Origin: an uncultured Chloroflexia bacterium
GTDB taxonomy: Bacteria > Chloroflexota > Anaerolineae > Anaerolineales > Villigracilaceae
DNA: 64,000 bases
Assembly: GCA_963801385.1 (NCBI GenBank)
Contig: CAWDEV010000003.1
Coordinates: forward strand, 338,687-402,686
Direction of reading: 5' to 3'
Shown in pieces: positions 1 through 64,000 of this stretch. The notes beneath the pieces are model-generated. The model saw nothing but the letters and a program-made list of their open reading frames with translations, made no database searches and was not told the origin of the DNA. Numbering within the stretch: the first letter of the stretch is position 1; the number at the start of each line of letters is the position of its first letter. The position numbers and the translations under genes were made by a program.

Positions 1-510
1 GACAGGCATCCCATCTTGCATCTCAGCATTTGTGCATATAAGGTGCTCTATACCCAATAAGCTTGCTATTGGTTTCGCCAATAAACTCACTGTAGCAGTA
101 ACCAACAGGATGGTGAAACCGTGATGGCGATGATACTCAATTCTCTGTGTAAGTTGTGGCCGGACAATTGGGGGGAACGTTTTGATAAAATCATCCATGA
201 GCAATTGCAGCTCGTGAGAAGGGAGACCAAGGACAGGCGTAAGCAAGAATTTCCCATATACGAAATAATCCACCGTGCCAGCAGCATATTCAACCAAGTA
301 TTGTTGGATCTTCTTCATAAAATCCGGCTTCACAAGCTTCCGGCTCAAAAGAAAATTGCCCCATATCAGATCGCTTTCCCCATCGAGCAGAGTATTGTCA
401 AGGTCAAAAACCGCCAGGGGCTTAAGGTGAGGCTGCACGCTTTTATTCTCCAAATCATCAATTAGTGGTTCAATCATAGTATTCTTGTGCGTTCCATCAT
501 CCTCGTTCAT
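1..510 (-). CDS. HAD-superfamily hydrolase (subfamily IB / SerB-like); 3' end runs off the left window edge
   Basis: Hand translation of the minus strand from ATG at 510-508 gives MNEDDGTHKNTMIEPLIDDLENKSVQPHLKPLAVFDLDNTLLDGESDLIWGNFL... It is stop-free for all 170 codons down to position 1 and carries the DxDxT motif (FDLDNTL). It is absent from the ORF track because no stop lies in the window. Confidence 0.6.
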   Translation of the reverse strand, partial: MNEDDGTHKNTMIEPLIDDLENKSVQPHLKPLAVFDLDNTLLDGESDLIWGNFLLSRKLVKPDFMKKIQQYLVEYAAGTVDYFVYGKFLLTPVLGLPSHELQLLMDDFIKTFPPIVRPQLTQRIEYHRHHGFTILLVTATVSLLAKPIASLLGIEHLICTNAEMQDGMPV

Positions 511-672
511 AGAAACACAATCCTGGATTGGTTAAAAACCCGGATGCTGTGTCGTAGCGCGTAAAACAGAACGCTTGTCCTGATCTACCATTGTCGAGTT
601 AGAAAACAGTCCCCAATAACCAGATTATTTTCGCGGGGACTGTCAGTCAATTTCTCCAAAGCCGATCGCGGT

Positions 673-1482
673 CTAAACCAGTGGTGCCGCTTTCATTGTC
701 TCGGGTATTTGCAGCCCCAACAGCTTGCAAACTGTCGGAGCGATCTGGAGATGCGAAACCACTTCCTGCGTATTTCCCTTGCCGGCAACGCCAGGCAAGA
801 TCATATACAATGGGATCTCTCGCACATCGGGTGTAGTGGCTCCATGGATTTTGTCGGCGTTTATGCCGTGATCGGCAGTAACGAGGATGTTATAACCCAG
901 CTCCATCCACTCCGCAATGAGACTCGCCATCCATATATCCTGCCGGACGGCGCGATTACGGTATTCGCTGGAATTGGCTCCATAAGTCTCGCCAATATAA
1001 TCCATCCCCGACGGGTGGACCAAAAGGTAATCGGGGTGAAATTTTCTCACCAGCATACCTGCAGTGGAGAAGAGATCAATATCCGGATAATCATCCTGGG
1101 TATAAAACCGCCCGTGCTGGATCAGCAGAGAATCGTCATCCACTTCGCAGTCATCAAACCGGTTATATGGGGCACGGTTATATAATTCTGAAAACCAAGA
1201 ATATGCTGCGGCGGCAGTGATTTTTCCTGCCTGCCGCGCAGACTGGAAAACATTGGGCATCGTCGAGCGGCGCACCACGGCATTTGTGATGATCCCGTGC
1301 ACACTTGTTGGTAAACCAGTATGAATGGTCTCGTACATTGGTCGGGAATTGCTGGGCAACTCGCCAATTACTTTATAAAGACTGGCGAGTTTTACTTCCA
1401 CCAAGTGACCCAGGTATCCCATTCCAGCAACTGCGGTGTCGTACCGCAGTCCATCTGAGAGCACAAGGATGACTTTATTCAT
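673..1482 (-). CDS. Alkaline-phosphatase-superfamily enzyme (type I phosphodiesterase/nucleotide pyrophosphatase-like)
   Basis: This is the internal part of ORF 673..1944. The family-typical N-terminus MNKVILVLSDGLRYD starts at ATG 1482, and VTADHG lies near the C-terminus. The upstream 154 codons of the ORF look non-homologous. Confidence 0.7.
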   Translation of the reverse strand: MNKVILVLSDGLRYDTAVAGMGYLGHLVEVKLASLYKVIGELPSNSRPMYETIHTGLPTSVHGIITNAVVRRSTMPNVFQSARQAGKITAAAAYSWFSELYNRAPYNRFDDCEVDDDSLLIQHGRFYTQDDYPDIDLFSTAGMLVRKFHPDYLLVHPSGMDYIGETYGANSSEYRNRAVRQDIWMASLIAEWMELGYNILVTADHGINADKIHGATTPDVREIPLYMILPGVAGKGNTQEVVSHLQIAPTVCKLLGLQIPETMKAAPLV

Positions 1483-1988
1483 ATATGCCTTCTTTCTGGC
1501 TTTGTCCCAATGAAGTAAGCGTTGGTCAAGGCCGATTGATAATCCATATCTACAATTTCCACGCGCAGGGATTCCTGCTGTGGGTGCAATCTGAAAGTCG
1601 TCCCGGTAATCGGGTGTCCATCCCAGGCATGGGCAGCCGTCGGATGGCATGCCACTTGACGTCCTCAGATGGCGTAACCCTGCAATCCGATTGGGATGTT
1701 TGGGTATGGAAACTACCCTTAAACCAATGATCTGTTTGTCCAAACGGTGGAAGAGACTTTGCCATCCTGTTTGTCTGCGACGAGTTCCACTTTTCAAGAG
1801 AGAGCAATCTATAACCCCCGTAAATTCTTGGGGATAAGTAATTTTAGGATTGTTGGATGTATCCAAGAAAATATGAACCCGCCGATTATAACATGCATGT
1901 ATATTATCAAGCCAAAAGATGATTTTCTTGTGAGTGTAATCCAACAGATCGCCTTAGTTCTCGATGGACATGGACCACTCATGGGAAT

Positions 1989-3443
1989 TCAAGCATATTT
2001 TTTCCAAATTTTATTCCAGAGCGTGTCTCGATCCCAACCCGTGTAGATCAATAAGTCTCCCAAGGTGAATCGCTTTCGCATCAATGCGGCGTGCATGAAA
2101 GAAAAGCGAGCTTTCTTCTCATCTACGGGAGGAGTAAGTTGAGACCAATGCGTTGGCGCTTCAACTGCCTGTAATATTTTCAGGATCATTTCGGGAGAAC
2201 GCATTTCCGCTTCGAGATGAGTCCTGACTGAACCCCAATCCTTCAAAATGACTTCAAAATCCTTGCGATGCGCGTGCCACTTCTCCAATTTTTGTCTGTA
2301 ATCTGCCCAACACTCTGTCCCAGCTTTTCCAGTGGGGTCGATCTGTGCAAAGCCTCTCTCGATGCGTTCTTTCATTGAAACGAACTTCGGATAGCAAACA
2401 TTCAAATTAAGCGAGGCCGGGTCAAATTCCGTGAGAAAACCGCGATACATTTCAGCCCCGGCCAATGTGGCCAGCGCCACCTGCGATCCATGCACGGCGA
2501 GAGGCGAGTGTTCGATTTCCGCTTGCAGATCCAACACGTGAGACATGACATGTTCAAAGCCTGACATTGGGGTGGTGGCATGTGAAAGTGACATCGCCAG
2601 TCCGCCCAACGCAATTATCTTGGCCAGCATTGCCGTACTTTCCATGTTGCCCGAGCGGATTCCTTCCGCGTGTTCGAGCAATAATTCATCAAGGGGTCCA
2701 ACAAGGTTCTTTGCCAATTCCGAATATGTTGAGTCCATGTTAAGACTGTAAGCTAGATACCAATCCGGGAAACTGACAAACACTGCCAGCATATCGCCAA
2801 CGCCACCTAAAGTCATTTCCATGGGTGCATCGCGCAGCGTTTCAAGGTCGCATAGAAGTGCATCGGGATAACGGGAATCGAGGGTGCGTTTAACGCCATC
2901 CACAAAAGTCGGAGACATGTTTGAAGTGTAGGCACTAACACTATTGGCCGTTTGATAAACAACGAAAGGAACCTTCTTGCCTGTTTCCTGCTGATAAAGA
3001 AAACAGCCATGCTTGGCAATATCCGTCACAACACCTGACCCGATTGAGAGGACGGCGCAACCCGAACGCAAGCTATTCTGTACCATCTGGATGTGAGGCA
3101 TGTCGGTGTGGACTTGTCCACTTTCGTCCGCCGGCATGGTGCAAACCCAAACCTGCCAGCCATCATTTCGCAATGTTTCGAGTGCCTTGGATTTGAGGTC
3201 GCTCCCATTGCGACGCTTCGGGGTTTCATCCATAACGACGATCAGTATCTTATCCTGTCGAGCGCCCACCAATTTTAGGATTTCCGTCGTTTTGTATAAG
3301 GCGTTCGATTCGAAAATCATGTGTTTGATGGGCATGGTTTCATTTGCGGGGAATCCAGGTAGTTTTTGAATCGCATCCCAGAATTTAACGCCATCCGCAG
3401 GATCGAAAGGCAGTTTATTCATGTTCTCGACCTTTCCCTTCAA
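1989..3443 (-). CDS. Iron-containing alcohol dehydrogenase superfamily, glycerol-1-phosphate-dehydrogenase/AraM-like, with a long C-terminal extension
   Basis: 484-aa ORF with a GSGVVTDIAKH nucleotide-binding loop and His-rich metal-site region (SGFEHVMSHVLD, AVHG). The start may instead be the internal MNKLPFD. Confidence 0.7.
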   Translation of the reverse strand: MKGKVENMNKLPFDPADGVKFWDAIQKLPGFPANETMPIKHMIFESNALYKTTEILKLVGARQDKILIVVMDETPKRRNGSDLKSKALETLRNDGWQVWVCTMPADESGQVHTDMPHIQMVQNSLRSGCAVLSIGSGVVTDIAKHGCFLYQQETGKKVPFVVYQTANSVSAYTSNMSPTFVDGVKRTLDSRYPDALLCDLETLRDAPMEMTLGGVGDMLAVFVSFPDWYLAYSLNMDSTYSELAKNLVGPLDELLLEHAEGIRSGNMESTAMLAKIIALGGLAMSLSHATTPMSGFEHVMSHVLDLQAEIEHSPLAVHGSQVALATLAGAEMYRGFLTEFDPASLNLNVCYPKFVSMKERIERGFAQIDPTGKAGTECWADYRQKLEKWHAHRKDFEVILKDWGSVRTHLEAEMRSPEMILKILQAVEAPTHWSQLTPPVDEKKARFSFMHAALMRKRFTLGDLLIYTGWDRDTLWNKIWKKYA

Positions 3444-3494
3444 ATATTGAAAATAAAGAGCATTCTTGCATATTCATATTGGTTGATACCATGC

Positions 3495-5024
3495 TCATAT
3501 GTTGATCCTTGATGCCTGTTTAAATACAGGGAGAAGGTTGAAATAAGTGGAGCGATAAAGTTGATAATATTCTTCGTACAATACCCTGTTTTTTTCGTCA
3601 GGCTGGCGTGTTTCGACCACATATGTGGCAAGTTCTACGGCTTCACCCAACGTATCAATCAACCCGGACCCAACAAGGGCTAGAATTGCCGCGCCCAACG
3701 CGGTAGTCTCTGACGTGTTTGTAATTGAGATGGGCAGACCGGTCACATCCGCCTTGATTTGTCTCCAAAGAGCACTGCGTGCTCCGCCACCGACAACGCG
3801 GATTTCCTCCAGGGATAGACCCATGTGCAACATTTGATCGGTGATGTCACGTATGGCATAGGCAGAGCCCTCAAGAATGGCTCGGCAAAAATGTTCACGG
3901 CGATGGGCAAGGGTAAAGCCCATAAATGTGCCGCGTGCCAGCGCATTCCAGTTGGGAGCCATGGCTCCCATAAGACAAGGCAACATGATCAGCCCATTAC
4001 TTCCGGGCGGGACAGTCTCAGCAGCGGAGTCAAGCAATTTGTATGCATCCACTCCCTCCTGGGTAGCCCGCTTTACTTCCTGACCAGAGAATTGATCGCG
4101 AAACCAGCGGTAATTTGCCCCTGAAGCAAATCCTGGATTTTCAAGCAACCACAATCCAGGATCGGCATGGCAGTGAGTTTCAACCAGTTTACTATCATCA
4201 AATAATGCTGTTTGGGTCGAAGTGCATACTGGTTCAGCAGTTCCCGCAATATCACAAATTAAACCGGGCCGGTTTACCCCTGCTCCCAGACAGGCGGCGT
4301 GTTCGTCTCCGCTGCCAAGAATTACCTTGGTTTTTGTTAATAATCCGACTCGTTCTGCAATGTCAGGTTTTAACGTTCCAATTACCTGTGTGGCAGAATA
4401 GATGGGCGGGAGTAAACGCATTGGGATCTCAAATGCATCGCACATTTCCTGTGACCAGGTACGGGTTCGCACATCCATGAGCAGGGTTGACGATGCATTC
4501 GAGTAATCCACACCCAGTTCACCAGTCAGTTTAAATGTGACATAACTGCCGGGTAATAGAAAATGGACTACCTTTGCGAATGAGTGGGGTTGGTTATCTA
4601 AAAGCCACCTAATCTTAGGTGCAACATGAGACGGGTCAAGGTTGAGTCCGGTGATCTTAAATACATCTTCCTTTGAGATCCGCCTGCCTGCCATTTCACA
4701 TTGTGAGACAGCGCGGCGGTCCATCCAGATCATGGCAGGAAAGAGAGGCTCCCCTTGCTCATCTATAGCCACAACTCCATCCACTTGCGCACACAAACCC
4801 AGCGCTAATATGTCCTGCGGTGAGATATCTGTTTTCGCCATGAGGGAGCGCAATGCTTGTTCCAAGGCATCCATCCACAGATTTGGGGATTGTTCTGCCC
4901 AGGCAGGTTGTGGGTATTCAATCGGATAGCCGATGGAAGACTCGCAGCAAGTCTGTCCTTTCTCTGAGATCAAGACCGTTTTCAAGCTTTGCGAGCCAAT
5001 GTCACATCCTAAGACATATTTCAT
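3495..5024 (-). CDS. FGGY-family carbohydrate kinase (xylulokinase-like)
   Basis: 509-aa ORF with N-terminal MKYVLGCDIGSQSLKTVL, plus GSGDEHAACLGAG and VVGGGARSALWRQI motifs. Confidence 0.85.
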   Translation of the reverse strand: MKYVLGCDIGSQSLKTVLISEKGQTCCESSIGYPIEYPQPAWAEQSPNLWMDALEQALRSLMAKTDISPQDILALGLCAQVDGVVAIDEQGEPLFPAMIWMDRRAVSQCEMAGRRISKEDVFKITGLNLDPSHVAPKIRWLLDNQPHSFAKVVHFLLPGSYVTFKLTGELGVDYSNASSTLLMDVRTRTWSQEMCDAFEIPMRLLPPIYSATQVIGTLKPDIAERVGLLTKTKVILGSGDEHAACLGAGVNRPGLICDIAGTAEPVCTSTQTALFDDSKLVETHCHADPGLWLLENPGFASGANYRWFRDQFSGQEVKRATQEGVDAYKLLDSAAETVPPGSNGLIMLPCLMGAMAPNWNALARGTFMGFTLAHRREHFCRAILEGSAYAIRDITDQMLHMGLSLEEIRVVGGGARSALWRQIKADVTGLPISITNTSETTALGAAILALVGSGLIDTLGEAVELATYVVETRQPDEKNRVLYEEYYQLYRSTYFNLLPVFKQASRINI

Positions 5025-5568
5025 GAAAATCGTTCCTGATAGGTCATTTTTATCGACCAGAAAGCAATCCTCGAAAAGGGCTTTTGCGTATTAAGGTCCA
5101 CTCCTTGCGGATGATGCTGATAATATCTAGGCAAATAAAATACTAATGCTCTATGTCTCCCACCCTGTGGAAGACATAAAACATGAAACTGGTGTAAGTG
5201 ACTTGCCCCATCCATAGTATGTAACAGTGGTTACAGTAGACTTGGGGTGAGAATGGCTTATGATAACGCCACCAAGTTTGTGGCGCCGGGGAAATACCCT
5301 AATGGTCTGTGCTGTCTTATATGATTGTACCTCTTTCTCCAATGCGCAATCCAGGTTTTTCTTTCCTTGAAGAGAAAAGAATATCTCATGATCAAGATAT
5401 CGTTGCTTCTTTCACCCGCAAACAAAAAAACATATCCGTGTTCCCAGGGATTTTTTTGGGTCCACGAAATAGGAAAATGTTACAATAATAGAAAAAGCCG
5501 CTTTCGTTTAGCATGCTGCCTCCCAACCGGCAGATTTTAACTATTCCATAATGAGGAGAATAAACCAA

Positions 5569-6276
5569 ATGAAGCCCGAATTTATTCTGATGCTTACCTT
5601 CAATGATGAAACCGTCAAGGATGCTTTAGCACTTTTCCGTGAATGCAAGGATGTACCAGTCAGGTATTGGGGCTTTAAAGATGTCGGACTTTCTCCGGAG
5701 GAGATGAACTATCTTGTGCGTGAAATGAAGAATGCTGGGAAGACTACCTTTCTTGAGGTGGTCAGCCTTTCGGAGGCGGAAGGCGTGCGCGGGGCAAAAA
5801 TGGCTGTCGAAGCGGGTTTTGACGTTTTGATGGGAACTGTGCTTTTCGATTCGATCCTGCATTATTTGAAGGGGAAGCCTATTAAATACTATCCTTTCCC
5901 GGGGCATATCTTTGGCCATCCCAGCATTATGGATGGGACAATCGCAGAGGTTGTTGCTCACGCCCGCCTCCTGGAAAGCAAGGGTGTCCCCGGCTTGGAT
6001 TTGTTAAGTTACCGCTACCTTGGCGATGCTCGATTACTTCTGAAGGAGGTGGTTAAAGCCACCAACATACCAATCGTTTCGGCGGGATCCATTGATTCCT
6101 TCCAGAGAATAGCCGAAGTCTGGCAAGCGGGTGCGTGGGGTTTCACCATCGGCAGTGCTTTATTTGAGAAAAAATTTGTCGCGAACGGATCCTTTAAGGA
6201 GAATATTATCGCAGTTTGTGAATGGCTTGAAAAAACTGATGATGCGGGCAGGGAGAAATACCTGATCAATGGGTAA
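5569..6276 (+). CDS. Uncharacterised TIM-barrel protein (phosphate-binding barrel, aldolase/epimerase-like)
   Basis: ORF 5551..6276. I prefer the second ATG (MKPEFILMLT) because GAGGAG lies about 11 nt upstream. IVSAGSIDS...GFTIGSALF resembles the C-terminal phosphate-binding strands of ribulose-phosphate-binding barrels. The family assignment is tentative. Confidence 0.5.
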   Translation: MKPEFILMLTFNDETVKDALALFRECKDVPVRYWGFKDVGLSPEEMNYLVREMKNAGKTTFLEVVSLSEAEGVRGAKMAVEAGFDVLMGTVLFDSILHYLKGKPIKYYPFPGHIFGHPSIMDGTIAEVVAHARLLESKGVPGLDLLSYRYLGDARLLLKEVVKATNIPIVSAGSIDSFQRIAEVWQAGAWGFTIGSALFEKKFVANGSFKENIIAVCEWLEKTDDAGREKYLING

Positions 6277-7039
6277 CATCCGCCAATCAGTCGCCTGGTG
6301 GTGCTTTGTCCCCGATAAGCTCAACCCTGAAGAGTTCGTTCAGATTGTAGCCAAGGTCGGGTATTCAGCCATTGATCTAGTACCTCGCGAATACTTTTCC
6401 CTGGTAACTGATCATGGATTAGCGATCTCATCCATCGAGGCGCATGAATCGATTACCTTGGGACTTAACCGGGAAGATCAGCATGCGCGTATAGAGAAGG
6501 AAATCTACTCTGCCCTTGTTTTGGCTGAAAAATGGGCGATACCTAACCTGATCTGTTTCAGTGGAAATCGTAATGGTCAAGCGGATGAACGCGGAGCTGA
6601 GATTACCGCAACCAGCTTGGCACGTGTGGCTCCAGCAATCGAATCAACAGACAGCACCCTGGTGCTTGAATTGTTAAATAGTAAGATAGATCACCCAAAT
6701 TATCAGGCGGATCACACAGCGTGGGGGATTAAAGTTTGCCAGATGGTCGCCTCCCCTCGAGTTAAGCTGCTTTATGATATTTACCATATGCAGGTTATGG
6801 AAGGCGATATCATTCGTACAATACAAAGCGCTTATCCATTCATTGGTCATTACCACACCGCTGGAAATCCAGGGCGGAATGACTTGGATAATTTTCAAGA
6901 GATCAACTACCCGGCAATCTTACGAGCAATTATCGATACAGGCTATACAGGTTACCTTGCGCACGAATTTATGCCAAAAGGAGACCCGGTTTACGCATTG
7001 CAGAACACCTTTACCGAATGCGCTTTAATCCTGAGATGA
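6269..7039 (+). CDS. Hydroxypyruvate-isomerase-like / xylose-isomerase-like TIM-barrel protein
   Basis: 256 aa with LVLELLNSKIDHPNYQ, YDIYHMQVMEGD and IGHYHTAGNPGRNDLD, typical of the Hyi/OtnI family. It overlaps the upstream gene by 8 nt. Confidence 0.8.
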   Translation: MGNIRQSVAWWCFVPDKLNPEEFVQIVAKVGYSAIDLVPREYFSLVTDHGLAISSIEAHESITLGLNREDQHARIEKEIYSALVLAEKWAIPNLICFSGNRNGQADERGAEITATSLARVAPAIESTDSTLVLELLNSKIDHPNYQADHTAWGIKVCQMVASPRVKLLYDIYHMQVMEGDIIRTIQSAYPFIGHYHTAGNPGRNDLDNFQEINYPAILRAIIDTGYTGYLAHEFMPKGDPVYALQNTFTECALILR

Positions 7040-7167
7040 TGTCCGATGTATTAATAACAGCTGTACAGGTTGGGAAAGATGGACCACCTATGTTTCTCCC
7101 TTACACAGAGAAGGCCAGGGAGAGGCAATAGGTTTGAACATCAGAAATTACAACTTTTTCTGATTGC

Positions 7168-7422
7168 ATGCGTAAACCTCCTGTGGAGGCACAAATGACT
7201 GACCCACATGAAAAACATGTCCCCTGGATCCTCTGGCCATTCTGGGCCGTCTGGAAACTGGTGCTTTGGATCGTCGGCGCAACCGGCCGGTTGGTGGCGG
7301 TCATCCTCGGCCTGGTCTTCCTGATCGTCGGCGTGGTGTTGACGGTCACCATCGTCGGGGCGATCGTTGGCATCCCGTTCACCATCTTTGGGCTGTTGCT
7401 GATGTTCCGCGGACTGTTCTAA
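7168..7422 (+). CDS. Small two-TM membrane protein
   Basis: 84-aa ORF with two clear hydrophobic helices (WILWPFWAVWKLVLWIVGA, LGLVFLIVGVVLTVTIVGAIVGIPFTIFGLLLMF). Confidence 0.5.
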   Translation: MRKPPVEAQMTDPHEKHVPWILWPFWAVWKLVLWIVGATGRLVAVILGLVFLIVGVVLTVTIVGAIVGIPFTIFGLLLMFRGLF

Positions 7423-7430
7423 AACCGCCC

Positions 7431-7895
7431 TCAGCCCTTCTTTTTGAAAATATCCAGCCACTCCTCCACCTCATCCGGGGCGAGAGCGGCTTCATTTTTT
7501 AATTGGTCTGAACCCATTGCCTTGGTCCCGGACATTTCCCGGGCGAATTCTTCAGAAGACAGTACACCAGCATGAACAGCACGCGCGGCTTGCTGGACGC
7601 GCCTATCTGAACTGACCACCGTCCAGTTCCTGGCTGATTTACCCAGGCGGGTGAGCCGGATCTCGATGGCTGCATCCGCACTTGATCCCTGACGAACAAA
7701 GTGCGCAGTTACTGCACCTGCCTTACGAGTGGCTGCCTGTCCCGGCGGCGCACCGTCGAAATACACTTCCACCTGGGCACGGCGCAGTCGGCAGAATTCC
7801 TGCAAGCGGGAGACGAGTTCAAGCTCATCGTCCATGGCATCGAGCCGCAGGCCCAGCTTGGGGATCAAGTTATGACCATCAATAAGGTAAGGCAT
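7431..7895 (-). CDS. NYN-domain (YacP/Rae1-like) predicted RNase
   Basis: 154 aa with N-terminal MPYLIDGHNLIP and a later VVSSDRRVQ, typical of YacP-like NYN proteins. Confidence 0.7.
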   Translation of the reverse strand: MPYLIDGHNLIPKLGLRLDAMDDELELVSRLQEFCRLRRAQVEVYFDGAPPGQAATRKAGAVTAHFVRQGSSADAAIEIRLTRLGKSARNWTVVSSDRRVQQAARAVHAGVLSSEEFAREMSGTKAMGSDQLKNEAALAPDEVEEWLDIFKKKG

Positions 7896-8004
7896 AAAAT
7901 TCGATCTAATTATAAAATGCAGCGTCCCGCAGATTATGCCGCTTGGTCGGGCTGGTTTACCCGAACGAGCGGCAGGCTCAGGACAGGCCTGCGGGACGTT
8001 TTGC

Positions 8005-8859
8005 CTATTTAGCTGTGACGAAGACCACGCCCACCAACCCTGAGCCGGAGTGGATGGATAGCCCCGGATTCATCGCGACATACATGCAATCCGCTGGACA
8101 GGGCATGGCGGCCCGGAGCTGTTTCTCGAACAGCCCGGCTGCATCCAAAGCATTGACGTGGATGATGGCCATGCGCTCGACCTTTCCCCCGGCACTGGCT
8201 TCGACGGCGGCCTCGATGGCACGAGCCCAGGATTTGGACTGGGTGCGAACGCGTTCGAACATCTGCAGCCTGCCATCCATGACAGATAGAATCGGTTTGA
8301 CATCCATTAACCCAGCCAAGCCGGCTGCCAGATGACCGACGCGGCCACTCATCGCCAGGTATTTCAGGGTCGCAAGCGAGGCAAAGGTATGAGCCCTTTG
8401 CCCGGTGCTTTCGGCAGCCGCGAGGGCTTCTTCTTCAGATGCTCCCGCAGCGACAGCCTCGGATGCGGCAATGGCCATGAATCCTTGTTCCAGGCCCACT
8501 TTGCGAGTGTCAATTACGCGAATATCCTTGCCAGGAAGCATTTCGACAGCATTCCGGGCAGAAACATAGGTGGCGCTGACCTCACTGCTGACATTGAAGC
8601 ATAACACCGATCTTGCCCCGGCCTCAAAGGCGGAGTTGAAAGCCTCGACGAATTGACCGGGAGAAGGCGCAGCAGTTGTGGGGAACTTTCCTGTTTTATC
8701 GATGCGGTCAAACACGGCTGGATTGTCAATGTCATAGGCATCGCGATAGGAATCGTCCCCGAACTGGACCGTGATGGGGATTTGAACGATGTTGAATTTC
8801 CTTGCCAGGTCAAGTGGCAGGCTGGAATCGGTATCAGTGATAATGGCGATAGGGGGCAT
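8005..8859 (-). CDS. DegV-family fatty-acid-binding protein
   Basis: The ORF 8005..9225 is trimmed to ATG 8859 (MPPIAIITDTDSSLP...), the typical DegV N-terminus. The upstream part of the ORF reads through a REP palindrome and the csoR promoter region. Confidence 0.85.
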   Translation of the reverse strand: MPPIAIITDTDSSLPLDLARKFNIVQIPITVQFGDDSYRDAYDIDNPAVFDRIDKTGKFPTTAAPSPGQFVEAFNSAFEAGARSVLCFNVSSEVSATYVSARNAVEMLPGKDIRVIDTRKVGLEQGFMAIAASEAVAAGASEEEALAAAESTGQRAHTFASLATLKYLAMSGRVGHLAAGLAGLMDVKPILSVMDGRLQMFERVRTQSKSWARAIEAAVEASAGGKVERMAIIHVNALDAAGLFEKQLRAAMPCPADCMYVAMNPGLSIHSGSGLVGVVFVTAK

Positions 8860-8929
8860 GTCTTCCCTTTCATGGAATATTTTGATTGTTATAACACAGG
8901 GATGTATTCCTGGATATGGCAACTCAGGC

Positions 8930-8954
8930 TTCCGAAGTCTCCAAGACTTCGGAA
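8930..8954. repeat. REP-type palindrome TTCCGAAGTCT-CC-AAGACTTCGGAA
   Basis: An 11-bp arm palindrome of the same core (CCGAAGTCT..AGACTTCGG) as the arrays flanking the RAYT gene at 53.5-54.3 kb. Confidence 0.6.
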
Positions 8955-9019
8955 ATCTGAGCTGGTCGGGGACGCTTTTATCTTGACAATCCAGACTAAA
9001 CCAGTGTAGAATGATGCCC

Positions 9020-9044
9020 ATACCCCCCCCAGGGGGATGGGGTA
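9020..9044. promoter_or_regulatory. Candidate CsoR operator (ATACCCCCCCCAGGGGGATGGGGTA)
   Basis: A G/C-tract pseudo-palindrome of the TACCC..GGGGTA type 17 nt upstream of the csoR ATG. From memory it resembles known CsoR operators. Confidence 0.5.
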
Positions 9045-9060
9045 GGAGAGAGGCGTCACG

Positions 9061-9330
9061 ATGCAGAATGAAGAGACATTGAAAAGACTGAAAATCATCG
9101 CAGGTCACATGGGTGGTGTCATCCACATGGTGGAGGAAGGCGCTTACTGCATCGATATCATCCGCCAGATCCAGGCAGTCCAAGCAGCCTTGAACAAGGT
9201 CAGCGCCGGCATCCTGGAAGACCACTTGAATTCCTGCGTGACCACAGCCATCCGCGGGGAGAACCCGGCGGAACGTGAGCGCGTGATGCGAGAAATCACG
9301 GATGTTTTTGTAACTGCCACGAAGGTATAG
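9061..9330 (+). CDS. csoR: CsoR/RcnR-family copper-sensing repressor
   Basis: 89 aa with the LKRLKIIAGHMGGVIHMVEEGAYCIDIIRQI core and the C...H...C ligand pattern (YC, HLNSC). Confidence 0.85.
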   Translation: MQNEETLKRLKIIAGHMGGVIHMVEEGAYCIDIIRQIQAVQAALNKVSAGILEDHLNSCVTTAIRGENPAERERVMREITDVFVTATKV

Positions 9331-9424
9331 TGAGAAGGGATTAGAGAATAGCGAATAGAAAGAAATCCCGACTCATCTCTTTTCTCCATTCTCTATTATT
9401 CTTTATTCATAAAGGAGTAAAACC

Positions 9425-9631
9425 ATGAAGACTGTAACATATTCCGTCCCCAATATTAACTGCATGCATTGTGTGCATACCATCCAGACCGAAATAGCAG
9501 ACGTGCAGGGTGTCAAGTCGGTCAAGGCAGATGCAGCCAGCAAAATGGTCGAGATCGTCTTCGATGATCCGGCGAATGAGGCACAGCTCAAAGCGTTGTT
9601 GACGGAAATCAATTATCCTGTTGCGGCGTAA
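9425..9631 (+). CDS. copZ: Heavy-metal-associated (HMA) copper chaperone
   Basis: 68 aa with a ferredoxin-like HMA domain and CxxC as NCMHC. Confidence 0.85.
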   Translation: MKTVTYSVPNINCMHCVHTIQTEIADVQGVKSVKADAASKMVEIVFDDPANEAQLKALLTEINYPVAA

Positions 9632-9669
9632 GAAGTGCCAAGTGTTCCAGTGTCATATGTCACGTAAAT

Positions 9670-9726
9670 GGAGTCCGAAGTCTGATTCCCTTACGGGGAT
9701 GCTTCGCGATGACTCCGGAGTCTGGA
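9670..9726. repeat. Degenerate REP-related segment (GGAGTCCGAAGTCTG ... GACTCCGGAGTCTGG)
   Basis: It shares the GAGTCCGAAGTCT half-site with the RAYT-flanking REPs and lies between copZ and copA. Confidence 0.45.
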
Positions 9727-9786
9727 TCGATTGAAGTACGACGTGACAGAGACACATGATTTTATCGTTATAAATAAGGCCATTTT

Positions 9787-12252
9787 ATGGGTACAACAAA
9801 ACAATTAACGCTTCCAATCACCGGCATGACCTGCGCCAATTGCGTGGCGACCGTGGAACGCGGTCTTAAAAAACAGGCCGGTGTCCAGGCGGCGGTGGTC
9901 AACCTGGCCTCCGAGCGTGCCACGGTGACATTCGACCCGCTCGCGGTGGGCCTGCCGGCACTGGTGGCACGCGTCGAGCGCGCCGGCTACGGCATTGCCA
10001 CCGGTGAAGCGGACCTGGTGATCAAGCGCCTGGCTGACAGCAATGATGCCAGCCGTCTAGAAAAGGCGCTGGCGAAACTGGATGGCGTCCTGGAGGCGTC
10101 CGTGAGCCTGGCAACCGAACGGGCGCGCCTTAAATACGTGCCAACGGTTGTGAGCCAGGCTGAAATGCGCGCGGCAGTTTCCAAAGCCGGATTTGAAGCG
10201 TTGGAGTTGGGAGGCGAAGCGGAAGATGTCGAAGCAAAGGCGCGCGAGTCTGAGATTGACAACCAGCGCCGTCTGTTGATCATTGGCCTGGCATTTACCA
10301 TCCCGTTATTCCTGTTCTCGATGGCCCGTGACATGGGCTTTTTGGGTATGTGGGCGCATGCTGCCTGGGTGAACGGTCTGATGTGGGCAGTGGCCACGCC
10401 GGTGCAGTTCTACGTGGGATGGCAGTACTACGTGGGGGCTTACAAAGCACTGCGGAACCGCTCAGCCAACATGGACGTGCTGATCGCGATGGGTTCGTCG
10501 GTGGCTTATTTCTATTCAATCTTCATTACCCTGGGTGTGCTTCCCGGCCATGTTTATTTTGAAACGGCGGCGGTGATCATCACGCTGATCCGCCTGGGGA
10601 AGTTCCTGGAGGCACGCGCCAAAGGTAGAACCAGCGAAGCGATCAAGAAGCTGATGGGCTTGCGCGCCAAAACTGCGCATATCATGCGGGCCGGGGTGGA
10701 GTCGGAAGTTCCGGTTGACGAGGTAATGGTGGGGGATCTGGTGCTTGTCCGGCCCGGTGAGAAGATCGCGGTGGATGGCGTGGTGGTGGAGGGGCGTTCG
10801 GCAGTGGATGAATCGATGCTGACAGGCGAATCGCTGCCAGTCGAAAAAGGCCCCGGCGACCCGCTCATCGGTGCGACCATAAATAAACTCGGATTGCTCA
10901 AGTTCGAGGCCACCAAGGTTGGCAAGGAAACCGCCCTGGCGCAGATCATCCGGCTCGTGGAGGAAGCCCAGGGCAGCAAGGCTCCCATCCAGAAACTGGC
11001 TGATCAAGTCTCGGCGATCTTCGTCCCGGTGGTGCTTGGGATTGCGGCGCTTACCTTTCTGGTATGGTTCTTCATTGTCCCGGTCAATCCGGCTGTATCG
11101 CAGTTTACGCGTGCCCTGATCAACATGGTGGCTGTGCTGGTGATCGCCTGCCCGTGTGCGATGGGATTGGCCACGCCGACTGCGGTGATGGTTGGGACGG
11201 GCAAGGGTGCGGAGATGGGCGTCCTCTTCCGCAACAGTGAAGCCCTTGAACGCGCCGGCAAGGTCTCGGTGGTGGTGCTGGATAAAACCGGGACGATCAC
11301 AAAAGGGCAGCCGGCGGTAACGGATGTAGTCGTCAGTCGGGAGTCGTCAGTCTCCAGTGAAGAACTCCTGCACCTGGCGGCTTCAGTTGAAAAAGGTTCG
11401 GAGCACCCGCTGGGCGAGGCCATCTGGGCTGAAGCTACAACGCGTGGGCTGGCGCTGTCTGAGCTGACCGGGTTCAAAGCCGAAGCCGGGGCGGGCGTTG
11501 AGGCCGAAGTGGATGGTCACGCCGTGACAGTCGGGACTCTGCGCATGATGACAACTCGAAATTATGCGCTGCATGGACTGGAAGCCGAAGTGGAACGCCT
11601 CCAATCCGAGGCCAAAACCGCCATGCTGGTGGCGGTGGATGGATCCGTGCAGGGAGTGATCGCCGTGGCCGATACGCTCAAGGACAGTTCGAGAGACGCT
11701 ATCGATGAATTGCACCGCATGGGCCTGAAAGTTGCCATGCTAACCGGCGATAACCGCAAGACGGCTGCAGCGATTGCAGGGCAGGTTGGCGTGGATACGG
11801 TCCTGGCGGAAGTGCTTCCGGAGGGGAAGGCGGCGGAGATAAAGGGGCTGCAAAATCCGACCATTGACGATCAACCATCGACCATCGTCCGACGTCCATC
11901 GTCCGTGGTCAATGTCGTCGCCATGGTAGGCGATGGCGTGAATGACGCCCCGGCACTGGCACAGGCGGATGTGGGTATTGCCATCGGCACTGGCACGGAT
12001 GTGGCCATGGCAGCCGCGCCGGTCACGCTGATCAGCGGTGACCTGCAGGGAGTGGCACGCGCCATTTCCCTCTCGCGCAAGACACTTGGGACCATCAAGC
12101 AGAACCTATTCTGGGCATTTTTCTACAATGTGATCCTGATCCCAGCGGCGGCCATGGGTTTTCTGAACCCAATGCTGGCAGCTGGAGCGATGGCTTTCAG
12201 CAGTGTTTTTGTCGTCTCCAACAGCCTGCGCCTAAGAAAAGCCAAACTCTAA
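9787..12252 (+). CDS. copA: Copper-translocating P1B-type ATPase with two N-terminal HMA domains
   Basis: 821 aa with GMTCANC, the CPC motif in TM6 ([11 protein letters not shown]), DKTGTIT and [10 protein letters not shown]. Confidence 0.95.
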
Positions 12253-12262
12253 TCAGGATTTT

Positions 12263-12296
12263 ACGACCGTACATCCATTGATAACGGTCGTTTTTT
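12263..12296 (+). terminator. Rho-independent terminator after copA
   Basis: ACGACCGT-13 nt loop-ACGGTCGT followed by TTTTTT. Confidence 0.6.
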
Positions 12297-12315
12297 GATC
12301 ACGAATGCCACGAAT

Positions 12316-14162
12316 GAGTCCACTGAAAAAACGATTGGACGAAAAAGGTAAGAGTTTAATATAATAGAGACATCCTTCCTGCGGAAAAAGTGAAGCATGT
12401 TCAAAGCGAATAAACGTCATCTACAACCCTTGCTGATCAGCAATGTGAGCGATCTTCCCGAGAAACACCAGCAACGTCTGGATCGATCCTGGGCAGGCGT
12501 ATTCTATCGAGAGACCTTCTGTCGTTTGAAAGAAGAAGCTTTTGCAGTTTTATATGATGATCAACCCTCCCGGCCAAACATACCGGTGAATGTATTGGTG
12601 GGCCTGGAAACGCTCAAGGCTGGATTTGGCTGGAGTGACGAAGAATTGTACGATCATTCTGTTTTTGATATGCAAGTACGCTATGCCTTGGGCTACCGAG
12701 ATTTGAAAGAAGGCGAATTTGATATACGCACGCTGTACAATTTTCGACAGCGTTTGAGCCGGTACAATCAAGCCCAAGGGGTCAATCTCCTGGTAAAGGC
12801 ATTTGAAGAGATCACAGATCAGCAGATTAGCGACTTGAAAATTCAGACGCACATTCAACGAATGGATAGCACGCAAATTGCCAGTAACATCATGGATATG
12901 AGTCGCTTGCAGTTGTTGGTAGAAGCCATTCAGCGTCTTTACCGCATTTTATCCGAAGCTGATCGACAAAGCTACAAAGAGATGTTTGCACCCTACTTGA
13001 AAGTCAGTTCTGGGCAGTATACGTATAGCATCAAAGGGAAAGAAGAAACCCATCGGAACATTCAGCAGGTAGGCGAGAGCATGTATCGGGTCCGGAGTGA
13101 GTTGAAAGAGCGTTACGGGTCAGAACCCGTCTTTCAAGTTTTCGAGCGCTTTTTCAGTGATAATTTTCACCTGGAAGGCCAACAGGTGCGGGCCAAGAAA
13201 AACGAAGAGATCAGTGCCGAGTGTTTGCAGTCCTGCGATGACCTGGAAGCTACCTTTCGGCGCAAGCAGGAGCAGGAGTACAAAGGCTACGTGGCCAACC
13301 TGGCTGAGACCTGCGAACCAAGCAATCCTTGCCAGCTGATCACCAAGGTTCAGGTGGCACCCAATCATGTGGAGGATTCTGATCTGATGATTACCGCTGT
13401 ACCGGATTTGAAGCAGCGCACGGACCTGGAAACCCTGCATACGGACGGCGCGTACAGCAGTCCGGAAGCCGATCCGGTCTTACAGAAAAACCATGTGGAA
13501 TTAGTCCCAACCGCCATCAAAGGCCGTCACCCAGATCAAGGTAAATTCGGTTTGGCAGCCTATACCTTCCAGGTTGATGAACAAGGAGTGCCCCTCCAGA
13601 TGACTTGTCCACAGGAACAGGTTGCTCGCATTCAGTGGGGAAACAAGAAAGGCGCTCTGGTCGCTGATTTTGAACCGCTTCATTGCGAAACCTGTCCTTT
13701 TCATAAAAGTGGTCAATGCCGCGTCAAGCCAGGCAAACGCGACAAACACTATCACCTGGATTTCAACCTGCATGAGGTTCAAGTAGCCAGACGCCGCCAG
13801 GCAAAAGATCAGCAAAAACACAGCGGCAAAAACTTGCGGGCTGCGGTGGAAGCCACCATGCGCACAATCAAGCATTCGTTCCCGGCAGGTAAATTGCCGG
13901 TCCGCGGCTTGTTCCGGGTCACCAGTTTGATCGTCGGATCGGCTTTGATGAGCAATGTGCGCAGTATCTTGCGTTATGAAAAAGCCAAATTCAAGAAGGA
14001 TCAGTTGCAAATCGCTCCTAAAGAGCCTGAAATAGGCTCCTCGGAACAACCTTTAGTCTCTTTTTTGCGTTTGTGTTGGCTTCGCATGGAAGTCTTTATG
14101 CGGCTTTTTGAGAAACCATTGTCGTGCTTCACTTGTTAAAGTGCTGTTTTTTCAGTGGACTC
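12316..14162 (+). mobile_element. IS1182-family (IS5-like) insertion sequence, apparently intact
   Basis: Perfect 17-bp terminal inverted repeats: GAGTCCACTGAAAAAAC at 12316-12332 and GTTTTTTCAGTGGACTC at 14146-14162. ACGAAT flanks both ends. It carries a single 580-aa transposase ORF. Confidence 0.8.
12397..14139 (+). CDS. IS1182/IS5-type DDE transposase
   Basis: 580 aa. The N-terminal region (PNIPVNVLVGLETLKAGFGWSDEELYDHSVFDMQVRYALG) resembles the InsH-N/DUF772 domain. The C-terminal tail (AVEATMRTIKHSFPAGKLPVRGLFRV) is typical of IS1182 transposases. Confidence 0.85.
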   Translation: MFKANKRHLQPLLISNVSDLPEKHQQRLDRSWAGVFYRETFCRLKEEAFAVLYDDQPSRPNIPVNVLVGLETLKAGFGWSDEELYDHSVFDMQVRYALGYRDLKEGEFDIRTLYNFRQRLSRYNQAQGVNLLVKAFEEITDQQISDLKIQTHIQRMDSTQIASNIMDMSRLQLLVEAIQRLYRILSEADRQSYKEMFAPYLKVSSGQYTYSIKGKEETHRNIQQVGESMYRVRSELKERYGSEPVFQVFERFFSDNFHLEGQQVRAKKNEEISAECLQSCDDLEATFRRKQEQEYKGYVANLAETCEPSNPCQLITKVQVAPNHVEDSDLMITAVPDLKQRTDLETLHTDGAYSSPEADPVLQKNHVELVPTAIKGRHPDQGKFGLAAYTFQVDEQGVPLQMTCPQEQVARIQWGNKKGALVADFEPLHCETCPFHKSGQCRVKPGKRDKHYHLDFNLHEVQVARRRQAKDQQKHSGKNLRAAVEATMRTIKHSFPAGKLPVRGLFRVTSLIVGSALMSNVRSILRYEKAKFKKDQLQIAPKEPEIGSSEQPLVSFLRLCWLRMEVFMRLFEKPLSCFTC

Positions 14163-14266
14163 ACGAATGCCTCGAATAGACGAATGCCACAAATTATTAA
14201 AAAGAACAATCGTGAAATTCGGCTAATTCGTCCTATTCGTCATGAAGAACACCTGACAGGTAATCC

Positions 14267-15358
14267 ATGGATATTAACCAGATCTTTGTTGCCTTCATCA
14301 CGGGCCTGACCACGGGGGGATTAAGCTGCCTGGCTGTCCAGGGTGGCCTGTTGGCCAGTTCCCTGGAAAACCAGTTGGAACAGCAGCTCGACCTGCAAAT
14401 CGAACAGGAATTGGCGGCGCGGCGGGCTCACCGCTCCGGGAAGAAGCAAACGCGGTTCCTGGCACACCCACGCCTGGCGCTGCCCATCCTTTTATTCCTG
14501 GTGGCCAAACTGGCTGCCTATACACTGCTTGGGTTCCTGCTGGGGGCATTGGGTTCGGTACTCCAATTAAATGCTGTTACGCGTGCCATCCTGTTGATTG
14601 CCATTGGTATCTTCATGATCGGCAACGCATTGCGGATGTTCAACGTTCATCCCTTCTTCCGCTACTTCTCGATCGAGCCGCCCAAGTTCATCACCCGCTA
14701 TATCCGGCGGAAGGCAAAGAACGGAGAGAGTTTCTTTGCCCCGCTATTCCTGGGCGCTCTGACGGTCTTTATCCCCTGCGGCGTTACCCAGGCGATGATG
14801 GCTGTGGCGGTCGGTACGGGCAGCGCCCTGCAAGGTGCGGTATTGATGTTCGCCTTTGTCCTCGGTACAAGCCCGGTGTTTTTTGTGGTGGCGTACCTCA
14901 CCATGCAACTGGGTGCCCGGTTGGAGAAAGCTTTCATGCGCTTCGTGGCGATCGTGCTGCTGGTTCTGGGGCTGGTCTCGGTGAATAGCGGTCTCAACCT
15001 GGTCGGGTCGCCCCTCTCTGCCCAGAACTTGACACAAGCACTTTTCGCAGCTCCGGCGGTCACCAACCAGGAAGCCTCATCAAGCCCCGCCACCACACTG
15101 CTGTTAAATGCCTCCAACAGCGGCTATTCTCCGCAGCGCTTATATGCAAAAGCCGGGCAGGCGATCTTGCTCAATATCGTCACGAATAAAACATACTCTT
15201 GCGCACGCGATTTCGTCATCCCGGCACTTGGGGTTGAGAAGCTGCTGCCGCAGAGCGGAACGGTGCCGGTAAATATCCCGTCGCAGGCTGCCGGGACGGT
15301 AATGCGTTTTTCTTGCTCGATGGGGATGTATACTGGTGAGATCGTATTTAGTGAGTGA
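14267..15358 (+). CDS. Polytopic membrane protein (DsbD_2/UreH/TauE-like) fused to a C-terminal cupredoxin-like domain
   Basis: 363 aa with an N-terminal GLTTGGLSCLAVQGG motif and about 6 TM helices. The C-terminal roughly 90 aa is a beta-rich domain with Cys/Met ligand candidates (YSCARDF, RFSCSMGMYTGEI). Confidence 0.6.
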   Translation: MDINQIFVAFITGLTTGGLSCLAVQGGLLASSLENQLEQQLDLQIEQELAARRAHRSGKKQTRFLAHPRLALPILLFLVAKLAAYTLLGFLLGALGSVLQLNAVTRAILLIAIGIFMIGNALRMFNVHPFFRYFSIEPPKFITRYIRRKAKNGESFFAPLFLGALTVFIPCGVTQAMMAVAVGTGSALQGAVLMFAFVLGTSPVFFVVAYLTMQLGARLEKAFMRFVAIVLLVLGLVSVNSGLNLVGSPLSAQNLTQALFAAPAVTNQEASSSPATTLLLNASNSGYSPQRLYAKAGQAILLNIVTNKTYSCARDFVIPALGVEKLLPQSGTVPVNIPSQAAGTVMRFSCSMGMYTGEIVFSE

Positions 15359-15364
15359 TGTGAT

Positions 15365-15577
15365 ATGGTTAAGAAGACGTTTCGCGTCGAGGGGATGAGT
15401 TGCTCGAGCTGCCCGATGAACGTGGAAAGCATTGAAGATGACCTGCCGGGAATCAAGCAGGTTTCGGCCAGCTACCAGAAGGGGAACATGGTGGTGGAGT
15501 ACGACGAGACCCGGGTGAGCGAGGCGCAGATCATTGCGGCGGTGACAAAGAAAGGCTACCAGGCGTTCCCGGAATGA
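15365..15577 (+). CDS. Second HMA-domain metallochaperone
   Basis: 70 aa with a GMSCSSC metal-binding loop, starting 7 nt after the upstream gene. Confidence 0.85.
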   Translation: MVKKTFRVEGMSCSSCPMNVESIEDDLPGIKQVSASYQKGNMVVEYDETRVSEAQIIAAVTKKGYQAFPE

Positions 15578-15638
15578 TCTGGCCATTTACATGGTAATGT
15601 CCTCGTCATGAACCGCGACGGGGACTTTTTTTCATTCC

Positions 15639-16019
15639 TCAAGAGATGAAATGTAAAGCAAAGAGGTGGTCATCGTAAGCAATCGGGACCATCACAACTG
15701 ATGTAGCAACAGTCCCACCGGATTTCTTTTTCCAGATTACTTTGATGTTTGCCGGGATTAATTTGTCCATTGCCTGCTGGTAAGCGTTAACCAGCACTTC
15801 CTGGCTGCCTGGATCAACGAATTCCGGAAAAGCATCTTCCACTTTCGCCCATTCCTCGGGTGAGCGATAGCCCAATAGGGCGGCAAACTTTTCATTACAA
15901 ACCTTGTGGATATCGTCCAGATAGATATAGATGGCTTGTTGAGAGGAATCCAGGATACTCCTCATTTGTCTGGTAATCCCGGCAATAAGCTCCTCGTGAT
16001 GCATTTGTTCATCTTTCAT
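15639..16019 (-). CDS. Stand-alone PAS-domain protein
   Basis: 126 aa. AIYIYLDDIHKVCNEKFAALLGY and WKKKSGGTVATSVVMVP are consistent with a PAS fold. Confidence 0.6.
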   Translation of the reverse strand: MKDEQMHHEELIAGITRQMRSILDSSQQAIYIYLDDIHKVCNEKFAALLGYRSPEEWAKVEDAFPEFVDPGSQEVLVNAYQQAMDKLIPANIKVIWKKKSGGTVATSVVMVPIAYDDHLFALHFIS

Positions 16020-16091
16020 TATGACCTTCTTTCTCTAATTTATCATATTTTAACGCTTTTCGAAATAATTATCAAGACCGCGGATAAGAGC

Positions 16092-16120
16092 TTGACCAGC
16101 ATGGATTTCTCGATTAAAAT
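16092..16120 (+). promoter_or_regulatory. Sigma-70-type promoter for tRNA-Arg (TTGACC-17 nt-TAAAAT)
   Basis: The -35 TTGACC lies at 16092-16097 and the -10 TAAAAT at 16115-16120, 18 nt before the tRNA 5' end. Confidence 0.5.
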
Positions 16121-16138
16121 CCTTTCGCTTAAACCGAT

Positions 16139-16215
16139 GCCCCTTTAGCTCAGCGGATTAGAGCGTTTGGTTGCGGACCAAAAGGCCGCGCGTTCGAATC
16201 GCGCAAGGGGCGCCA
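16139..16215 (+). tRNA. tRNA-Arg, anticodon GCG, CCA encoded
   Basis: Folded by hand. The acceptor is GCCCCTT/AAGGGGC and the D stem GCTC/GAGC. The anticodon stem is TTTGG/CCAAA with loop TTGCGGA. The T arm is GCGCG-TTCGAAT-CGCGC, the discriminator G, then CCA. Confidence 0.85.
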
Positions 16216-16216
16216 G

Positions 16217-16240
16217 AGAAGCGGGAAATCCCGCTTCTTT
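16217..16240 (+). terminator. Hairpin after tRNA-Arg (AGAAGCGGG-AAAT-CCCGCTTCT + TT)
   Basis: A perfect 9-bp stem with a weak T tract. It may be only a processing or attenuating element, because surE follows 18 nt later. Confidence 0.4.
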
Positions 16241-16257
16241 CGTTGTCAGGAGGTCGC

Positions 16258-17073
16258 ATGGGGAAGTGCCAGATATTGCTTACCAATGATGACGGGATCA
16301 AATCGCCAGGCCTGTGGGCAGCCGCTGAGGCGCTTTCCGACCTGGGCTTTGTCACCGTGGCCGCGCCACAGCAGCAGTCCTCCGGTATGGGCCGCAGCCT
16401 GCCATCCACCTCGAACGGCACCATTCGTACGAAGGTCGTGCACGTGCGTGGCAAGGAGTGGACCGTGCACGCGGTTGGAGGAAGTCCAGCCCAGGCGGTC
16501 CTGCATGGGATCCTGGAGATCATGCCGCAAAAGCCCGACCTGGTTGTCTCCGGCATAAACTACGGCGAAAACGTAGCCACCGGTGTCACCATCTCCGGGA
16601 CAGTTGGCGCGGCGCTGGAGGCCGCATCGCATGGCATCCCGGCCCTGGCAATGTCGCTGGAGACCAGCCGGGAGCTCCACCAGTCGTATTCGACGGAGGT
16701 CGATTTCTCAACCGCAGCCTGGTTCACAGCCCTCTTTGCCCGGAGAATCCTGGAAAAGCACTTTCCGCCGGATGTGGATCTGCTTAAGGTGGATGTGCCT
16801 GCGACGGCAACAAGGCAGACGCCCTGGCAGGTCACCCGCGCGGCACGCCAACGCTATTATGTGCCGGTGCTGCACGCACGGAAATCCTGGGAAGAACCCG
16901 GGGTGGTGGACTACGTGGAACAGGCCGAACTGGACGATAAATACAAGGGCAGCGACGTATATGTGCTGCGCATCCAGCAGGAAGTATCCGTGACACCACT
17001 CAGCCTGGATCTCACCAGCCGGGTGGATCTGGATGAATTGGATCGTTTGTTACGCAATGGTGTTACCAGCTAA
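16258..17073 (+). CDS. surE: 5'/3'-nucleotidase SurE
   Basis: ORF 16171..17073 is trimmed to ATG 16258 (AGGAGG 6 nt upstream). MGKCQILLTNDDGIKSPG is the SurE signature. The upstream ORF part overlaps the tRNA. Confidence 0.85.
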   Translation: MGKCQILLTNDDGIKSPGLWAAAEALSDLGFVTVAAPQQQSSGMGRSLPSTSNGTIRTKVVHVRGKEWTVHAVGGSPAQAVLHGILEIMPQKPDLVVSGINYGENVATGVTISGTVGAALEAASHGIPALAMSLETSRELHQSYSTEVDFSTAAWFTALFARRILEKHFPPDVDLLKVDVPATATRQTPWQVTRAARQRYYVPVLHARKSWEEPGVVDYVEQAELDDKYKGSDVYVLRIQQEVSVTPLSLDLTSRVDLDELDRLLRNGVTS

Positions 17074-17166
17074 TAGAAATCTTAAAATGTTCAACCACCT
17101 CTTGTTATTTGCGTATATTATCGTATACTACGAATCTGCAATTCATACCAATACGAGGAAAGTAAA

Positions 17167-18426
17167 ATGACCATTCCGATTCAGGATCAAGATAAGGAAA
17201 ACGAAAAACCTCCCAGTCAACTGCCGCGCCAGGCGCGTCCGTGGCGGGTGGCTGTGCTCGCGAACATCAAGGAGCACGATAAACCCCTCCCACCGGATGT
17301 ACCACCAGACGCCGGCGCGGATTACGATTATATTGAAACGATAGATATCATCCGGGCAGCCATTGAGACCGATGGCCATAAAACCTTCTTTATCCAGGCC
17401 GATACGAAACTGCCCTATGCATTGAAGGAAGTAAAGCCGGATATCTGCTTCAACATTGCCGAAGGGTTGGGGGGTGATGCCCGCGAAGCCCAAACGCCGG
17501 CTCTGCTGGAATTGCTCAAAATCCCATATACCGGCAGCCGTGTCCTGACCAGCGCGATTTCGCTGGACAAGACACTCACCAAGCGTCTCTGGCGCGACCG
17601 CAATCTGCCGGTCGCACCCTTCCAGGAGTTTACCTTCGGCGACGAACCCCTGCGCCCTGAAATGCGCTTCCCGCTCTTTGTAAAGCCGGCCCGCGAGGGC
17701 ACCGGCATGGGCGTGGATACCAAGGCCATCGTCAATACTGAAGCCGAACTGCGCGAGCGTACCGAATATGTCATCCGCCTGTATAACCAACCGGCGCTGG
17801 TTGAGGCCTTTTTACCGGGGCGCGAGTTCACGGTTGGGGTCCTGGGACGGCATGATACCATCCTCTATTCCCGCCACCCGGAATGGTATGATAAAGACGG
17901 TTTCCACCGCCTGCCGGTGCTCGAGCTGGACAGCTCGCGTTCGGTTACACCCGGAGTTTATGGTATCGCCGCCAAGGCCCAATCAGTCGGCACAGAAGGG
18001 GCACCCGGCTACCTATGCCCGGCTCCGGTTGAACCCGAACTGACCAGGAAGCTTCAACGGCTGGCATACCGGGCGCATGTGGTACTGGGCGCTCTGGATG
18101 TCTCCCGTACTGACATCCGTCTTGACGCCGAGGGTCAGCCGCGCCTGATCGAAATCAACACCCTGCCCGGCCTGACACCCAGCTACAGTGACCTGTGCAT
18201 CCAGGCTGCCTCGGAGGGTATTTCCTATGAGGATCTGATTCTTGAGATCTTATACCTGGGCGCCAGCCGCTGGGGACTCCTGCCAGCCCGCGACATATCC
18301 GCTTTCCTGAAAAAGAAAGCCGAATCCCTGGCGTGCAAGACAAATGGAAATGGTAAAACAGCCAACGGGAAACAAATTGATCTGGAGGGGCCGCTCAAGA
18401 AACGCGCTGAAGAATCTCTGGTATAA
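17167..18426 (+). CDS. D-alanine--D-alanine-ligase-family ATP-grasp enzyme with N- and C-terminal extensions
   Basis: 419 aa with the pattern DICFNIAEGLGGDAREAQTPALLELLKIPYTGS ... DKTLTKRLW ... FVKPAREGTGMGV ... IEINTLPGL. Confidence 0.75.
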   Translation: MTIPIQDQDKENEKPPSQLPRQARPWRVAVLANIKEHDKPLPPDVPPDAGADYDYIETIDIIRAAIETDGHKTFFIQADTKLPYALKEVKPDICFNIAEGLGGDAREAQTPALLELLKIPYTGSRVLTSAISLDKTLTKRLWRDRNLPVAPFQEFTFGDEPLRPEMRFPLFVKPAREGTGMGVDTKAIVNTEAELRERTEYVIRLYNQPALVEAFLPGREFTVGVLGRHDTILYSRHPEWYDKDGFHRLPVLELDSSRSVTPGVYGIAAKAQSVGTEGAPGYLCPAPVEPELTRKLQRLAYRAHVVLGALDVSRTDIRLDAEGQPRLIEINTLPGLTPSYSDLCIQAASEGISYEDLILEILYLGASRWGLLPARDISAFLKKKAESLACKTNGNGKTANGKQIDLEGPLKKRAEESLV

Positions 18427-18442
18427 TTCGCCCCGCTTCAAC

Positions 18443-18531
18443 GGAGAGGTCGCGTAGCTGGCTTAGCGCGCACGCTTGGAAAGCGTGTAACCCACAAAGG
18501 TTCGCGGGTTCGAATCCCGCCCTCTCCGCCA
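18443..18531 (+). tRNA. tRNA-Ser, anticodon GGA, long variable arm, CCA encoded
   Basis: Hand fold. The acceptor is GGAGAGG/CCTCTCC. The anticodon stem is CACGC/GCGTG with loop TTGGAAA. There is a 15-nt variable arm, and the T arm is GCGGG-TTCGAAT-CCCGC. Confidence 0.85.
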
Positions 18532-18533
18532 GA

Positions 18534-18562
18534 AAACACCTCTTTCCGAAGGGGTGTTTTTC
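18534..18562 (+). terminator. Terminator after tRNA-Ser (AACACCTC..GGGGTGTT + TTT)
   Basis: A hairpin plus T run immediately after the CCA end. Confidence 0.6.
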
Positions 18563-18595
18563 GTTAGGTTCGCCGGCCCCCAAAAGGGGATGATA

Positions 18596-18650
18596 TTCGA
18601 ATCCCGCCCTCTCCGCCAGAAAACACCTCTTTTCGAAGGGGTGTTTTTTT
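18596..18650. repeat. Direct duplicate of the tRNA-Ser 3' end plus its terminator
   Basis: TTCGAATCCCGCCCTCTCCGCCAGAAAACACCTCTTTTCGAAGGGGTGTTTTT repeats 18509-18561 with one mismatch, 87 bp downstream. Confidence 0.75.
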
Positions 18651-18725
18651 GGTTAGGGGAGAGGATAACCACTGACTTGATCAGGCATTTTGGCTGCGAG
18701 AATCCAAGACTCTGTTATACTTGGA

Positions 18726-19049
18726 ATGCACATGAAACCTCGCTACAACCCACATACGCTTTCCAGATTACTTCTTGTTCTGATTGCTGCAATCTTCCTG
18801 GCCGGAAATTTGCACGCTGCTGGTTCAGCCAGCGCGGATGCGTCCGCAACCTCGAAGGCCACAACCACGCTGCAGACTAAAAAAGACGCTGCACTTACGC
18901 CAACGCCAGAACCGACCCAGGTTCCGACCCCTTCCACGGTTGCCGCAAATACCACTGGTATCATTATTTTTGCAATCGTAATTGCTGTTATTGTGCTGGT
19001 TGGGGCATCCCTGGGTATGAGAAGACCAAAAAAGAAGAAATCCAGCTGA
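18726..19049 (+). CDS. Small exported, C-terminally anchored Thr/Pro-rich protein
   Basis: It has a signal-like N-terminus (LLLVLIAAIFLAGNLHAAG), a T/P/A-rich linker, a C-terminal TM helix and a KKKK tail, and is followed by a strong terminator. The start is ambiguous (18690, 18726 or 18732). Confidence 0.5.
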   Translation: MHMKPRYNPHTLSRLLLVLIAAIFLAGNLHAAGSASADASATSKATTTLQTKKDAALTPTPEPTQVPTPSTVAANTTGIIIFAIVIAVIVLVGASLGMRRPKKKKSS

Positions 19050-19072
19050 AAAGCACAGGAAATGGCTGCTTT

Positions 19073-19109
19073 CCGGGTGAGATGCAGGAACCTCACCCGG
19101 TTTTTTTTT
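19073..19109 (+). terminator. Rho-independent terminator (CCGGGTGAG..CTCACCCGG + T9)
   Basis: A 9-bp perfect stem followed by nine T residues. Confidence 0.7.
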
Positions 19110-19209
19110 GGTGCGTTTCATCCAGTCATTACGGCAACAATGTAAGGGTTGCCAACTTGCCCATTCGCTTGTATAATCCCCCTATCTTATCCGCCGGAGT
19201 TTCTTATAT

Positions 19210-20538
19210 ATGGAACAAAACAATACCCTACTCGGACAGGGGGATTCGCCCGAGGGCAATCCACCCACCGACCACAACAATAACAATAATATAAACATGG
19301 AAACCCTCCTCAACCAGGAAGGTTTGGCTTTGGATTTTCCTCAACCAGGTGAAATCCGTACTGGTGTGATCGCCAGCATCAGCCCAACGCAGATCCTGGT
19401 CAGTGTTGGCGCAAAATCAGAAGGTGTGATCACCGGTCGCGAACTGGAAACCATTCCAGCTGAAGAACGGGCTGCTCTTCAAGTTGGCCAGGAAATCCTG
19501 GTTTACGTGCTGAATGCCGAAGACGATAATGGCAACGTGGTGCTCTCTTACACGCGTGCCCAGGAGCAAAAAGGGTGGGCTGAGGTCGAAAAGATGCTTG
19601 AAGATAGTGCCACGTATGAAGGCCGCGTGGACGGTTTTAATAAGGGCGGCATCATCGTCCCTGTTTATGGACTGCGCGGTTTCATCCCAGCCTCCCAATT
19701 GAGCATCTCCCGCCGGATGACGGTCACGGGTGACACGCCAGACCAGCGCTACGCAAAGATGATCGGCGAGCCGATCAGCGTGCGCGTCATCGAAGTAGAC
19801 CGCAAGCGCCGGCGCCTGATCCTATCCGAACGGGCTGCATCGAGTGAGACACGCCAGTCCATCAAAGAACGCGTTATTGAGTCCTTGAAAGAGGGTGAGA
19901 CCTACACCGGCAAGGTAACCAGCCTGGCCGATTTCGGCGCTTTTGTCAACGTCAACGGTGCCGATGGCCTGGTGCATCTCTCCGAAATCTCCTGGGACCG
20001 CGTTCAGCACCCCTCCGAAGTGCTAGAAGTGGGACAGGAAGTCAAGGTCAAAGTCATCAATATCGACCGCGATAAGAGGCGGATTGGCCTGTCCATCCGT
20101 GCCCTGCAGAGCGATCCATGGCAGAGCAAGGTGGACAAGTTCAAGGTTGGTCAACTTGTAGAGGGCGTCATAACCCGTCTCACCAAGTTTGGCGCATTTG
20201 CCCGCCTGGAAGGCGACCTGGAAGGTCTCATCCACATCTCGGAAATCAGCGAGAACCGTATAGAGCATCCCAAGGAAGCCGGCCTGCACGAAGGCGATGT
20301 GGTTACTTTACGGGTTATCCGGATTGACCCTGACCAGCGCCGGATTGGTCTGAGCTTGCGGAAAGTGGATTCAGGTGCGTTCAAGGATCTCGATTTGAAA
20401 CAGATCACCCTGGATGGTGTCAGCCTGGAAATGGCTGGAGAAGCGCCTGCAGTTGAAACGCCCTCAGAAGAAGAGACTCCTGCGCAAGCAGAGCCACCGA
20501 CCGGCGAAGAACCCCCGGCCGGGGAAACCCCCGAATAG
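19210..20538 (+). CDS. rpsA: 30S ribosomal protein S1 (four S1 domains) with an acidic Pro/Glu tail
   Basis: It has repeated S1-domain signatures (G.V..I...GA.V.....GL.H.SE.S). The start could be the internal METLLNQEG at 19297. Confidence 0.9.
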   Translation: MEQNNTLLGQGDSPEGNPPTDHNNNNNINMETLLNQEGLALDFPQPGEIRTGVIASISPTQILVSVGAKSEGVITGRELETIPAEERAALQVGQEILVYVLNAEDDNGNVVLSYTRAQEQKGWAEVEKMLEDSATYEGRVDGFNKGGIIVPVYGLRGFIPASQLSISRRMTVTGDTPDQRYAKMIGEPISVRVIEVDRKRRRLILSERAASSETRQSIKERVIESLKEGETYTGKVTSLADFGAFVNVNGADGLVHLSEISWDRVQHPSEVLEVGQEVKVKVINIDRDKRRIGLSIRALQSDPWQSKVDKFKVGQLVEGVITRLTKFGAFARLEGDLEGLIHISEISENRIEHPKEAGLHEGDVVTLRVIRIDPDQRRIGLSLRKVDSGAFKDLDLKQITLDGVSLEMAGEAPAVETPSEEETPAQAEPPTGEEPPAGETPE

Positions 20539-20546
20539 GTATTCCG

Positions 20547-20576
20547 AAACCCGGCTTCTCCTGAAGCCGGGTTTTT
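20547..20576 (+). terminator. Terminator after rpsA (AAACCCGGCTTC-TCCT-GAAGCCGGGTTT + TT)
   Basis: A perfect hairpin plus T run. Confidence 0.65.
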
Positions 20577-20585
20577 CAACCGCCC

Positions 20586-21683
20586 ATGCAAATTCCCCTG
20601 GTTGTTGATGCCCATGAGGACATCGCCTATAACATGCTTTCATTTGGACGGGACTACACCCGCCCGGTGGCTGAAACGCGCCGGATCGAAATCATCTCAG
20701 GCTCGCAGGCTCCTGAATATACCGGGCAAAGCCTGCTTGGCTGGCCTGAATACCAACACGGCCGGGTGGCTGTGATCTTCAGTACGTTATTCGCCACGCC
20801 AATCCGCCGGAAAACTGATCCTGGGGAAACACAGGCTTACACAGACTACAACCAGGCTCACCGCCTTTACCGGACACAATTGGATACATACCATGAACTG
20901 GCTGACAGAGTTCCCGGTCGATTCCAATTCATTTCAACCCGCACACACCTGGAAACTGTCCTGGCTGATTGGGCGGATACAAGCCGCGAAAATCACCCTG
21001 TCGGCCTGGTCCCGTTGATGGAGGGCGCCGAGGGAGTGCGCTCTCCATCTGAACTGGAAGAATGGTGGGAAGCTGGTTTGCGCATGATCGGCCTGGCCTG
21101 GGCAGGTACGCGCTTCTGTGGCGGCACGCGCGATCCAGGCCCGCTGACCGATGACGGACGCGCCATGCTCGCGGCAATGGCGGATTTTGGGTTCACGCTT
21201 GACATAAGTCACATGGATGAATTGTCGGCGCGCCAATCCCTCGACCTGTACGAAGGCCCGGTGATCGCCAGCCATGCCAATGCTGCGGCTCTTCTGCCTG
21301 GCTATGATGGCAACCGCCTCCTTCCGGATGAGGTCATCAAGGGCCTGATCACCCGCGAAGGTATTATTGGCGTTGTTCCATTCTGCGCATTCCTGAAAAC
21401 GGGCTGGAAAAAGGGCGATTCGCGGGATGGCATCAGCCTGGACACCCTGGCCGCCCATGTTGATCACATCTGCCAGATGGCCGGAGATGCCAGGCATGTC
21501 GGGCTGGGGACCGATTTCGACGGCGGATTCGGGTTGAATGCGGTTCCCGTCGAGATTGATACGATCGCTGACCTGCAAAAACTTGTTCCCATCCTGAAAG
21601 GGAAAGGATATAATGATGAGGCGGTCACGGCAATTCTCGGCGAGAATTGGCTGCGCCACCTGCGGACTCATTTACCGACATGA
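20586..21683 (+). CDS. Membrane dipeptidase (peptidase family M19)
   Basis: 365 aa with VVDAHEDIAYN, LDISHMDE, ASHANAAAL and GLGTDFDGGFG motifs. Confidence 0.85.
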   Translation: MQIPLVVDAHEDIAYNMLSFGRDYTRPVAETRRIEIISGSQAPEYTGQSLLGWPEYQHGRVAVIFSTLFATPIRRKTDPGETQAYTDYNQAHRLYRTQLDTYHELADRVPGRFQFISTRTHLETVLADWADTSRENHPVGLVPLMEGAEGVRSPSELEEWWEAGLRMIGLAWAGTRFCGGTRDPGPLTDDGRAMLAAMADFGFTLDISHMDELSARQSLDLYEGPVIASHANAAALLPGYDGNRLLPDEVIKGLITREGIIGVVPFCAFLKTGWKKGDSRDGISLDTLAAHVDHICQMAGDARHVGLGTDFDGGFGLNAVPVEIDTIADLQKLVPILKGKGYNDEAVTAILGENWLRHLRTHLPT

Positions 21684-22156
21684 GCATACCATCACCCGCC
21701 CCTTTTTCTCCCGAACCCTCCAAGGAAAGCCTCCCGTCCCGCTGGCGCATACGCTCCGGGTTATTCATGACAATTTGCGGCTTGGTTATTTTCCTGTTGG
21801 GCGCCCGCCCGGGCATCTTTGGTGTGGACCGCAGCCCGGTGGTTGGGTTTGTGCAAATAGCAGTATTCCTGGTGGGCCTGGCCATTATTTGCCTTGGCGG
21901 ATATGTCAGTATGATGGCCTTCTGGAGAAACGGTGACCGCACCATTCCGGCTGACATTGGCACGCGCCTGGTGACAACCGGGTATGTGATCGCCGTTTTT
22001 TCCGGGATGGCAGACGTGTTCGGCTTTGGCAATGAGATGTGGCCGCGAGTACCGTTCTTTGGTCGCTGGCAGGCGGCCGGTGTGCAAGCCGGTGAGGTGG
22101 TGATTGCCATCGGTTTCTTATTATTGCTCCCCTACCGATGGTCCAAGAAAAGCTAG
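21680..22156 (+). CDS. Four-TM membrane protein of unknown function
   Basis: ORF 21647..22156. I prefer ATG 21680, which forms an ATGA overlap with the dipeptidase stop. Confidence 0.5.
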   Translation: MSIPSPAPFSPEPSKESLPSRWRIRSGLFMTICGLVIFLLGARPGIFGVDRSPVVGFVQIAVFLVGLAIICLGGYVSMMAFWRNGDRTIPADIGTRLVTTGYVIAVFSGMADVFGFGNEMWPRVPFFGRWQAAGVQAGEVVIAIGFLLLLPYRWSKKS

Positions 22157-22168
22157 ATCTGGAGTATG

Positions 22169-22192
22169 AACGCCCCGAACGGGGCGTTTTTT
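22169..22192. terminator. Bidirectional terminator (CGCCCC-GAAC-GGGGCG + T6) between convergent genes
   Basis: A hairpin flanked by A/T runs on both strands. Confidence 0.6.
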
Positions 22193-22208
22193 AGCTGCCT
22201 GGATCAAT

Positions 22209-22439
22209 CTACAACTTGCCAACCCCAAGTTTGGTTATATAAACAGCTCCCGAATAACGCTGGATGGACCCTTCCGCAAGCAGGTATTTTGTTATTTCAT
22301 CAAACAGGCGATCTTCGATCTTGAGAGCCCTCTCCACATCTTCGATCTTGATGGCCTTACTGCGGGTGGTGGCGCCATTCTTTCTAAGGTATTTGAGATA
22401 GGATTTTATTTTGGCTTCTTTGGCCTCGAAAATGTTCAT
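22209..22439 (-). CDS. Small hypothetical protein (possible winged-helix)
   Basis: It starts at MNIFEAKEAK with AAAGGAG 5 nt upstream and encodes 76 aa. No family was recognised. Confidence 0.45.
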   Translation of the reverse strand: MNIFEAKEAKIKSYLKYLRKNGATTRSKAIKIEDVERALKIEDRLFDEITKYLLAEGSIQRYSGAVYITKLGVGKL

Positions 22440-22658
22440 GGCTGCTCCTTTCCTGCAAATCATACCTCAGCTCAGAGGACGCTGCAACCATGTTTATACG
22501 GTTTTTAGCGGGGTCTTTTTATAGTAAAAGGACACGGACCTGATCCGGATGAGCCTTGTTTGTGGCACGTCGGATACTTCAACGTTATAATAACAGGACC
22601 AGTTCCAGAAAATTGAATACAACTGACCGCTTTTCCTTCCTGCCAAAAGGAGCAATCA

Positions 22659-23462
22659 ATGAAACAATATCTTGTCAAATCCGGTTCGAAAGTGGATCTC
22701 TCCCTGTGGGATCCCAATGATGAGGGGAATTTCAAAGGAAACAAAAAGAAGGCCCTGGCCCAAGTGGCCAAACTGGATAAAAAATTAGGCGCTTTGCAGG
22801 AAATTCTGTATGCGGAGCACAAGCATAAGGTGCTGATCGTGCTCCAGGCGATGGATACCGGCGGCAAGGACGGCACCATTAGCCATGTGTTCTCAGGCAT
22901 CAACCCGCAGGGGGTACGCGTGGCCAGCTTCAAGGTGCCCACCCCGGAGGAACTTGACCACGATTACCTGTGGCGGGTTCACGAGGTGGTGCCGGCGGCA
23001 GGGGAAATGGTTATCTTCAACCGCAGCCACTACGAGGATGTGCTCGTCGTGAAAGTTCACAAGCTGATCACTCCGGCGGTGTGCAAGAAACGCTATGAGC
23101 AGATCGCCGATTTTGAGCGCCTGCTGGCGGAGAACGGCACCACCATTATAAAATTCTTCCTGTACATAGATCTTGATGAACAGAAGAAGCGCCTGCAGGC
23201 CCGCCTGGATGACCCGACCAAGCAATGGAAGTTCAAAGTGGGCGACCTGGCCGAGCGCAAACTATGGCCCGAATACATGAAAGCCTATCAACAGGCGCTT
23301 GCCAACACCAGTACCACTTTTGCTCCCTGGTATGTCGTGCCCGCCAACCACAAGTGGTATCGCGACCTGATCATCTCGACCATATTGGTGGAGACACTCG
23401 AAAAACTGGATCTAAAATACCCTCAGCCGGAGGAAAGCCTGGAGGGCGTGGTTATAGAATAA
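22659..23462 (+). CDS. PPK2-family polyphosphate:nucleotide phosphotransferase (single-domain, PA3455-like)
   Basis: 267 aa with QAMDTGGKDGTI (Walker A variant), FNRSHYEDVLV and the WKF..GDL..R motif. Confidence 0.85.
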   Translation: MKQYLVKSGSKVDLSLWDPNDEGNFKGNKKKALAQVAKLDKKLGALQEILYAEHKHKVLIVLQAMDTGGKDGTISHVFSGINPQGVRVASFKVPTPEELDHDYLWRVHEVVPAAGEMVIFNRSHYEDVLVVKVHKLITPAVCKKRYEQIADFERLLAENGTTIIKFFLYIDLDEQKKRLQARLDDPTKQWKFKVGDLAERKLWPEYMKAYQQALANTSTTFAPWYVVPANHKWYRDLIISTILVETLEKLDLKYPQPEESLEGVVIE

Positions 23463-23474
23463 ATTTGAATTCGT

Positions 23475-25607
23475 TCAGGCTGACTTTCCGTGGGGGTTCT
23501 GCATCAACCATTCCTGGATATTCACCCGGGGTTCATCTCCATTCGGATGACGGCGACGGTAAGTGCCATCCGGCTGCATCCACCTGGCGCTTGAATTGTC
23601 CTTCAGGCACTTTTCCAGGACCTGGTCACGCAGATAGCGGATATCTTTTTCGACCTCGATGGGAAAGATTATTTCCACCCGGTTGTTGATATTGCGAGTC
23701 ATCAGGTCGGCGCTGCCCAAAAAGATCTGTTCTTTGTCATCGTTTCTAAAATAGTAGACCCGGCTGTGTTCGAGGAAACGCCCGACGACACTGATCACCC
23801 GGATGTTCTCGCTTAAATTCTTGACCCCCGGCACCAGGCAGCACATACCCCGGACCAACAAATCCACGCGCACACCTGCCTGGGAAGCTTCGTATAAAAG
23901 CTGGATGATCTGCGGATCCACAAGGGAATTCACCTTGATGATAATATATCCTTCCCGGCCATTTTGCACATGCTTAATCTCCCGGCGGATGAGCGTCTCC
24001 AGGCGCTGGCGCAGGTTGACCGGCGCGACCAGCAGTTTTCTGTAATCGTGCATGGTCGAATAACCGGTCAGGTAATTGAACAGGTCGGTGATATCCGCAG
24101 CAAGAGTCTCATCGCAGGTAAACAAGCCGATATCTTCATAGGCAGTGGCAGTAGTAGGGTTGTAATTCCCCGTCGCCAGGTGCAGATAGCGGCGGACACC
24201 CTCCCCTTCCTTGCGGACTACCAGGGCGGCCTTGCTGTGAGTCTTAAGGCCCATCACTCCGTAAACGACATGGACACCCGCCTGCTCCAGAGTGCGGGCC
24301 CAGCCTATGTTGCTTTCCTCGTCAAAACGGGCCTTGAGTTCCACCAGGACAGCCACCTGTTTTCCGCGTTCGGCCGCCTCCAGTAGAGCTTCCACGATGG
24401 GCGAATTCTGGCCGACCCGGTAAAGGGTCTGTTTGATGGCCAGCACCTGCGGGTCACGCGCGGCCGCATTCATGAAATCAACCACCGGGACGAAAGAATC
24501 GTAGGGGTGGTGTAGAAGAATATTCTCCTGCCAGATGGCATCGAAGAATTCACCAGCAAGGGTCACTTTCCTTAGAAGACGGGGAGTGACTGGTTTATAA
24601 AGGGGATATTTCAAATCGTAGCGCTCAATACTGTTGTAAACCTGCCAAAGGCCGGATAAACCCAACAGACCGTTGAGGGTGTAGACATCGGCGGCTCTGA
24701 TCTCGAAGTTTTCAGTCAAAAGGCTGCGGACGTTGGCCGGCATTTTCACCTGGACTGCCGCCATAACCACCGATCCGAATTTCCGTTTCCGAATGCTTAG
24801 CTGCATCGACTCCAGCAAGTCTTCCGCTTCCAGTTCCTGGATTTCAATATCTGCATCACGGATGATGCGGAAAGGATGCGCCTCACGCACTTCCATGCCC
24901 GGGAACAACATGCTCAGGTTGGCGATGATGACCTGATCCAACCAGACAAAATAGTGGTCACGCGCCACGGTGCCATCCTTGCGGGCCGCGCCGGAGGAAC
25001 GCTTCATGGGCAGGAGCGGCGGCAGTGTGGCCGGTACCTTGAGGCGGGCGAACTTATCCACCCCTTTTTTATCGCGGATGACGATTGCCAGGTTGAGACT
25101 CAGGTTCGAGATATGCGGGAAGGGATGGCCGGGGTCGAGTCCGAGGGGTGTCAGGATGGGATAAACGACATTGCAAAAATACTCGTCAACTTTTGCACGC
25201 TGGGATTTATTGAGTTTTTTATAATCGATGATATGGATGCCGGCTTTATCCATTTTCGGGAGCAGGTCTGTCCGGTAGCAGCGCTGGGCCTGCTTGAATA
25301 ATTCCAAGGAACGTTTGCGGATGGCTGCGAGCTGCTCGCGCGGAGTCAAGCCATCCGGGGAAATTTCGTTAATACTGGCGTCAACCTGCTTGCGGATGCC
25401 CGAAACACGCACCATGAAGAATTCGTCCATGTTCGAGCCAAAGATGGAGAGGAATTTCAGCCGTTCCAACAAGGGATTGCTTTCATCGCGGGCCTCTTCC
25501 AGGACGCGTGCCTGGAAATCAAGCAGGCTCAATTCGCGGTTAAGCAGGATGGGAGGCGGGTTGGCTTGCGATTCAGTAGAGTCGTTTTTCATCTGGTTCA
25601 CCTGCAA
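23475..25607 (-). CDS. ppk: Polyphosphate kinase 1
   Basis: 710 aa with NRELSLLDFQARVLEEA, the KTHSK catalytic His region and C-terminal PLD-like domains (RFLEHSRVYYF). Confidence 0.95.
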   Translation of the reverse strand: MQVNQMKNDSTESQANPPPILLNRELSLLDFQARVLEEARDESNPLLERLKFLSIFGSNMDEFFMVRVSGIRKQVDASINEISPDGLTPREQLAAIRKRSLELFKQAQRCYRTDLLPKMDKAGIHIIDYKKLNKSQRAKVDEYFCNVVYPILTPLGLDPGHPFPHISNLSLNLAIVIRDKKGVDKFARLKVPATLPPLLPMKRSSGAARKDGTVARDHYFVWLDQVIIANLSMLFPGMEVREAHPFRIIRDADIEIQELEAEDLLESMQLSIRKRKFGSVVMAAVQVKMPANVRSLLTENFEIRAADVYTLNGLLGLSGLWQVYNSIERYDLKYPLYKPVTPRLLRKVTLAGEFFDAIWQENILLHHPYDSFVPVVDFMNAAARDPQVLAIKQTLYRVGQNSPIVEALLEAAERGKQVAVLVELKARFDEESNIGWARTLEQAGVHVVYGVMGLKTHSKAALVVRKEGEGVRRYLHLATGNYNPTTATAYEDIGLFTCDETLAADITDLFNYLTGYSTMHDYRKLLVAPVNLRQRLETLIRREIKHVQNGREGYIIIKVNSLVDPQIIQLLYEASQAGVRVDLLVRGMCCLVPGVKNLSENIRVISVVGRFLEHSRVYYFRNDDKEQIFLGSADLMTRNINNRVEIIFPIEVEKDIRYLRDQVLEKCLKDNSSARWMQPDGTYRRRHPNGDEPRVNIQEWLMQNPHGKSA

Positions 25608-25623
25608 AAAAGTTTCCAGGAAG

Positions 25624-26136
25624 TCACATCATTTCATCCAGTGCAACCCGTTGACCAGGATTGATCAGCCATTCCAACCCGGCGCATTTCCCAGCCACGA
25701 GTTCCTCCACAGACAGGCAACAGATGCCCGCTTTTTTCATTGTGATCGGTATTGTGGTATCACCGGACAACAACAGGGAGACCAGGTTGCTCAAATCCGG
25801 TTCATGCCCGACCAGCAGCAGATTTTCGACCACGTATTTTGCCTGGATCTCTGCAACCAGCGTGCCAGGATCGCCTGAGGGGGCAAGCGCATCGATCAGG
25901 AGAAGACGTTCCTTCTTGAGGTGGAGACGTTTCCTGGCGATCTCGGCAGTCTGGCGGGCGCGCAGGAAGGGGCTGGAAAGGATCAGGTCGACCTGAAGAC
26001 CCATCTTGTCGAGGGCGTCGGCCACCTTTATCATTTTCCTGGACCCAACAGGTGTCAGCGGGCGCAGGGCGTCATCCGGGTATTTATCAGGATCACGTTC
26101 AGCAGCAATGGCATGACGCAAGAGATAAAGTTTCAT
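25624..26136 (-). CDS. sixA: SixA-type phosphohistidine phosphatase
   Basis: MKLYLLRHAIA ... SSPFLRARQTAEI ... LVGHEP are histidine-phosphatase RHG/H motifs. Confidence 0.8.
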   Translation of the reverse strand: MKLYLLRHAIAAERDPDKYPDDALRPLTPVGSRKMIKVADALDKMGLQVDLILSSPFLRARQTAEIARKRLHLKKERLLLIDALAPSGDPGTLVAEIQAKYVVENLLLVGHEPDLSNLVSLLLSGDTTIPITMKKAGICCLSVEELVAGKCAGLEWLINPGQRVALDEMM

Positions 26137-26189
26137 GAGCAACTCCCTTACAATTTTATAATGAGATTGTCCAGTGAATGCAGGCCTGT

Positions 26190-27716
26190 CTAGTCTTCAA
26201 CGTCCAGGGATACGCCAAAAATATCCTGAAATAGTGTCCGCCGTTTCAGCACGGACCATTTTTCGAGGGCAAGGTCCCCCTGCCCTGCGAGGTGTATCCG
26301 CCAACTTGAGAACTTTTGGCTGAGGATTGCATCGGTCACGCGTTGGGTGTGACTGGCATCCAATGCATCTGCCAGCCGCAAAAATGCACACAACTTGGTT
26401 ATGGTCAAGCGGTCCTTCTGCGAAAGGCTGGGGGAAATCGCCTCATCCTGGTAGGGAACCCCTTTGCGGTGGAACAAAACCAAGCTGGCAACCATTTCCT
26501 GCTGACGTTCACTCAGCCCGATAATGTGGTTGGCCTTCAATATGTAGTAGCCATGTTTATCATGATCCACCGTATTGATAAAATGGCCGCTATCGTGGAG
26601 CAGCGCCCCAACTTCCAGAATCAAACGCTCTTCCCCATCCAGGAGATGCAATTTCAAGGTCTGGTCGAACAGCCGGGCTGCCAGTTGGGAGATGAGGGAA
26701 CCATGATTGAGATCGAACTGATATTTCCGCCCGATACGCAGGGCAGATTCCCATACCTGTTGGCGGTCCGGCAAATGCATCTCCTCGGACATGCTGCGGG
26801 CCAGTTCAAGCAGGACGCCGTTTTTCAGGCCCACATGCGGGATAAGGATCTCCTGCACTGCGGATATGCCGGCTACAAGGCTGAGCACCAGGGAGGCGGG
26901 CAGGATGACATCCGCCCGGTCGGGGCGCATATCCAGCCTTTGGATACGCTCGAGTAAGCTCATCTGGTCAAGCTGGTTGATCAGCCTGTCGAGTTCTTCC
27001 ACAGTAACGGAACTGTCATCGTCGCGCAGGAAAAGTTTTTTGCGCAGTCGGCCAATTTCATCGACATTGCCCCCCGTACCGATACACATATCGAATTTTT
27101 CGCCGCCGATCAGCTGTTCGATCCTGCGACGGGCAGACTGTGTATATTCATGCAGCAGAAGTCCGAATCTCTGGGGAGAATGCGAAACGTCTTCCCCGTT
27201 CAAGCGCTGCAGCAAACGAACCGTACCCAGGCTAAGGCTGTTGGCCGCTATGATGTTGCCGGCTTCGGTTACGGTCAATTCGACACTGCCACCCCCGATA
27301 TCCACCAATACGGCGCGTTTCTCTCGCAAATCCAGCGCAGAGCCGACCGCAAGGTGGATCAACCTGGCTTCATCTTCCCCGCTGATCACTTCAAGGTCGA
27401 TCCCGCTGGCGCGGGTGATCCGGTCGATCAGAATCTCGCGGTTGGATGCCTCCCGGACTGCGCTGGTGGCGACCGCTCTCAGCCGGGATACACCGAAATC
27501 ATCCATGATCCTTCGGAATTGGATGAAGGCATCCACTGCCTGCTGGATGGTCGTTTCCTGAAGGATATTTGGGCTGCCATTCATGAAAACATCCGCTCCC
27601 AGGCGAACGGGGATACGGATGGTTTCCAGGGGCTCCACACGCCAGGCATCATCCAGTGTGGCAACAACCAGGCGAAGGGCATTGGACCCCGCATCAATGG
27701 CAGCAATTTTTTGCAT
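26190..27716 (-). CDS. ppx: Exopolyphosphatase Ppx/GppA with a C-terminal HD domain
   Basis: 508 aa with AAIDAGSNALRLVV, DIGGGSVELT and LLHDSGHFIN. Confidence 0.9.
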   Translation of the reverse strand: MQKIAAIDAGSNALRLVVATLDDAWRVEPLETIRIPVRLGADVFMNGSPNILQETTIQQAVDAFIQFRRIMDDFGVSRLRAVATSAVREASNREILIDRITRASGIDLEVISGEDEARLIHLAVGSALDLREKRAVLVDIGGGSVELTVTEAGNIIAANSLSLGTVRLLQRLNGEDVSHSPQRFGLLLHEYTQSARRRIEQLIGGEKFDMCIGTGGNVDEIGRLRKKLFLRDDDSSVTVEELDRLINQLDQMSLLERIQRLDMRPDRADVILPASLVLSLVAGISAVQEILIPHVGLKNGVLLELARSMSEEMHLPDRQQVWESALRIGRKYQFDLNHGSLISQLAARLFDQTLKLHLLDGEERLILEVGALLHDSGHFINTVDHDKHGYYILKANHIIGLSERQQEMVASLVLFHRKGVPYQDEAISPSLSQKDRLTITKLCAFLRLADALDASHTQRVTDAILSQKFSSWRIHLAGQGDLALEKWSVLKRRTLFQDIFGVSLDVED

Positions 27717-29632
27717 TAGAGGATTTCCAACGCGGCGATAAAGTTGTGTTTAAATTCCGGACCCTGGATGCGCGCCCAGACTTCGGGTAACGAGTTGGGC
27801 AAATCCTGAAGTTCGGCCTGCCTGGATGCCAGGTAAGTTGCCACGCCGGGAGCGACGATGGGTGCAACCGGCAAAGGCTGGGATTCCTGTTCATGACCCC
27901 AGGTACCCCAGGTCAAAAAGTCCCGGAGCAAGTTGCTGGCAACCACGGCATCCTGTAAATCTCCAAGATGATCCTGTAACAACTTCATCTCTTTGATGAG
28001 TTCCCTCGACTCCCTGCCCAGCACTTCCTCCAGGAATTCGAGCGAGTAGCGCAGGCCCTTGGAGGCGATGCGCAACTGGTGCAAGCGCGCCAGGGGTACA
28101 TCCGGTCCTGCCATCCATTCTTCGAAGGCACTCATGGCTGCCAGGCGCTGGTAGAGGATCACTGGCGCAATGTGACGCAGGCGGCGCGGCCTGGGTATGC
28201 CGGTATCGTCTGAGACAGGTGCGGAATCCAGCGTTCGGGTTTCCAGGAATTCGCCGAAAGAATCCTTAAACTTACCGTAACGTTTACTGTCCAGGTAGGC
28301 AAGCAGCCTGTCGCGCGCCTGATCGCGGGCATTTTTCCAGACCGCCTGCAGTGGAGCCAGTTCATCCCTGCGCTCGGGCGGGAGCGAATCCAGATAGCGC
28401 TGCGTCTTTTCCCAGAATACATCCAGGTCCCGCACCTCTCCCAAAATACGTCCTGTTCGCCGCAATCCCTTATCGAATGGCGTCCATGTCTTTTCGTCCA
28501 GGTAATCTCCAAAAACCTGCAATGCAGCCCGCATGCGCCGGGTGGCAACGCGCATATCATGCAGTTCTTCAATGTCCTGTCCCAATTGCGTGCCGGCTTC
28601 GTGGTAGAGCATGTGTTGAAATTGAAAGTGCATGATCTTCCGCACCACTTCGGTCATGAGATCATCAGCCTTCAAGCCCACCCGGGTGGGCAATTTAATT
28701 TTGGGTGCAGGAGGAGCGGAGCGGGGCACACGTACCCGGGCCGGTTCAGCAGCTGTACCTTCCCCCTGAGGCTGCAAGGTTGGCGGTGGCGTTCCTTCCT
28801 GGACGGAGGCTGGAAAGATCCCCAGGCCCAATTTGCGAAAATCGGCCAGCCAGCGGCGGATGGTACGCTTTGACCGCTCCAACTGCCGGCCGACTTCTTC
28901 ATTCGACAGGCCCGCATCCAACGCCAGGAGGGCACGGCTGTGCAGGCCATACCAATCCGGGCGTTCTGCGATCTGGATCAGGACGGCATGGTCGCGGGCT
29001 TCCAGCAACTTGTGCTCTGATTTGAGGTCCAGCAGGGTCAGCGCTCGTTCAAATTTGGATAGAGGTTGGGGGCGCAACTCGTATTTCTCCTGCAGAAGAT
29101 CAGCAATCCTGACAAGCTGCTCATCGCTGCCCTGGGAGGTGAGTTCAACTTCCAGTTCATCATATGCCTGTTCCCTGCCCCCGGCGTTCCCATGGACATT
29201 GTCCAGGCTGAGCATGGCGATAGCCTGCCCATGCCAGCGTACCGGCCTGACCAGGCGCGCCTGGTGCAGTACGAACAGCGGGAGTAACGGATCTCCGCCG
29301 GTAATCTGGAGCACCTGCTTGCGCAGTGGGCTGGAAGGCCACTCTTCCACCGGTTGAAGGGCTGGAAGAAGAAGCTCCATTTCCTGTCGTTTGTGGATGG
29401 CCCCTGACGCTGCGCCAATCCCCTTCAGCGTGACTCGGACTCCATCGGGCTCCTGGCGAAAACGGCAGGCATAGCCTGCGGCCAGGATCTTGCGTTCCGG
29501 GGTATCCACGTAGGTGTCGTGAATCTCGACCATCCGCCCCTTACCAAGCGGGAATCCGGCGAGCTGGGTGGCCACCTGGAAGCGATGCAGGCTTTCGGTA
29601 TCTGGCAGGGAGAACTTGGCTTCGACTTCCAT
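27716..29632 (-). CDS. CYTH-domain / helix-turn-helix insert / CHAD-domain protein
   Basis: The N-terminal MEVEAKFSLP (ExExK) marks a CYTH domain, and the C-terminal HDMRVATRRMRAAL and LHQLRIASKGLRYSLEF are CHAD motifs. A roughly 120-aa insert between them carries LSNEEVGRQLERSKRTIRRWLADFRKLGL. It shares single-nucleotide start/stop junctions with both neighbours. Confidence 0.85.
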   Translation of the reverse strand: MEVEAKFSLPDTESLHRFQVATQLAGFPLGKGRMVEIHDTYVDTPERKILAAGYACRFRQEPDGVRVTLKGIGAASGAIHKRQEMELLLPALQPVEEWPSSPLRKQVLQITGGDPLLPLFVLHQARLVRPVRWHGQAIAMLSLDNVHGNAGGREQAYDELEVELTSQGSDEQLVRIADLLQEKYELRPQPLSKFERALTLLDLKSEHKLLEARDHAVLIQIAERPDWYGLHSRALLALDAGLSNEEVGRQLERSKRTIRRWLADFRKLGLGIFPASVQEGTPPPTLQPQGEGTAAEPARVRVPRSAPPAPKIKLPTRVGLKADDLMTEVVRKIMHFQFQHMLYHEAGTQLGQDIEELHDMRVATRRMRAALQVFGDYLDEKTWTPFDKGLRRTGRILGEVRDLDVFWEKTQRYLDSLPPERRDELAPLQAVWKNARDQARDRLLAYLDSKRYGKFKDSFGEFLETRTLDSAPVSDDTGIPRPRRLRHIAPVILYQRLAAMSAFEEWMAGPDVPLARLHQLRIASKGLRYSLEFLEEVLGRESRELIKEMKLLQDHLGDLQDAVVASNLLRDFLTWGTWGHEQESQPLPVAPIVAPGVATYLASRQAELQDLPNSLPEVWARIQGPEFKHNFIAALEIL

Positions 29633-30501
29633 TAGTACTTTTCTGGCACAAAGGTCTGGTCGGTGATCGGCGGGCGTACGTAGCCTTTATCATTCTGGCG
29701 CGGGGGCAATTTCATTGGTTCGGGTGTCAGATCCTCATAGGGAATCTTGCTCAGCAGATGCTGGATGCAATTCAGCCGGGCGCGCTCCTTATTGTCGGCG
29801 TTCACGACGTACCACGGCGACTGCTTGGTGTCAGTGAACTTGAACATTTCATCCTTGGCTTTTGAATACTCCACCCAGCGTGCGCGTGATTGGAGGTCCA
29901 TCGGGCTGAGTTTCCAGCGTTTGGTCGGGTCTTCCAGGCGGCTTTGAAAGCGGCGTTCCTGTTCCTCATTGCTCACAGAGAACCAGTACTTGATCAAAAT
30001 GATGCCCGAGCGGATCAGCATGCGTTCGAATTCAGGACAGGCGCGCAGGAACTCCTGGTACTCCTCCTCGGTACAGAAACCCATGACGCGTTCCACTCCC
30101 GCCCGGTTATACCAGCTGCGGTCGAAGAGCACCATCTCGCCGGCTGCCGGGAGTTGGGCTACATAGCGCTGGAAGTACCACTGGGTTTTCTCGCGTTCGG
30201 TGGGCGTGCCCAGGGCCACCACGCGGCAGATGCGCGGGTTAAGGCTTTGGGTGATGCGTTTGATGGCGCCGCCTTTACCGGCCGCGTCGCGGCCTTCAAA
30301 GATGACAACCACCTTAAGACCCTTCGCCTTGATCCATTCCTGGAGTTTGACCAGCTCGATCTGGAGCCTGGCCAGCTCCTTATCATAATCCGCCTTTTCG
30401 AGGCCGGGCGACGCATCTGGCGGAGCCGCGGCGGCTTGTTTCTCTTTTAGCTCCTTGTTCTGGGCTTTGCGCTGCTTCCTGGATTTGTTCTTGTCCGACA
30501 T
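29632..30501 (-). CDS. PPK2-family polyphosphate kinase (class I-like)
   Basis: 289 aa with FEGRDAAGKGGAI, FDRSWYNRAGVERV and RWKLSPMDL. Confidence 0.9.
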   Translation of the reverse strand: MSDKNKSRKQRKAQNKELKEKQAAAAPPDASPGLEKADYDKELARLQIELVKLQEWIKAKGLKVVVIFEGRDAAGKGGAIKRITQSLNPRICRVVALGTPTEREKTQWYFQRYVAQLPAAGEMVLFDRSWYNRAGVERVMGFCTEEEYQEFLRACPEFERMLIRSGIILIKYWFSVSNEEQERRFQSRLEDPTKRWKLSPMDLQSRARWVEYSKAKDEMFKFTDTKQSPWYVVNADNKERARLNCIQHLLSKIPYEDLTPEPMKLPPRQNDKGYVRPPITDQTFVPEKY

Positions 30502-30720
30502 GCAGGCCTCCTTCCGAAATCGCTATCTGCCAATATGGCGCAAGGGAATGGCTAAGAAAGCATGATAACTGATACTAGTATAGCAACAATTGGCCTTGTA
30601 AGCAATGACCCTTTTTCAGAGGGGGGTTGGGAAAGACCTCTCCACCTAGAACACGAATATCACGAAACAGGAGTTCGAGATTCTGATGAGGACGATAGAC
30701 GGCGGACGATCCTGAACCTG

Positions 30721-30826
30721 GCAAAATGCGCCCTGCAAAGTGCGCCCGCAAAGTGTGCTCCGTAACGTGTGCGGGGCAGGCGGGACAGGCAGGACAGGCG
30801 GGCAGGCAGGACAGGCGGGGCAGGCC
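30721..30826. repeat. Composite short tandem repeats: 13-14-mer GCAAAGTGCGCCC x4 then 8-9-mer CAGGCGGGA/CAGGCAGGA x6
   Basis: Read directly from the sequence. Modules recur at 62286-62390. Confidence 0.7.
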
Positions 30827-31459
30827 AACAAAGGACTTTGGACCATGGGGAAGTCGTTCCGTATCGAAAAAAAACGAATGCGCCAGGGAGGGGGTGATCA
30901 GGTAATAAGGAAGGGAGCCCAAGCAAAGAGTAGAGAACAGAAGGAACGGCGGGGAATAAAAGTCACCTTAATTGAATTTTCCGCGGAACGAATGGAGGGG
31001 GAGGAGAGCAGAGAATGGAAAGATTCTGACCAGTAGGTTGGGGATTTGTTATTTGAAAATAAAAAATAAGATGGAGGAAGAGAATAGAGAAGAGAGAGCA
31101 GAAAGAAGGATCTTTTATATGAAGGTATTTACTCGTGATTTCAGGTTTGGAAGCAGGCGTTGACATTTTTACGGATCCGATTTGATTTTGGATTTATTCC
31201 TCAGGTTCAATTCCGGAGGCAGGTGACACGGCGACACGCTTCTGGCGGGCGGCGGCAGGGGGCGAGGCATGCAACAAAGTACATGTTTAGCTTCGCAACA
31301 AACATAGAACATATTTTCTGATTCGTCAAGGGGGAAAAAGCAAAAAAGGAGTGCAGGCGCATTAAGCGCCTGGTGTTGCAGATCATGAGTGGATGAACCA
31401 GCGAGAAGGATTGTCAAGGTTAAAATAAAAAACGTCTTCAAGGGCGTTTATGTTGTAGG

Positions 31460-31484
31460 TGCCCCCATCAAGGTTCGAACTCCA
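31460..31484 (-). other. Degenerate tRNA-Glu 3' fragment (candidate att-site relic)
   Basis: TGCCCCCAT-5 nt-TTCGAACTCCA has identical blocks and spacing to the 3' end of the tRNA-Glu gene at 44693-44717, in the same orientation. The T stem is disrupted. Confidence 0.5.
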
Positions 31485-31701
31485 AAATGTGTTCGATGAT
31501 TTCACGACTCCTGAGGCCACGATAAACATTGTGATACAACAGGCTTCCTCGCCTGTTCTGTGAGAAGGTAACGCTTGCTAAATACGGGAAACAAGCTGGC
31601 GAACCTGCACGATTGAGAACCTAAACACGCCCAGTCCAAAGCGAGTAGCACGAATCGGGTATACGCTTTGTTATCCCGCCCTTTGCCATGAAAATGTTGT
31701 C

Positions 31702-32409
31702 TCATAAGTTCATTGCCATTGCCGTTTCTCTGTAAGCGGCGATGACGATCAAAAGGATTCCCAAGCAAAGACAAAATATTTCAGAGGCCGATAGCCTTAT
31801 ATCCCGCAAGCTCTTGATTTTTTCACCTTTCCATTGCCTCAGGCTTCTATATTGAGTCAAACCAATATTTGCTGTGGCTGAAATCACAAGCACATATGCA
31901 AGCATTTCAATTCCTCCGATGCTCATGCCAAGAGCCATGCCTTCCCAAGCATTGAATTGTCTCATGTCTGACGCAGAGAAGGAGTTGGTGCCAGAAACCA
32001 ATCCAGAGGTAATTCCCAGAATAGCTGGAACAATATAGCCTATTGGGATTTCTTTGAATTGTTGTAAGTTCGTCAGCATGCACACAATAATAACTGTGCC
32101 GAGATTAAAAAGCAGTGTGAGGCCAAATTCCCCCCAGAATGAAGTTGCCGAAGCGACAAATAAGCCAATCGCCGAATACGGACTGCCTCGCATAAAACCT
32201 TCAGGAAGAAGGTAGTAACCAGATAAGAAGGAAACCATATTTAACACTGAGTACAGCCCGTAAAGCCAAAAGATGCGTTTGAATACGTTTTCTTGCGGTT
32301 TGATTTGCGACGTGTTCATTTTCTCTCTTGTTGGTACCATGCTATTCATTGCGTGAGCGGGCATCGCAGTAGGATTGCAAGTTGGCCTTTGGTGGGCGGG
32401 TGTGGACAT
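31702..32409 (-). CDS. Polytopic membrane protein, family not recognised (possibly SpoIIM/DUF95-like)
   Basis: It has about 6 hydrophobic helices. The true start is probably an internal Met (e.g. MNTSQIK). Confidence 0.5.
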   Translation of the reverse strand: MSTPAHQRPTCNPTAMPAHAMNSMVPTREKMNTSQIKPQENVFKRIFWLYGLYSVLNMVSFLSGYYLLPEGFMRGSPYSAIGLFVASATSFWGEFGLTLLFNLGTVIIVCMLTNLQQFKEIPIGYIVPAILGITSGLVSGTNSFSASDMRQFNAWEGMALGMSIGGIEMLAYVLVISATANIGLTQYRSLRQWKGEKIKSLRDIRLSASEIFCLCLGILLIVIAAYRETAMAMNL

Positions 32410-32485
32410 TACTCATTATATTGTGAAATACTTGAGTACAGAATCATCTCATTGTGGCGGGATTCATCCACAAGTCGGGCCAGCA

Positions 32486-33283
32486 TCATTCGGTGCTCCT
32501 TTTGAGTACGGATGCTTCAACGTTAGCGATCTGCGCGAGCCGGGATGCTGTATCCTGAAGCGGCTTGAGGGATACATCTGCGCCAGAATAGCGTTCATAG
32601 TAACCGAAAGGATTGTCAAGATCCCTGATTAGTATTAGGAGAAAAATCATCAGATACGAGATAATACCTACAAAAAACAATGACTCGTAAAACGGCTCGA
32701 TTTTGGCCAATATGAGCCCTGCGCAGAGACAAACGGTGGTGATATCGGCCAGCAAATAACCAGCGGAAATGAAGGATGTTTCTCGAATGGAATGAATGCG
32801 GGTGAGTGTGCGCCTGAGATTACTCTGCTCTTGCTTCAGCCGCGCCACCAATGTCCCTTGAGTCCATTGTTCCATCATTGCAAACTGGGGGGTCAGATCG
32901 TTCACGTGCTCCATCAATTCTGTTGAATAGTGCTTCTTATGGAACCAACTCAGAATATCTTTGCTCAATTGCGACAGAAGGATCAGGCACGAACTGACGT
33001 TGGCTTCAGGTTTCGCGATTCTGATACCGGATACTTCTTGCGCCAGATTCTCCAGGCATGCGCTCAACTCACCTGGGAGGCGCTCGCTTTCCTTAAAATC
33101 CGAAAGCACGCCGCTGAGAAGAAACCCCATTAAAAAAACGTTGGCAGCAACGATCCCAGAGAATAATGGGTTGATTGAAATCACTTCCCATCCTAAAAAA
33201 TGTACAACGAGTTTCGCACATACAACTACAGCAACGATTGCGCCTACTCGCAGCAGAAGACGATGTTGGTTATTGATCTTCAT
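32486..33283 (-). CDS. Bestrophin-like / DUF4239-like membrane protein
   Basis: It has 2+2 TM helices around a helical middle region, and LIRDLDNPFGY resembles the bestrophin-family (D/E)NPFG motif. Confidence 0.5.
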   Translation of the reverse strand: MKINNQHRLLLRVGAIVAVVVCAKLVVHFLGWEVISINPLFSGIVAANVFLMGFLLSGVLSDFKESERLPGELSACLENLAQEVSGIRIAKPEANVSSCLILLSQLSKDILSWFHKKHYSTELMEHVNDLTPQFAMMEQWTQGTLVARLKQEQSNLRRTLTRIHSIRETSFISAGYLLADITTVCLCAGLILAKIEPFYESLFFVGIISYLMIFLLILIRDLDNPFGYYERYSGADVSLKPLQDTASRLAQIANVEASVLKRSTE

Positions 33284-33344
33284 GAAAACTCCGGTTAACT
33301 ATACAGTTTGGATTGAGCCCAGATTTCTGGAAACCGTGACTGGC

Positions 33345-33959
33345 TCAATCCATGAGAACATGACCAGCAAGAAGAACAGATATAAGAATTCCCGAGACTA
33401 CCAGGCTGACGTGGAAACGGTAAATTCCTTTTAGCAATTTCGGGGATACCTTCGATGCGATCTGCAACTTTATGATCAATCCTGTTGCTACAAGGATCCC
33501 TGCAATAATTAATCCCCATTCCGGTAATGGGTTTGGGCAGGAGGAGATTAGTAGATGCACAGTTGCCACAACCAAAGCAAGGATGCTCAGGTAGGTATGG
33601 AAAGGCATAAAATATTTCTTATTCATACGGGTAAATGATTCAAGCAATCCTTTCAGGCGCGGCCGGAGGGATACCCGATGGCTGACGAGTTTGGCTGTCA
33701 GGTTAAATACAACCGGCAGACAGGCGATCCCAAATAACCATCCTGAAGTTTGCCCAGTGAACTCATTTCCTTCGTTCTCCTGGTTTCCTCTTCCCAAAAA
33801 CGAAAATGGTAATTGGGAGTTGAACTCTGCGATGTTTATTCCATCCTCGCCAGCCTCATCAAGTAACAGAACCAGTAACCCCATCCCGGCAGCCATCAGA
33901 ATAAACAACCCGATAAGGATCCCGCCAAACAGAAGAAGATATTTCGAAGCAGTCATCAT
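33345..33959 (-). CDS. Membrane protein with conserved-His helices (possible cytochrome-b/ferric-reductase-like TM domain)
   Basis: ORF 33345..34004 is trimmed to MMTASKY (AAAGGAAGG upstream). It contains FHTYLSILALVVATVHLL. Confidence 0.45.
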   Translation of the reverse strand: MMTASKYLLLFGGILIGLFILMAAGMGLLVLLLDEAGEDGINIAEFNSQLPFSFLGRGNQENEGNEFTGQTSGWLFGIACLPVVFNLTAKLVSHRVSLRPRLKGLLESFTRMNKKYFMPFHTYLSILALVVATVHLLISSCPNPLPEWGLIIAGILVATGLIIKLQIASKVSPKLLKGIYRFHVSLVVSGILISVLLAGHVLMD

Positions 33960-33987
33960 AACCTTCCTTTCTACTCTATTAGTTTTA

Positions 33988-34497
33988 TCAGGCAAAACCC
34001 CCAACGTACCAGGAGCCGATCATGACCAACTCTGTCGTAAACCGGAATACAAACCCCCAGGCAAATCTCACCAGCGATCCTCGCATACTGGCGAATACTT
34101 TTTTCGCGTCTTTGGAACGGAGCCATTCAATCCCGAAGAGCGCCAACAACCCTGCCAGGATACCGCCCAGGATGGGAACTACAAAGTTCCCGGCGATGGC
34201 CAACGCCAGCATGATCAATACCACCCACCAGGGAGCGCCTTCTTTGTGGGCATGTGTTCCCATCAGCACATGTTCGGCGAGTTCACCAAGGATCATCAGC
34301 ACGGTGATGATGGTGAACATGACCCAGCCCAACTTGTCGAATCCTGCAAAGATGCCATAACCAAGCGCCGCGACCCAGACGATCACCAGGCCGGGCAGGA
34401 TCGGAACGATCAGTCCGAACAGGCCAAACAACATCACCACCAGGGTGATGCCTGCCAAGATCAGGTCGGTTTCGATGAACATACTACCAATTGTCAT
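33988..34497 (-). CDS. DUF456-family membrane protein
   Basis: PILPGLVIVWVAALGYG ... GAPWWVVL ... PILGGILAG is typical of DUF456. The start is MTIGSMFIE, overlapping the ATPase stop. Confidence 0.7.
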   Translation of the reverse strand: MTIGSMFIETDLILAGITLVVMLFGLFGLIVPILPGLVIVWVAALGYGIFAGFDKLGWVMFTIITVLMILGELAEHVLMGTHAHKEGAPWWVVLIMLALAIAGNFVVPILGGILAGLLALFGIEWLRSKDAKKVFASMRGSLVRFAWGFVFRFTTELVMIGSWYVGGFA

Positions 34498-37063
34498 TTG
34501 CGCTCCTTGCGCCCCCCTGAATGAACTTCTGAATACCCTTGATCTTGACGCTTTCCGCAATCAACACGCTGGTAAACCCAGCAAGGGCGATCAGCGCCAG
34601 TTCCCAACGATTGAGAGGCGCAAACTTGAAGAGGTCGCGCAGGAACGGGATATTCAATATGAGCGCCATGAAGATGACCGCTCCACCCGTAACCCACCCC
34701 AAGGCTTTGTTGGGGATGCGGAGGGTTTTCAAGATGGAGTATTTCCATGACCGGTTGGCGAAGATCAATCCCAGGTTGCCGATGACCATACACACAAAGG
34801 CGAGCATGCGAGCGATGGTCTCATCGTACCCGCGGGTCAGCGTGACCGCGTAAATTGTCACCACCACCGCCAGGATACCCAGCCCCTGGATCAGGCCAGA
34901 AATGATCATGGCGCGTCCAAAGAGAGGCTCTTCCAGCTTGCGCGGCGGACGCTGCATGATGTCCGGTTCATCTGACTCGGCTTCGAAGACCACGGTGCAG
35001 GCTGGATCGATGATCAGTTCCAGGAATAGGATATGCACCGGCAGCAGGGCCAGCGGCCAATTAAATATCACCGGGATGAGCGACATCCCTGCAATCGGCA
35101 GGTGCACCGAGAAGATAAAGGCCATGGCCTTCTTGAGATTGTCGAAAATGCGGCGCCCGGCGCGTACCGCCTGAACGATGGACGCGAAGTTGTCATCGAG
35201 CAGAACCAGAGCGGCCGACTCGCGCGCCACGTCGGTGCCGCGTCCGCCCATGGCGATGCCGATGTGGGCGGCTTTGAGCGCTGGGGCGTCGTTGACGCCG
35301 TCGCCGGTCATTGCAACCACCTCGCCATTGGCTTTCAGGGCCATCACGATGCGCAACTTCTGCTCGGGTACAGCGCGGGCAAAGATGCAGACGGTTTTGA
35401 TGCGCTCCTTCAATGTTTCATCATCCATCTCATCCAACTCAGTGCCGGTGATGATCTGATCGTTCGGCTTCAAGCCAATTTGTCTGGCAATGTTGCTGGC
35501 CGTGCCGGGATAATCGCCGGTGATCATGATGATGCGGATCCCGGCGGTATAGCATTCCTTAACTGCCCCGGCTACCTCAGGCCGCACTGGGTCGGCCAGG
35601 CCGATCAGGCCGATGAATTTAAAATCGAAGTCGTGTTGGCCCTCCGGCAGAGAACTATCCTGGAAAGCTGCTTGTGCCACGCCGAGAACACGCAGGCCGC
35701 GGTCGGCCATTTCGTTGATCTCGTTCTTCAACGTCTCTGTCCGCTCCGGCTCGAAATGGCACAGGTCAGCGATGGCCTCCGGGGCGCCCTTGGCGGCGAT
35801 CACATAGTCTTTTCCCTCCGGCGACCGCCAGACGTGCGACATGGCCAGCAAATTCTCGGAGAGTGGGTACTCGCGCACCAGTTCCCAATTCTTGTGGATG
35901 TGCTCGGTATTCAACAGTGTACGCCCGCCCAGTTCCTTCATGGCCTTTTCCATCGGATCGAACGGGTCGGTGGGACTGGCCAGGATGCTGTACTCGAGGA
36001 TCGGGTGGAATAGTTCGGGGAGCGACATCTGCTTCCCGTCCACTTCCAGCGATTCCTTCCCAACCGATAACCTGGTAACCGTCATCCGGTTGAGGGTCAA
36101 CGTCCCGGTCTTGTCCACGCACAGGACAGTAGCCGCGCCCAGCATCTCGACTGCGTGCACACGCCGGGTCAGCACGTGGTGCTGGGAAATGCGCCAGGCG
36201 CCCAGGGCCAGGAAGATGGTCAGGACCACCGGGAACTCTTCAGGCAGAGTGGCCATTGCCAGCGTGATACCGGCTAGGAACCCATTCAGCCAGTCGCCGC
36301 GGATCAGAGAGAAGACAACCACCACGATGACGCACAGGCTCAAACCGACGATGGCAAAATTGCGCACGATCTTGCTGGTCTGTTTCTGGAGGTTGGTATC
36401 CTCCGGTTCGAGGATCTGTAACGATTTGCCAATCTTGCCAATTTCGGTGCGCGGACCGGTGGTGCGAACTTCAGCAATGCCATGTCCCTTGATCATCAGG
36501 GTGCCTGAGTAGATGAACGGCAAGTCGTCGCCGCCGGGTCGGCCCATTTCGAGCCGCCCATCCCAGGGTCGTTTGCGTACCGGGATGGATTCGCCCGTCA
36601 ACAGTGACTCATCTATGCTGGCATTGTTCCCTGAGAGCAACACAGCATCCGCCGGAACCCGGTCGCCTTCAGAGAGCAGGATGATATCCTGGCGCACGAC
36701 CTCGCGGCCGGCAATGCGCTGCTGCTTGCCATCGCGTATCACCAGGGCGCGCGGGCTGGAGAGATCGCGCAACGCCTCCAGCGCTCGCTCGGTTTTTTGT
36801 TCTTGATAAAAAGTGATGCCAATGATGACAACTACAAAGCCCATCAACATCAGGGCTTCCGCGCGATCGCCGAGGAACAGGTAAAGCAGACCGCAGGCGA
36901 TCAGCATCAGAAACATTGGCTCGCACACAACTTCCAGCAGGACGTGCAGGAAGGTCCGTTTTTTGGTAGACGGGAGTTCGTTATACCCGTCTTCCGCCAG
37001 GCGTTCGAGTACTTCTTGATCGGTTAGGCCCTGGATGTTGGTTTCGTTGAATTTCTCAACCAT
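34484..37063 (-). CDS. P2-type cation-transporting P-type ATPase with a non-canonical PEEFP TM4 motif
   Basis: It starts at MVEKFNETNIQGLT (GGAGAA 6 nt upstream) and has TGES, CVDKTGTLT, MITGDYP and [14 protein letters not shown]4 reads LPEEFPVV instead of PEGLP. Confidence 0.9.
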   Translation of the reverse strand: MVEKFNETNIQGLTDQEVLERLAEDGYNELPSTKKRTFLHVLLEVVCEPMFLMLIACGLLYLFLGDRAEALMLMGFVVVIIGITFYQEQKTERALEALRDLSSPRALVIRDGKQQRIAGREVVRQDIILLSEGDRVPADAVLLSGNNASIDESLLTGESIPVRKRPWDGRLEMGRPGGDDLPFIYSGTLMIKGHGIAEVRTTGPRTEIGKIGKSLQILEPEDTNLQKQTSKIVRNFAIVGLSLCVIVVVVFSLIRGDWLNGFLAGITLAMATLPEEFPVVLTIFLALGAWRISQHHVLTRRVHAVEMLGAATVLCVDKTGTLTLNRMTVTRLSVGKESLEVDGKQMSLPELFHPILEYSILASPTDPFDPMEKAMKELGGRTLLNTEHIHKNWELVREYPLSENLLAMSHVWRSPEGKDYVIAAKGAPEAIADLCHFEPERTETLKNEINEMADRGLRVLGVAQAAFQDSSLPEGQHDFDFKFIGLIGLADPVRPEVAGAVKECYTAGIRIIMITGDYPGTASNIARQIGLKPNDQIITGTELDEMDDETLKERIKTVCIFARAVPEQKLRIVMALKANGEVVAMTGDGVNDAPALKAAHIGIAMGGRGTDVARESAALVLLDDNFASIVQAVRAGRRIFDNLKKAMAFIFSVHLPIAGMSLIPVIFNWPLALLPVHILFLELIIDPACTVVFEAESDEPDIMQRPPRKLEEPLFGRAMIISGLIQGLGILAVVVTIYAVTLTRGYDETIARMLAFVCMVIGNLGLIFANRSWKYSILKTLRIPNKALGWVTGGAVIFMALILNIPFLRDLFKFAPLNRWELALIALAGFTSVLIAESVKIKGIQKFIQGGARSANDNW

Positions 37064-37197
37064 TTGTGTTCTCCAAACAAGCAATGGATTTTGAATATCA
37101 TGGTGCCAGATCGCATATTCATAAATATGCCCGTAGATGCAGAGGCGCAGGGTCGCATCCCTGTTACGATGAATAGGTTGTTGCCTGTCAGAAGCAA

Positions 37198-37521
37198 CTA
37201 TGCGGTTGTGGCAAACTTTGGAGGGGGAAGCCGGGGATTAAGCGAAGGCAGGATTTTGTGAATACGGTAATCTGCTGGTAGCCACTGAATACCTGCAAAT
37301 AATTCCGAAGAATCCGGATTGATGGAAAGTGAGTTTTCATCCTGATGGTTGCCGTGGTCACCGTCCAGACTAGATGTTTCAACTATGGGTTCCCAAATAA
37401 AATAGCCGATTTCATTTGCCAGGGAATGCGCCGAGAGTCCGCCCAAGCAGATGATCAGGATGACCAGTATTCCCCAAGGCAACACAAAGGATCGGCAAGA
37501 AGCGTTATTCATCCTGCACAT
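37198..37521 (-). CDS. Small single-TM acidic protein, paralog of 43215..43553
   Basis: It overlaps the arsR stop (translational coupling). It has a TM helix (WGILVILIICLGGL), an acidic middle and a C-terminal LNPRLPPPK. Confidence 0.45.
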   Translation of the reverse strand: MCRMNNASCRSFVLPWGILVILIICLGGLSAHSLANEIGYFIWEPIVETSSLDGDHGNHQDENSLSINPDSSELFAGIQWLPADYRIHKILPSLNPRLPPPKFATTA

Positions 37522-37825
37522 GCCTCACGCCTTGCTGGAAGAGGGCAATGATGTGTTCATCCTCCACTCGGTAATAGACTTCCTTGCCATCCCGCCGTGC
37601 TTTGACCAGGCCCACCTGGCGCAGGCTCCGCATGTGGTGGGATACCGCTGATTCACTGATGCCGACCACCTCAGCCAGGGCGCCGACGTTCAATTCCTGC
37701 GTGGAGAGGGCAAAAAGGATGTGCACGCGGCTGGTATCGCTGAAGGCACGAAAGAGTTCCGCCACATGGGCGGCGGTATATTCATCAAGAAGAGGAAAGG
37801 CATGTTGCTTAGACATAATGAACAT
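37505..37825 (-). CDS. ArsR/SmtB-family metalloregulator
   Basis: FRAFSDTSRVHILFAL...LNVGALAEVVGISESAVSHHMRSLRQVGLV is an ArsR wHTH. The start may be the second Met at 37816. Confidence 0.85.
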   Translation of the reverse strand: MFIMSKQHAFPLLDEYTAAHVAELFRAFSDTSRVHILFALSTQELNVGALAEVVGISESAVSHHMRSLRQVGLVKARRDGKEVYYRVEDEHIIALFQQGVRHVQDE

Positions 37826-37843
37826 ATGAACATATGCTCATAT
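37824..37843. promoter_or_regulatory. Candidate ArsR/SmtB operator, 18/20 palindrome ATATGAACATATGCTCATAT
   Basis: An imperfect inverted repeat of the TGAAC-N-GTTCA/GCTCA type abutting the arsR start codon. Confidence 0.4.
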
Positions 37844-38672
37844 GTATAGTATATTGGCAAATTGATTTGGTGTCAAGCTGAAAGAAATTACAAGTCCGTA
37901 ATGCACGCGGCTGGTGAATTTTAGAAACTGGTGAAACAAAGCATCTATCCTGGGTTGTTTAGAAATCAGTCCACGCTCCCGGCCAAGATTTGCGGCCCCG
38001 GACCGTGAGAGCACGCATCCTTTCGACAAGCTTAGAACAAGAATTCATTCTGCCAAGCGTACCACTTAACCATTGCCAATCTGCAGTTGTGCCTGAGCAT
38101 ACTTGTTCAAGAACCGCTCGAGATTGTAGTATTCCAGAAGAAGTCGACAGGAGTATCCCTGTATTAAGGAAAAATGCTTTATGTGAGTGACACAGCAATT
38201 AGAAAGTTCGCTTATAAATCGCCAACGCACTATTCCAAAGGAAGCAATGTCGCACACTCGCTGGCGAGAAAAACAATGACCAGGAATATTGCCGCCAGTC
38301 GCAGCCAGATTTTCCGCCCGGCTTTTCGGCGGCTATCATTCCCGCTGTTTTTTTTGCTTTTAGCCTTTGCAGATACTAAAGCATTTGTGTTTTTTAGTTT
38401 CATAACGAATCCTTTTTCTGATACCGGCGCAATATTTTTTCAAGAAGCTACTTGAGCAGGAATTCTACATCCTCGAATGATGTGTCGCGCTCTTACTTTA
38501 ATTTGTTCTGCCAAGCGCATCTGACGAGGTAAGATGCGGGGCAGTCTCTCATGCCTTGCGCCCGGACTTTATAAAACTGGAGGGTAAGTGTCATCCTTGT
38601 CTTAACCACTTTAACTATATCTTTAGTTAGTTCGGGTACTCGTACGCCGGCATGGGTCTGGCCCGAGAAAGT

Positions 38673-38810
38673 TTATCTCTGTTGGCATAAAAAACGTTCC
38701 CAGCCTCTAAGTTGCCGAAATATGCGTTGTAATCCTGCCTTAACAAAAAGAACCCAATATGCACAAAACAGAAAAACATCCATCAGGGCTATGAGAATCC
38801 AAAATTTCAT
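38673..38810 (-). CDS. 45-aa single-TM peptide downstream of the second P-type ATPase (below ORF-track cutoff)
   Basis: Hand translation gives MKFWILIALMDVFLFCAYWVLFVKAGLQRIFRQLRGWERFLCQQR. A strong SD (GAGGAGGTAAGC) precedes the ATG, 76 nt after the ATPase stop. Confidence 0.45.
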   Translation of the reverse strand: MKFWILIALMDVFLFCAYWVLFVKAGLQRIFRQLRGWERFLCQQR

Positions 38811-38886
38811 GCTTACCTCCTCAACTTATCGATATCAATGAAGGAAATGCTGGAATTTCAACTACCAGTCTCACACAAGTAATTGT

Positions 38887-41559
38887 TTATTCCAGCGTTC
38901 CAAACCAGCCCTTTCGCTCCATCCACTTGACCAACTCCAGCACGGGCATGATGGTCACTGCCAGCCCCAGAATGATCAGCCAATCCATGAGTGGCAGATA
39001 GTAGGTGCCAAAGGCATCGTGGAGGAAAGGCACATAGATGATTACAACCAACAGCGCGACTTCCCAAAGTATCGCCATATTCAGCCACTTGTTCGCAAAG
39101 GGCTTCTGAAAAACCGAATGCCGATCCGAGCGGAAGTTGTACGCCTTGAAGAACTGGATCAGCACCAGCGAAACGAAGGTCATCGTCATCGCCTCCTCGA
39201 TACTGCGCCCGGAATTCCTCGCCCAGATGAACAGTCCCAGGTTGATAAGCGTTGACCATATCCCGCCCGCCAGCATCAGCGAGATGACCGGTCGGGTGAA
39301 AATGCCCGTGCGTGGATTGCGCGGATTGCGCTTCATCAGATCTTTCTCAGCCGGGTCAACTGCGAGCGCCAAAGCCGGCAAACCATCGGTGGCCAGGTTT
39401 ACATAGAGGATTTGCACAGCCGTCAACGGCAGGGGCAAACCCAGCAGGGCGGAACCTGCCATCAGGCCGATTTCACCGATGTTTGAGGAGAGCAGGTACA
39501 TCAGGTATTTCTTGATGTTGCCAAATACCCCGCGTCCTTCCTCCACTGCCGCCACGATCGAGGCAAAGTTATCATCAGTCAGGGTCATGTCAGCGGCTTC
39601 TTTGGTAACATCCGTGCCGGTGATACCCATGGCAACCCCAATGTCGGCTTTTTTGAGTGCCGGGGCATCGTTCACTCCATCACCGGTCATTGCTACGATG
39701 TGACCATTGGCTTGCAGTGCCGTCACCACACGCAGTTTATGCGCCGGAGAAACGCGGGCATAGACGTCAATCGTCTCCACCTCGCGCTCGAATTGCTTGT
39801 CACTCATCATCTCCAATTCCGCACCGGTTACCACGCGTCCGGTTTTCAACAACCCCAGTTCACGCGCCACCGCCTGTGCTGTGACAGGATGATCGCCAGT
39901 GATCATAACCGGGCGAATTCCCGCCTGCTCACAAATTGCTATTGCGCTTTTGGCTTCAGGGCGTGGTGGGTCAATCATACCAACCAGGCCGAGAAAGGTC
40001 ATTCCGGTTTGAGCATCTTCGAGGGTTGCATTGGGTTTGGATGCTATTGCCAACACCCGCAGCGCCTCGCCGGCCATCTCCCGCGCCACTGCCAGCATGT
40101 TTTCCTTCCCGGTGTCGTCAAACAGTACACTCCCGTTAGCGGTCATCAGCCAGCGACAGTCGTTCAGGATAACCTCCGGTGCGCCTTTGGCAAATGCTTT
40201 TAGCTTTCCATTCATCCGGTGCAGAGTGGTCATACGTTTGGTTTCGGATGTAAATGGAATCTCGTGAAGACGCGGGAATTTTGCGTCAAGTTCGGGTTTC
40301 TGTAATCCGGCTTTGGCGGCTGCGACTACCAGGGATCCCTCGGTCGGATCGCCTTTGATGTTCCAGGTATCACCTTCTTGTACCAGCTTAACGTCCGATG
40401 CCAGTACCGCTGCGGTCAGCAATGCATTTAGCTCCGGGGTTGGTTGGTTACTACTGCCGTTGCGGGAGAAAACACCGCTGGGTTCGTACCCTGCGCCCGA
40501 AACATTGAACATTTCGCCGGCAGTGTAGATCTTGCGCACGGTCATCTCATCTTTGGTGAGTGTACCGGTTTTGTCCGAGCAGATAACGGAAGTACTGCCC
40601 AGCGTCTCCACCGCCGGCAGGCGGCGGATGAGGGCGTTGCGCTTGACCATCTTTTGCACACCTATCGCCAGCGAAATGGTGACAACGGCAGGCAGGGCTT
40701 CGGGTACAACCGCCACGGCCAGCGCAATGCCAAAGATGAGCATCTCGATAAAAGGCTGCCCACGCAACAACCCCAGGGCGACGATGATGGCAACCACCAC
40801 GAAAGCGGCGCGCGCCAGCGCCGTGCCCACCTTATCCAGGTTATGCTGAAGCGGTGTCTTGCCGCTTTCAACGGTTTGCAGGAGTTGGGCGATCTTGCCA
40901 AACTCGGTCTGCATGCCGGTGGCCACCACCAGTGCCTTGCCCCGGCCGTATGTTGCAGCTGTGCCGGCATAGACCATGTTTTTGCGGTCACCAACCGGCA
41001 AGTCGTTTCCAGAAAGCGGCTGGATGTGCTTTTCCACTGGAACGGATTCACCGGTAAGAGCAGCTTCCTCCACTTGCAGGTTGATTGCCTCAAGCAAGCG
41101 GGCATCGGCGGGCATTCGGTCGCCAGTATGCAGCAGGATCACATCCCCTGGGACCAGTTCGCGCGCCGGGATTTTGATTTCATTTCCATCCCGCAAAACA
41201 GACGCCGTGGGTGCGGCCATCTTTCGCAGCGCTTCAATAGCACGTTCGGCACGGTATTCCTGGATGAAACCCAAGAGAACGGCAAACAAGACAATCACTG
41301 CAATGACAATCGACTCCACGCCGTGTCCGAGAAAGAGCGAAATGGCAGTAGCCCCAAGCAGGATCAGAATGAGAATATTCTTGAACTGCTCCAGTAGGAT
41401 CTCCCAAGCCGAAACGCGTTTGGCTGCTTGAATCTCATTTGGGCCCGTTTCCACGAGGCGTTTGGAGGCTTCTGCAATGGTCAGCCCCTTGGTACTGCTG
41501 CTCAAACGCTCGAAAGCTGTATCTTGGTTCAGGATATGCCAGGCCTTGTTGTTATCCAT
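38887..41559 (-). CDS. P2A-type (SERCA/PMCA-like, Ca2+-type) P-type ATPase
   Basis: 890 aa with TGES, PEALPAV, CSDKTGTLT, MITGDHP and [12 protein letters not shown]. Confidence 0.9.
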   Translation of the reverse strand: MDNNKAWHILNQDTAFERLSSSTKGLTIAEASKRLVETGPNEIQAAKRVSAWEILLEQFKNILILILLGATAISLFLGHGVESIVIAVIVLFAVLLGFIQEYRAERAIEALRKMAAPTASVLRDGNEIKIPARELVPGDVILLHTGDRMPADARLLEAINLQVEEAALTGESVPVEKHIQPLSGNDLPVGDRKNMVYAGTAATYGRGKALVVATGMQTEFGKIAQLLQTVESGKTPLQHNLDKVGTALARAAFVVVAIIVALGLLRGQPFIEMLIFGIALAVAVVPEALPAVVTISLAIGVQKMVKRNALIRRLPAVETLGSTSVICSDKTGTLTKDEMTVRKIYTAGEMFNVSGAGYEPSGVFSRNGSSNQPTPELNALLTAAVLASDVKLVQEGDTWNIKGDPTEGSLVVAAAKAGLQKPELDAKFPRLHEIPFTSETKRMTTLHRMNGKLKAFAKGAPEVILNDCRWLMTANGSVLFDDTGKENMLAVAREMAGEALRVLAIASKPNATLEDAQTGMTFLGLVGMIDPPRPEAKSAIAICEQAGIRPVMITGDHPVTAQAVARELGLLKTGRVVTGAELEMMSDKQFEREVETIDVYARVSPAHKLRVVTALQANGHIVAMTGDGVNDAPALKKADIGVAMGITGTDVTKEAADMTLTDDNFASIVAAVEEGRGVFGNIKKYLMYLLSSNIGEIGLMAGSALLGLPLPLTAVQILYVNLATDGLPALALAVDPAEKDLMKRNPRNPRTGIFTRPVISLMLAGGIWSTLINLGLFIWARNSGRSIEEAMTMTFVSLVLIQFFKAYNFRSDRHSVFQKPFANKWLNMAILWEVALLVVIIYVPFLHDAFGTYYLPLMDWLIILGLAVTIMPVLELVKWMERKGWFGTLE

Positions 41560-41575
41560 AATATTGGTTGCTCCT

Positions 41576-41812
41576 TTATTTTTTCATATCATCCGCCTTC
41601 GGCTTGGCGGATTTGAAGATGTAGATATTAAAAAGATAGATTACTCCCGCCAGAACGGGAAGCATGATCACACCGATGAACTCTGTTAGAAACGCTGTAA
41701 CTTCCTCGAACCAGATTGCCAGGCTGGTTCCCCCTGCACCTGCAACTGTGACAGGCGGGATCCATCGTTTCCAGTGATGGCGGCGGGAACCGGAAGAAGG
41801 GTTTTGATTCAT
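41576..41812 (-). CDS. Small two-TM membrane protein upstream of the ATPase
   Basis: 78-aa ORF ending 17 nt before the ATPase start, with hydrophobic helices. Confidence 0.4.
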   Translation of the reverse strand: MNQNPSSGSRRHHWKRWIPPVTVAGAGGTSLAIWFEEVTAFLTEFIGVIMLPVLAGVIYLFNIYIFKSAKPKADDMKK

Positions 41813-41851
41813 AACTAGCTCCTTTCTGCGATATCCATAAGTCGGGAAAAA

Positions 41852-42508
41852 CTAATCGATATTGCGATCTTTTGCCAAGGCCAGCGTTCGTGCTCTATGG
41901 GTCAGCAAAAGATATGCGGCCAATGTTAGAAATCCGGTCACAATCAGGTATGGGAACGACCGTTCAACATAATCACTGATCAATGGCCACTCGTATCCAA
42001 GGAGATATCCTGCACCGATCAAGAGCGTGCACCAGATGTATGCACCGGTAAATGTGGCGGCCACGAACTTTGGGAAATTCATGCGCGCCAGCCCGGCAGG
42101 GATACTGATCAGGGTGCGAATTCCGGGGATTACCCGCCCGCCCAACACCAGCCCCGCTCCCCAGCGTTGGAACTGTTGTTCGGCCCGAGCAATATGTGCC
42201 GGGCGGATCCTCACCCAATGGGAAATTTGTTCCACCAACGGGCGGCCGCCCAGACGCGCCACCCAGTATGTAATGGATGCGCCCAGCACGCTGCCAATGG
42301 CAGAATACAACCCGCCGATGAAGATCATCGAGACGGGCAGTTGATGTTCAGCAATAAGCATCCAGCCAGCCAATCCCAAAATGATTTCGCTGGGCGTGAT
42401 GCCGGTGGCGTTTTCAAAGGTTAACAGGGCTGCCACCCCAAGCCAGCCCCAGGCATCATAGATGGTTTGGGCGGTTGAGAGTATGATAGTTTCAAGTCGG
42501 GTAATCAA
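41852..42508 (-). CDS. DedA-family (SNARE-associated) membrane protein
   Basis: FENATGITPSEIIL ... YWVARLGGRPLV ... GRVIPGIRTLISIPAG are DedA signatures. It appears to use a TTG start. Confidence 0.8.
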   Translation of the reverse strand: MITRLETIILSTAQTIYDAWGWLGVAALLTFENATGITPSEIILGLAGWMLIAEHQLPVSMIFIGGLYSAIGSVLGASITYWVARLGGRPLVEQISHWVRIRPAHIARAEQQFQRWGAGLVLGGRVIPGIRTLISIPAGLARMNFPKFVAATFTGAYIWCTLLIGAGYLLGYEWPLISDYVERSFPYLIVTGFLTLAAYLLLTHRARTLALAKDRNID

Positions 42509-42544
42509 TTTATTTTCCTTTAGCAGATTTGATAACCGGCACGA

Positions 42545-43039
42545 TCATTTCCTGGTGATTTTTTTCGTCCTCTTGAGAGATTCGTCGCCAATCACATAAT
42601 CATCATTGTCGAGTATCAATACTTTTCGACGATTGGCGCTGCTTCCCATCACACGGCTGTGTGGATAGGAGTACCGGTCAATCTCCAGGCCATTTGCATC
42701 AAACAAAATTGCAGTATCACTGTGGTTATTCCAAACTTGATGCGTTGACCACAACAAATCTGCCTGAATGGCCTGGTTGTGTTGTGTTTTTTGGGGTTCC
42801 TCCTGACCGCTGTGAATAACGATGATCCAGGCTGGTCGGAGGATTAAATCATCCGGGAACAGGTAGAATGCCTGTCCGCGCAGGCTGGCCAGCACCCAGC
42901 CTGTCATTGGCTGGCTGATCGTGCCCCGATTGACGATCGTGACAAATTCCTGCAGTCCATCATTTTGGATAGCTTCGATTTTCAATTTCGCGCCATCCAA
43001 TTGACCGGTTTGAACAACATATGAAGGACGTTTTGACAT
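42545..43039 (-). CDS. Lamin-tail-domain (LTD)-like protein
   Basis: It starts at MSKRPSY (GGAGAA upstream). EFVTIVNRGTISQPMTGWVL...WNNHSDTAILFDANGLEIDRYSY matches the LTD pattern. Confidence 0.55.
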   Translation of the reverse strand: MSKRPSYVVQTGQLDGAKLKIEAIQNDGLQEFVTIVNRGTISQPMTGWVLASLRGQAFYLFPDDLILRPAWIIVIHSGQEEPQKTQHNQAIQADLLWSTHQVWNNHSDTAILFDANGLEIDRYSYPHSRVMGSSANRRKVLILDNDDYVIGDESLKRTKKITRK

Positions 43040-43214
43040 GTTTTCTCCTTCTTCATTACTCGCACACAAACGGGCATCGACCGGCTTGATAAAGTCAGTT
43101 GATACAATATGCGCCCGGAAATACTGGAATGGATGAGCATTCATGTGCGGCAAAATATCACAACAACTTCATACCGTTGTGTATTGCCGGCACAGGGCGT
43201 CCTTTTAATTAGGA

Positions 43215-43553
43215 TTATTCGGGAGGAGGCGACTCAGGGGATAAGCATGAGGTTGGATTATCCAGATTCAATACCCTGGATTTTAAATACCCCAGACCAT
43301 CGATTGTGGCGCTAACCGTTGTACCGATCGAAATATCATCATCAAGATCAGCCTGATCAAATTGGCTGTAATTCTCGAAATCGATCTCATAAATACCCAT
43401 CATTGATAAGCCCACAATATAAAAAACAGGTGGAATGACCAGGCTGCCTAAACATAGACAGATGATCAGGATTGTCAAGGAGGTTGGAGAACTACGCTGT
43501 ATACTCATTTTTTGATACCATAACATCTTATAAAATGCAGCATGCTGCTGCAA
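43215..43553 (-). CDS. Small single-TM acidic protein, paralog of 37198..37521
   Basis: It has a TM helix (LTILIICLCLGSLVI), an acidic D/E-rich middle and a C-terminal LSPESPPPE. The start is uncertain. Confidence 0.4.
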   Translation of the reverse strand: MQQHAAFYKMLWYQKMSIQRSSPTSLTILIICLCLGSLVIPPVFYIVGLSMMGIYEIDFENYSQFDQADLDDDISIGTTVSATIDGLGYLKSRVLNLDNPTSCLSPESPPPE

Positions 43554-43557
43554 CTGA

Positions 43558-43980
43558 TTAGATTGAATTTACCTGTTCAACCGGGCCGAGTGAATCGCGC
43601 GTCTTGGTTTTGATCGTACCCAGATGAACGGTGACACCTGCTGCAACCAGTATCAGAAGTGCTTTTAGCCACCAAGTTGTCGCCGCCAGCCAGAAGGTTG
43701 CCCCAATTGTCAGCCACAAAAGTAGGATGGTCAATAATTTCTGCCTTAGTGGGATACCTCTGCCCTCCCGATAGTTTTGTATATAACCTCTGAACAGCGA
43801 ACGTCTCACCAGCCAATCATAAAAACGCACAGACCCGCGCCCATAACAAAAAGCAGCCAATAACAAAAACGGAGTGGTAGGCAGGACCGGTAAAAATACA
43901 CCCAGCACCCCTAATACTACACAAACTGTACCACCGAAGTTCCAAATTCTTTTACTTATTTGCCTCATCATGAGACTCAC
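43558..43980 (-). CDS. YbaN/DUF454-family inner-membrane protein
   Basis: GVFLPVLPTTPFLLLAAFCYGRGSVRFYDWL is the DUF454 signature. Confidence 0.75.
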   Translation of the reverse strand: MSLMMRQISKRIWNFGGTVCVVLGVLGVFLPVLPTTPFLLLAAFCYGRGSVRFYDWLVRRSLFRGYIQNYREGRGIPLRQKLLTILLLWLTIGATFWLAATTWWLKALLILVAAGVTVHLGTIKTKTRDSLGPVEQVNSI

Positions 43981-44004
43981 ATACTCCAGGTAAAAGGTCC
44001 TTGA

Positions 44005-44042
44005 ATAAACAAAAAGACCACCGCCTTGAAGGCGATGGTCTT
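44005..44042 (-). terminator. Minus-strand rho-independent terminator
   Basis: AAGACCATCGCC-TTCAA-GGCGGTGGTCTT is followed by TTTTGTTT on the minus strand. Confidence 0.55.
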
Positions 44043-44205
44043 GCGCTTTAGTTCAGACAGCCGGGAAATCTCTTTCCGTCTTGACGACTGTCCAACCCGA
44101 AAAACACGGGTGGCTACTCCCCATCGGAGTACTTGTATTATACATGAGAAAAACTTCAATGCATATGGGCTATTGGGGAAACGGGCTCATGGGAATTAGC
44201 GTGGT

Positions 44206-44244
44206 ACGGGGGTGTGGGCGGGCGAAGCCCGCCCACACCCCCGT
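44206..44244. repeat. Perfect 18-bp-stem GC-rich hairpin ACGGGGGTGTGGGCGGGC-GAA-GCCCGCCCACACCCCCGT
   Basis: I checked the reverse complement by hand. There is no flanking T run. Confidence 0.8.
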
Positions 44245-44692
44245 ATCTTCCCCTGTTTCTCGTAGATTCCCAAAGAGCCTTATACGATATTTTGAGAAGG
44301 GAGCAGAACTTTACATTTTAATGTCAGGTAATGAGTTAACTATTCCAAGAGGGTTAAAACAACAAATCGACTTAACCACATTCTGTCAGACCGGGGCTTT
44401 TGATTTGTTTTTTAGAGGTTGGCATTCACAACAAGAGCAGGATTTGGTGAAGAAGGTTCATAGTAAAAGCGTATCCGGCGGTCAATGCTTGGTACGCTTT
44501 TTACGGAAAATCGGAACGGAGATTCTTTACGTTATGAGCAGTTGTCCTCAAGCGGACTCGACCAGCTGTTTACTATTCATAAATTTCCAACTTGGGAGAA
44601 GCTTTATTGTTTTGAAATGATACACCCGGCATTAACGCCGGGTGTATTTCTTACGGATGAGCAGGATATTGAATTGTAGTGGTACGAGCAGA

Positions 44693-44764
44693 TGCCCCCA
44701 TGGAGATTCGAACTCCAGTTTTAGCCTTGAAAGGGCCACGTCCTAACCGCTAGACAATGGGGGC
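44693..44764 (-). tRNA. tRNA-Glu, anticodon TTC (no encoded CCA)
   Basis: Hand fold of the reverse complement. The acceptor is GCCCCCA/TGGGGGC and the D arm GTCT-AGCGGTTA-GGAC. The anticodon stem is TGGCC/GGCTA with loop CTTTCAA. The T arm is TGGAG-TTCGAAT-CTCCA. Confidence 0.85.
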
Positions 44765-44781
44765 GTTTTCAGAGCGGACGG

Positions 44782-44810
44782 ATTTTACCATCCCCCCTGA
44801 TGTTGGTCAA
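44782..44810 (-). promoter_or_regulatory. Sigma-70-type promoter for tRNA-Glu (TTGACC-17 nt-TAAAAT)
   Basis: It has the same hexamers and spacing as the tRNA-Arg promoter, with the -10 ending 17 nt before the tRNA 5' end. Confidence 0.5.
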
Positions 44811-44828
44811 GATAAATTGATCAGGATT

Positions 44829-45113
44829 TTACTCCGGGGAGGGACGCGTCCCGCTGCGTTTTTTCAGCGGCGGACGCGGCCGGCGCCTGGGAGTGGAGGT
44901 CTTGCCAGTCTCCGGGTTGAGGATGGTGACCAACCAGGAAATGGCGCGTGCGTCATACTCGCGCCGCCCACACATGTCACACACCCAGGCCGGAAAATTG
45001 GGAACAGTGACGAGTTCTTCATCCAGCCAGGTGAAATACGTGATGTGCCGTAAATGCATCATCCCGGCCTGGCATTCGCTGCATGGAAAGGATTCCATAT
45101 CGTCTTCAGTCAT
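44829..45113 (-). CDS. YgiT-type (MqsA-N-like) zinc-finger protein with a basic Pro/Arg tail
   Basis: CSECQAG ... [11 protein letters not shown] forms two CxxC pairs, matching the YgiT-type zinc-ribbon pattern. Confidence 0.6.
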
Positions 45114-45865
45114 GCTGCTGCTCCCATGGCTTCATTCAGGATGGCGACGCCTGCACTCGCACCGATCCGGTTCGCTCCGGCCGCGATCATCGCCAATGCA
45201 TCCTTGAGGCTGCGTATGCCTCCGGCAGCCTTGACGCCGGTGCCGGGCCCAACCACGCGGCGCATCAGTTCCACATCCTCCACGGTTGCCCCGCCCGGGC
45301 CAAATCCGGTGGAGGTTTTTACAAAGTCTGCCCCGGCAGCCTGGGCGAGCAGGCAGGCCAGGATCTTCTCGCGGTGGGTCAGCAAGGCAGTCTCGATGAT
45401 GACCTTGACTTTCGCCCCGTGTTCGTGGGCTTCCTGCGTCACGAAAAGGATATCGTTAAGCAGCAAACCATAGGATTCGCTTTTAAGCGCGCCCAGGTTG
45501 ATGACCATGTCCACTTCAGCCGCTCCGTTCCCGATAACACGCTGCGCCTCGTGGGCTTTATCTTCCGGCAGAGTGGCGCCCAGCGGAAAGGCGATGACTG
45601 CACACACACCCACGCCTGAATCCTTGAGCAGGCCGCGTGCCAGCGGCACAAAGACCGGGTTCACGCAGACAGTGGCAAAATGATACTGCCGGGCCTCTTC
45701 GCACAGCTTTTTGACCTGTGGGGCGGTGGCTTCGGGTTTGAGCAGGGTATGGTCAATCCAGGCGCTGAGCTGCGCAGCGCGCGGTGCGGCCAACGCTGGC
45801 GGAGCAGCCGGCAGTTCGTGTTCGTAAGAGTCAACCATTGCGAGAATTTGCGTCAATGATTGCAT
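45110..45865 (-). CDS. deoC: Deoxyribose-phosphate aldolase
   Basis: TVCVNP, KVIIET and DFVKTSTGF (Schiff-base Lys) motifs. Confidence 0.9.
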
Positions 45866-45872
45866 GGGAAAC

Positions 45873-46517
45873 TCATGGTGTGACGGGGAGGGCCTGGTTG
45901 GACTTCAGCACTTTCACTTCAGAAAAAGGCCAGTAGACCACCATTGCCTTGCCAAGCACGTTCTTCTCAGGCAGAAAACCCCAGGCGTGCGAGTCGGCCG
46001 AATTATTGCGGTTATCGCCCAGGACGAAGAGGTTTCCAGCCGGCACGGTCCATTCGCCGGAATACGTTGGAGCTGCGGCAATGTATGGTTCGCCGATGGA
46101 AGTGCCATTGATTTGCACAATCCCGTTGCCAATTTTCACCGTATCACCCGGAAGGGCGACAATGCGTTTAATATAATCCTCGTAATCATCGCTGATATTT
46201 GGCAGGCCAAGCAAACGCCGGAAGAAATCGGCCTCAGGGTACATGGGTGGACGGAAAACGATGATATCGCCACGCTGGAAAGTGCCAAGCTGGTACGCCA
46301 GGCGGTTGATAAGCACAAATTCGCCGTCCTGCAGAGTGGGGCGCATCGAGAACCCGTCCACGCGGACGCGTGCCGAGATGATGTTGATCACCAAAAAAAG
46401 GAGAACCGCCAAACCGAGCGTCTCCAAAATTTCCTGCACGAAATTCTTCCAGCCCGGTTTTGCCGGCGGAGCATCCGGGATGGGCTGGGGATTGTTCTCC
46501 GGGATAAAGTCAGTCAA
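45873..46517 (-). CDS. lepB: Signal peptidase I
   Basis: An N-terminal TM helix, GFSMRPTL (catalytic Ser box) and [11 protein letters not shown]. Confidence 0.9.
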
Positions 46518-46538
46518 TGGAACCTCCAGAATGGGTCA

Positions 46539-47282
46539 TTATACCATTGGCGTTAAATGGCCCCAGGCCCAATATGTTGGCACGTACAAGAGGCGCTCGC
46601 CGCGCAGCCAGGCTTGTTTATCCAGGCGTTTCAAACGCTGCATTTCCTGCGGGGGAACCAGGCCGGCAAGATCGGCTTCCAGGACCGCCCATTCCATATC
46701 CTGTTCTTCGGGCGCAGGCGGACCCCCTCCATCGGCGCGCAAGCGGCCTGTTTCAATGAGCGGTATGCCTGCCTGACGGAATAATTCTTCCAGGTGTTCC
46801 CCCAGGCCTGGATCAGCTCCCTGCCGTTTCAAGGATTCAGCCTGCCCGCGGCCCAGCGCGGCCAGCTCGTCCGGCTTGTCGAGGCGGTGGTCATAATCGG
46901 GCTCAGCCAGGACCAGGATGTTCCCGCCGGGGCGGGTCAGGCGTTTCATTTCGCACAGAGCCTGCAACGGGTCACGCACCCACAGAAGCAGGAAATGACA
47001 AAAAATGATATCGAAGCTTGCGGAAGTATACGGCAGCGAGAGGGCATCCCCGCAGACGAGGCTGGCCTGCGGGGCATTCCGGTGAGCCTCCGCCAGGTGA
47101 GCGGGCTGGAGGTCAAGCCCGTGGATGGCGGCAGGTGTGTTCAGTCCAGAAATGATCGCGCCTGTCCCACAACCCACTTCAAGCACTCTGCGGGCAGATC
47201 CCAGACCGGTGCGTTTGAACAGATAGGCGCGCAGATCTTTCGTCCAGACGGCTTGCTGAACGTAGCGCTTATGCCACTCCAT
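46539..47282 (-). CDS. Class I SAM-dependent methyltransferase
   Basis: VLEVGCGTGAI is motif I. 247 aa. Confidence 0.8.
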   Translation of the reverse strand: MEWHKRYVQQAVWTKDLRAYLFKRTGLGSARRVLEVGCGTGAIISGLNTPAAIHGLDLQPAHLAEAHRNAPQASLVCGDALSLPYTSASFDIIFCHFLLLWVRDPLQALCEMKRLTRPGGNILVLAEPDYDHRLDKPDELAALGRGQAESLKRQGADPGLGEHLEELFRQAGIPLIETGRLRADGGGPPAPEEQDMEWAVLEADLAGLVPPQEMQRLKRLDKQAWLRGERLLYVPTYWAWGHLTPMV

Positions 47283-47838
47283 TCTCCAACCAATCCAGGA
47301 TGAATTTCACCTGCGCATCCGTCTCCGGAGATTGGGGATAAAGCCGGCTTTGCCCGGCTGTCCGGTAGAGTTCATTCAAACGGATAAGCGCCTGACCCCC
47401 GGTCAAGCCATGGCGGACCAACCAGCAGCCAACCGTCATGCCGGTGCGTCCAATGCCGCCCCAACAATGCAGATATACTTTGCGCCCTGCATTAAGGGAG
47501 GCGTCAATGGCATCCAGGAGGGTCAGCATGTGCGCATGTTCCGGCAGGCCCCAGTCCTGGATTTCGAGGCGTTGATATTGGATGGAGACGCCATACCGGG
47601 CAGCCTGATTCTGCAGCTCCGCCAGGTAAGGCGGCCTTTCCCCCGGGCGGGTCAGGTCGAAGAAGGTATCAAAACCGGCCTCCAGGAAGGCGACCAGGGA
47701 TGACCGGACAAAATCCTGATTGCGGCTGTTGGCCGGGTATCCCCCTGCCAAGAAAGATCCCGGAATGACCCAATATGATTCGGGGAAGGGTTTATCTGTC
47801 ATGAAGGAATCCCTCAGATCATGGCATGTGACAGTCAC
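47269..47838 (-). CDS. Dual-specificity / protein-tyrosine phosphatase-like protein
   Basis: The CX5R P-loop reads HCWGGIGRTG. Confidence 0.75.
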   Translation of the reverse strand: MTVTCHDLRDSFMTDKPFPESYWVIPGSFLAGGYPANSRNQDFVRSSLVAFLEAGFDTFFDLTRPGERPPYLAELQNQAARYGVSIQYQRLEIQDWGLPEHAHMLTLLDAIDASLNAGRKVYLHCWGGIGRTGMTVGCWLVRHGLTGGQALIRLNELYRTAGQSRLYPQSPETDAQVKFILDWLENGVA

Positions 47839-48275
47839 AAGGGTATCTCAAGCAGCACCTGGAGGATCTCTGCCGCGTCCCGCACCAGGGACCGGCAAAT
47901 GGTGGTGGATTTTCCCGTGCGTTTGACCTCCTGCCAGCCTTCGGGGGTGCTGATGTCGCAGCCAAGCAATTCGCGGCAAAGTAATGTACCGTGATTATTC
48001 TCAAACCGGCGCATAAACTCCTGCGAAAGCCGGTAAATATCCTCCTTGCCGGCGGGTGTATCGGCGCCGCGCGCCAGACCCAGGACCAGCAACCCTCCGG
48101 TGACCGCGCCGCAGATTTCGCCGCGCCGGGCCACGCCGCCGCCAAAAGGGGAAGCAAGTTTGAGTGCGGTCCTGCCAGCCAGGCCGAACTGCGCAGCGAA
48201 AGCTGAGAATACAGACTGTGAGCAGTTAAAACTTTTTCCAAAAACGGAGACAGCGGTTTCGGCAGGTGTGGACAT
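47835..48275 (-). CDS. C_GCAxxG_C_C-family protein
   Basis: FNCSQSV ... GEICGAVTGG ... C..LLGC pattern. Confidence 0.75.
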   Translation of the reverse strand: MSTPAETAVSVFGKSFNCSQSVFSAFAAQFGLAGRTALKLASPFGGGVARRGEICGAVTGGLLVLGLARGADTPAGKEDIYRLSQEFMRRFENNHGTLLCRELLGCDISTPEGWQEVKRTGKSTTICRSLVRDAAEILQVLLEIPL

Positions 48276-49255
48276 TAACCGTCTTCTCCATATACAAACA
48301 AGTCGCTGAGGGATTGGCGCGTGTAATTCCGGGAGATCGCTTCCGCAAAGACCGAGGCAACCGAAAGAACGGTCAGCTTGGGGAGCCGCTTTTCGGGAGG
48401 TATATAGACCGTATCAGTCGTCACGATTTCCGTGATCTGCGGAATGGCAACCAGCCTCTCCAGGCCGCCATGCACAAAAACACCATGCGTGCAGGCCACC
48501 CAGATCTCCTGAATGCCTTGTTCAATCAAGACCTGGCTGATCCCGGCGATGGAGCCTCCGGTCGAAATCTCATCATCATAGATAATGGCCCGATGGTGCC
48601 CTTGAATGGGCTGTCCCACCAATCCATTGATCTGCACCTGGGTGTCGGAGATGCGTTCCTTGTCCCCGGCTGCGACTGGCATCCCCAGGCCTTTCGCAAA
48701 ACGGGCGGCGGACTTGGCGTGTCCCATATCTGGAGCGACCACAACGGTACCGGACAGATCGCGGCCCTGGAAATGGCGATTGAAGACCGGGCGGCTGGTA
48801 AGCGGGTCCGCTGGAACGCTGAAAAAACCATGCACCTGGGGCGAGTGCAGCATCATCGTCATCACGTGGGTTGCGCCGGCAGTCTGGATCAGGTCAGCCA
48901 CCAGGCGGGCCGTGATGGAAATGCGCGGCGCATCTTTTTTGTCTGAACGGGCAAAGGAGAAGTATGGGATGATGGCATGGATCTCCCGGGCCGAGGCAGA
49001 ACGGGCAATATCGAGCATCATCAGCAGTTCGACCAGGTTGTCATTCACAGGCGGGGTGAGCGATTGGACAATATATACTTCCCTGGAGCGTACACTGGCA
49101 TCCAGTTGTATGTAAAGGTCGTCGTTGCTGAAACGGCTGATAAGGGTTTTGTCGAGAGGCAGGCCTAAAAGGGAGGCAATTTCGCCTGCCAGCTTCGGGT
49201 GGGAACTGCCGCTAAAAAAACGGACTTCATCCGGGTCAAGGATTGGTTGGGTCAT
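48275..49255 (-). CDS. prs: Ribose-phosphate pyrophosphokinase
   Basis: It starts at MTQPILD (AGGAGA 9 nt upstream) and has VVAPDMGHAKSA and IIYDDEISTGGS PRPP-binding loops. Confidence 0.9.
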   Translation of the reverse strand: MTQPILDPDEVRFFSGSSHPKLAGEIASLLGLPLDKTLISRFSNDDLYIQLDASVRSREVYIVQSLTPPVNDNLVELLMMLDIARSASAREIHAIIPYFSFARSDKKDAPRISITARLVADLIQTAGATHVMTMMLHSPQVHGFFSVPADPLTSRPVFNRHFQGRDLSGTVVVAPDMGHAKSAARFAKGLGMPVAAGDKERISDTQVQINGLVGQPIQGHHRAIIYDDEISTGGSIAGISQVLIEQGIQEIWVACTHGVFVHGGLERLVAIPQITEIVTTDTVYIPPEKRLPKLTVLSVASVFAEAISRNYTRQSLSDLFVYGEDG

Positions 49256-49321
49256 GTTTTCCATTCTCCTGGGGTAAGCCGGCAGCATATCTGCCGGGGA
49301 TTTTCTCGGCAATCTTCCATC

Positions 49322-50719
49322 TCATGGTTTGTAAATTTTTTCCCACGGATCTTTCAGGAAATTCCCCAGGATCTGGTCCGCCTGCCCCTGGGTCGGGAGA
49401 ACGTCACCGTCCGGTTCCACATAAAGCCAGGCTTTGCCTGCACCGGAGGGGACTTCGTCCTCGATGGTTTCATGGGATACCGGGTTTTCGGCGGAGTAGG
49501 GCACGGGCAGGTCCCAGCGCAGGGTCAGGCCCAGGCTGGAGGCCTGGTTGTGCAAACCATGCAGGGCTTCGTGCAGGGAGGCATCAGAGGCACCCAGCGA
49601 GAGGCTCTTTACCTGCAGCCCAGCCAGTTTTTGGAGCGTCTCACCGGATTGCGCAACGTTCCCCGGCGTGACAGTCAGGTGGACGGTGGTGTACAGGTCT
49701 TCCGGGAGAATGGTTTCAAGCGCCTGCCAGGAGGCCGGGTTCTCCGGCTGGAGGATGAAGAGCAGGTGGTCGAGACCGGTCCGCAGCAGGTTTTGCAGAT
49801 AGGTCTTATTGGCCAGCTTAAGACCGTCCGTAAGCAGGCCGGTGACCTGGCCGACCTTCTCGGCATGGGCGATCAGGGCAGGCAAATCATCGCGCAGGGT
49901 CGGCTCGCCACCGGTGAAGGTGATGTGCGGGATGCCAGCGGCCCAGGCCTTATTGAGGACGGACTGCCACTCTTCGGTGGTCAGTTCGCGGTCAACGCGC
50001 CGGGTGGGAGCATATTCCGCCTGGGTGCCGGTGGGCAGGCGGTAGGTCAGGGCACAGTCGAGGCGCAAGGGCGCGGTCAAATATTGGGAATGGGGTGCGA
50101 CCCGTTCGAAGTCCAGGTACGTGGTCGGATCCAGGTCAGGTGTATGGATCATGGTCTGGACACGGTCGCGGAAATCCTGGTAATCCTTCCTTGCCTCCGG
50201 CAGACTGATCTGATAGCGATCGGAAACCCGCTCGGCGACCACATCCGGTTCCGAACCTTTCATCATATGATAGGCGAACTCGGCGGCGGTGGCATTCAGG
50301 TGCAGGACTGTGGCAGCGTTGACGATCAGAATGCCGGAGCCATCCTTCAAGAGCCGGAGGTGCAGACGGTAGGCTGGTTCATCCGGTCCGGACTGGAAGG
50401 TATGGGTATCCGGGGGTAAAGGCGCCGCCCTTTTCGGCTTTTCGGCGAGGAACCAGAGCAGGATCGCTCCTGCCAGCAGGAGGACCAACTGGAGGATAAG
50501 GCCATATTTATGAAAAAAGCCGCGGCCCTCGGAAAGAAAGAAGATGGCCGCCCCCAGCAGGATCACAGCCCCGATCATGCGAACTGGCACGCCTTTAACC
50601 TTGTATTTGCTGACCCTGAGTCTGCCAGCAATGAGAAGATACGCGCCGAAAGCGAACATACAAACAGAGATAAAAATCCTTGCGACGAGGGATAAAGTTT
50701 GCGTTATGTTTGGGGACAT
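49322..50719 (-). CDS. Membrane-anchored PqqD-like RRE + degenerate (Cys-less) radical-SAM-like domain protein
   Basis: 465 aa with three N-terminal TM helices. The rest is a clear paralog of 52127..53450 (RLHLRLLKDGSGILIVNAATVLHLN; IPHITFTGGEPTLRDDLPALIAHAE). However, CxxxCxxC is replaced by LTYRLPTGTQAEYAP and the SPASM cysteines are absent. Confidence 0.7.
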   Translation of the reverse strand: MSPNITQTLSLVARIFISVCMFAFGAYLLIAGRLRVSKYKVKGVPVRMIGAVILLGAAIFFLSEGRGFFHKYGLILQLVLLLAGAILLWFLAEKPKRAAPLPPDTHTFQSGPDEPAYRLHLRLLKDGSGILIVNAATVLHLNATAAEFAYHMMKGSEPDVVAERVSDRYQISLPEARKDYQDFRDRVQTMIHTPDLDPTTYLDFERVAPHSQYLTAPLRLDCALTYRLPTGTQAEYAPTRRVDRELTTEEWQSVLNKAWAAGIPHITFTGGEPTLRDDLPALIAHAEKVGQVTGLLTDGLKLANKTYLQNLLRTGLDHLLFILQPENPASWQALETILPEDLYTTVHLTVTPGNVAQSGETLQKLAGLQVKSLSLGASDASLHEALHGLHNQASSLGLTLRWDLPVPYSAENPVSHETIEDEVPSGAGKAWLYVEPDGDVLPTQGQADQILGNFLKDPWEKIYKP

Positions 50720-50734
50720 CGCAGCCTCCTGTCA

Positions 50735-51082
50735 TTAATCGCGTATGAAGTGCGGCATTTCGATTGGAAGTTCCAAAGAAAGTTCAATGAAACCGGCATA
50801 TTCACCGTTGAGGTACCAAGGGGATTGATAAATAAGCTTCTTGACGCCGTTCTTCTCAATGGTATAAACATTGCGCTGGCGCGCCTTCATCAGGCCAGTC
50901 AATTCACTGCGCGCCGGCTCGGGGTGACAATCGAACACATTTTTACCAATCAGCGCGCGCCCGCCATCTTCTTCGAATGTCAAGGCAGATTTATCATTCA
51001 TTTCGATGATAATGCCATCCGGATCGCAGACGGTGACTGCGCCGGGGAATTCTTTGACCCAGGAATAATCAGCTGTTTTCAT
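50735..51082 (-). CDS. Small PAS-like protein
   Basis: 115 aa. VTVCDPDGIIIEMNDKSALTF...GKNVFDCHPE is PAS-like. It forms an ATGA overlap with the upstream peptidase gene. Confidence 0.55.
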   Translation of the reverse strand: MKTADYSWVKEFPGAVTVCDPDGIIIEMNDKSALTFEEDGGRALIGKNVFDCHPEPARSELTGLMKARQRNVYTIEKNGVKKLIYQSPWYLNGEYAGFIELSLELPIEMPHFIRD

Positions 51083-52110
51083 CGTAAAGGAGCCTCGAAT
51101 TGTGTCAAAAGATTGTAGAGAATGGAAATGAAGAGGTTCAAGTGCGCATCCACCCTGCCTGGGAAATTGGTATCCAGATATTCAAGCGTATCGTACTGCG
51201 TATGACGGATAACGCCGTGATCACCGAAACGCACATCCACTTGCGTGGAACCCTTTTTATTGCCAATGGTCCAGTTGGCAGCCTGGAAATAAGCGATAGG
51301 AATCCCGGCGTCCCGGAAGGGGGCGTAATCAGAGGAGCCCTTACCACTGGCCGGGTCGGTCAAATCGACATTCCGAATGGTCTGCAAATCGAAACCATTC
51401 CCGGTGGCCCACTCGAGTGCCCAGTCGCGCACGGACGACTGCGGGTCTTCGTCGCTGTAAACGTAGGCAATATCGCCGGCAACCAGGGAGTCGAGATCGA
51501 TCATGGCAATCACATTTTCGAATTCCTCCTGGCTCATCTGGTTCAGGTAAGCATAAGACCCCAATAAGCCGCTTTCTGCTGCGCCAAAAGCAATGAAACG
51601 GATGGTATAGGGGTTTCCTCCATTTTGGAGGAGCTTGGCCACTTCCAACATGACAGCCACGCCGGAGGCATTATCGTCTGCTCCGGGCGAGGCATCTGTA
51701 GAATCGTAGTGCGCCCCGACAATAATCTCCTGGGAAGAGCTCCCGGTTTTTATTGCGATCACATTGGCCGAGGTAATGTTCTTATCTCCAACGGTGGCGG
51801 TGAACGGCAGGGTTTCAGGTTCATACCCAATCGCTTTGAAAAAACTCGCGATGTACTGGGCAGCCTGAGTTTCCGCATCCGATCCCGGCACTCTTGCGCC
51901 CATGTTTGTAAAGTCCCGCATGAGAGGCCGCGCAACTTCCCCGCCATATTGGGCAACCGCTGCGGCTGGTTGTGAGGAGGAGGATGTACTCACCGGGAGC
52001 AGGGTTGCGGCTGCCGCAGTTGGCACGATCGGGGTGGCCCCACCGGCGATGTTACATCCATTCAAGACCAGCGCGACCAGGAGAAAAAGAGGTAGTATGC
52101 GTTTCATCAA
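51079..52110 (-). CDS. M28-family aminopeptidase, probable lipoprotein
   Basis: It has a lipobox (LVLNGC), HYDS...GADDNASGVAVMLE and zinc-ligand regions. Confidence 0.8.
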   Translation of the reverse strand: MMKRILPLFLLVALVLNGCNIAGGATPIVPTAAAATLLPVSTSSSSQPAAAVAQYGGEVARPLMRDFTNMGARVPGSDAETQAAQYIASFFKAIGYEPETLPFTATVGDKNITSANVIAIKTGSSSQEIIVGAHYDSTDASPGADDNASGVAVMLEVAKLLQNGGNPYTIRFIAFGAAESGLLGSYAYLNQMSQEEFENVIAMIDLDSLVAGDIAYVYSDEDPQSSVRDWALEWATGNGFDLQTIRNVDLTDPASGKGSSDYAPFRDAGIPIAYFQAANWTIGNKKGSTQVDVRFGDHGVIRHTQYDTLEYLDTNFPGRVDAHLNLFISILYNLLTQFEAPLR

Positions 52111-52126
52111 GTATTACTCCTTATAT

Positions 52127-53450
52127 TTAAGATAGAGAAAGAATATTCATGGATTCAAACTGTAATGGACAACCACCGCCACATTCGGCCAACAGGGCAC
52201 AGCCAACGCACTTCTGGGGCAGATTTTTTCGTTCACGCAACTGGACTGCCAACGAATGGTTCCAGATGGACTCCCATTCATCAGTCAGCAGGTTGCCAAG
52301 CGGCTGATAATACGACTGGCAGGGCAGGACATTCCCGTCGGGTTCGACACACATGTTATACAGAGCTGCTGTGCAGCCCTTCACGCCCAGATCAAGCGCC
52401 ATCGGGTCAAAATTACAATAGCGGGTCGGCGTATACCAGATGAGACGCTGGCCGCGCATTCCAGTTTTTTGACGGGCGATCTCCAGCAGCGCGGCCAACT
52501 CAGACTCGGCCAATCCCGTCCCGACCACAAGGCCGCGCCCTGCGTGGATTAAAGCATTGAGCCCAACGGTCGGGACACCCGTCTCAGCCAGGAAATCCAG
52601 CGTGGCCGGGATGGTGTGGACATTCGTCTGCAGCATGGTGGTGTTGGTCATCGCGAAGAGCGGGCTGGCCAGGACATTCTTCAGGCCCTTGACCGTCTGG
52701 AGGAAGGCGCCTTTTGCATGCACCATCTGGTCATGCACTTCAGCCTCGCTCGAACTCAAGCGTGATCTGCACATGGTCCAACCCGGCCTCGACCAGCGTC
52801 TCAACGTAATGGGCGTCCGACAGGCGGCGGGCATTTGTATTAAGGCCGGTGATCTGGCCGTTATGCTCGGCGTGAGCAATCAACTCCGGCAGGTCTGCGC
52901 GCAGGGTCGGTTCGCCGCCAGTGAATATGATGTGCGGGATGCCCAACTCCCAGGCTCTATCGATGATGCGCTTCCAACTGCTGGTGGAAAGTTCAGCACT
53001 CATGCCCGATTTCTCTTCCGATGGAAGACGGGAAGGATGTTGAACATTGTAACAATGGGCACAGTCGTTATTGCAGCGATAGGTGAGCGCCAGGTCCAGG
53101 CGATATGGGGCAGTGGGACGCGCCGAGAACGGCATGATCGTTTCCAACCCCAGCTCATGGATCGGGCAGGCACCATCCGGACGGACAAGTTCCTCGAGCT
53201 GGCTGCGCAATGCGGCAAGGTCTGCGCGGGCCTGTGCTTTGCCGACGGAATATTTTTTCCGGATCAGGCGAACGGCCTCCTTTTCGGAGGTCTCCTCCAG
53301 GACGCAGTATGCCATCAGCGCGGCAGTCGGGTTCAGGTGCAGGATCCGGTTGGCGTTGATGATCAAGGTGCCATGGCCATCCGGATCCAGGCGCAGGTGG
53401 ATGCGGCTCTTTTCCTCCACCCCTTCGCGGCGGTAGTGATGGATGCTCAT
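52127..53450 (-). pseudogene. PqqD-like RRE + radical SAM + SPASM maturase, interrupted by a +1 frameshift near 52754
   Basis: The upstream frame has RIHLRLDPDGHG (RRE), LTYRCNNDCAHCYN and FTGGEPTL, and ends ...DHVQITLEFERG*. The downstream frame continues SSEAEVHDQMVHAKGAF... to the SPASM motif CVGCALLAECGGGC. I trimmed the start to MSIHHYR (53450) because the ORF upstream reads through REP repeats. Confidence 0.75.
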
Positions 53451-53463
53451 GACGGTCTTCTGA

Positions 53464-53543
53464 GTTCGAAGTCTGGAGACTTCGGACTCCGTAATCTTGG
53501 ACTCCGTAATCTTGGACTCCGAAGTCTCGAGACTTCGGAGTCC
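53464..53543. repeat. REP cluster: two palindromes (GTTCGAAGTCTGGAGACTTCGGAC; GGACTCCGAAGTCTCGAGACTTCGGAGTCC) plus GGACTCCGTAATCTT x2
   Basis: Read directly. It lies immediately 3' of the RAYT gene. Confidence 0.75.
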
Positions 53544-53601
53544 GTCATCGTGAACTGAAGGCTTTTTCTTCACCTTGCGAGTAAATAAATCCTGGATACC
53601 T

Positions 53602-54135
53602 TTAAAATTCTGGGACATCTTCAACCTCTATGGGTGCTTTTCCAACATCAAACCACTCTTTTTCAATAAAATCCATATAGTTGGAATATGGATATTCTGC
53701 TGGATCCTGAATCAACCCATGCTTGACTGGATTCCAAAAAACGTATCGAAGCCGGTTCAGGTAATCCTCAATAGACCGAATGCAAGTATCCCAATAATTC
53801 CACCACACCTTGCGGCCAACAGACTTATCTTCTGCATTCCATCGGCGTGCAGTGAACTTGTGATAACTTGCCACAAATTTTGACAGGCTACCTGGATCGT
53901 TTAGAGGTGATTCCAGGATTACATGGTAATGGTTGTCCATCACAACCCAGGCAATGGCTTTCCAATGGTAAAGCTCGGATGAAGTAAGAAGTGCTTCTGC
54001 AAGCTCTCTCTTACGGCTATTATTTTGGATGAGAGGCTGTCCTTTATAGACCGAACCAGTAAGCATATATAACTGATCTCCCACGAATATATGGGGGGGA
54101 GTGTGATGACCCGGCTTGAATATGATTTCAGTCAT
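53602..54135 (-). CDS. REP-associated tyrosine transposase (RAYT; IS200/IS605 Y1 HUH family)
   Basis: ORF 53602..54240 is trimmed to MTEIIFKPGHH. It has the HUH motif NHYHVIL and the catalytic-Tyr helix YVFWNPVKHGL, and is flanked on both sides by REP arrays. Confidence 0.8.
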   Translation of the reverse strand: MTEIIFKPGHHTPPHIFVGDQLYMLTGSVYKGQPLIQNNSRKRELAEALLTSSELYHWKAIAWVVMDNHYHVILESPLNDPGSLSKFVASYHKFTARRWNAEDKSVGRKVWWNYWDTCIRSIEDYLNRLRYVFWNPVKHGLIQDPAEYPYSNYMDFIEKEWFDVGKAPIEVEDVPEF

Positions 54136-54177
54136 TTTGACATTTCCGAAGAACAACCTTACCAAGTATTCGGGGAA

Positions 54178-54296
54178 TCCGACGTCTGGAGACGTCGGAC
54201 TCCGTGTATCCGAAGTCTGGGGACTTCGGAGTCCTTGCATCCGAAGTCTGGGGACTTCGGAGTCCTTGTATCCGACGTCTGGAGACGTCGGGGTCC
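54178..54296. repeat. Array of four roughly 31-bp REP units (ATCCGAAGTCTGGGGACTTCGGAGTCC / ATCCGACGTCTGGAGACGTCGGACTCC)
   Basis: Four tandem palindromic units read directly, lying immediately 5' of the RAYT gene. Confidence 0.8.
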
Positions 54297-54312
54297 AGGA
54301 CTGGGGAGTACG

Positions 54313-56001
54313 TTACCTACCTCCTCCGGCGCAGGCGCAGGCGCAACCGGCGCAGGCGCAGGCGCACGCGCAGCCGCCGCTATGAAAACCGCCTCCGCCA
54401 CGGCCGCCGCCGGAGCTCTTGACGATCGGGACAGGATTGGTGCGGTTGGTGACGGCAGAGGTAAAGGATTGCGTATTACCGAGCACCTTGCTGGAGAAAT
54501 TCTGTACGCCGGTGACGACCGAGGCGGCGAAAGTTGCACCCGGCAGGCTGGCCTGTCCACCCGAGGAGGGCATCGAAGCGGTATGGGGCGTGCCGGTTGA
54601 AACCGGGCCGGTCGAGACCGGACGATAGCCGGGATCATAACGGCCCCACCACATGGGTACAAAAACCGGGCCGGTGAAGGTGCGCTGGGTGCGGTCATCG
54701 TAGTTCTTGTCAAGCATGGTCCACTCAAGGTTTTGATCGTATAGCTGGCTCTTGACCTCGGGTGTGCCAGCCGTTTCAATCTGCTGCCAGGCGCGTTCCA
54801 TGATGTCCTTGTAGAAGGCGACCGTCTCCTTGCGGCTAAAGCCTTTCATTTTTTCGGAAATACTGTTGACCAGCTTGACGGTCATTTCCTGCAGCGCTTT
54901 GCGGCGCGCGGCCAAGTCTTCCATGGCAAAGGCCTGCAGAAAATCCGTTTCGTAATCGTGCAGGTCGGCCGGCAGAGGCTCCGCCGCTTGGATCTTGAGC
55001 GGGTCACGCGTTACCACCGTGGCGGCATTTTTCTTGACCAGGCCGAACAGGATCATGGTCATGACCTTGTCGAGCGGCTCTTCCATCAGGATGCCGGCTT
55101 CAACCGCCGTCAGGCCGCGCTTGATGCCGTGCCCTTCGATCTGGATCTTCGGCGGCAGGTATTGGAGCTTGCGTTTCTTATTGTTAATCGCTCCCAGAAT
55201 TGGCGATCCGACAAAAATCAGGAGGAAGAATCCTATGCAGCAAATCGGCTGCAGATTCTTGAAAATGCCGGCAATGAAACCTCCAAAATTGAAAGCCGGG
55301 GGTGTGACGATGGTATTGGCCGGGATAATGCTCATCGGGAAGGAGGCTCCAAAGGTGTAGCGGGTGGAAGCCTTGGCGGTGGCACATTTCCAGGCATACG
55401 CAGGGCGGTTCTGATCATCTGTTCCGGTCAGAGGCTGGTCATCGCAGGGCCAGCCGCCCTGGGTGCTGTGCCAGCGCGGTTGATCCGTTGTCACTCCGGC
55501 GGGAAAATGGAAGAAGATGTCCATTTCCGTGTCACCATGCGCGGTGGTCCAATAGGCTGGAGAGAAATCTGCGCTGGCATATGCTTCCCCTTGTGACGGA
55601 TCCTTGTATAAAACACCACTGATCCCCTTGACGGTCACATGCACGCTGCCAGTGGCACCGGGTTGGATGGCATGTGAGCCCATATCCACTGCAAAGCCAT
55701 AGGGCCCGTCTCCTTGAAAATCCGAGGAAACGTTGAGCGCATCGCCATCGACATCGGCAGTGACCCTGCCCAGGTCATAGTTTCCATTGGGCATACCTAC
55801 GTCCACAAAGTCGATGACGTGAGCGCCCGGGTCGTTGACAAAGGTGAATTGGTAATCCAGGTCGAGAGTCCCGTCACTGTTCCAGAAAACATCCACGACT
55901 TCCTGGCTTACGTTGAAGGAATACGACTGGGCTGCCACATTGCTGGTGAATATGAACAACATCGCAATGAGCAGCATGGAGGCGATCAGGCGAGGTTTCA
56001 T
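54313..56001 (-). CDS. DUF2207-like exported/membrane protein with a C-terminal Gly/(Cys-Ala)n tail
   Basis: It starts at MKPRLIASMLL (signal peptide ...NVAAQ). It has an extracellular domain, TM segments and a GLTAVEAGILMEEPLDKVMTMILFGLVKKNA segment like the DUF2207 C-terminal region. The tail reads GGGRGGGGFHSGGCACACACAGCACACAGGGR. Confidence 0.65.
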   Translation of the reverse strand: MKPRLIASMLLIAMLFIFTSNVAAQSYSFNVSQEVVDVFWNSDGTLDLDYQFTFVNDPGAHVIDFVDVGMPNGNYDLGRVTADVDGDALNVSSDFQGDGPYGFAVDMGSHAIQPGATGSVHVTVKGISGVLYKDPSQGEAYASADFSPAYWTTAHGDTEMDIFFHFPAGVTTDQPRWHSTQGGWPCDDQPLTGTDDQNRPAYAWKCATAKASTRYTFGASFPMSIIPANTIVTPPAFNFGGFIAGIFKNLQPICCIGFFLLIFVGSPILGAINNKKRKLQYLPPKIQIEGHGIKRGLTAVEAGILMEEPLDKVMTMILFGLVKKNAATVVTRDPLKIQAAEPLPADLHDYETDFLQAFAMEDLAARRKALQEMTVKLVNSISEKMKGFSRKETVAFYKDIMERAWQQIETAGTPEVKSQLYDQNLEWTMLDKNYDDRTQRTFTGPVFVPMWWGRYDPGYRPVSTGPVSTGTPHTASMPSSGGQASLPGATFAASVVTGVQNFSSKVLGNTQSFTSAVTNRTNPVPIVKSSGGGRGGGGFHSGGCACACACAGCACACAGGGR

Positions 56002-56186
56002 CAGGGCCATCCTTTCAAAAACAAGAAAGAACAATTCTTGATCTTGTTCAGACTATCTATACCCGGTAATCCTGGTATTTTCATCACGAATCCAGCAAAG
56101 AATGCTGGACAGGTGGGACGAATTATCCGAACGGTACGAATGTTATTTGTCTCATCGTGGTATTCGGGGCATTCGTAATCAGGAAT

Positions 56187-56582
56187 TTACCACTTGGGTT
56201 CTTCGGTCAATTGATACACGGTACCACAGAACGGACAGGTGACCATGGGGGCACCATTGACCAGCTTGATATTGTCGGCGGTCAATACGCCACCGCAGGA
56301 TTTGCATTTCATGGCGTCGATCTTGGTCTCCCCGGGCAGGTCCACTTTGAGGGTGACGTTCTGGGCGGTTTCCTGGCGGGTCCTGCGGGCAGCCACAACG
56401 AGCATGGCAACCCCGGCAACCAGGGCCAGCAGGCCAAGGACCACCCCCGTACTGCCAATGCCGGTCACGCCTTGTGCACCCCCTGAGGCACCCAGCAGGA
56501 TAAAGCCTCCAACACAAATCCCGGCAGCAGCCAACACCAGAAGGATGACTGCTCCTATATATATTCCGGTTGAAGATTTCAT
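56187..56582 (-). CDS. Two-TM membrane protein with a C-terminal zinc ribbon
   Basis: 131 aa with two Gly/Ala/Val-rich helices followed by CKSCGG...CPFCG. Confidence 0.6.
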   Translation of the reverse strand: MKSSTGIYIGAVILLVLAAAGICVGGFILLGASGGAQGVTGIGSTGVVLGLLALVAGVAMLVVAARRTRQETAQNVTLKVDLPGETKIDAMKCKSCGGVLTADNIKLVNGAPMVTCPFCGTVYQLTEEPKW

Positions 56583-56682
56583 TCCGACCTCCGTGAGTAT
56601 CTATTGATATACGTGTCCGCAGGGGATAGTGTAGCATGAACTTGGGCGGGTGACAAATGATTTTTGACCGGAGAATACAAGT

Positions 56683-56721
56683 ACACAGGTATACAGGTAA
56701 TCAGGTAACCAGGTGATCAGG
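56683..56721. repeat. Five phased 8-bp CAGGTA-type repeats (CAGG at 56686, 56694, 56702, 56710, 56718)
   Basis: Positions were counted by hand. The array lies in a divergent promoter region. Confidence 0.8.
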
Positions 56722-56860
56722 GAAGGGAAGAACGGCAGGTGCAGAAAATCGATCCCACCCGGCACGATTTTATGATATAACCGCAATCTATGGGGCGATA
56801 ATCCACCAAAACTCTGAGACTCTGAAGGTCTTGGGAACCTTTAGGTTTTGAAAGGATACA

Positions 56861-58504
56861 ATGCAAAAGAAAGTCGTCCTCGCGGCTGCGCTGGGGGAAT
56901 GTGTCCACGTGGCAGGAGTTTCCAATTTCCTGCGCCTGGCAGAGGCGGCTGGCTGGCAGACGATCTTTCTGGGCCCGGCGGTGCCGATCGAACGCGTGCT
57001 GGAAGCTGCCAGAAAAGAAAAGGCCGACCTGGTGGGTGTCTCGTACCGGTTGACACCCGAAACCGGCGAGCGCCTGCTGGGAGAGTTCGCCGAGGCCGCA
57101 TCTGAACTGCGCGAAAGCGGCGTCCGCTTTGCCTTCGGGGGGACGCCGCCGGTGGCGGAAAGGGCCAGCCGACTTGGCTTTTTCGAGCGGATTTTTGATG
57201 GAAGTGAATTGCCCGAACAGGTGCTGGCATACCTGAAAGGCCAGACAGGCCCGGGCAGCTCGGCAGTGGATTATCCGCAGACGATGGTGGAGCGCATCCA
57301 GTGGAAGAGCCCTTACCCCATCCTGCGCCATCACTTTGGACAGCCGACCATGGAAGAGACCGAGCGCGGTATCGAGAAGATCGCCGAGGCGCAAGCACTG
57401 GACGTCATCTCGCTGGGGATCGACCAGGATGCGCAGGAGAACTTTTTCCATCCCGAACGGCAAGATCCACGCCGGAAGGGGGCGGGAGGCGTGCCGGTAC
57501 GCAGTGCAGAGGATTACCGGAGGCTGTATGCCGCCAGCCGGCGGGGAAATTTCCCGCTGCTGCGAACCTACTCCGGCACGGACGATTTCATCCGGCTGGC
57601 TGAAATGTACGTGGAAACCATCAAGATGGCCTGGTGCGCCATCCCGCTCTTCTGGTTTAACCGGATGGATGGGCGCGGGCCGTGGGACCTGGAAGGCTCC
57701 ATCCGGGAGCACCAGCAGGTGATGCGCTGGTACGGCGGGCGCGGCATCCCGGTGGAGTTGAACGAAGCGCATCACTGGGGCATGCGGGATGCGCCGGATG
57801 TGGTCTTTGTGGCGGCGGCATTCCTCTCAGCCTATAACGCCAGGAAGTTTGGCGTGCGGGATTATGTCGCACAATTGATGTTCAACAGCCCGCCCGGCCT
57901 GACGGACGCGATGGACCTGGCAAAGATGGCTGCGGTGCTGGAATTAATCGGGCCGCTGAGGGGCAAAGGTTTCTCGATTTGGAAGCAGACGCGCACCGGG
58001 CTGCTCAGTTACCCCTTGAACGCGGATGCGGCACGCGGACACCTGGCAGCCAGCATTTACCTGCAGATGGCGCTGAAACCGGATATCATTCACATTGTTG
58101 GGCATACCGAGGCGCACCACGCTGCGACGGCGGAGGATGTGATCGAGGCCAGCCAGATCGCCCGGCGCTCGATCGAGAACTCCGTGCGCGGCGCGCCGGA
58201 GATGACCTGGGACCCGGCGGTGCAGAGGCGCAAGGAGGAACTGCTGGCCGAAGCCCGGATCACGCTGGAGGCGATACGCGGGCTGGCGCGGGCGGGCACG
58301 GCAGACCCCTGGACGGATGCCGCCACCCTTGCGAAGGCAGTGACCTCCGGCATCCTGGACGCGCCGCAGTTAAAGAATAATCCCTTCGCACGAGGGCAGG
58401 TGCGCACGCATATCCTCAACGGGCAGTGCGTTGCCGTGAATCCAAACGGGCAACCCATCAGCGAGTCTGAACGTCTCACCACACTGGCAAAGGAGCAAGC
58501 ATGA
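56861..58504 (+). CDS. Fusion of a B12-binding-like Rossmann domain (CxHxxG variant) with a glutamate-mutase-E-like TIM barrel
   Basis: The N-terminus KKVVLAAALGECVHVAGVSNF...KADLVGVS aligns, from memory, to GlmS KKTIVLGVIGSDCHAVGNKIL...KADAILVS. The C-terminal IIHIVGHTEAH... and GILDAPQLKNNPFARGQVRTHILNGQCVAV resemble GlmE VIVKTPHEA... and [29 protein letters not shown]. Confidence 0.6.
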   Translation: MQKKVVLAAALGECVHVAGVSNFLRLAEAAGWQTIFLGPAVPIERVLEAARKEKADLVGVSYRLTPETGERLLGEFAEAASELRESGVRFAFGGTPPVAERASRLGFFERIFDGSELPEQVLAYLKGQTGPGSSAVDYPQTMVERIQWKSPYPILRHHFGQPTMEETERGIEKIAEAQALDVISLGIDQDAQENFFHPERQDPRRKGAGGVPVRSAEDYRRLYAASRRGNFPLLRTYSGTDDFIRLAEMYVETIKMAWCAIPLFWFNRMDGRGPWDLEGSIREHQQVMRWYGGRGIPVELNEAHHWGMRDAPDVVFVAAAFLSAYNARKFGVRDYVAQLMFNSPPGLTDAMDLAKMAAVLELIGPLRGKGFSIWKQTRTGLLSYPLNADAARGHLAASIYLQMALKPDIIHIVGHTEAHHAATAEDVIEASQIARRSIENSVRGAPEMTWDPAVQRRKEELLAEARITLEAIRGLARAGTADPWTDAATLAKAVTSGILDAPQLKNNPFARGQVRTHILNGQCVAVNPNGQPISESERLTTLAKEQA

Positions 58505-59607
58505 ACACCCCTGAAAGATACACCGTAATCGGCGCCGGGCATGGCGGCAAGGCCATGGCGGCCCACCTGGCGTTGATGAAATTGAAGGTCACGTTGTATA
58601 ACCGCACGTTCGACCATATCAGTGTGATCAAAAAACGCGGCGGGATTGAACTGGAAAGCGCCGGGGACGGGCCGCACGGGTTTGGCAAGCTCGTCACTGT
58701 GACCTCGGATATGGGCGAGGCGCTCAAGAAAGCCCAGATGATCATGGTGGTGGTGCCATCTTCCGCGCACGCAGATATTGCCAAAGCCGCCGCCAAATAT
58801 CTTAAGAATGGACAGATCATCGTCCTTCATCCGGGGCGCACCTGCGGGGCGCTGGAATTTGCCAAAGTGCTGCGGGATGAGGGCTGCACGGCGGATGTCA
58901 TCATTTCAGAAGCCGAGACATTCATTTATGCCAGCCGCTCGGACGGACCGGCCCAGGCGCGCATTTTCCGCATCAAGGAAGCCGTCCCGCTGGCAGCGCT
59001 GCCGGCGGTACGGAATGAACAGGTACTGGAGGCCATCGGAACCATCTATCCCCAGTTCATCGATGGCGTGAATGTATTGAATACCGGTCTGAATAATATG
59101 GGGGCGATCTTTCACCCGGCGCTGACACTGCTCAATGCAGGCTGGATCGAGGCCACGCATGGCGATTACCAGTTCTATATTGATGGCGTGACCCCTTCGG
59201 TGGCGCGCGTGCTGGAGACGCTTGACCGTGAACGCGTGACGGTGGCCTCGAGCCTGGGAATCCGCGCCCAAACCGGTTTGGAATGGCTCAAAATGGCTTA
59301 TGATACCACCGGCGAGGATCTGCTGGAGGCCATCCACAACCAGCCGGGTTATTACGGCATCAAAGCACCGAGTACGCTGGGACACCGTTATATTTTCGAG
59401 GATGTGCCGATGAGCCTGGTGCCAATCGCCTCGCTGGGCGAGAGGTTTGGCGTGTCGGTGAGCGGGATGGACAGCATCATCCGCCTGGCGTGTATCGTGC
59501 ACCGCACCGACTACTGGAAACGCGGCCGCACCGTGGATAAGCTGGGCATCGGTGACCTGAGCGTGGCGGAGCTGATGCGGTATGTAAACGAGGGGGTGAG
59601 GGATTAA
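58501..59607 (+). CDS. Opine (octopine/nopaline) dehydrogenase-family NAD(P) oxidoreductase
   Basis: 368 aa with YTVIGAGHGGKAMAAHLA (Rossmann) and NMGAIFHPALTLLNAGWIE. It forms an ATGA overlap with the upstream gene. Confidence 0.8.
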   Translation: MNTPERYTVIGAGHGGKAMAAHLALMKLKVTLYNRTFDHISVIKKRGGIELESAGDGPHGFGKLVTVTSDMGEALKKAQMIMVVVPSSAHADIAKAAAKYLKNGQIIVLHPGRTCGALEFAKVLRDEGCTADVIISEAETFIYASRSDGPAQARIFRIKEAVPLAALPAVRNEQVLEAIGTIYPQFIDGVNVLNTGLNNMGAIFHPALTLLNAGWIEATHGDYQFYIDGVTPSVARVLETLDRERVTVASSLGIRAQTGLEWLKMAYDTTGEDLLEAIHNQPGYYGIKAPSTLGHRYIFEDVPMSLVPIASLGERFGVSVSGMDSIIRLACIVHRTDYWKRGRTVDKLGIGDLSVAELMRYVNEGVRD

Positions 59608-59618
59608 GAAACAGCGGT

Positions 59619-59660
59619 ATTCGTGATTCGGTATTCGGAATTCGTAATTCGGGTATTCGT
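59619..59660. repeat. Six ATTCG motifs at 7-8-bp spacing (59619, 59626, 59633, 59640, 59647, 59655)
   Basis: Counted by hand. It belongs to the same motif family as the arrays at 12302-12315/14164-14245 and 56119-56175. Confidence 0.8.
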
Positions 59661-60062
59661 TCCGCGGAACGACGGAGGAACGACTATTTCTCTCACGAGT
59701 TCGTTTCGGAATATTCTGTTGTCAAGGTGCGGTAGAAGGAAATGGCAGGAGGCGGGTAACTTTCAACAAACATAAAACAAATGTTCTAATTTGTCAAGCA
59801 TTTGGGGGCAATCACGGCTTTGATATTTTCAGGGAGTGAAGCAATGTCCAAGGATTTAACCCCCTTGTCCTGCCCGCTCCGGGGACACGGCGGACAAAAA
59901 TGGCATGCGTACTTCAAGAGAAATGATAAAGTCCTGTTCAGAAATTTACGCCTTTCCTACTTGCCAAAGGCCGCTCGCCAAGTGTACAATCATATAAATT
60001 ATCGGTGGGCTTTCCATGTGGTCATGGGATAGGCCTGCGTGATGGGGATTCAACCCCCTTAT

Positions 60063-60168
60063 TGCGGGGGCGAGACCCCCATAGTGCGGGGGCGAGACCC
60101 CCAGCGTGCGGGGGCGAGACCCCCAGCGTGCGGGGGCGAGACCCCCAGCGTGCGGGGGCGAGACCCCC
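60063..60168. repeat. Five tandem copies of the 22-mer TGCGGGGGCGAGACCCCCAGCG, each a G5/C5 hairpin
   Basis: Unit starts lie at 60063, 60085, 60107, 60129 and 60151. There are no spacers between units. Confidence 0.9.
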
Positions 60169-60219
60169 AAACATCAGCCCCTGATACCCTTGCGTGCGGC
60201 GAACTGCTGTGCAGTACAC

Positions 60220-60276
60220 GTACCACTTCGTGGCACAGGTACCACTTCGTGGCACAGGTACCACTTCGTGGCACAA
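60220..60276. repeat. Three tandem copies of the 19-mer GTACCACTTCGTGGCACAG
   Basis: Unit starts lie at 60220, 60239 and 60258. Each unit is a near-palindrome. Confidence 0.9.
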
Positions 60277-60291
60277 GTAGTTCAACCCGGT

Positions 60292-60348
60292 TTGATGCGG
60301 CGGCGCAGGAATCCGTTGTTTCAACTCGCGCTCTTCCCGCCGCATCAA
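60292..60348. repeat. 12-bp inverted repeat TTGATGCGGCGG ... CCGCCGCATCAA with a 33-nt loop
   Basis: I checked the reverse complement by hand. Confidence 0.75.
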
Positions 60349-60554
60349 CCCTTAATCGATGGGCAGCGCCACTGGTTTTATTGAAAAAACTAACGGTACA
60401 TTATAAAATGAAGTGTGATTGAAAAGATGGTGACGTGGAATCCGTGATACAAAGCATATGGGCAAGTCAACCACATCAAAAACAAACAGTTATCATTGAT
60501 AAATTCGTTGTGTAATCAGGTAATTCACTCATGACAAAATAAGGAGATTGTTTC

Positions 60555-61604
60555 ATGAATCAAAATAAGTTGTTGATCATGGGCCTCATCAGTCTCATAA
60601 TAATCCTCGTTACCTTTTCGCCAATTGGATCAGCAGAAGGTGAAACACTTCCATATCAAATCTATCTTCCTCTGGTAAGCAAACCGCTTTTAGAACATCC
60701 GCCAGTAGCTGTAGATGACACTTACAGCACAAATAAGGATACACAACTGGTTGTGAATGCGCCCGGGGTATTGGAAAATGACAGCGACGCTGATGGCGAT
60801 ACCCTGACAGCGGTTTGGGTTAGTGATCCAGCACACGGGAATTTGACCATCAACGGGGATGGTTCGTTCACCTATACGCCGGATGCCGGTTATGAAGGCT
60901 CTGACAGCTTTACCTACAAGGTATTTGATGGCGGACTGGAAAGCAATGTCGCCACGGTCACCATCACAATTAATGCGAACAGCCCATCATGTTCAACAGC
61001 CCCTACACTTATTTCTCCCAGCAATGGAAGTAATCCGAACACGCTTATCCCAACGTTCCAATGGAACAACGGCAATGTATCAGAGGTAACTGAGGTAAAT
61101 TTATTACTTTTATTGCATGAGGATGACTTTCCAAATGATTGGGTGTATTGGGCAACTTCGTATGACAGCAGTTTTGATGAAGAGCGCTATGATGTAACAA
61201 ATCTGGCCCCTGCTACTACCTATTATTGGAAAGTCTGGTTAAAGTGTGGTGAGATTGAAAGCCCGCATTCAGAAATGCGGTCATTCACCACAGGTTCAGA
61301 TGGTATTATCTTACCCGCACCAGTTTTAATCTCCCCCGCTGACGGAAGTGAAATTTGGTCGGACGATTTACCAGTGATATTGCAGTGGTCAGCGGTAACG
61401 GGAGCAGAAGAATATAAGGTTGTTTTAATGAAGTGGAACGCGGGTATTTGGTATCGTGTTTGGTCAACGATCGTAACTGAAACAGAAGCCAATATTCCTG
61501 ATCCGTTAACGCAAAACTCAGACTATAAATGGTGGATTCAACCAATAAATGATTATGCAATTGGCATAAGGTCAGCGGAGTGGGGGTTCACCACGTTTGA
61601 ATAA
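60555..61604 (+). CDS. Secreted protein: cadherin-like/VCBS-type Ig domain followed by two FN3-like modules
   Basis: It has a signal peptide. VAVDDTYSTNKDTQLVV..GVLENDSDADGDTL..GSFTYTPDAGYEGSDSFTYKV is typical of cadherin-like repeats. Two P.LISP..GS...P...W modules follow. Confidence 0.7.
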   Translation: MNQNKLLIMGLISLIIILVTFSPIGSAEGETLPYQIYLPLVSKPLLEHPPVAVDDTYSTNKDTQLVVNAPGVLENDSDADGDTLTAVWVSDPAHGNLTINGDGSFTYTPDAGYEGSDSFTYKVFDGGLESNVATVTITINANSPSCSTAPTLISPSNGSNPNTLIPTFQWNNGNVSEVTEVNLLLLLHEDDFPNDWVYWATSYDSSFDEERYDVTNLAPATTYYWKVWLKCGEIESPHSEMRSFTTGSDGIILPAPVLISPADGSEIWSDDLPVILQWSAVTGAEEYKVVLMKWNAGIWYRVWSTIVTETEANIPDPLTQNSDYKWWIQPINDYAIGIRSAEWGFTTFE

Positions 61605-61646
61605 GTGTATCCATTGCAGTAGTCAGCTTGAAAGTGAGACCGAAGA

Positions 61647-62270
61647 TTGAAAGGCTGTGAATTGAAGGATAGAAAAGTAATACTTATTACAGGCCCGGCA
61701 GGAAGCGGAAAAACCAGTCTTGCCGAGAGAATCGCGCAAAACGATAACTGGATCCACGCTTCTGAAGATTTACATTGGGTCGAAATCAAAAAAGGCCATC
61801 CGGTGGGAGAAGGCCGTACTCCCGAAGAACAAAGGATTGTTCAGCCTGCTGTCGTTCATCAAGTAAGAGATTTGCTTTCCAAGGGAAATAATGTAGTTCT
61901 TGAATTCATCAATTATGAAAATCCTCCCAAGCCTTTGATCTACTATTACGAAGAACTGCTTAGAGATACCAGCCAGATTTTCGTTGCGGTACTTCGGCCG
62001 AATGAATCGGCTATTATGGATAGGAAAAAGAAGCGCGGCAGGGTAAATGACCAAGATTATGAGAAGGAATTGAAGAACTCAAGGCACCAACTTGCCTGCC
62101 TTGAGTCAAGTTACATCAGAGAGGAATGGGCTATTGATAATTCCGACATGACAGTGGAAAAAACATACGCCAAACATATTCTTGCTTTTGTTGAGGAAAA
62201 CGCCCAACACCCCCATCCTGGGGGCAGGCCGGCTCCCCGAAAGTACACCCTAAAAAACATAGGGCCCTGA
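61647..62270 (+). CDS. P-loop NTPase/kinase (AAA_33 / shikimate-kinase-like)
   Basis: It has the Walker A motif ITGPAGSGKTSLA. It appears to use a TTG start, and the start is uncertain. Confidence 0.6.
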   Translation: MKGCELKDRKVILITGPAGSGKTSLAERIAQNDNWIHASEDLHWVEIKKGHPVGEGRTPEEQRIVQPAVVHQVRDLLSKGNNVVLEFINYENPPKPLIYYYEELLRDTSQIFVAVLRPNESAIMDRKKKRGRVNDQDYEKELKNSRHQLACLESSYIREEWAIDNSDMTVEKTYAKHILAFVEENAQHPHPGGRPAPRKYTLKNIGP

Positions 62271-62285
62271 AAGAGCACAGGACAA

Positions 62286-62390
62286 GCAGGCGGGGCAGGT
62301 CAGCTGACCGCCTTACCCCTTCGCCCTTTCAGGGTGCAGGCGGGGCACCCTGCAAAGTACGCAGGACAGGCAGGTCGGCGGAAGTACGCG
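62286..62390. repeat. Interspersed repeat modules shared with 30721-30826 (GCAGGCGGGGCAGG, CCCTGCAAAGTACGC, GCAGGACAGGCAGG, AAGTACGCG)
   Basis: Direct comparison of the two regions. Confidence 0.65.
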
Positions 62391-62508
62391 GCGGGCATTT
62401 GGCAGAAAAAATGGTTTTCAGTCGTAGCGACTCGCCTGTCCCGGCGTCGGGTGAGCCAAGCCGTTGGGCGGCTGGATCGGAAAAACAGTGAGGTGCAAAT
62501 TGGATTCC

Positions 62509-63303
62509 ATGGGCACATATTCTAAAATAAAATTTGTCTCTCTTATTCTCACTACCATTATGCTTGTCACTTCATCATGCAGTACTTTTTTACCGCAGCC
62601 AACACCTACATTATCGGCTATTGCATCCACTGAAACACCAGTTTCCAGTTTCACTCCCACAGTCAGCAGCACACCTGTCCCATCAGTTACACCTTCTCCA
62701 CCACCGACGAGAACTTCGAAACCACAGCCAAGCTGGGTGACCGAATTTGCCCAGCCGATCCTCTCCACCATCGCTGGAGGCATTCCAAGTTTTCAAGACG
62801 ATTTTGGCGCTGGATCAGCCGGTTGGAACAAAGATTATTGCGAAGGAAGTTTGAAGTATATCGAAGGGGAACTGGTTGCCACAAAATGCAGATTTTTTCG
62901 TCCCAATACTGACTGGCACGACTTTGTTTCAGAAGTTGACATGCGCTTTTTGGAAGGCACACCATCATCCGGTGAGTGGTCCCTACATTTCCGGGATGTA
63001 GGCAATTCCGGCCACAGCCTGACGTTATATCACAGCGGCTATCTTGCCATCAGTTTCACCAAAGCAAAGGGAGCATCCGAATATATAGAATTTGATCATC
63101 CCGCATTATCAAATGATCAAATCCATCACATCCTGCTCATTGCCAAAGGAAACAAATTCGCGTTTTATCTGGATAACCAACCTTTATACTCTGCCAAAAA
63201 TGACGAATACCGTTTTGGCAGGTGCATTTTTTATGTAGAATCAGGAACAGTGGCAATGGACAATTTCAGAATTTGGAATATTGCGGACATCCAAACCCCT
63301 TGA
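62509..63303 (+). CDS. Probable lipoprotein with a concanavalin-A-like (LamG/DUF1080-type) domain
   Basis: It starts at MGTYSKIKFVSLILTTIMLVTSSC and has a Pro/Thr/Ser linker. The C-terminal WHDFVSEVDMRF...HILLIAKGNKFAFYLDNQPLY...VAMDNFRIWNI is typical of a lectin-like jelly roll. Confidence 0.6.
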   Translation: MGTYSKIKFVSLILTTIMLVTSSCSTFLPQPTPTLSAIASTETPVSSFTPTVSSTPVPSVTPSPPPTRTSKPQPSWVTEFAQPILSTIAGGIPSFQDDFGAGSAGWNKDYCEGSLKYIEGELVATKCRFFRPNTDWHDFVSEVDMRFLEGTPSSGEWSLHFRDVGNSGHSLTLYHSGYLAISFTKAKGASEYIEFDHPALSNDQIHHILLIAKGNKFAFYLDNQPLYSAKNDEYRFGRCIFYVESGTVAMDNFRIWNIADIQTP

Positions 63304-63525
63304 CAATATCCATCACCGAAATGAGGCCCTACACAGTGTCCAACGGACGGGGCTTTACCCCGCGGGTACGGTGCGCGATTTGGGAGAAATGGCGCGATAA
63401 TATCAAGTGGGTGAGCTATGTCGTGCTCACTCTGGTGAGCCAAGCCTTTGGGCAACCATTCCGCAGAGAATTATTTACAGGATGGAAAATGACGTTGGCT
63501 GACATAAGTTCAATTTCCACAATCG

Positions 63526-64000
63526 TTGCAGTGTGCGGTTATTGTTACTCTTGCCTTTACTTATCGACAAATAAAGGAAATGGTACAAGCAAGATACCTG
63601 GAAGCACTTCTTGAAGTATTTAATAAACTGACGCCAGAAGAAATTAGTCAATCCAGGAGATATATTTTAGCCAACCCTCTTCCTGAACCAGGTAATGCTT
63701 CACCAGAAGTTTATGAACAAATGCACAAAGTATGGGTTTCTTTTGACAATCTTGGACTCATGGTTCATAACAAAATGTTGCCAAAAGAGATTGCTTTACC
63801 AATGTTTTATGGCCAAACAATTAAATTTTGGAACAAACTTGAAAAGCATATTCAATATGAAGAATACATCAGGAAAACTTGGTATCAAATTTATTTTAAA
63901 GAGTTTTACGAATTGAGTCGTCAATACTCTCTAAAACTGGTTAAGCAAAAAGAACGAGTAGCAGAAAAAGCATATAAGAAAGATAACTTTGGAAAAGCGC
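63526..64000 (+). CDS. Hypothetical helical protein, AT-rich, running off the right edge; the N-terminus may be frameshifted
   Basis: The frame is open from 63508 to 64000 by hand translation: ...VIVTLAFTYRQIKEMVQARYLEALLEVFNKLTPEEISQSRRYILANPLPEP...KAYKKDNFGKA. It is absent from the ORF track because no stop lies in the window. Possible starts are TTG 63526 or ATG 63580. Confidence 0.45.
   Translation, partial: MQCAVIVTLAFTYRQIKEMVQARYLEALLEVFNKLTPEEISQSRRYILANPLPEPGNASPEVYEQMHKVWVSFDNLGLMVHNKMLPKEIALPMFYGQTIKFWNKLEKHIQYEEYIRKTWYQIYFKEFYELSRQYSLKLVKQKERVAEKAYKKDNFGKA

Follow-up and report, generated by a model that had tools for sequence, protein, structure and literature searches.

The radical SAM (rSAM)/SPASM enzyme and its cluster-less paralog (pseudo-rSAM) encoded in the 64,000-nucleotide stretch analyzed here (the window) probably act on the C-terminal tail of a neighboring membrane protein, in an operon not previously described. 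This tail ends in alternating cysteine and alanine residues, and we refer to the protein carrying it as the CA-tail protein. We moderately favor a model in which the two paralogs are the enzyme module of a five-gene Anaerolineae operon, with the rSAM enzyme modifying the CA tail and the pseudo-rSAM serving as an adaptor.

Layout of the locus

The relevant features of the window are as follows.

56187..56582, minus strand: Zn-ribbon membrane protein, 131 aa (ORF, TM segments, weak Zn-ribbon Pfam matches)
54313..56001, minus strand: CA-tail protein, 562 aa with the M at 56001 as start (the full ORF begins at a TTG, 56034)
54424..54549, minus strand: leader-like segment SLPGATFAASVVTGVQNFSSKVLGNTQSFTSAVTNRTNPVP, candidate RRE recognition sequence (translation, column identity)
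54313..54372, minus strand: invariant core CACACACAGCACACAGGGR and stop codon (conserved across species loci)
53602..54240, minus strand: RAYT (REP-associated tyrosine transposase; NCBIfam NF047646)
53462-53544 and 54174-54310: REP hairpin clusters flanking the RAYT (repeat search)
52127..53450, minus strand: RRE-rSAM/SPASM enzyme, split into 52740..53450 and 52127..52879
51079..52110, minus strand: M28 aminopeptidase with a lipoprotein-type signal peptide (Pfam PF04389)
50735..51082, minus strand: PAS protein, 115 aa (PAS_4)
49322..50719, minus strand: pseudo-rSAM, the cluster-less rSAM paralog (Pfam, BLASTP, motif loss)
46539..47282, minus strand: class-I SAM methyltransferase (Pfam Methyltransf_11, 2.7e-21)

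The first-pass annotation had described the pseudo-rSAM, PAS, M28, and rSAM/SPASM genes as an orphan cassette of four packed minus-strand genes. Their coordinates and common direction were confirmed, as was the spacing, with 15 bp between pseudo-rSAM and PAS, -4 bp between PAS and M28, and 16 bp between M28 and rSAM. The 2 genes lying between the paralogs were also identified correctly, as an exported M28 peptidase (PF04389, 1.1e-36; signal peptide ending in LNGC) and a PAS-like protein (PAS_4 24.2 bits, cut-off 23.1). Tight spacing does not delimit a four-gene cassette, however, since the packing runs on past pseudo-rSAM, with 9 bp to the start of prs and then overlapping GCAxxG, PTP, and methyltransferase genes, so that prs, GCAxxG, and PTP stand between pseudo-rSAM and the methyltransferase. 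On the other side, the RAYT (NF047646 100.7 bits, cut-off 80) is an insertion between the CA-tail and rSAM genes and is not part of the system; it is found at the corresponding position in 12/62 loci.

A conserved five-gene operon

Gene presence was counted across the 62 or 63 GTDB species loci having sufficient flanking DNA. Of 62 loci, 60 have an rSAM/SPASM gene upstream of pseudo-rSAM and 59-60 include the CA-tail gene; in 56/62 the gene immediately upstream of the CA-tail gene encodes the Zn-ribbon protein, an arrangement also seen in deep lineages. The methyltransferase, probably a core member of the operon, is found in 58/63 loci and adjoins pseudo-rSAM in 20 of them. The conserved unit is thus larger than the proposed quartet and consists of the Zn-ribbon protein, CA-tail protein, rSAM enzyme, pseudo-rSAM, and methyltransferase. 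This linkage holds across 80 GTDB species loci although the flanking genes change, and the operon occurs in hundreds of Anaerolineae (Chloroflexota) species. In deep lineages, where pseudo-rSAM is 34-36% identical, the five core genes are compact, with 8-bp gaps or overlaps into which no small precursor ORF would fit. In L085 the methyltransferase overlaps the pseudo-rSAM stop, and L210 is rearranged yet retains all parts. Neither Pfam nor NCBIfam offered a model for the rSAM/pseudo-rSAM/CA-tail system, and we found no paper describing it, in agreement with the earlier view that the architecture was undescribed.

The remaining members of the quartet behave differently. M28 is an accessory restricted to certain lineages (14/62 loci), while PAS is a common yet dispensable one (45/62, duplicated in 10). 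Both are missing from the compact deep-lineage operons, and the membrane anchor of pseudo-rSAM is confined to the closest clade, so the quartet is not conserved as a unit. It had been suggested that these four genes form a self-contained cassette maturing a peptide encoded elsewhere, with M28 trimming the product and the membrane-anchored pseudo-enzyme coupling it to export. Their packing in the window fits this idea, as does another M20/M28 gene that follows the methyltransferase in L088, an unrelated lineage. We nevertheless regard it as very improbable given these distributions and the presence, inside the same operon, of a much better conserved candidate substrate. M28 is also ill placed to trim the tail, since it is an exported lipoprotein, while the positive-inside rule (KKRK after the CA-tail TM helix, KPKR after TM3 of pseudo-rSAM) predicts that the tail, the adaptor domain, and the rSAM enzyme are all cytoplasmic.

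The linkage has a few exceptions. L043 and L062 contain rSAM and pseudo-rSAM genes with no CA-tail gene nearby, and on metagenome contigs L130 and L196 the CA-tail gene is not followed by an rSAM gene. In two genomes a CA-tail and pseudo-rSAM pair occurs a second time (L029 and L040, in addition to L010 and L013) but the rSAM gene does not, which would fit one adaptor per substrate and a shared catalyst.

An invariant core at the end of a membrane protein

The CA-tail protein contains, in order, a signal peptide, an extracytoplasmic beta-sandwich, a single TM helix, a cytoplasmic winged-helix/helical domain, and a C-terminal leader-plus-core module. It has no match in Pfam, NCBIfam, or PDB sequences, and each of its at least 4738 homologs is named hypothetical. 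A Foldseek search with its AF2 model returned the M1-peptidase N-domain and ribophorin-I-like sandwiches. The models of this protein and of pseudo-rSAM are of moderate confidence (pLDDT 63 and 66), with the CA tail predicted to be disordered.

The C-terminus follows the pattern (CA)3-4-G-(CA)3-GGGR-stop. The core CACACACAGCACACAGGGR, with seven alternating cysteines, is unchanged in about 70 GTDB species loci, while the remainder of the protein is 52-83% identical. Its DNA occurs in 70 distinct versions among 72 copies, with third codon positions (synonymous sites) varying freely. Toward the C-terminus, a conserved segment of about 40 aa is followed by a variable Gly/Ser spacer and then the core; mean column identity is 0.91 in the leader-like segment, 0.56 in the spacer, 0.61 in the other flanking linker, and 1.0 in the core. 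The leader-like segment is still recognizable where whole CA-tail proteins share only 24-42% identity, and the CA-tail proteins of L210 (24-30% identical) terminate in CACASCACACAGGGR and CACACASCACACAGGGR. A DNA-pattern scan of metagenomes gave 122 matches, all with a stop immediately after GGGR and with G at the free central position (122/122 each). CA-tail homology was present upstream of the core in 111 of the 122, and an rSAM or pseudo-rSAM was found downstream in 78 of the 80 with enough DNA there.

Judged by its sequence, the C-terminus resembles a RiPP precursor, leader plus core, fused to a protein. This architecture and the synteny make the CA tail the probable substrate of the rSAM enzyme. 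The Zn-ribbon protein, whose C-terminus (YQLTEEPKW) is near-invariant as well, could be the target or a co-target. The first-pass annotation had mentioned this tail as a possible substrate, and it became the key lead; the descriptions "orphan" and lacking a precursor were wrong, as the conserved unit includes the CA-tail protein, and the probable precursor is a full-length protein encoded two genes upstream, behind the RAYT.

The tail might instead be an unmodified metal- or Fe-S-binding element, with the rSAM pair acting on a small molecule, a cofactor, or the Zn-ribbon protein, and the products merely cooperating in one membrane complex. Cys/His-rich tails of metallochaperones bind metal unmodified, and seven alternating cysteines would be a good ligand set. 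The Zn-ribbon partner, which has 2 TM helices, a cytoplasmic CxxC...CPxC ribbon, and a near-invariant C-terminal domain with a conserved YQLTEEPKW end, is conserved to an equal degree. C-GCAxxG-C-C redox-type proteins are often close by (33/63 loci), and in a few loci the CA-tail and rSAM genes are apart. We consider this explanation unlikely, though the most credible of the alternatives. Length and composition usually differ among simple metal-binding tails, but here the alanines, central glycine, GGGR end, and length are all fixed across proteins 24-83% identical. A leader, spacer, and core encoded beside two proteins with RREs are the hallmark of a precursor recognized by an enzyme, and no other candidate precursor is encoded in the compact operons.

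The rSAM/SPASM enzyme and its frameshift

The rSAM enzyme has PqqD (29.1 bits, cut-off 23.4), Radical_SAM (70.1 bits), and SPASM (38.4 bits) Pfam domains, the CxxxCxxC motif LTYRCNNDCAHCYN, GGEPTL, and 8 C-terminal cysteines, all in keeping with its initial description. By sequence, PqqE (2.7e-20) and SkfB (5e-15) are its nearest relatives with solved structures. The enzyme falls within no characterized cofactor pathway, the NCBIfam models for PqqE, MftC, AhbD, and NirJ all scoring far under cut-off.

The gene is not the single ORF 52127..53450 that had been annotated; a frameshift was missed. Two ORFs in different frames make it up, 52740..53624 (probable start 53450) and 52127..52879. The first-frame product terminates in ...VQITLEFERG and a stop, where orthologs have VQITLESSE, owing to an extra T (AA at 52753-52754 on the plus strand) that gives CTTGAGTTCGAG versus CTTGAG-TCGAG in orthologs; an unbroken ortholog is found in L001 (7141..8634). 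The system may therefore be inactive in this genome. A real frameshift in a decaying system, with only the non-catalytic parts functional, would agree with the single broken ORF and with the second-copy loci that retain CA-tail and pseudo-rSAM genes without an adjacent rSAM. However, apart from the extra T each half is intact and shares 70-90% identity with orthologs. The identical extra T occurs in L007 and L016, which have contig_N-style names and are not the nearest relatives of the window, and in none of the NODE_ or k141_ (short-read-style) assemblies. Relatives labeled MFD derive from a Nanopore MAG project (PMC12313526). Ten further window ORFs, in three neighbor groups, were checked, and no gene split between neighbors was seen. 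Together, these observations make an assembly error or site-specific artefact at least as likely as decay, and we think decay improbable.

The cluster-less paralog

Pseudo-rSAM is 33% identical to the rSAM enzyme across about 400 aa (BLASTP, E 1e-60). It has only 2 cysteines, at positions 20 and 222, and lacks CxxxCxxC and the SPASM cysteines; CxxxCxxC was found in 0/84 related copies. Three N-terminal TM helices, identified by hydrophobicity, precede an RRE-like domain (PqqD match under the Pfam cut-off, 19.7 vs 23.4), a partial TIM barrel keeping GGEPTL, and a Cys-less SPASM remnant. The pairing of an RRE-bearing maturase with a cluster-less paralog, as first recognized, is thus upheld, down to the three helices, although this anchor is present in only about 20/84 loci, those of the nearest relatives. 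Foldseek placed SkfB first, with PqqE, BlsE, and SuiB also among the top matches to its AF2 model. The nearest solved relatives of the two proteins (PqqE and SkfB by sequence; SkfB, PqqE, and SuiB by fold) are RRE-dependent peptide maturases, which supports the tail-modification reading.

Proposed mechanism

In the tail-modification model, the active rSAM enzyme would cleave SAM at its CxxxCxxC cluster to give a 5'-deoxyadenosyl radical that, with two SPASM clusters, would modify the Cys/Ala core. By analogy, our best guess at the chemistry is Cys-to-Ala thioether cross-links, possibly in a hairpin with its turn at the central glycine that would pair each cysteine with an alanine. Pseudo-rSAM, lacking cluster ligands but having an RRE and GGEPTL, may serve as an adaptor without catalytic activity, binding and presenting the tail, and in the window's clade the three TM helices would hold it beside the membrane-bound substrate. 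The methyltransferase might carry out a subsequent modification, with PAS and M28 as presumed additions in particular lineages.

Relationship to known systems

PqqE likewise is an rSAM/SPASM enzyme whose binding of a ribosomal precursor (PqqA) depends on a PqqD-type RRE, and it is the best NCBIfam match of both rSAM and pseudo-rSAM, but at 124 and 73 bits versus a cut-off of 381. Unlike in the PQQ system, the RRE is fused, there is no PqqA-like peptide or pqqBCDF, and the core is Cys/Ala, not Glu...Tyr. In mycofactocin biosynthesis, too, the core on which MftC and the RRE protein MftB act lies at the very C-terminal end of the precursor, MftA, and some loci have an associated peptidase. The MftC model, however, gives 81.7 bits versus 265, there is no MftD/E/F set, the cores differ, and the mycofactocin precursor is a peptide of about 30 aa versus a membrane protein of about 560 aa here.

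SkfB, AlbA, StsB, and CteB share the RRE, rSAM, and SPASM/twitch composition and cross-link Cys-rich cores through Cys thioethers. Of these, SkfB came first in the fold search with the pseudo-rSAM model and second among solved structures in the sequence search with rSAM. These sactipeptide and ranthipeptide maturases differ in score (SkfB model 68 bits vs 300; StsB 83 vs 625), and their loci in having a short secreted precursor and transporter or immunity genes; the chemistry here is predicted. QhpD is an rSAM/SPASM enzyme that puts Cys thioether cross-links into a protein subunit, QhpC (quinohemoprotein amine dehydrogenase gamma-subunit). By these described features it resembles the CA-tail system in targeting a protein subunit, not a released peptide, but QhpC is small and soluble and QhpD is not known to involve a dead paralog.

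Pseudo-rSAM partners in other systems (IPR026418, Bacteroidales; TIGR04347, pseudo-SAM/SPASM Halo) have no assigned function (PMC10352776). They too are cluster-less rSAM homologs whose genes accompany those of an active rSAM and a precursor. The window's protein differs in its TIGR04347 score (37 bits vs 525), in having an RRE of its own and a membrane anchor in one clade, and in the lack of a GG-motif peptide or PCAT transporter at these loci. TIGR04340/TIGR04341, which we take to be an ACGX-repeat peptide system, also comprises an rSAM/SPASM enzyme whose target is a short Cys-containing repeat. The TIGR04340 model gives 64.9 bits versus 400, however, and the repeat in the CA-tail system is CA, is fixed in length, and lies at a protein C-terminus.

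A conserved operon in Anaerolineae

The Anaerolineae, which are filamentous bacteria, abound in soil, sediment, and activated sludge, and few of their lineage-specific systems have been characterized. When GTDB was scanned at one genome per species with a 9-sequence alignment of the Cys-less radical SAM homolog of the window as seed (pseudo-rSAM; a 26-sequence distant set was too divergent to serve), relatives of this protein turned up in at least 587 genomes, and the best 80 of these were all titled Chloroflexota and were mostly Anaerolineales. Window proteins were mapped by tblastn onto related GTDB species loci, 62 or 63 per gene, with the following result.

Genes of the window locus and their presence in related loci
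49322..50719, minus strand: pseudo-rSAM, the Cys-less paralog
52127..53450, minus strand: RRE-containing radical SAM/SPASM enzyme (rSAM); upstream of the paralog in 60/62
54313..56001, minus strand: ~560-aa membrane protein ending in a Cys-Ala tail (CA-tail protein); 59-60/62
56187..56582: 131-aa Zn-ribbon membrane protein; 56/62
46539..47282: methyltransferase; 58/63, immediate neighbor in 20
50735..51082, minus strand: PAS protein; 45/62, duplicated in 10
51079..52110, minus strand: M28 peptidase; 14/62
53602..54240: RAYT; 12/62
prs; 19/63

The first-pass annotation had singled out four closely packed minus-strand genes (rSAM, M28, PAS, and pseudo-rSAM) as a maturase cassette. The packing is as described, with 15 bp between pseudo-rSAM and PAS, -4 bp between PAS and M28, and 16 bp between M28 and rSAM, but it does not mark the limit of a cassette, as prs begins 9 bp past the pseudo-rSAM and the genes for a GCAxxG protein, a protein phosphatase, and the methyltransferase then overlap. 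The counts for M28 and PAS refute the quartet as a conserved unit by the criterion that the first-pass annotation itself had set, while the pairing of rSAM and pseudo-rSAM stands. In a deep lineage whose paralog shares only 34-36% identity with that of the window, the order is Zn-ribbon protein, large CA-tail protein, rSAM, paralog, and methyltransferase, a compact operon whose genes overlap or lie 8 bp apart and whose flanks are unrelated. L210, a more divergent and rearranged locus, has kept the Zn-ribbon gene, an intact rSAM, and a paralog lacking the Cys triad, and carries the large protein twice. The five core genes are functionally linked, and PAS and M28 are lineage-specific accessories. 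Operon boundaries were not defined by a promoter/terminator scan.

The radical SAM/SPASM enzyme and its paralog

RRE-dependent rSAM/SPASM enzymes are a main source of new peptide chemistry, and to our knowledge most of the uncharacterized ones have no known substrate. Pfam profile searches support the domains first called by eye in the quartet genes, the PqqD-type domain of the pseudo-rSAM with a score below threshold only. The rSAM matches Radical_SAM (PF04055, 70.1 bits against a threshold of 29.5) with the cluster motif CNNDCAHC, SPASM (PF13186, 38.4 against 21.5), and, at residues 83-145 of the long ORF, the PqqD family (PF05402, 29.1 against 23.4), which constitutes its N-terminal RRE. 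Its C-terminal 90 residues hold eight Cys, among them CVGCALLAECGGGC, the ligands for two auxiliary clusters. The M28 gene matches Peptidase_M28 (PF04389, 126.8 bits against 21.3, E 1.1e-36), and the PAS protein passes PAS_4 marginally (PF08448, 24.2 against 23.1).

The pseudo-rSAM is a genuine paralog of the rSAM, with 33% identity over ~400 residues by BLASTP (E 1e-60), and it has only two Cys overall, neither of them part of a cluster motif, and three N-terminal hydrophobic helices, all of which agrees with the first-pass annotation. It retains GGEPTL and a Radical_SAM match (34.6 bits), while its PqqD match of 19.7 bits falls under the 23.4 cut-off; precomputed PF05402 matches exist on several family members. 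An AF2 model (pLDDT 66) contains three TM helices, an RRE-like unit of three strands and three helices (residues 120-192), and a partial TIM barrel, and its best Foldseek fold matches are SkfB, PqqE, BlsE, and SuiB. The family is large, with 6047 matches in a search of 5.8 billion proteins, the top 120 of which are all at least 70% identical, and 91 matches at E < 1e-30 among 50%-identity representatives. The CxxxCxxC motif is absent from all 84 paralog copies examined, and the three-helix anchor is found in only ~20 of them, which form the closest clade. Distant relatives of 370-400 aa lack both the motif and the anchor. The paralog of the low-GC lineage at L210 8001-9326 (P0183/P0527) is also without the CxxxCxxC triad (ALTYRNNNKPIVTHLD) yet keeps several Cys of the SPASM region, and it could represent an intermediate stage of pseudo-enzyme evolution.

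Neither protein was placed in a characterized cofactor pathway (PqqE, MftC, AhbD, or NirJ), as all scores were far under the cut-offs. Against PqqE (TIGR02109, cut-off 381.35) the rSAM scored 123.9 bits and the pseudo-rSAM 73.3; unlike a pqq locus, the window has no PqqA-type precursor or pqqBCD beside the rSAM, the neighbors being the CA-tail protein, RAYT, M28, PAS, and prs. The rSAM reached 81.7 bits for mycofactocin MftC (TIGR03962, cut-off 265) and, for the heme and heme d1 enzymes, whose cut-offs are 500-650, 120.9 for AhbD (TIGR04545, 500), 109.5 for AhbC (TIGR04546), and 99.2 for NirJ (TIGR04051, 515). Scores were equally distant for the sactipeptide maturases SkfB (TIGR04403, 68.3 against 300) and StsB (NF045574, 83.2 against 625) and for the ACGX system rSAM (TIGR04340, 64.9 against 400). 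The pseudo-rSAM scored 37.4 bits against the pseudo-SAM/SPASM model TIGR04347 (cut-off 525), and none of the 25 models listed among its 32 NCBIfam matches was named for the GG-Bacteroidales pseudo-rSAM (IPR026418); the GG-motif peptide and the PCAT of that system are both absent from the window locus. By sequence, the closest solved structures to the rSAM are PqqE (2.7e-20) and SkfB (5e-15). These sub-cut-off scores, together with the structure and fold matches, therefore place the pair among the RRE-dependent peptide maturases but outside every described subfamily.

Pseudo-rSAM partners have been recorded in Bacteroidales clusters with no function assigned (PMC10352776). Literature searches on the motif, on Anaerolineae rSAM/SPASM systems, and on pseudo-rSAM returned no description of this system, nor is there a Pfam or NCBIfam family model for it, which upholds the earlier view that it is not a described one. 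Present annotations of the CA-tail protein, the Zn-ribbon partner, and the enzyme pair read 'hypothetical protein', 'radical SAM protein', or 'PqqD family peptide modification chaperone', and new family models are warranted for all of them.

The CA-tail protein as candidate substrate

The CA-tail protein matched nothing by sequence in Pfam, NCBIfam, or PDB and is named hypothetical in every source. Its C-terminus, CACAC(AC)AGCACACAGGGR-stop, is identical in ~70 species in which the remainder of the protein is 52-83% identical, and also in a lineage where the protein is 42% identical overall. In the L210 proteins, which are 24-30% identical, the only changes in the tail are a central G to S and the loss of one or two CA units. 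The tail DNA differs in 70 of 72 copies, mostly at third codon positions, so the constraint is on the protein and not on the DNA; since synonymous sites are free to vary, a constraint at the DNA or RNA level is ruled out. The tail is under extreme selection at the protein level. Metagenomes were scanned with a degenerate DNA pattern of the tail in which the central codon was left free, giving at least 122 matching stretches. In all 122 matches listed the free codon encoded Gly and GGGR was followed immediately by a stop, 111 had large-protein homology upstream of the tail, and among the 80 listed with at least 1.5 kb of downstream DNA, 78 had the rSAM or the paralog there.

Mean column identities in a 40-sequence alignment show that the final ~80 residues are organized like a RiPP precursor.

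Segments of the CA-tail protein C-terminus (mean column identity, 40 sequences)
Upstream linker: 0.61
Leader-like segment (54424..54549 in the window), SLPG..FAASVV.GVQ.FS.KV.G....FTS.VT.RTNP.P: 0.91
Gly/Ser/Arg spacer: 0.56
Core: 1.0

The protein thus conforms to the general definition of a RiPP, in that a leader-like segment and a core lie near the putative modifying enzyme, here one or two genes upstream of it. It differs from the classic RiPP, a short precursor with a cleaved leader, in being a membrane protein of ~560 aa, and no protease or exporter is conserved across the related loci mapped. When its 97 C-terminal residues were used as query, the proteins listed were all of 170 aa or less, but this gave no evidence for a stand-alone short precursor, as all 16 short proteins read start from a Met inside the full-length protein and look like gene-call fragments.

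In the AF2 model (pLDDT 63 overall, ~90 for the ectodomain), a signal peptide precedes an extracytoplasmic beta-sandwich and a single TM helix, followed in the cytoplasm by a winged-helix/helical region and a tail predicted to be disordered. Foldseek placed only the ectodomain, as a generic beta-sandwich resembling the M1-peptidase N-domain and ribophorin I, which gives no functional clue. The basic NNKKRK just past the TM helix puts the CA tail in the cytoplasm, and basic loops of the paralog and the Zn-ribbon protein indicate that their soluble domains are cytoplasmic too. The M28 protein is an exported lipoprotein, on the opposite side of the membrane, and so could not readily trim the tail; the first-pass annotation had cast it as the trimming protease, and it is found in only 14 of the 62 loci. 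The quartet model therefore fails against both conservation and topology.

A proposed role for the enzyme pair

rSAM/SPASM enzymes that act on C-terminal cores (MftC) or on protein subunits (QhpD) are established. We tentatively propose that the CA tail is a protein-borne RiPP core, on which the rSAM/SPASM enzyme, its obligatory dead paralog, and the methyltransferase would make a covalently attached poly-thioether or metal-binding structure at the cytoplasmic face of a receptor-like membrane protein. If so, Anaerolineae and their relatives would have a post-translational modification or cofactor of a new class, peculiar to them, and no pseudo-rSAM before this paralog would have been given a role, here that of substrate adaptor; we regard the whole as a serious possibility rather than a probable one. 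An alternative is that the tail works unmodified, binding a metal or a cluster, and that the enzymes act elsewhere, possibly on the Zn-ribbon protein, whose C-terminus YQLTEEPKW is likewise near-invariant. This could be so, but an unmodified metal-binding tail does not account for the fixed length and the fixed non-ligand residues, and no other precursor on which the enzymes could act is encoded in the compact operons.

In the modified-core model, the active rSAM would apply SAM-derived radical chemistry to the Cys/Ala core, the dead paralog would serve as substrate adaptor, and the methyltransferase would act after the radical step. The rSAM keeps all three cluster-binding sites, while the paralog has none but retains the RRE region and GGEPTL. 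An adaptor is favored because the paralog has an RRE-like region of its own, and because the membrane anchor gained in the clade of the window would hold it beside a membrane-bound substrate. It is also favored by two genomes that carry a second pair of CA-tail protein and soluble pseudo-rSAM (L029 8290-11137, with L010, and L040 8258-11125, with L013), neither of which includes an rSAM or a Zn-ribbon gene, an arrangement consistent with each substrate copy having its own adaptor and the catalyst being shared. The L029 pair is flanked by histidine-kinase and SpoIIE genes and a response-regulator-PAS-GGDEF-EAL gene, a neighborhood that hints at a signaling role.

If the core, C1A2C3A4C5A6C7A8-G9-C10A11C12A13C14A15, formed a hairpin turning at G9, each Cys would gain an Ala partner. 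This geometry suggests a ladder of sactipeptide-type Cys-to-Ala thioethers, which by analogy would be the likeliest single chemistry, though taken by itself it is at best rather unlikely.

As a substrate, a large membrane protein with a RiPP-like module attached would be of a new type; new as well are the invariant CA core, an obligatory dead paralog with an RRE-like region, and the fixed five-gene set. We know of no pseudo-radical-SAM paralog with an assigned function. Comparative genomics here yields a precise and testable candidate substrate, a 19-residue near-invariant core on a membrane protein of hundreds of species, and the same data define the partner set of the enzyme. This opens to direct test the role of pseudo-rSAM paralogs, whether RiPP-type machinery can permanently decorate full-length proteins, and the fate of an alternating Cys-Ala ladder under radical chemistry.

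An apparent frameshift in the rSAM gene of the window

The rSAM was first read as a single ORF, 52127..53450, but its two parts are out of frame with each other, as ORFs 52740..53624 (probable start 53450) and 52127..52879. The first frame terminates in ...VQITLEFERG*, where orthologs read VQITLESSE. Compared with more than 60 orthologs, the window has one extra T (CTTGAGTTCGAG versus CTTGAG-TCGAG), seen on the plus strand as AA at 52753-52754 (region 52745-52760). The identical insertion is found in L007 (~8004-8012) and L016 (~8574-8591); across the window and these two assemblies it reads GAGTTCGAG or GAGTTCAAG versus GAG-TCGAG. L007 and L016 are not the closest relatives of the window at the site; L005, which is 90% DNA-identical there, lacks the extra T. 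Assemblies with the extra T all have contig_N-style names, and none is a NODE_ or k141_ assembly. Many of the relatives are Microflora Danica MAGs, several of which show scattered frameshifts in other genes, and these MAGs are assembled from Nanopore reads (PMC12313526).

A site-specific assembly artifact is favored. A general basecalling artifact at GANTC sites was rejected, as the window contains 66 GAGTC/GACTC sites and no sign of splitting was seen in ten other ORFs, which were examined in three neighboring-ORF groups. Programmed +1 frameshifting is not favored either, as the site has no stop or rare codon and no upstream SD-like element. A real, recurrent frameshift is possible, in which case the system may be dead in the genome of the window.

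Accessory genes and other features

Small PAS proteins, that of the window and paralogs such as L003 9212-9637, have a DCHP(E/D)P motif in common, and some genomes contain two tandem PAS copies instead of M28. In a distant lineage, a 486-aa M20/M28 peptidase with a signal peptide lies directly 3' of the methyltransferase (L088 9913-11373). The system is thus associated a second time, independently, with a peptidase of the M28 type, and as an unrelated M20/M28 gene it leaves a peptidase link possible.

The RAYT gene lies between the CA-tail and rSAM genes, with clusters of REP palindromic hairpins on both sides (53462-53544 and 54174-54310). A RAYT occupies the identical intergenic position, at 47-70% identity, in 12 of 62 related species, and its recurrence there makes it look like a fixed-site element passed on by vertical inheritance. 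In the stretch separating the pseudo-rSAM from the methyltransferase, a redox-type protein with a C-GCAxxG-C-C pattern (47835-48275) recurs in 33/63 related loci and a dual-specificity protein phosphatase (47269-47838), whose gene overlaps that of the methyltransferase by 14 nt, in 49/63. A divergent pair on the plus strand (56861-59607), encoding a 547-aa protein whose N-terminus carries a B12-binding domain, together with an octopine/nopaline-dehydrogenase-like protein, is kept beside the operon only in the closest relatives. Positions 10001-12000, inside the long ORF 9787..12252, have a raised GC content of 0.597 and a strong GC skew of +0.154, unlike the rest of the window.
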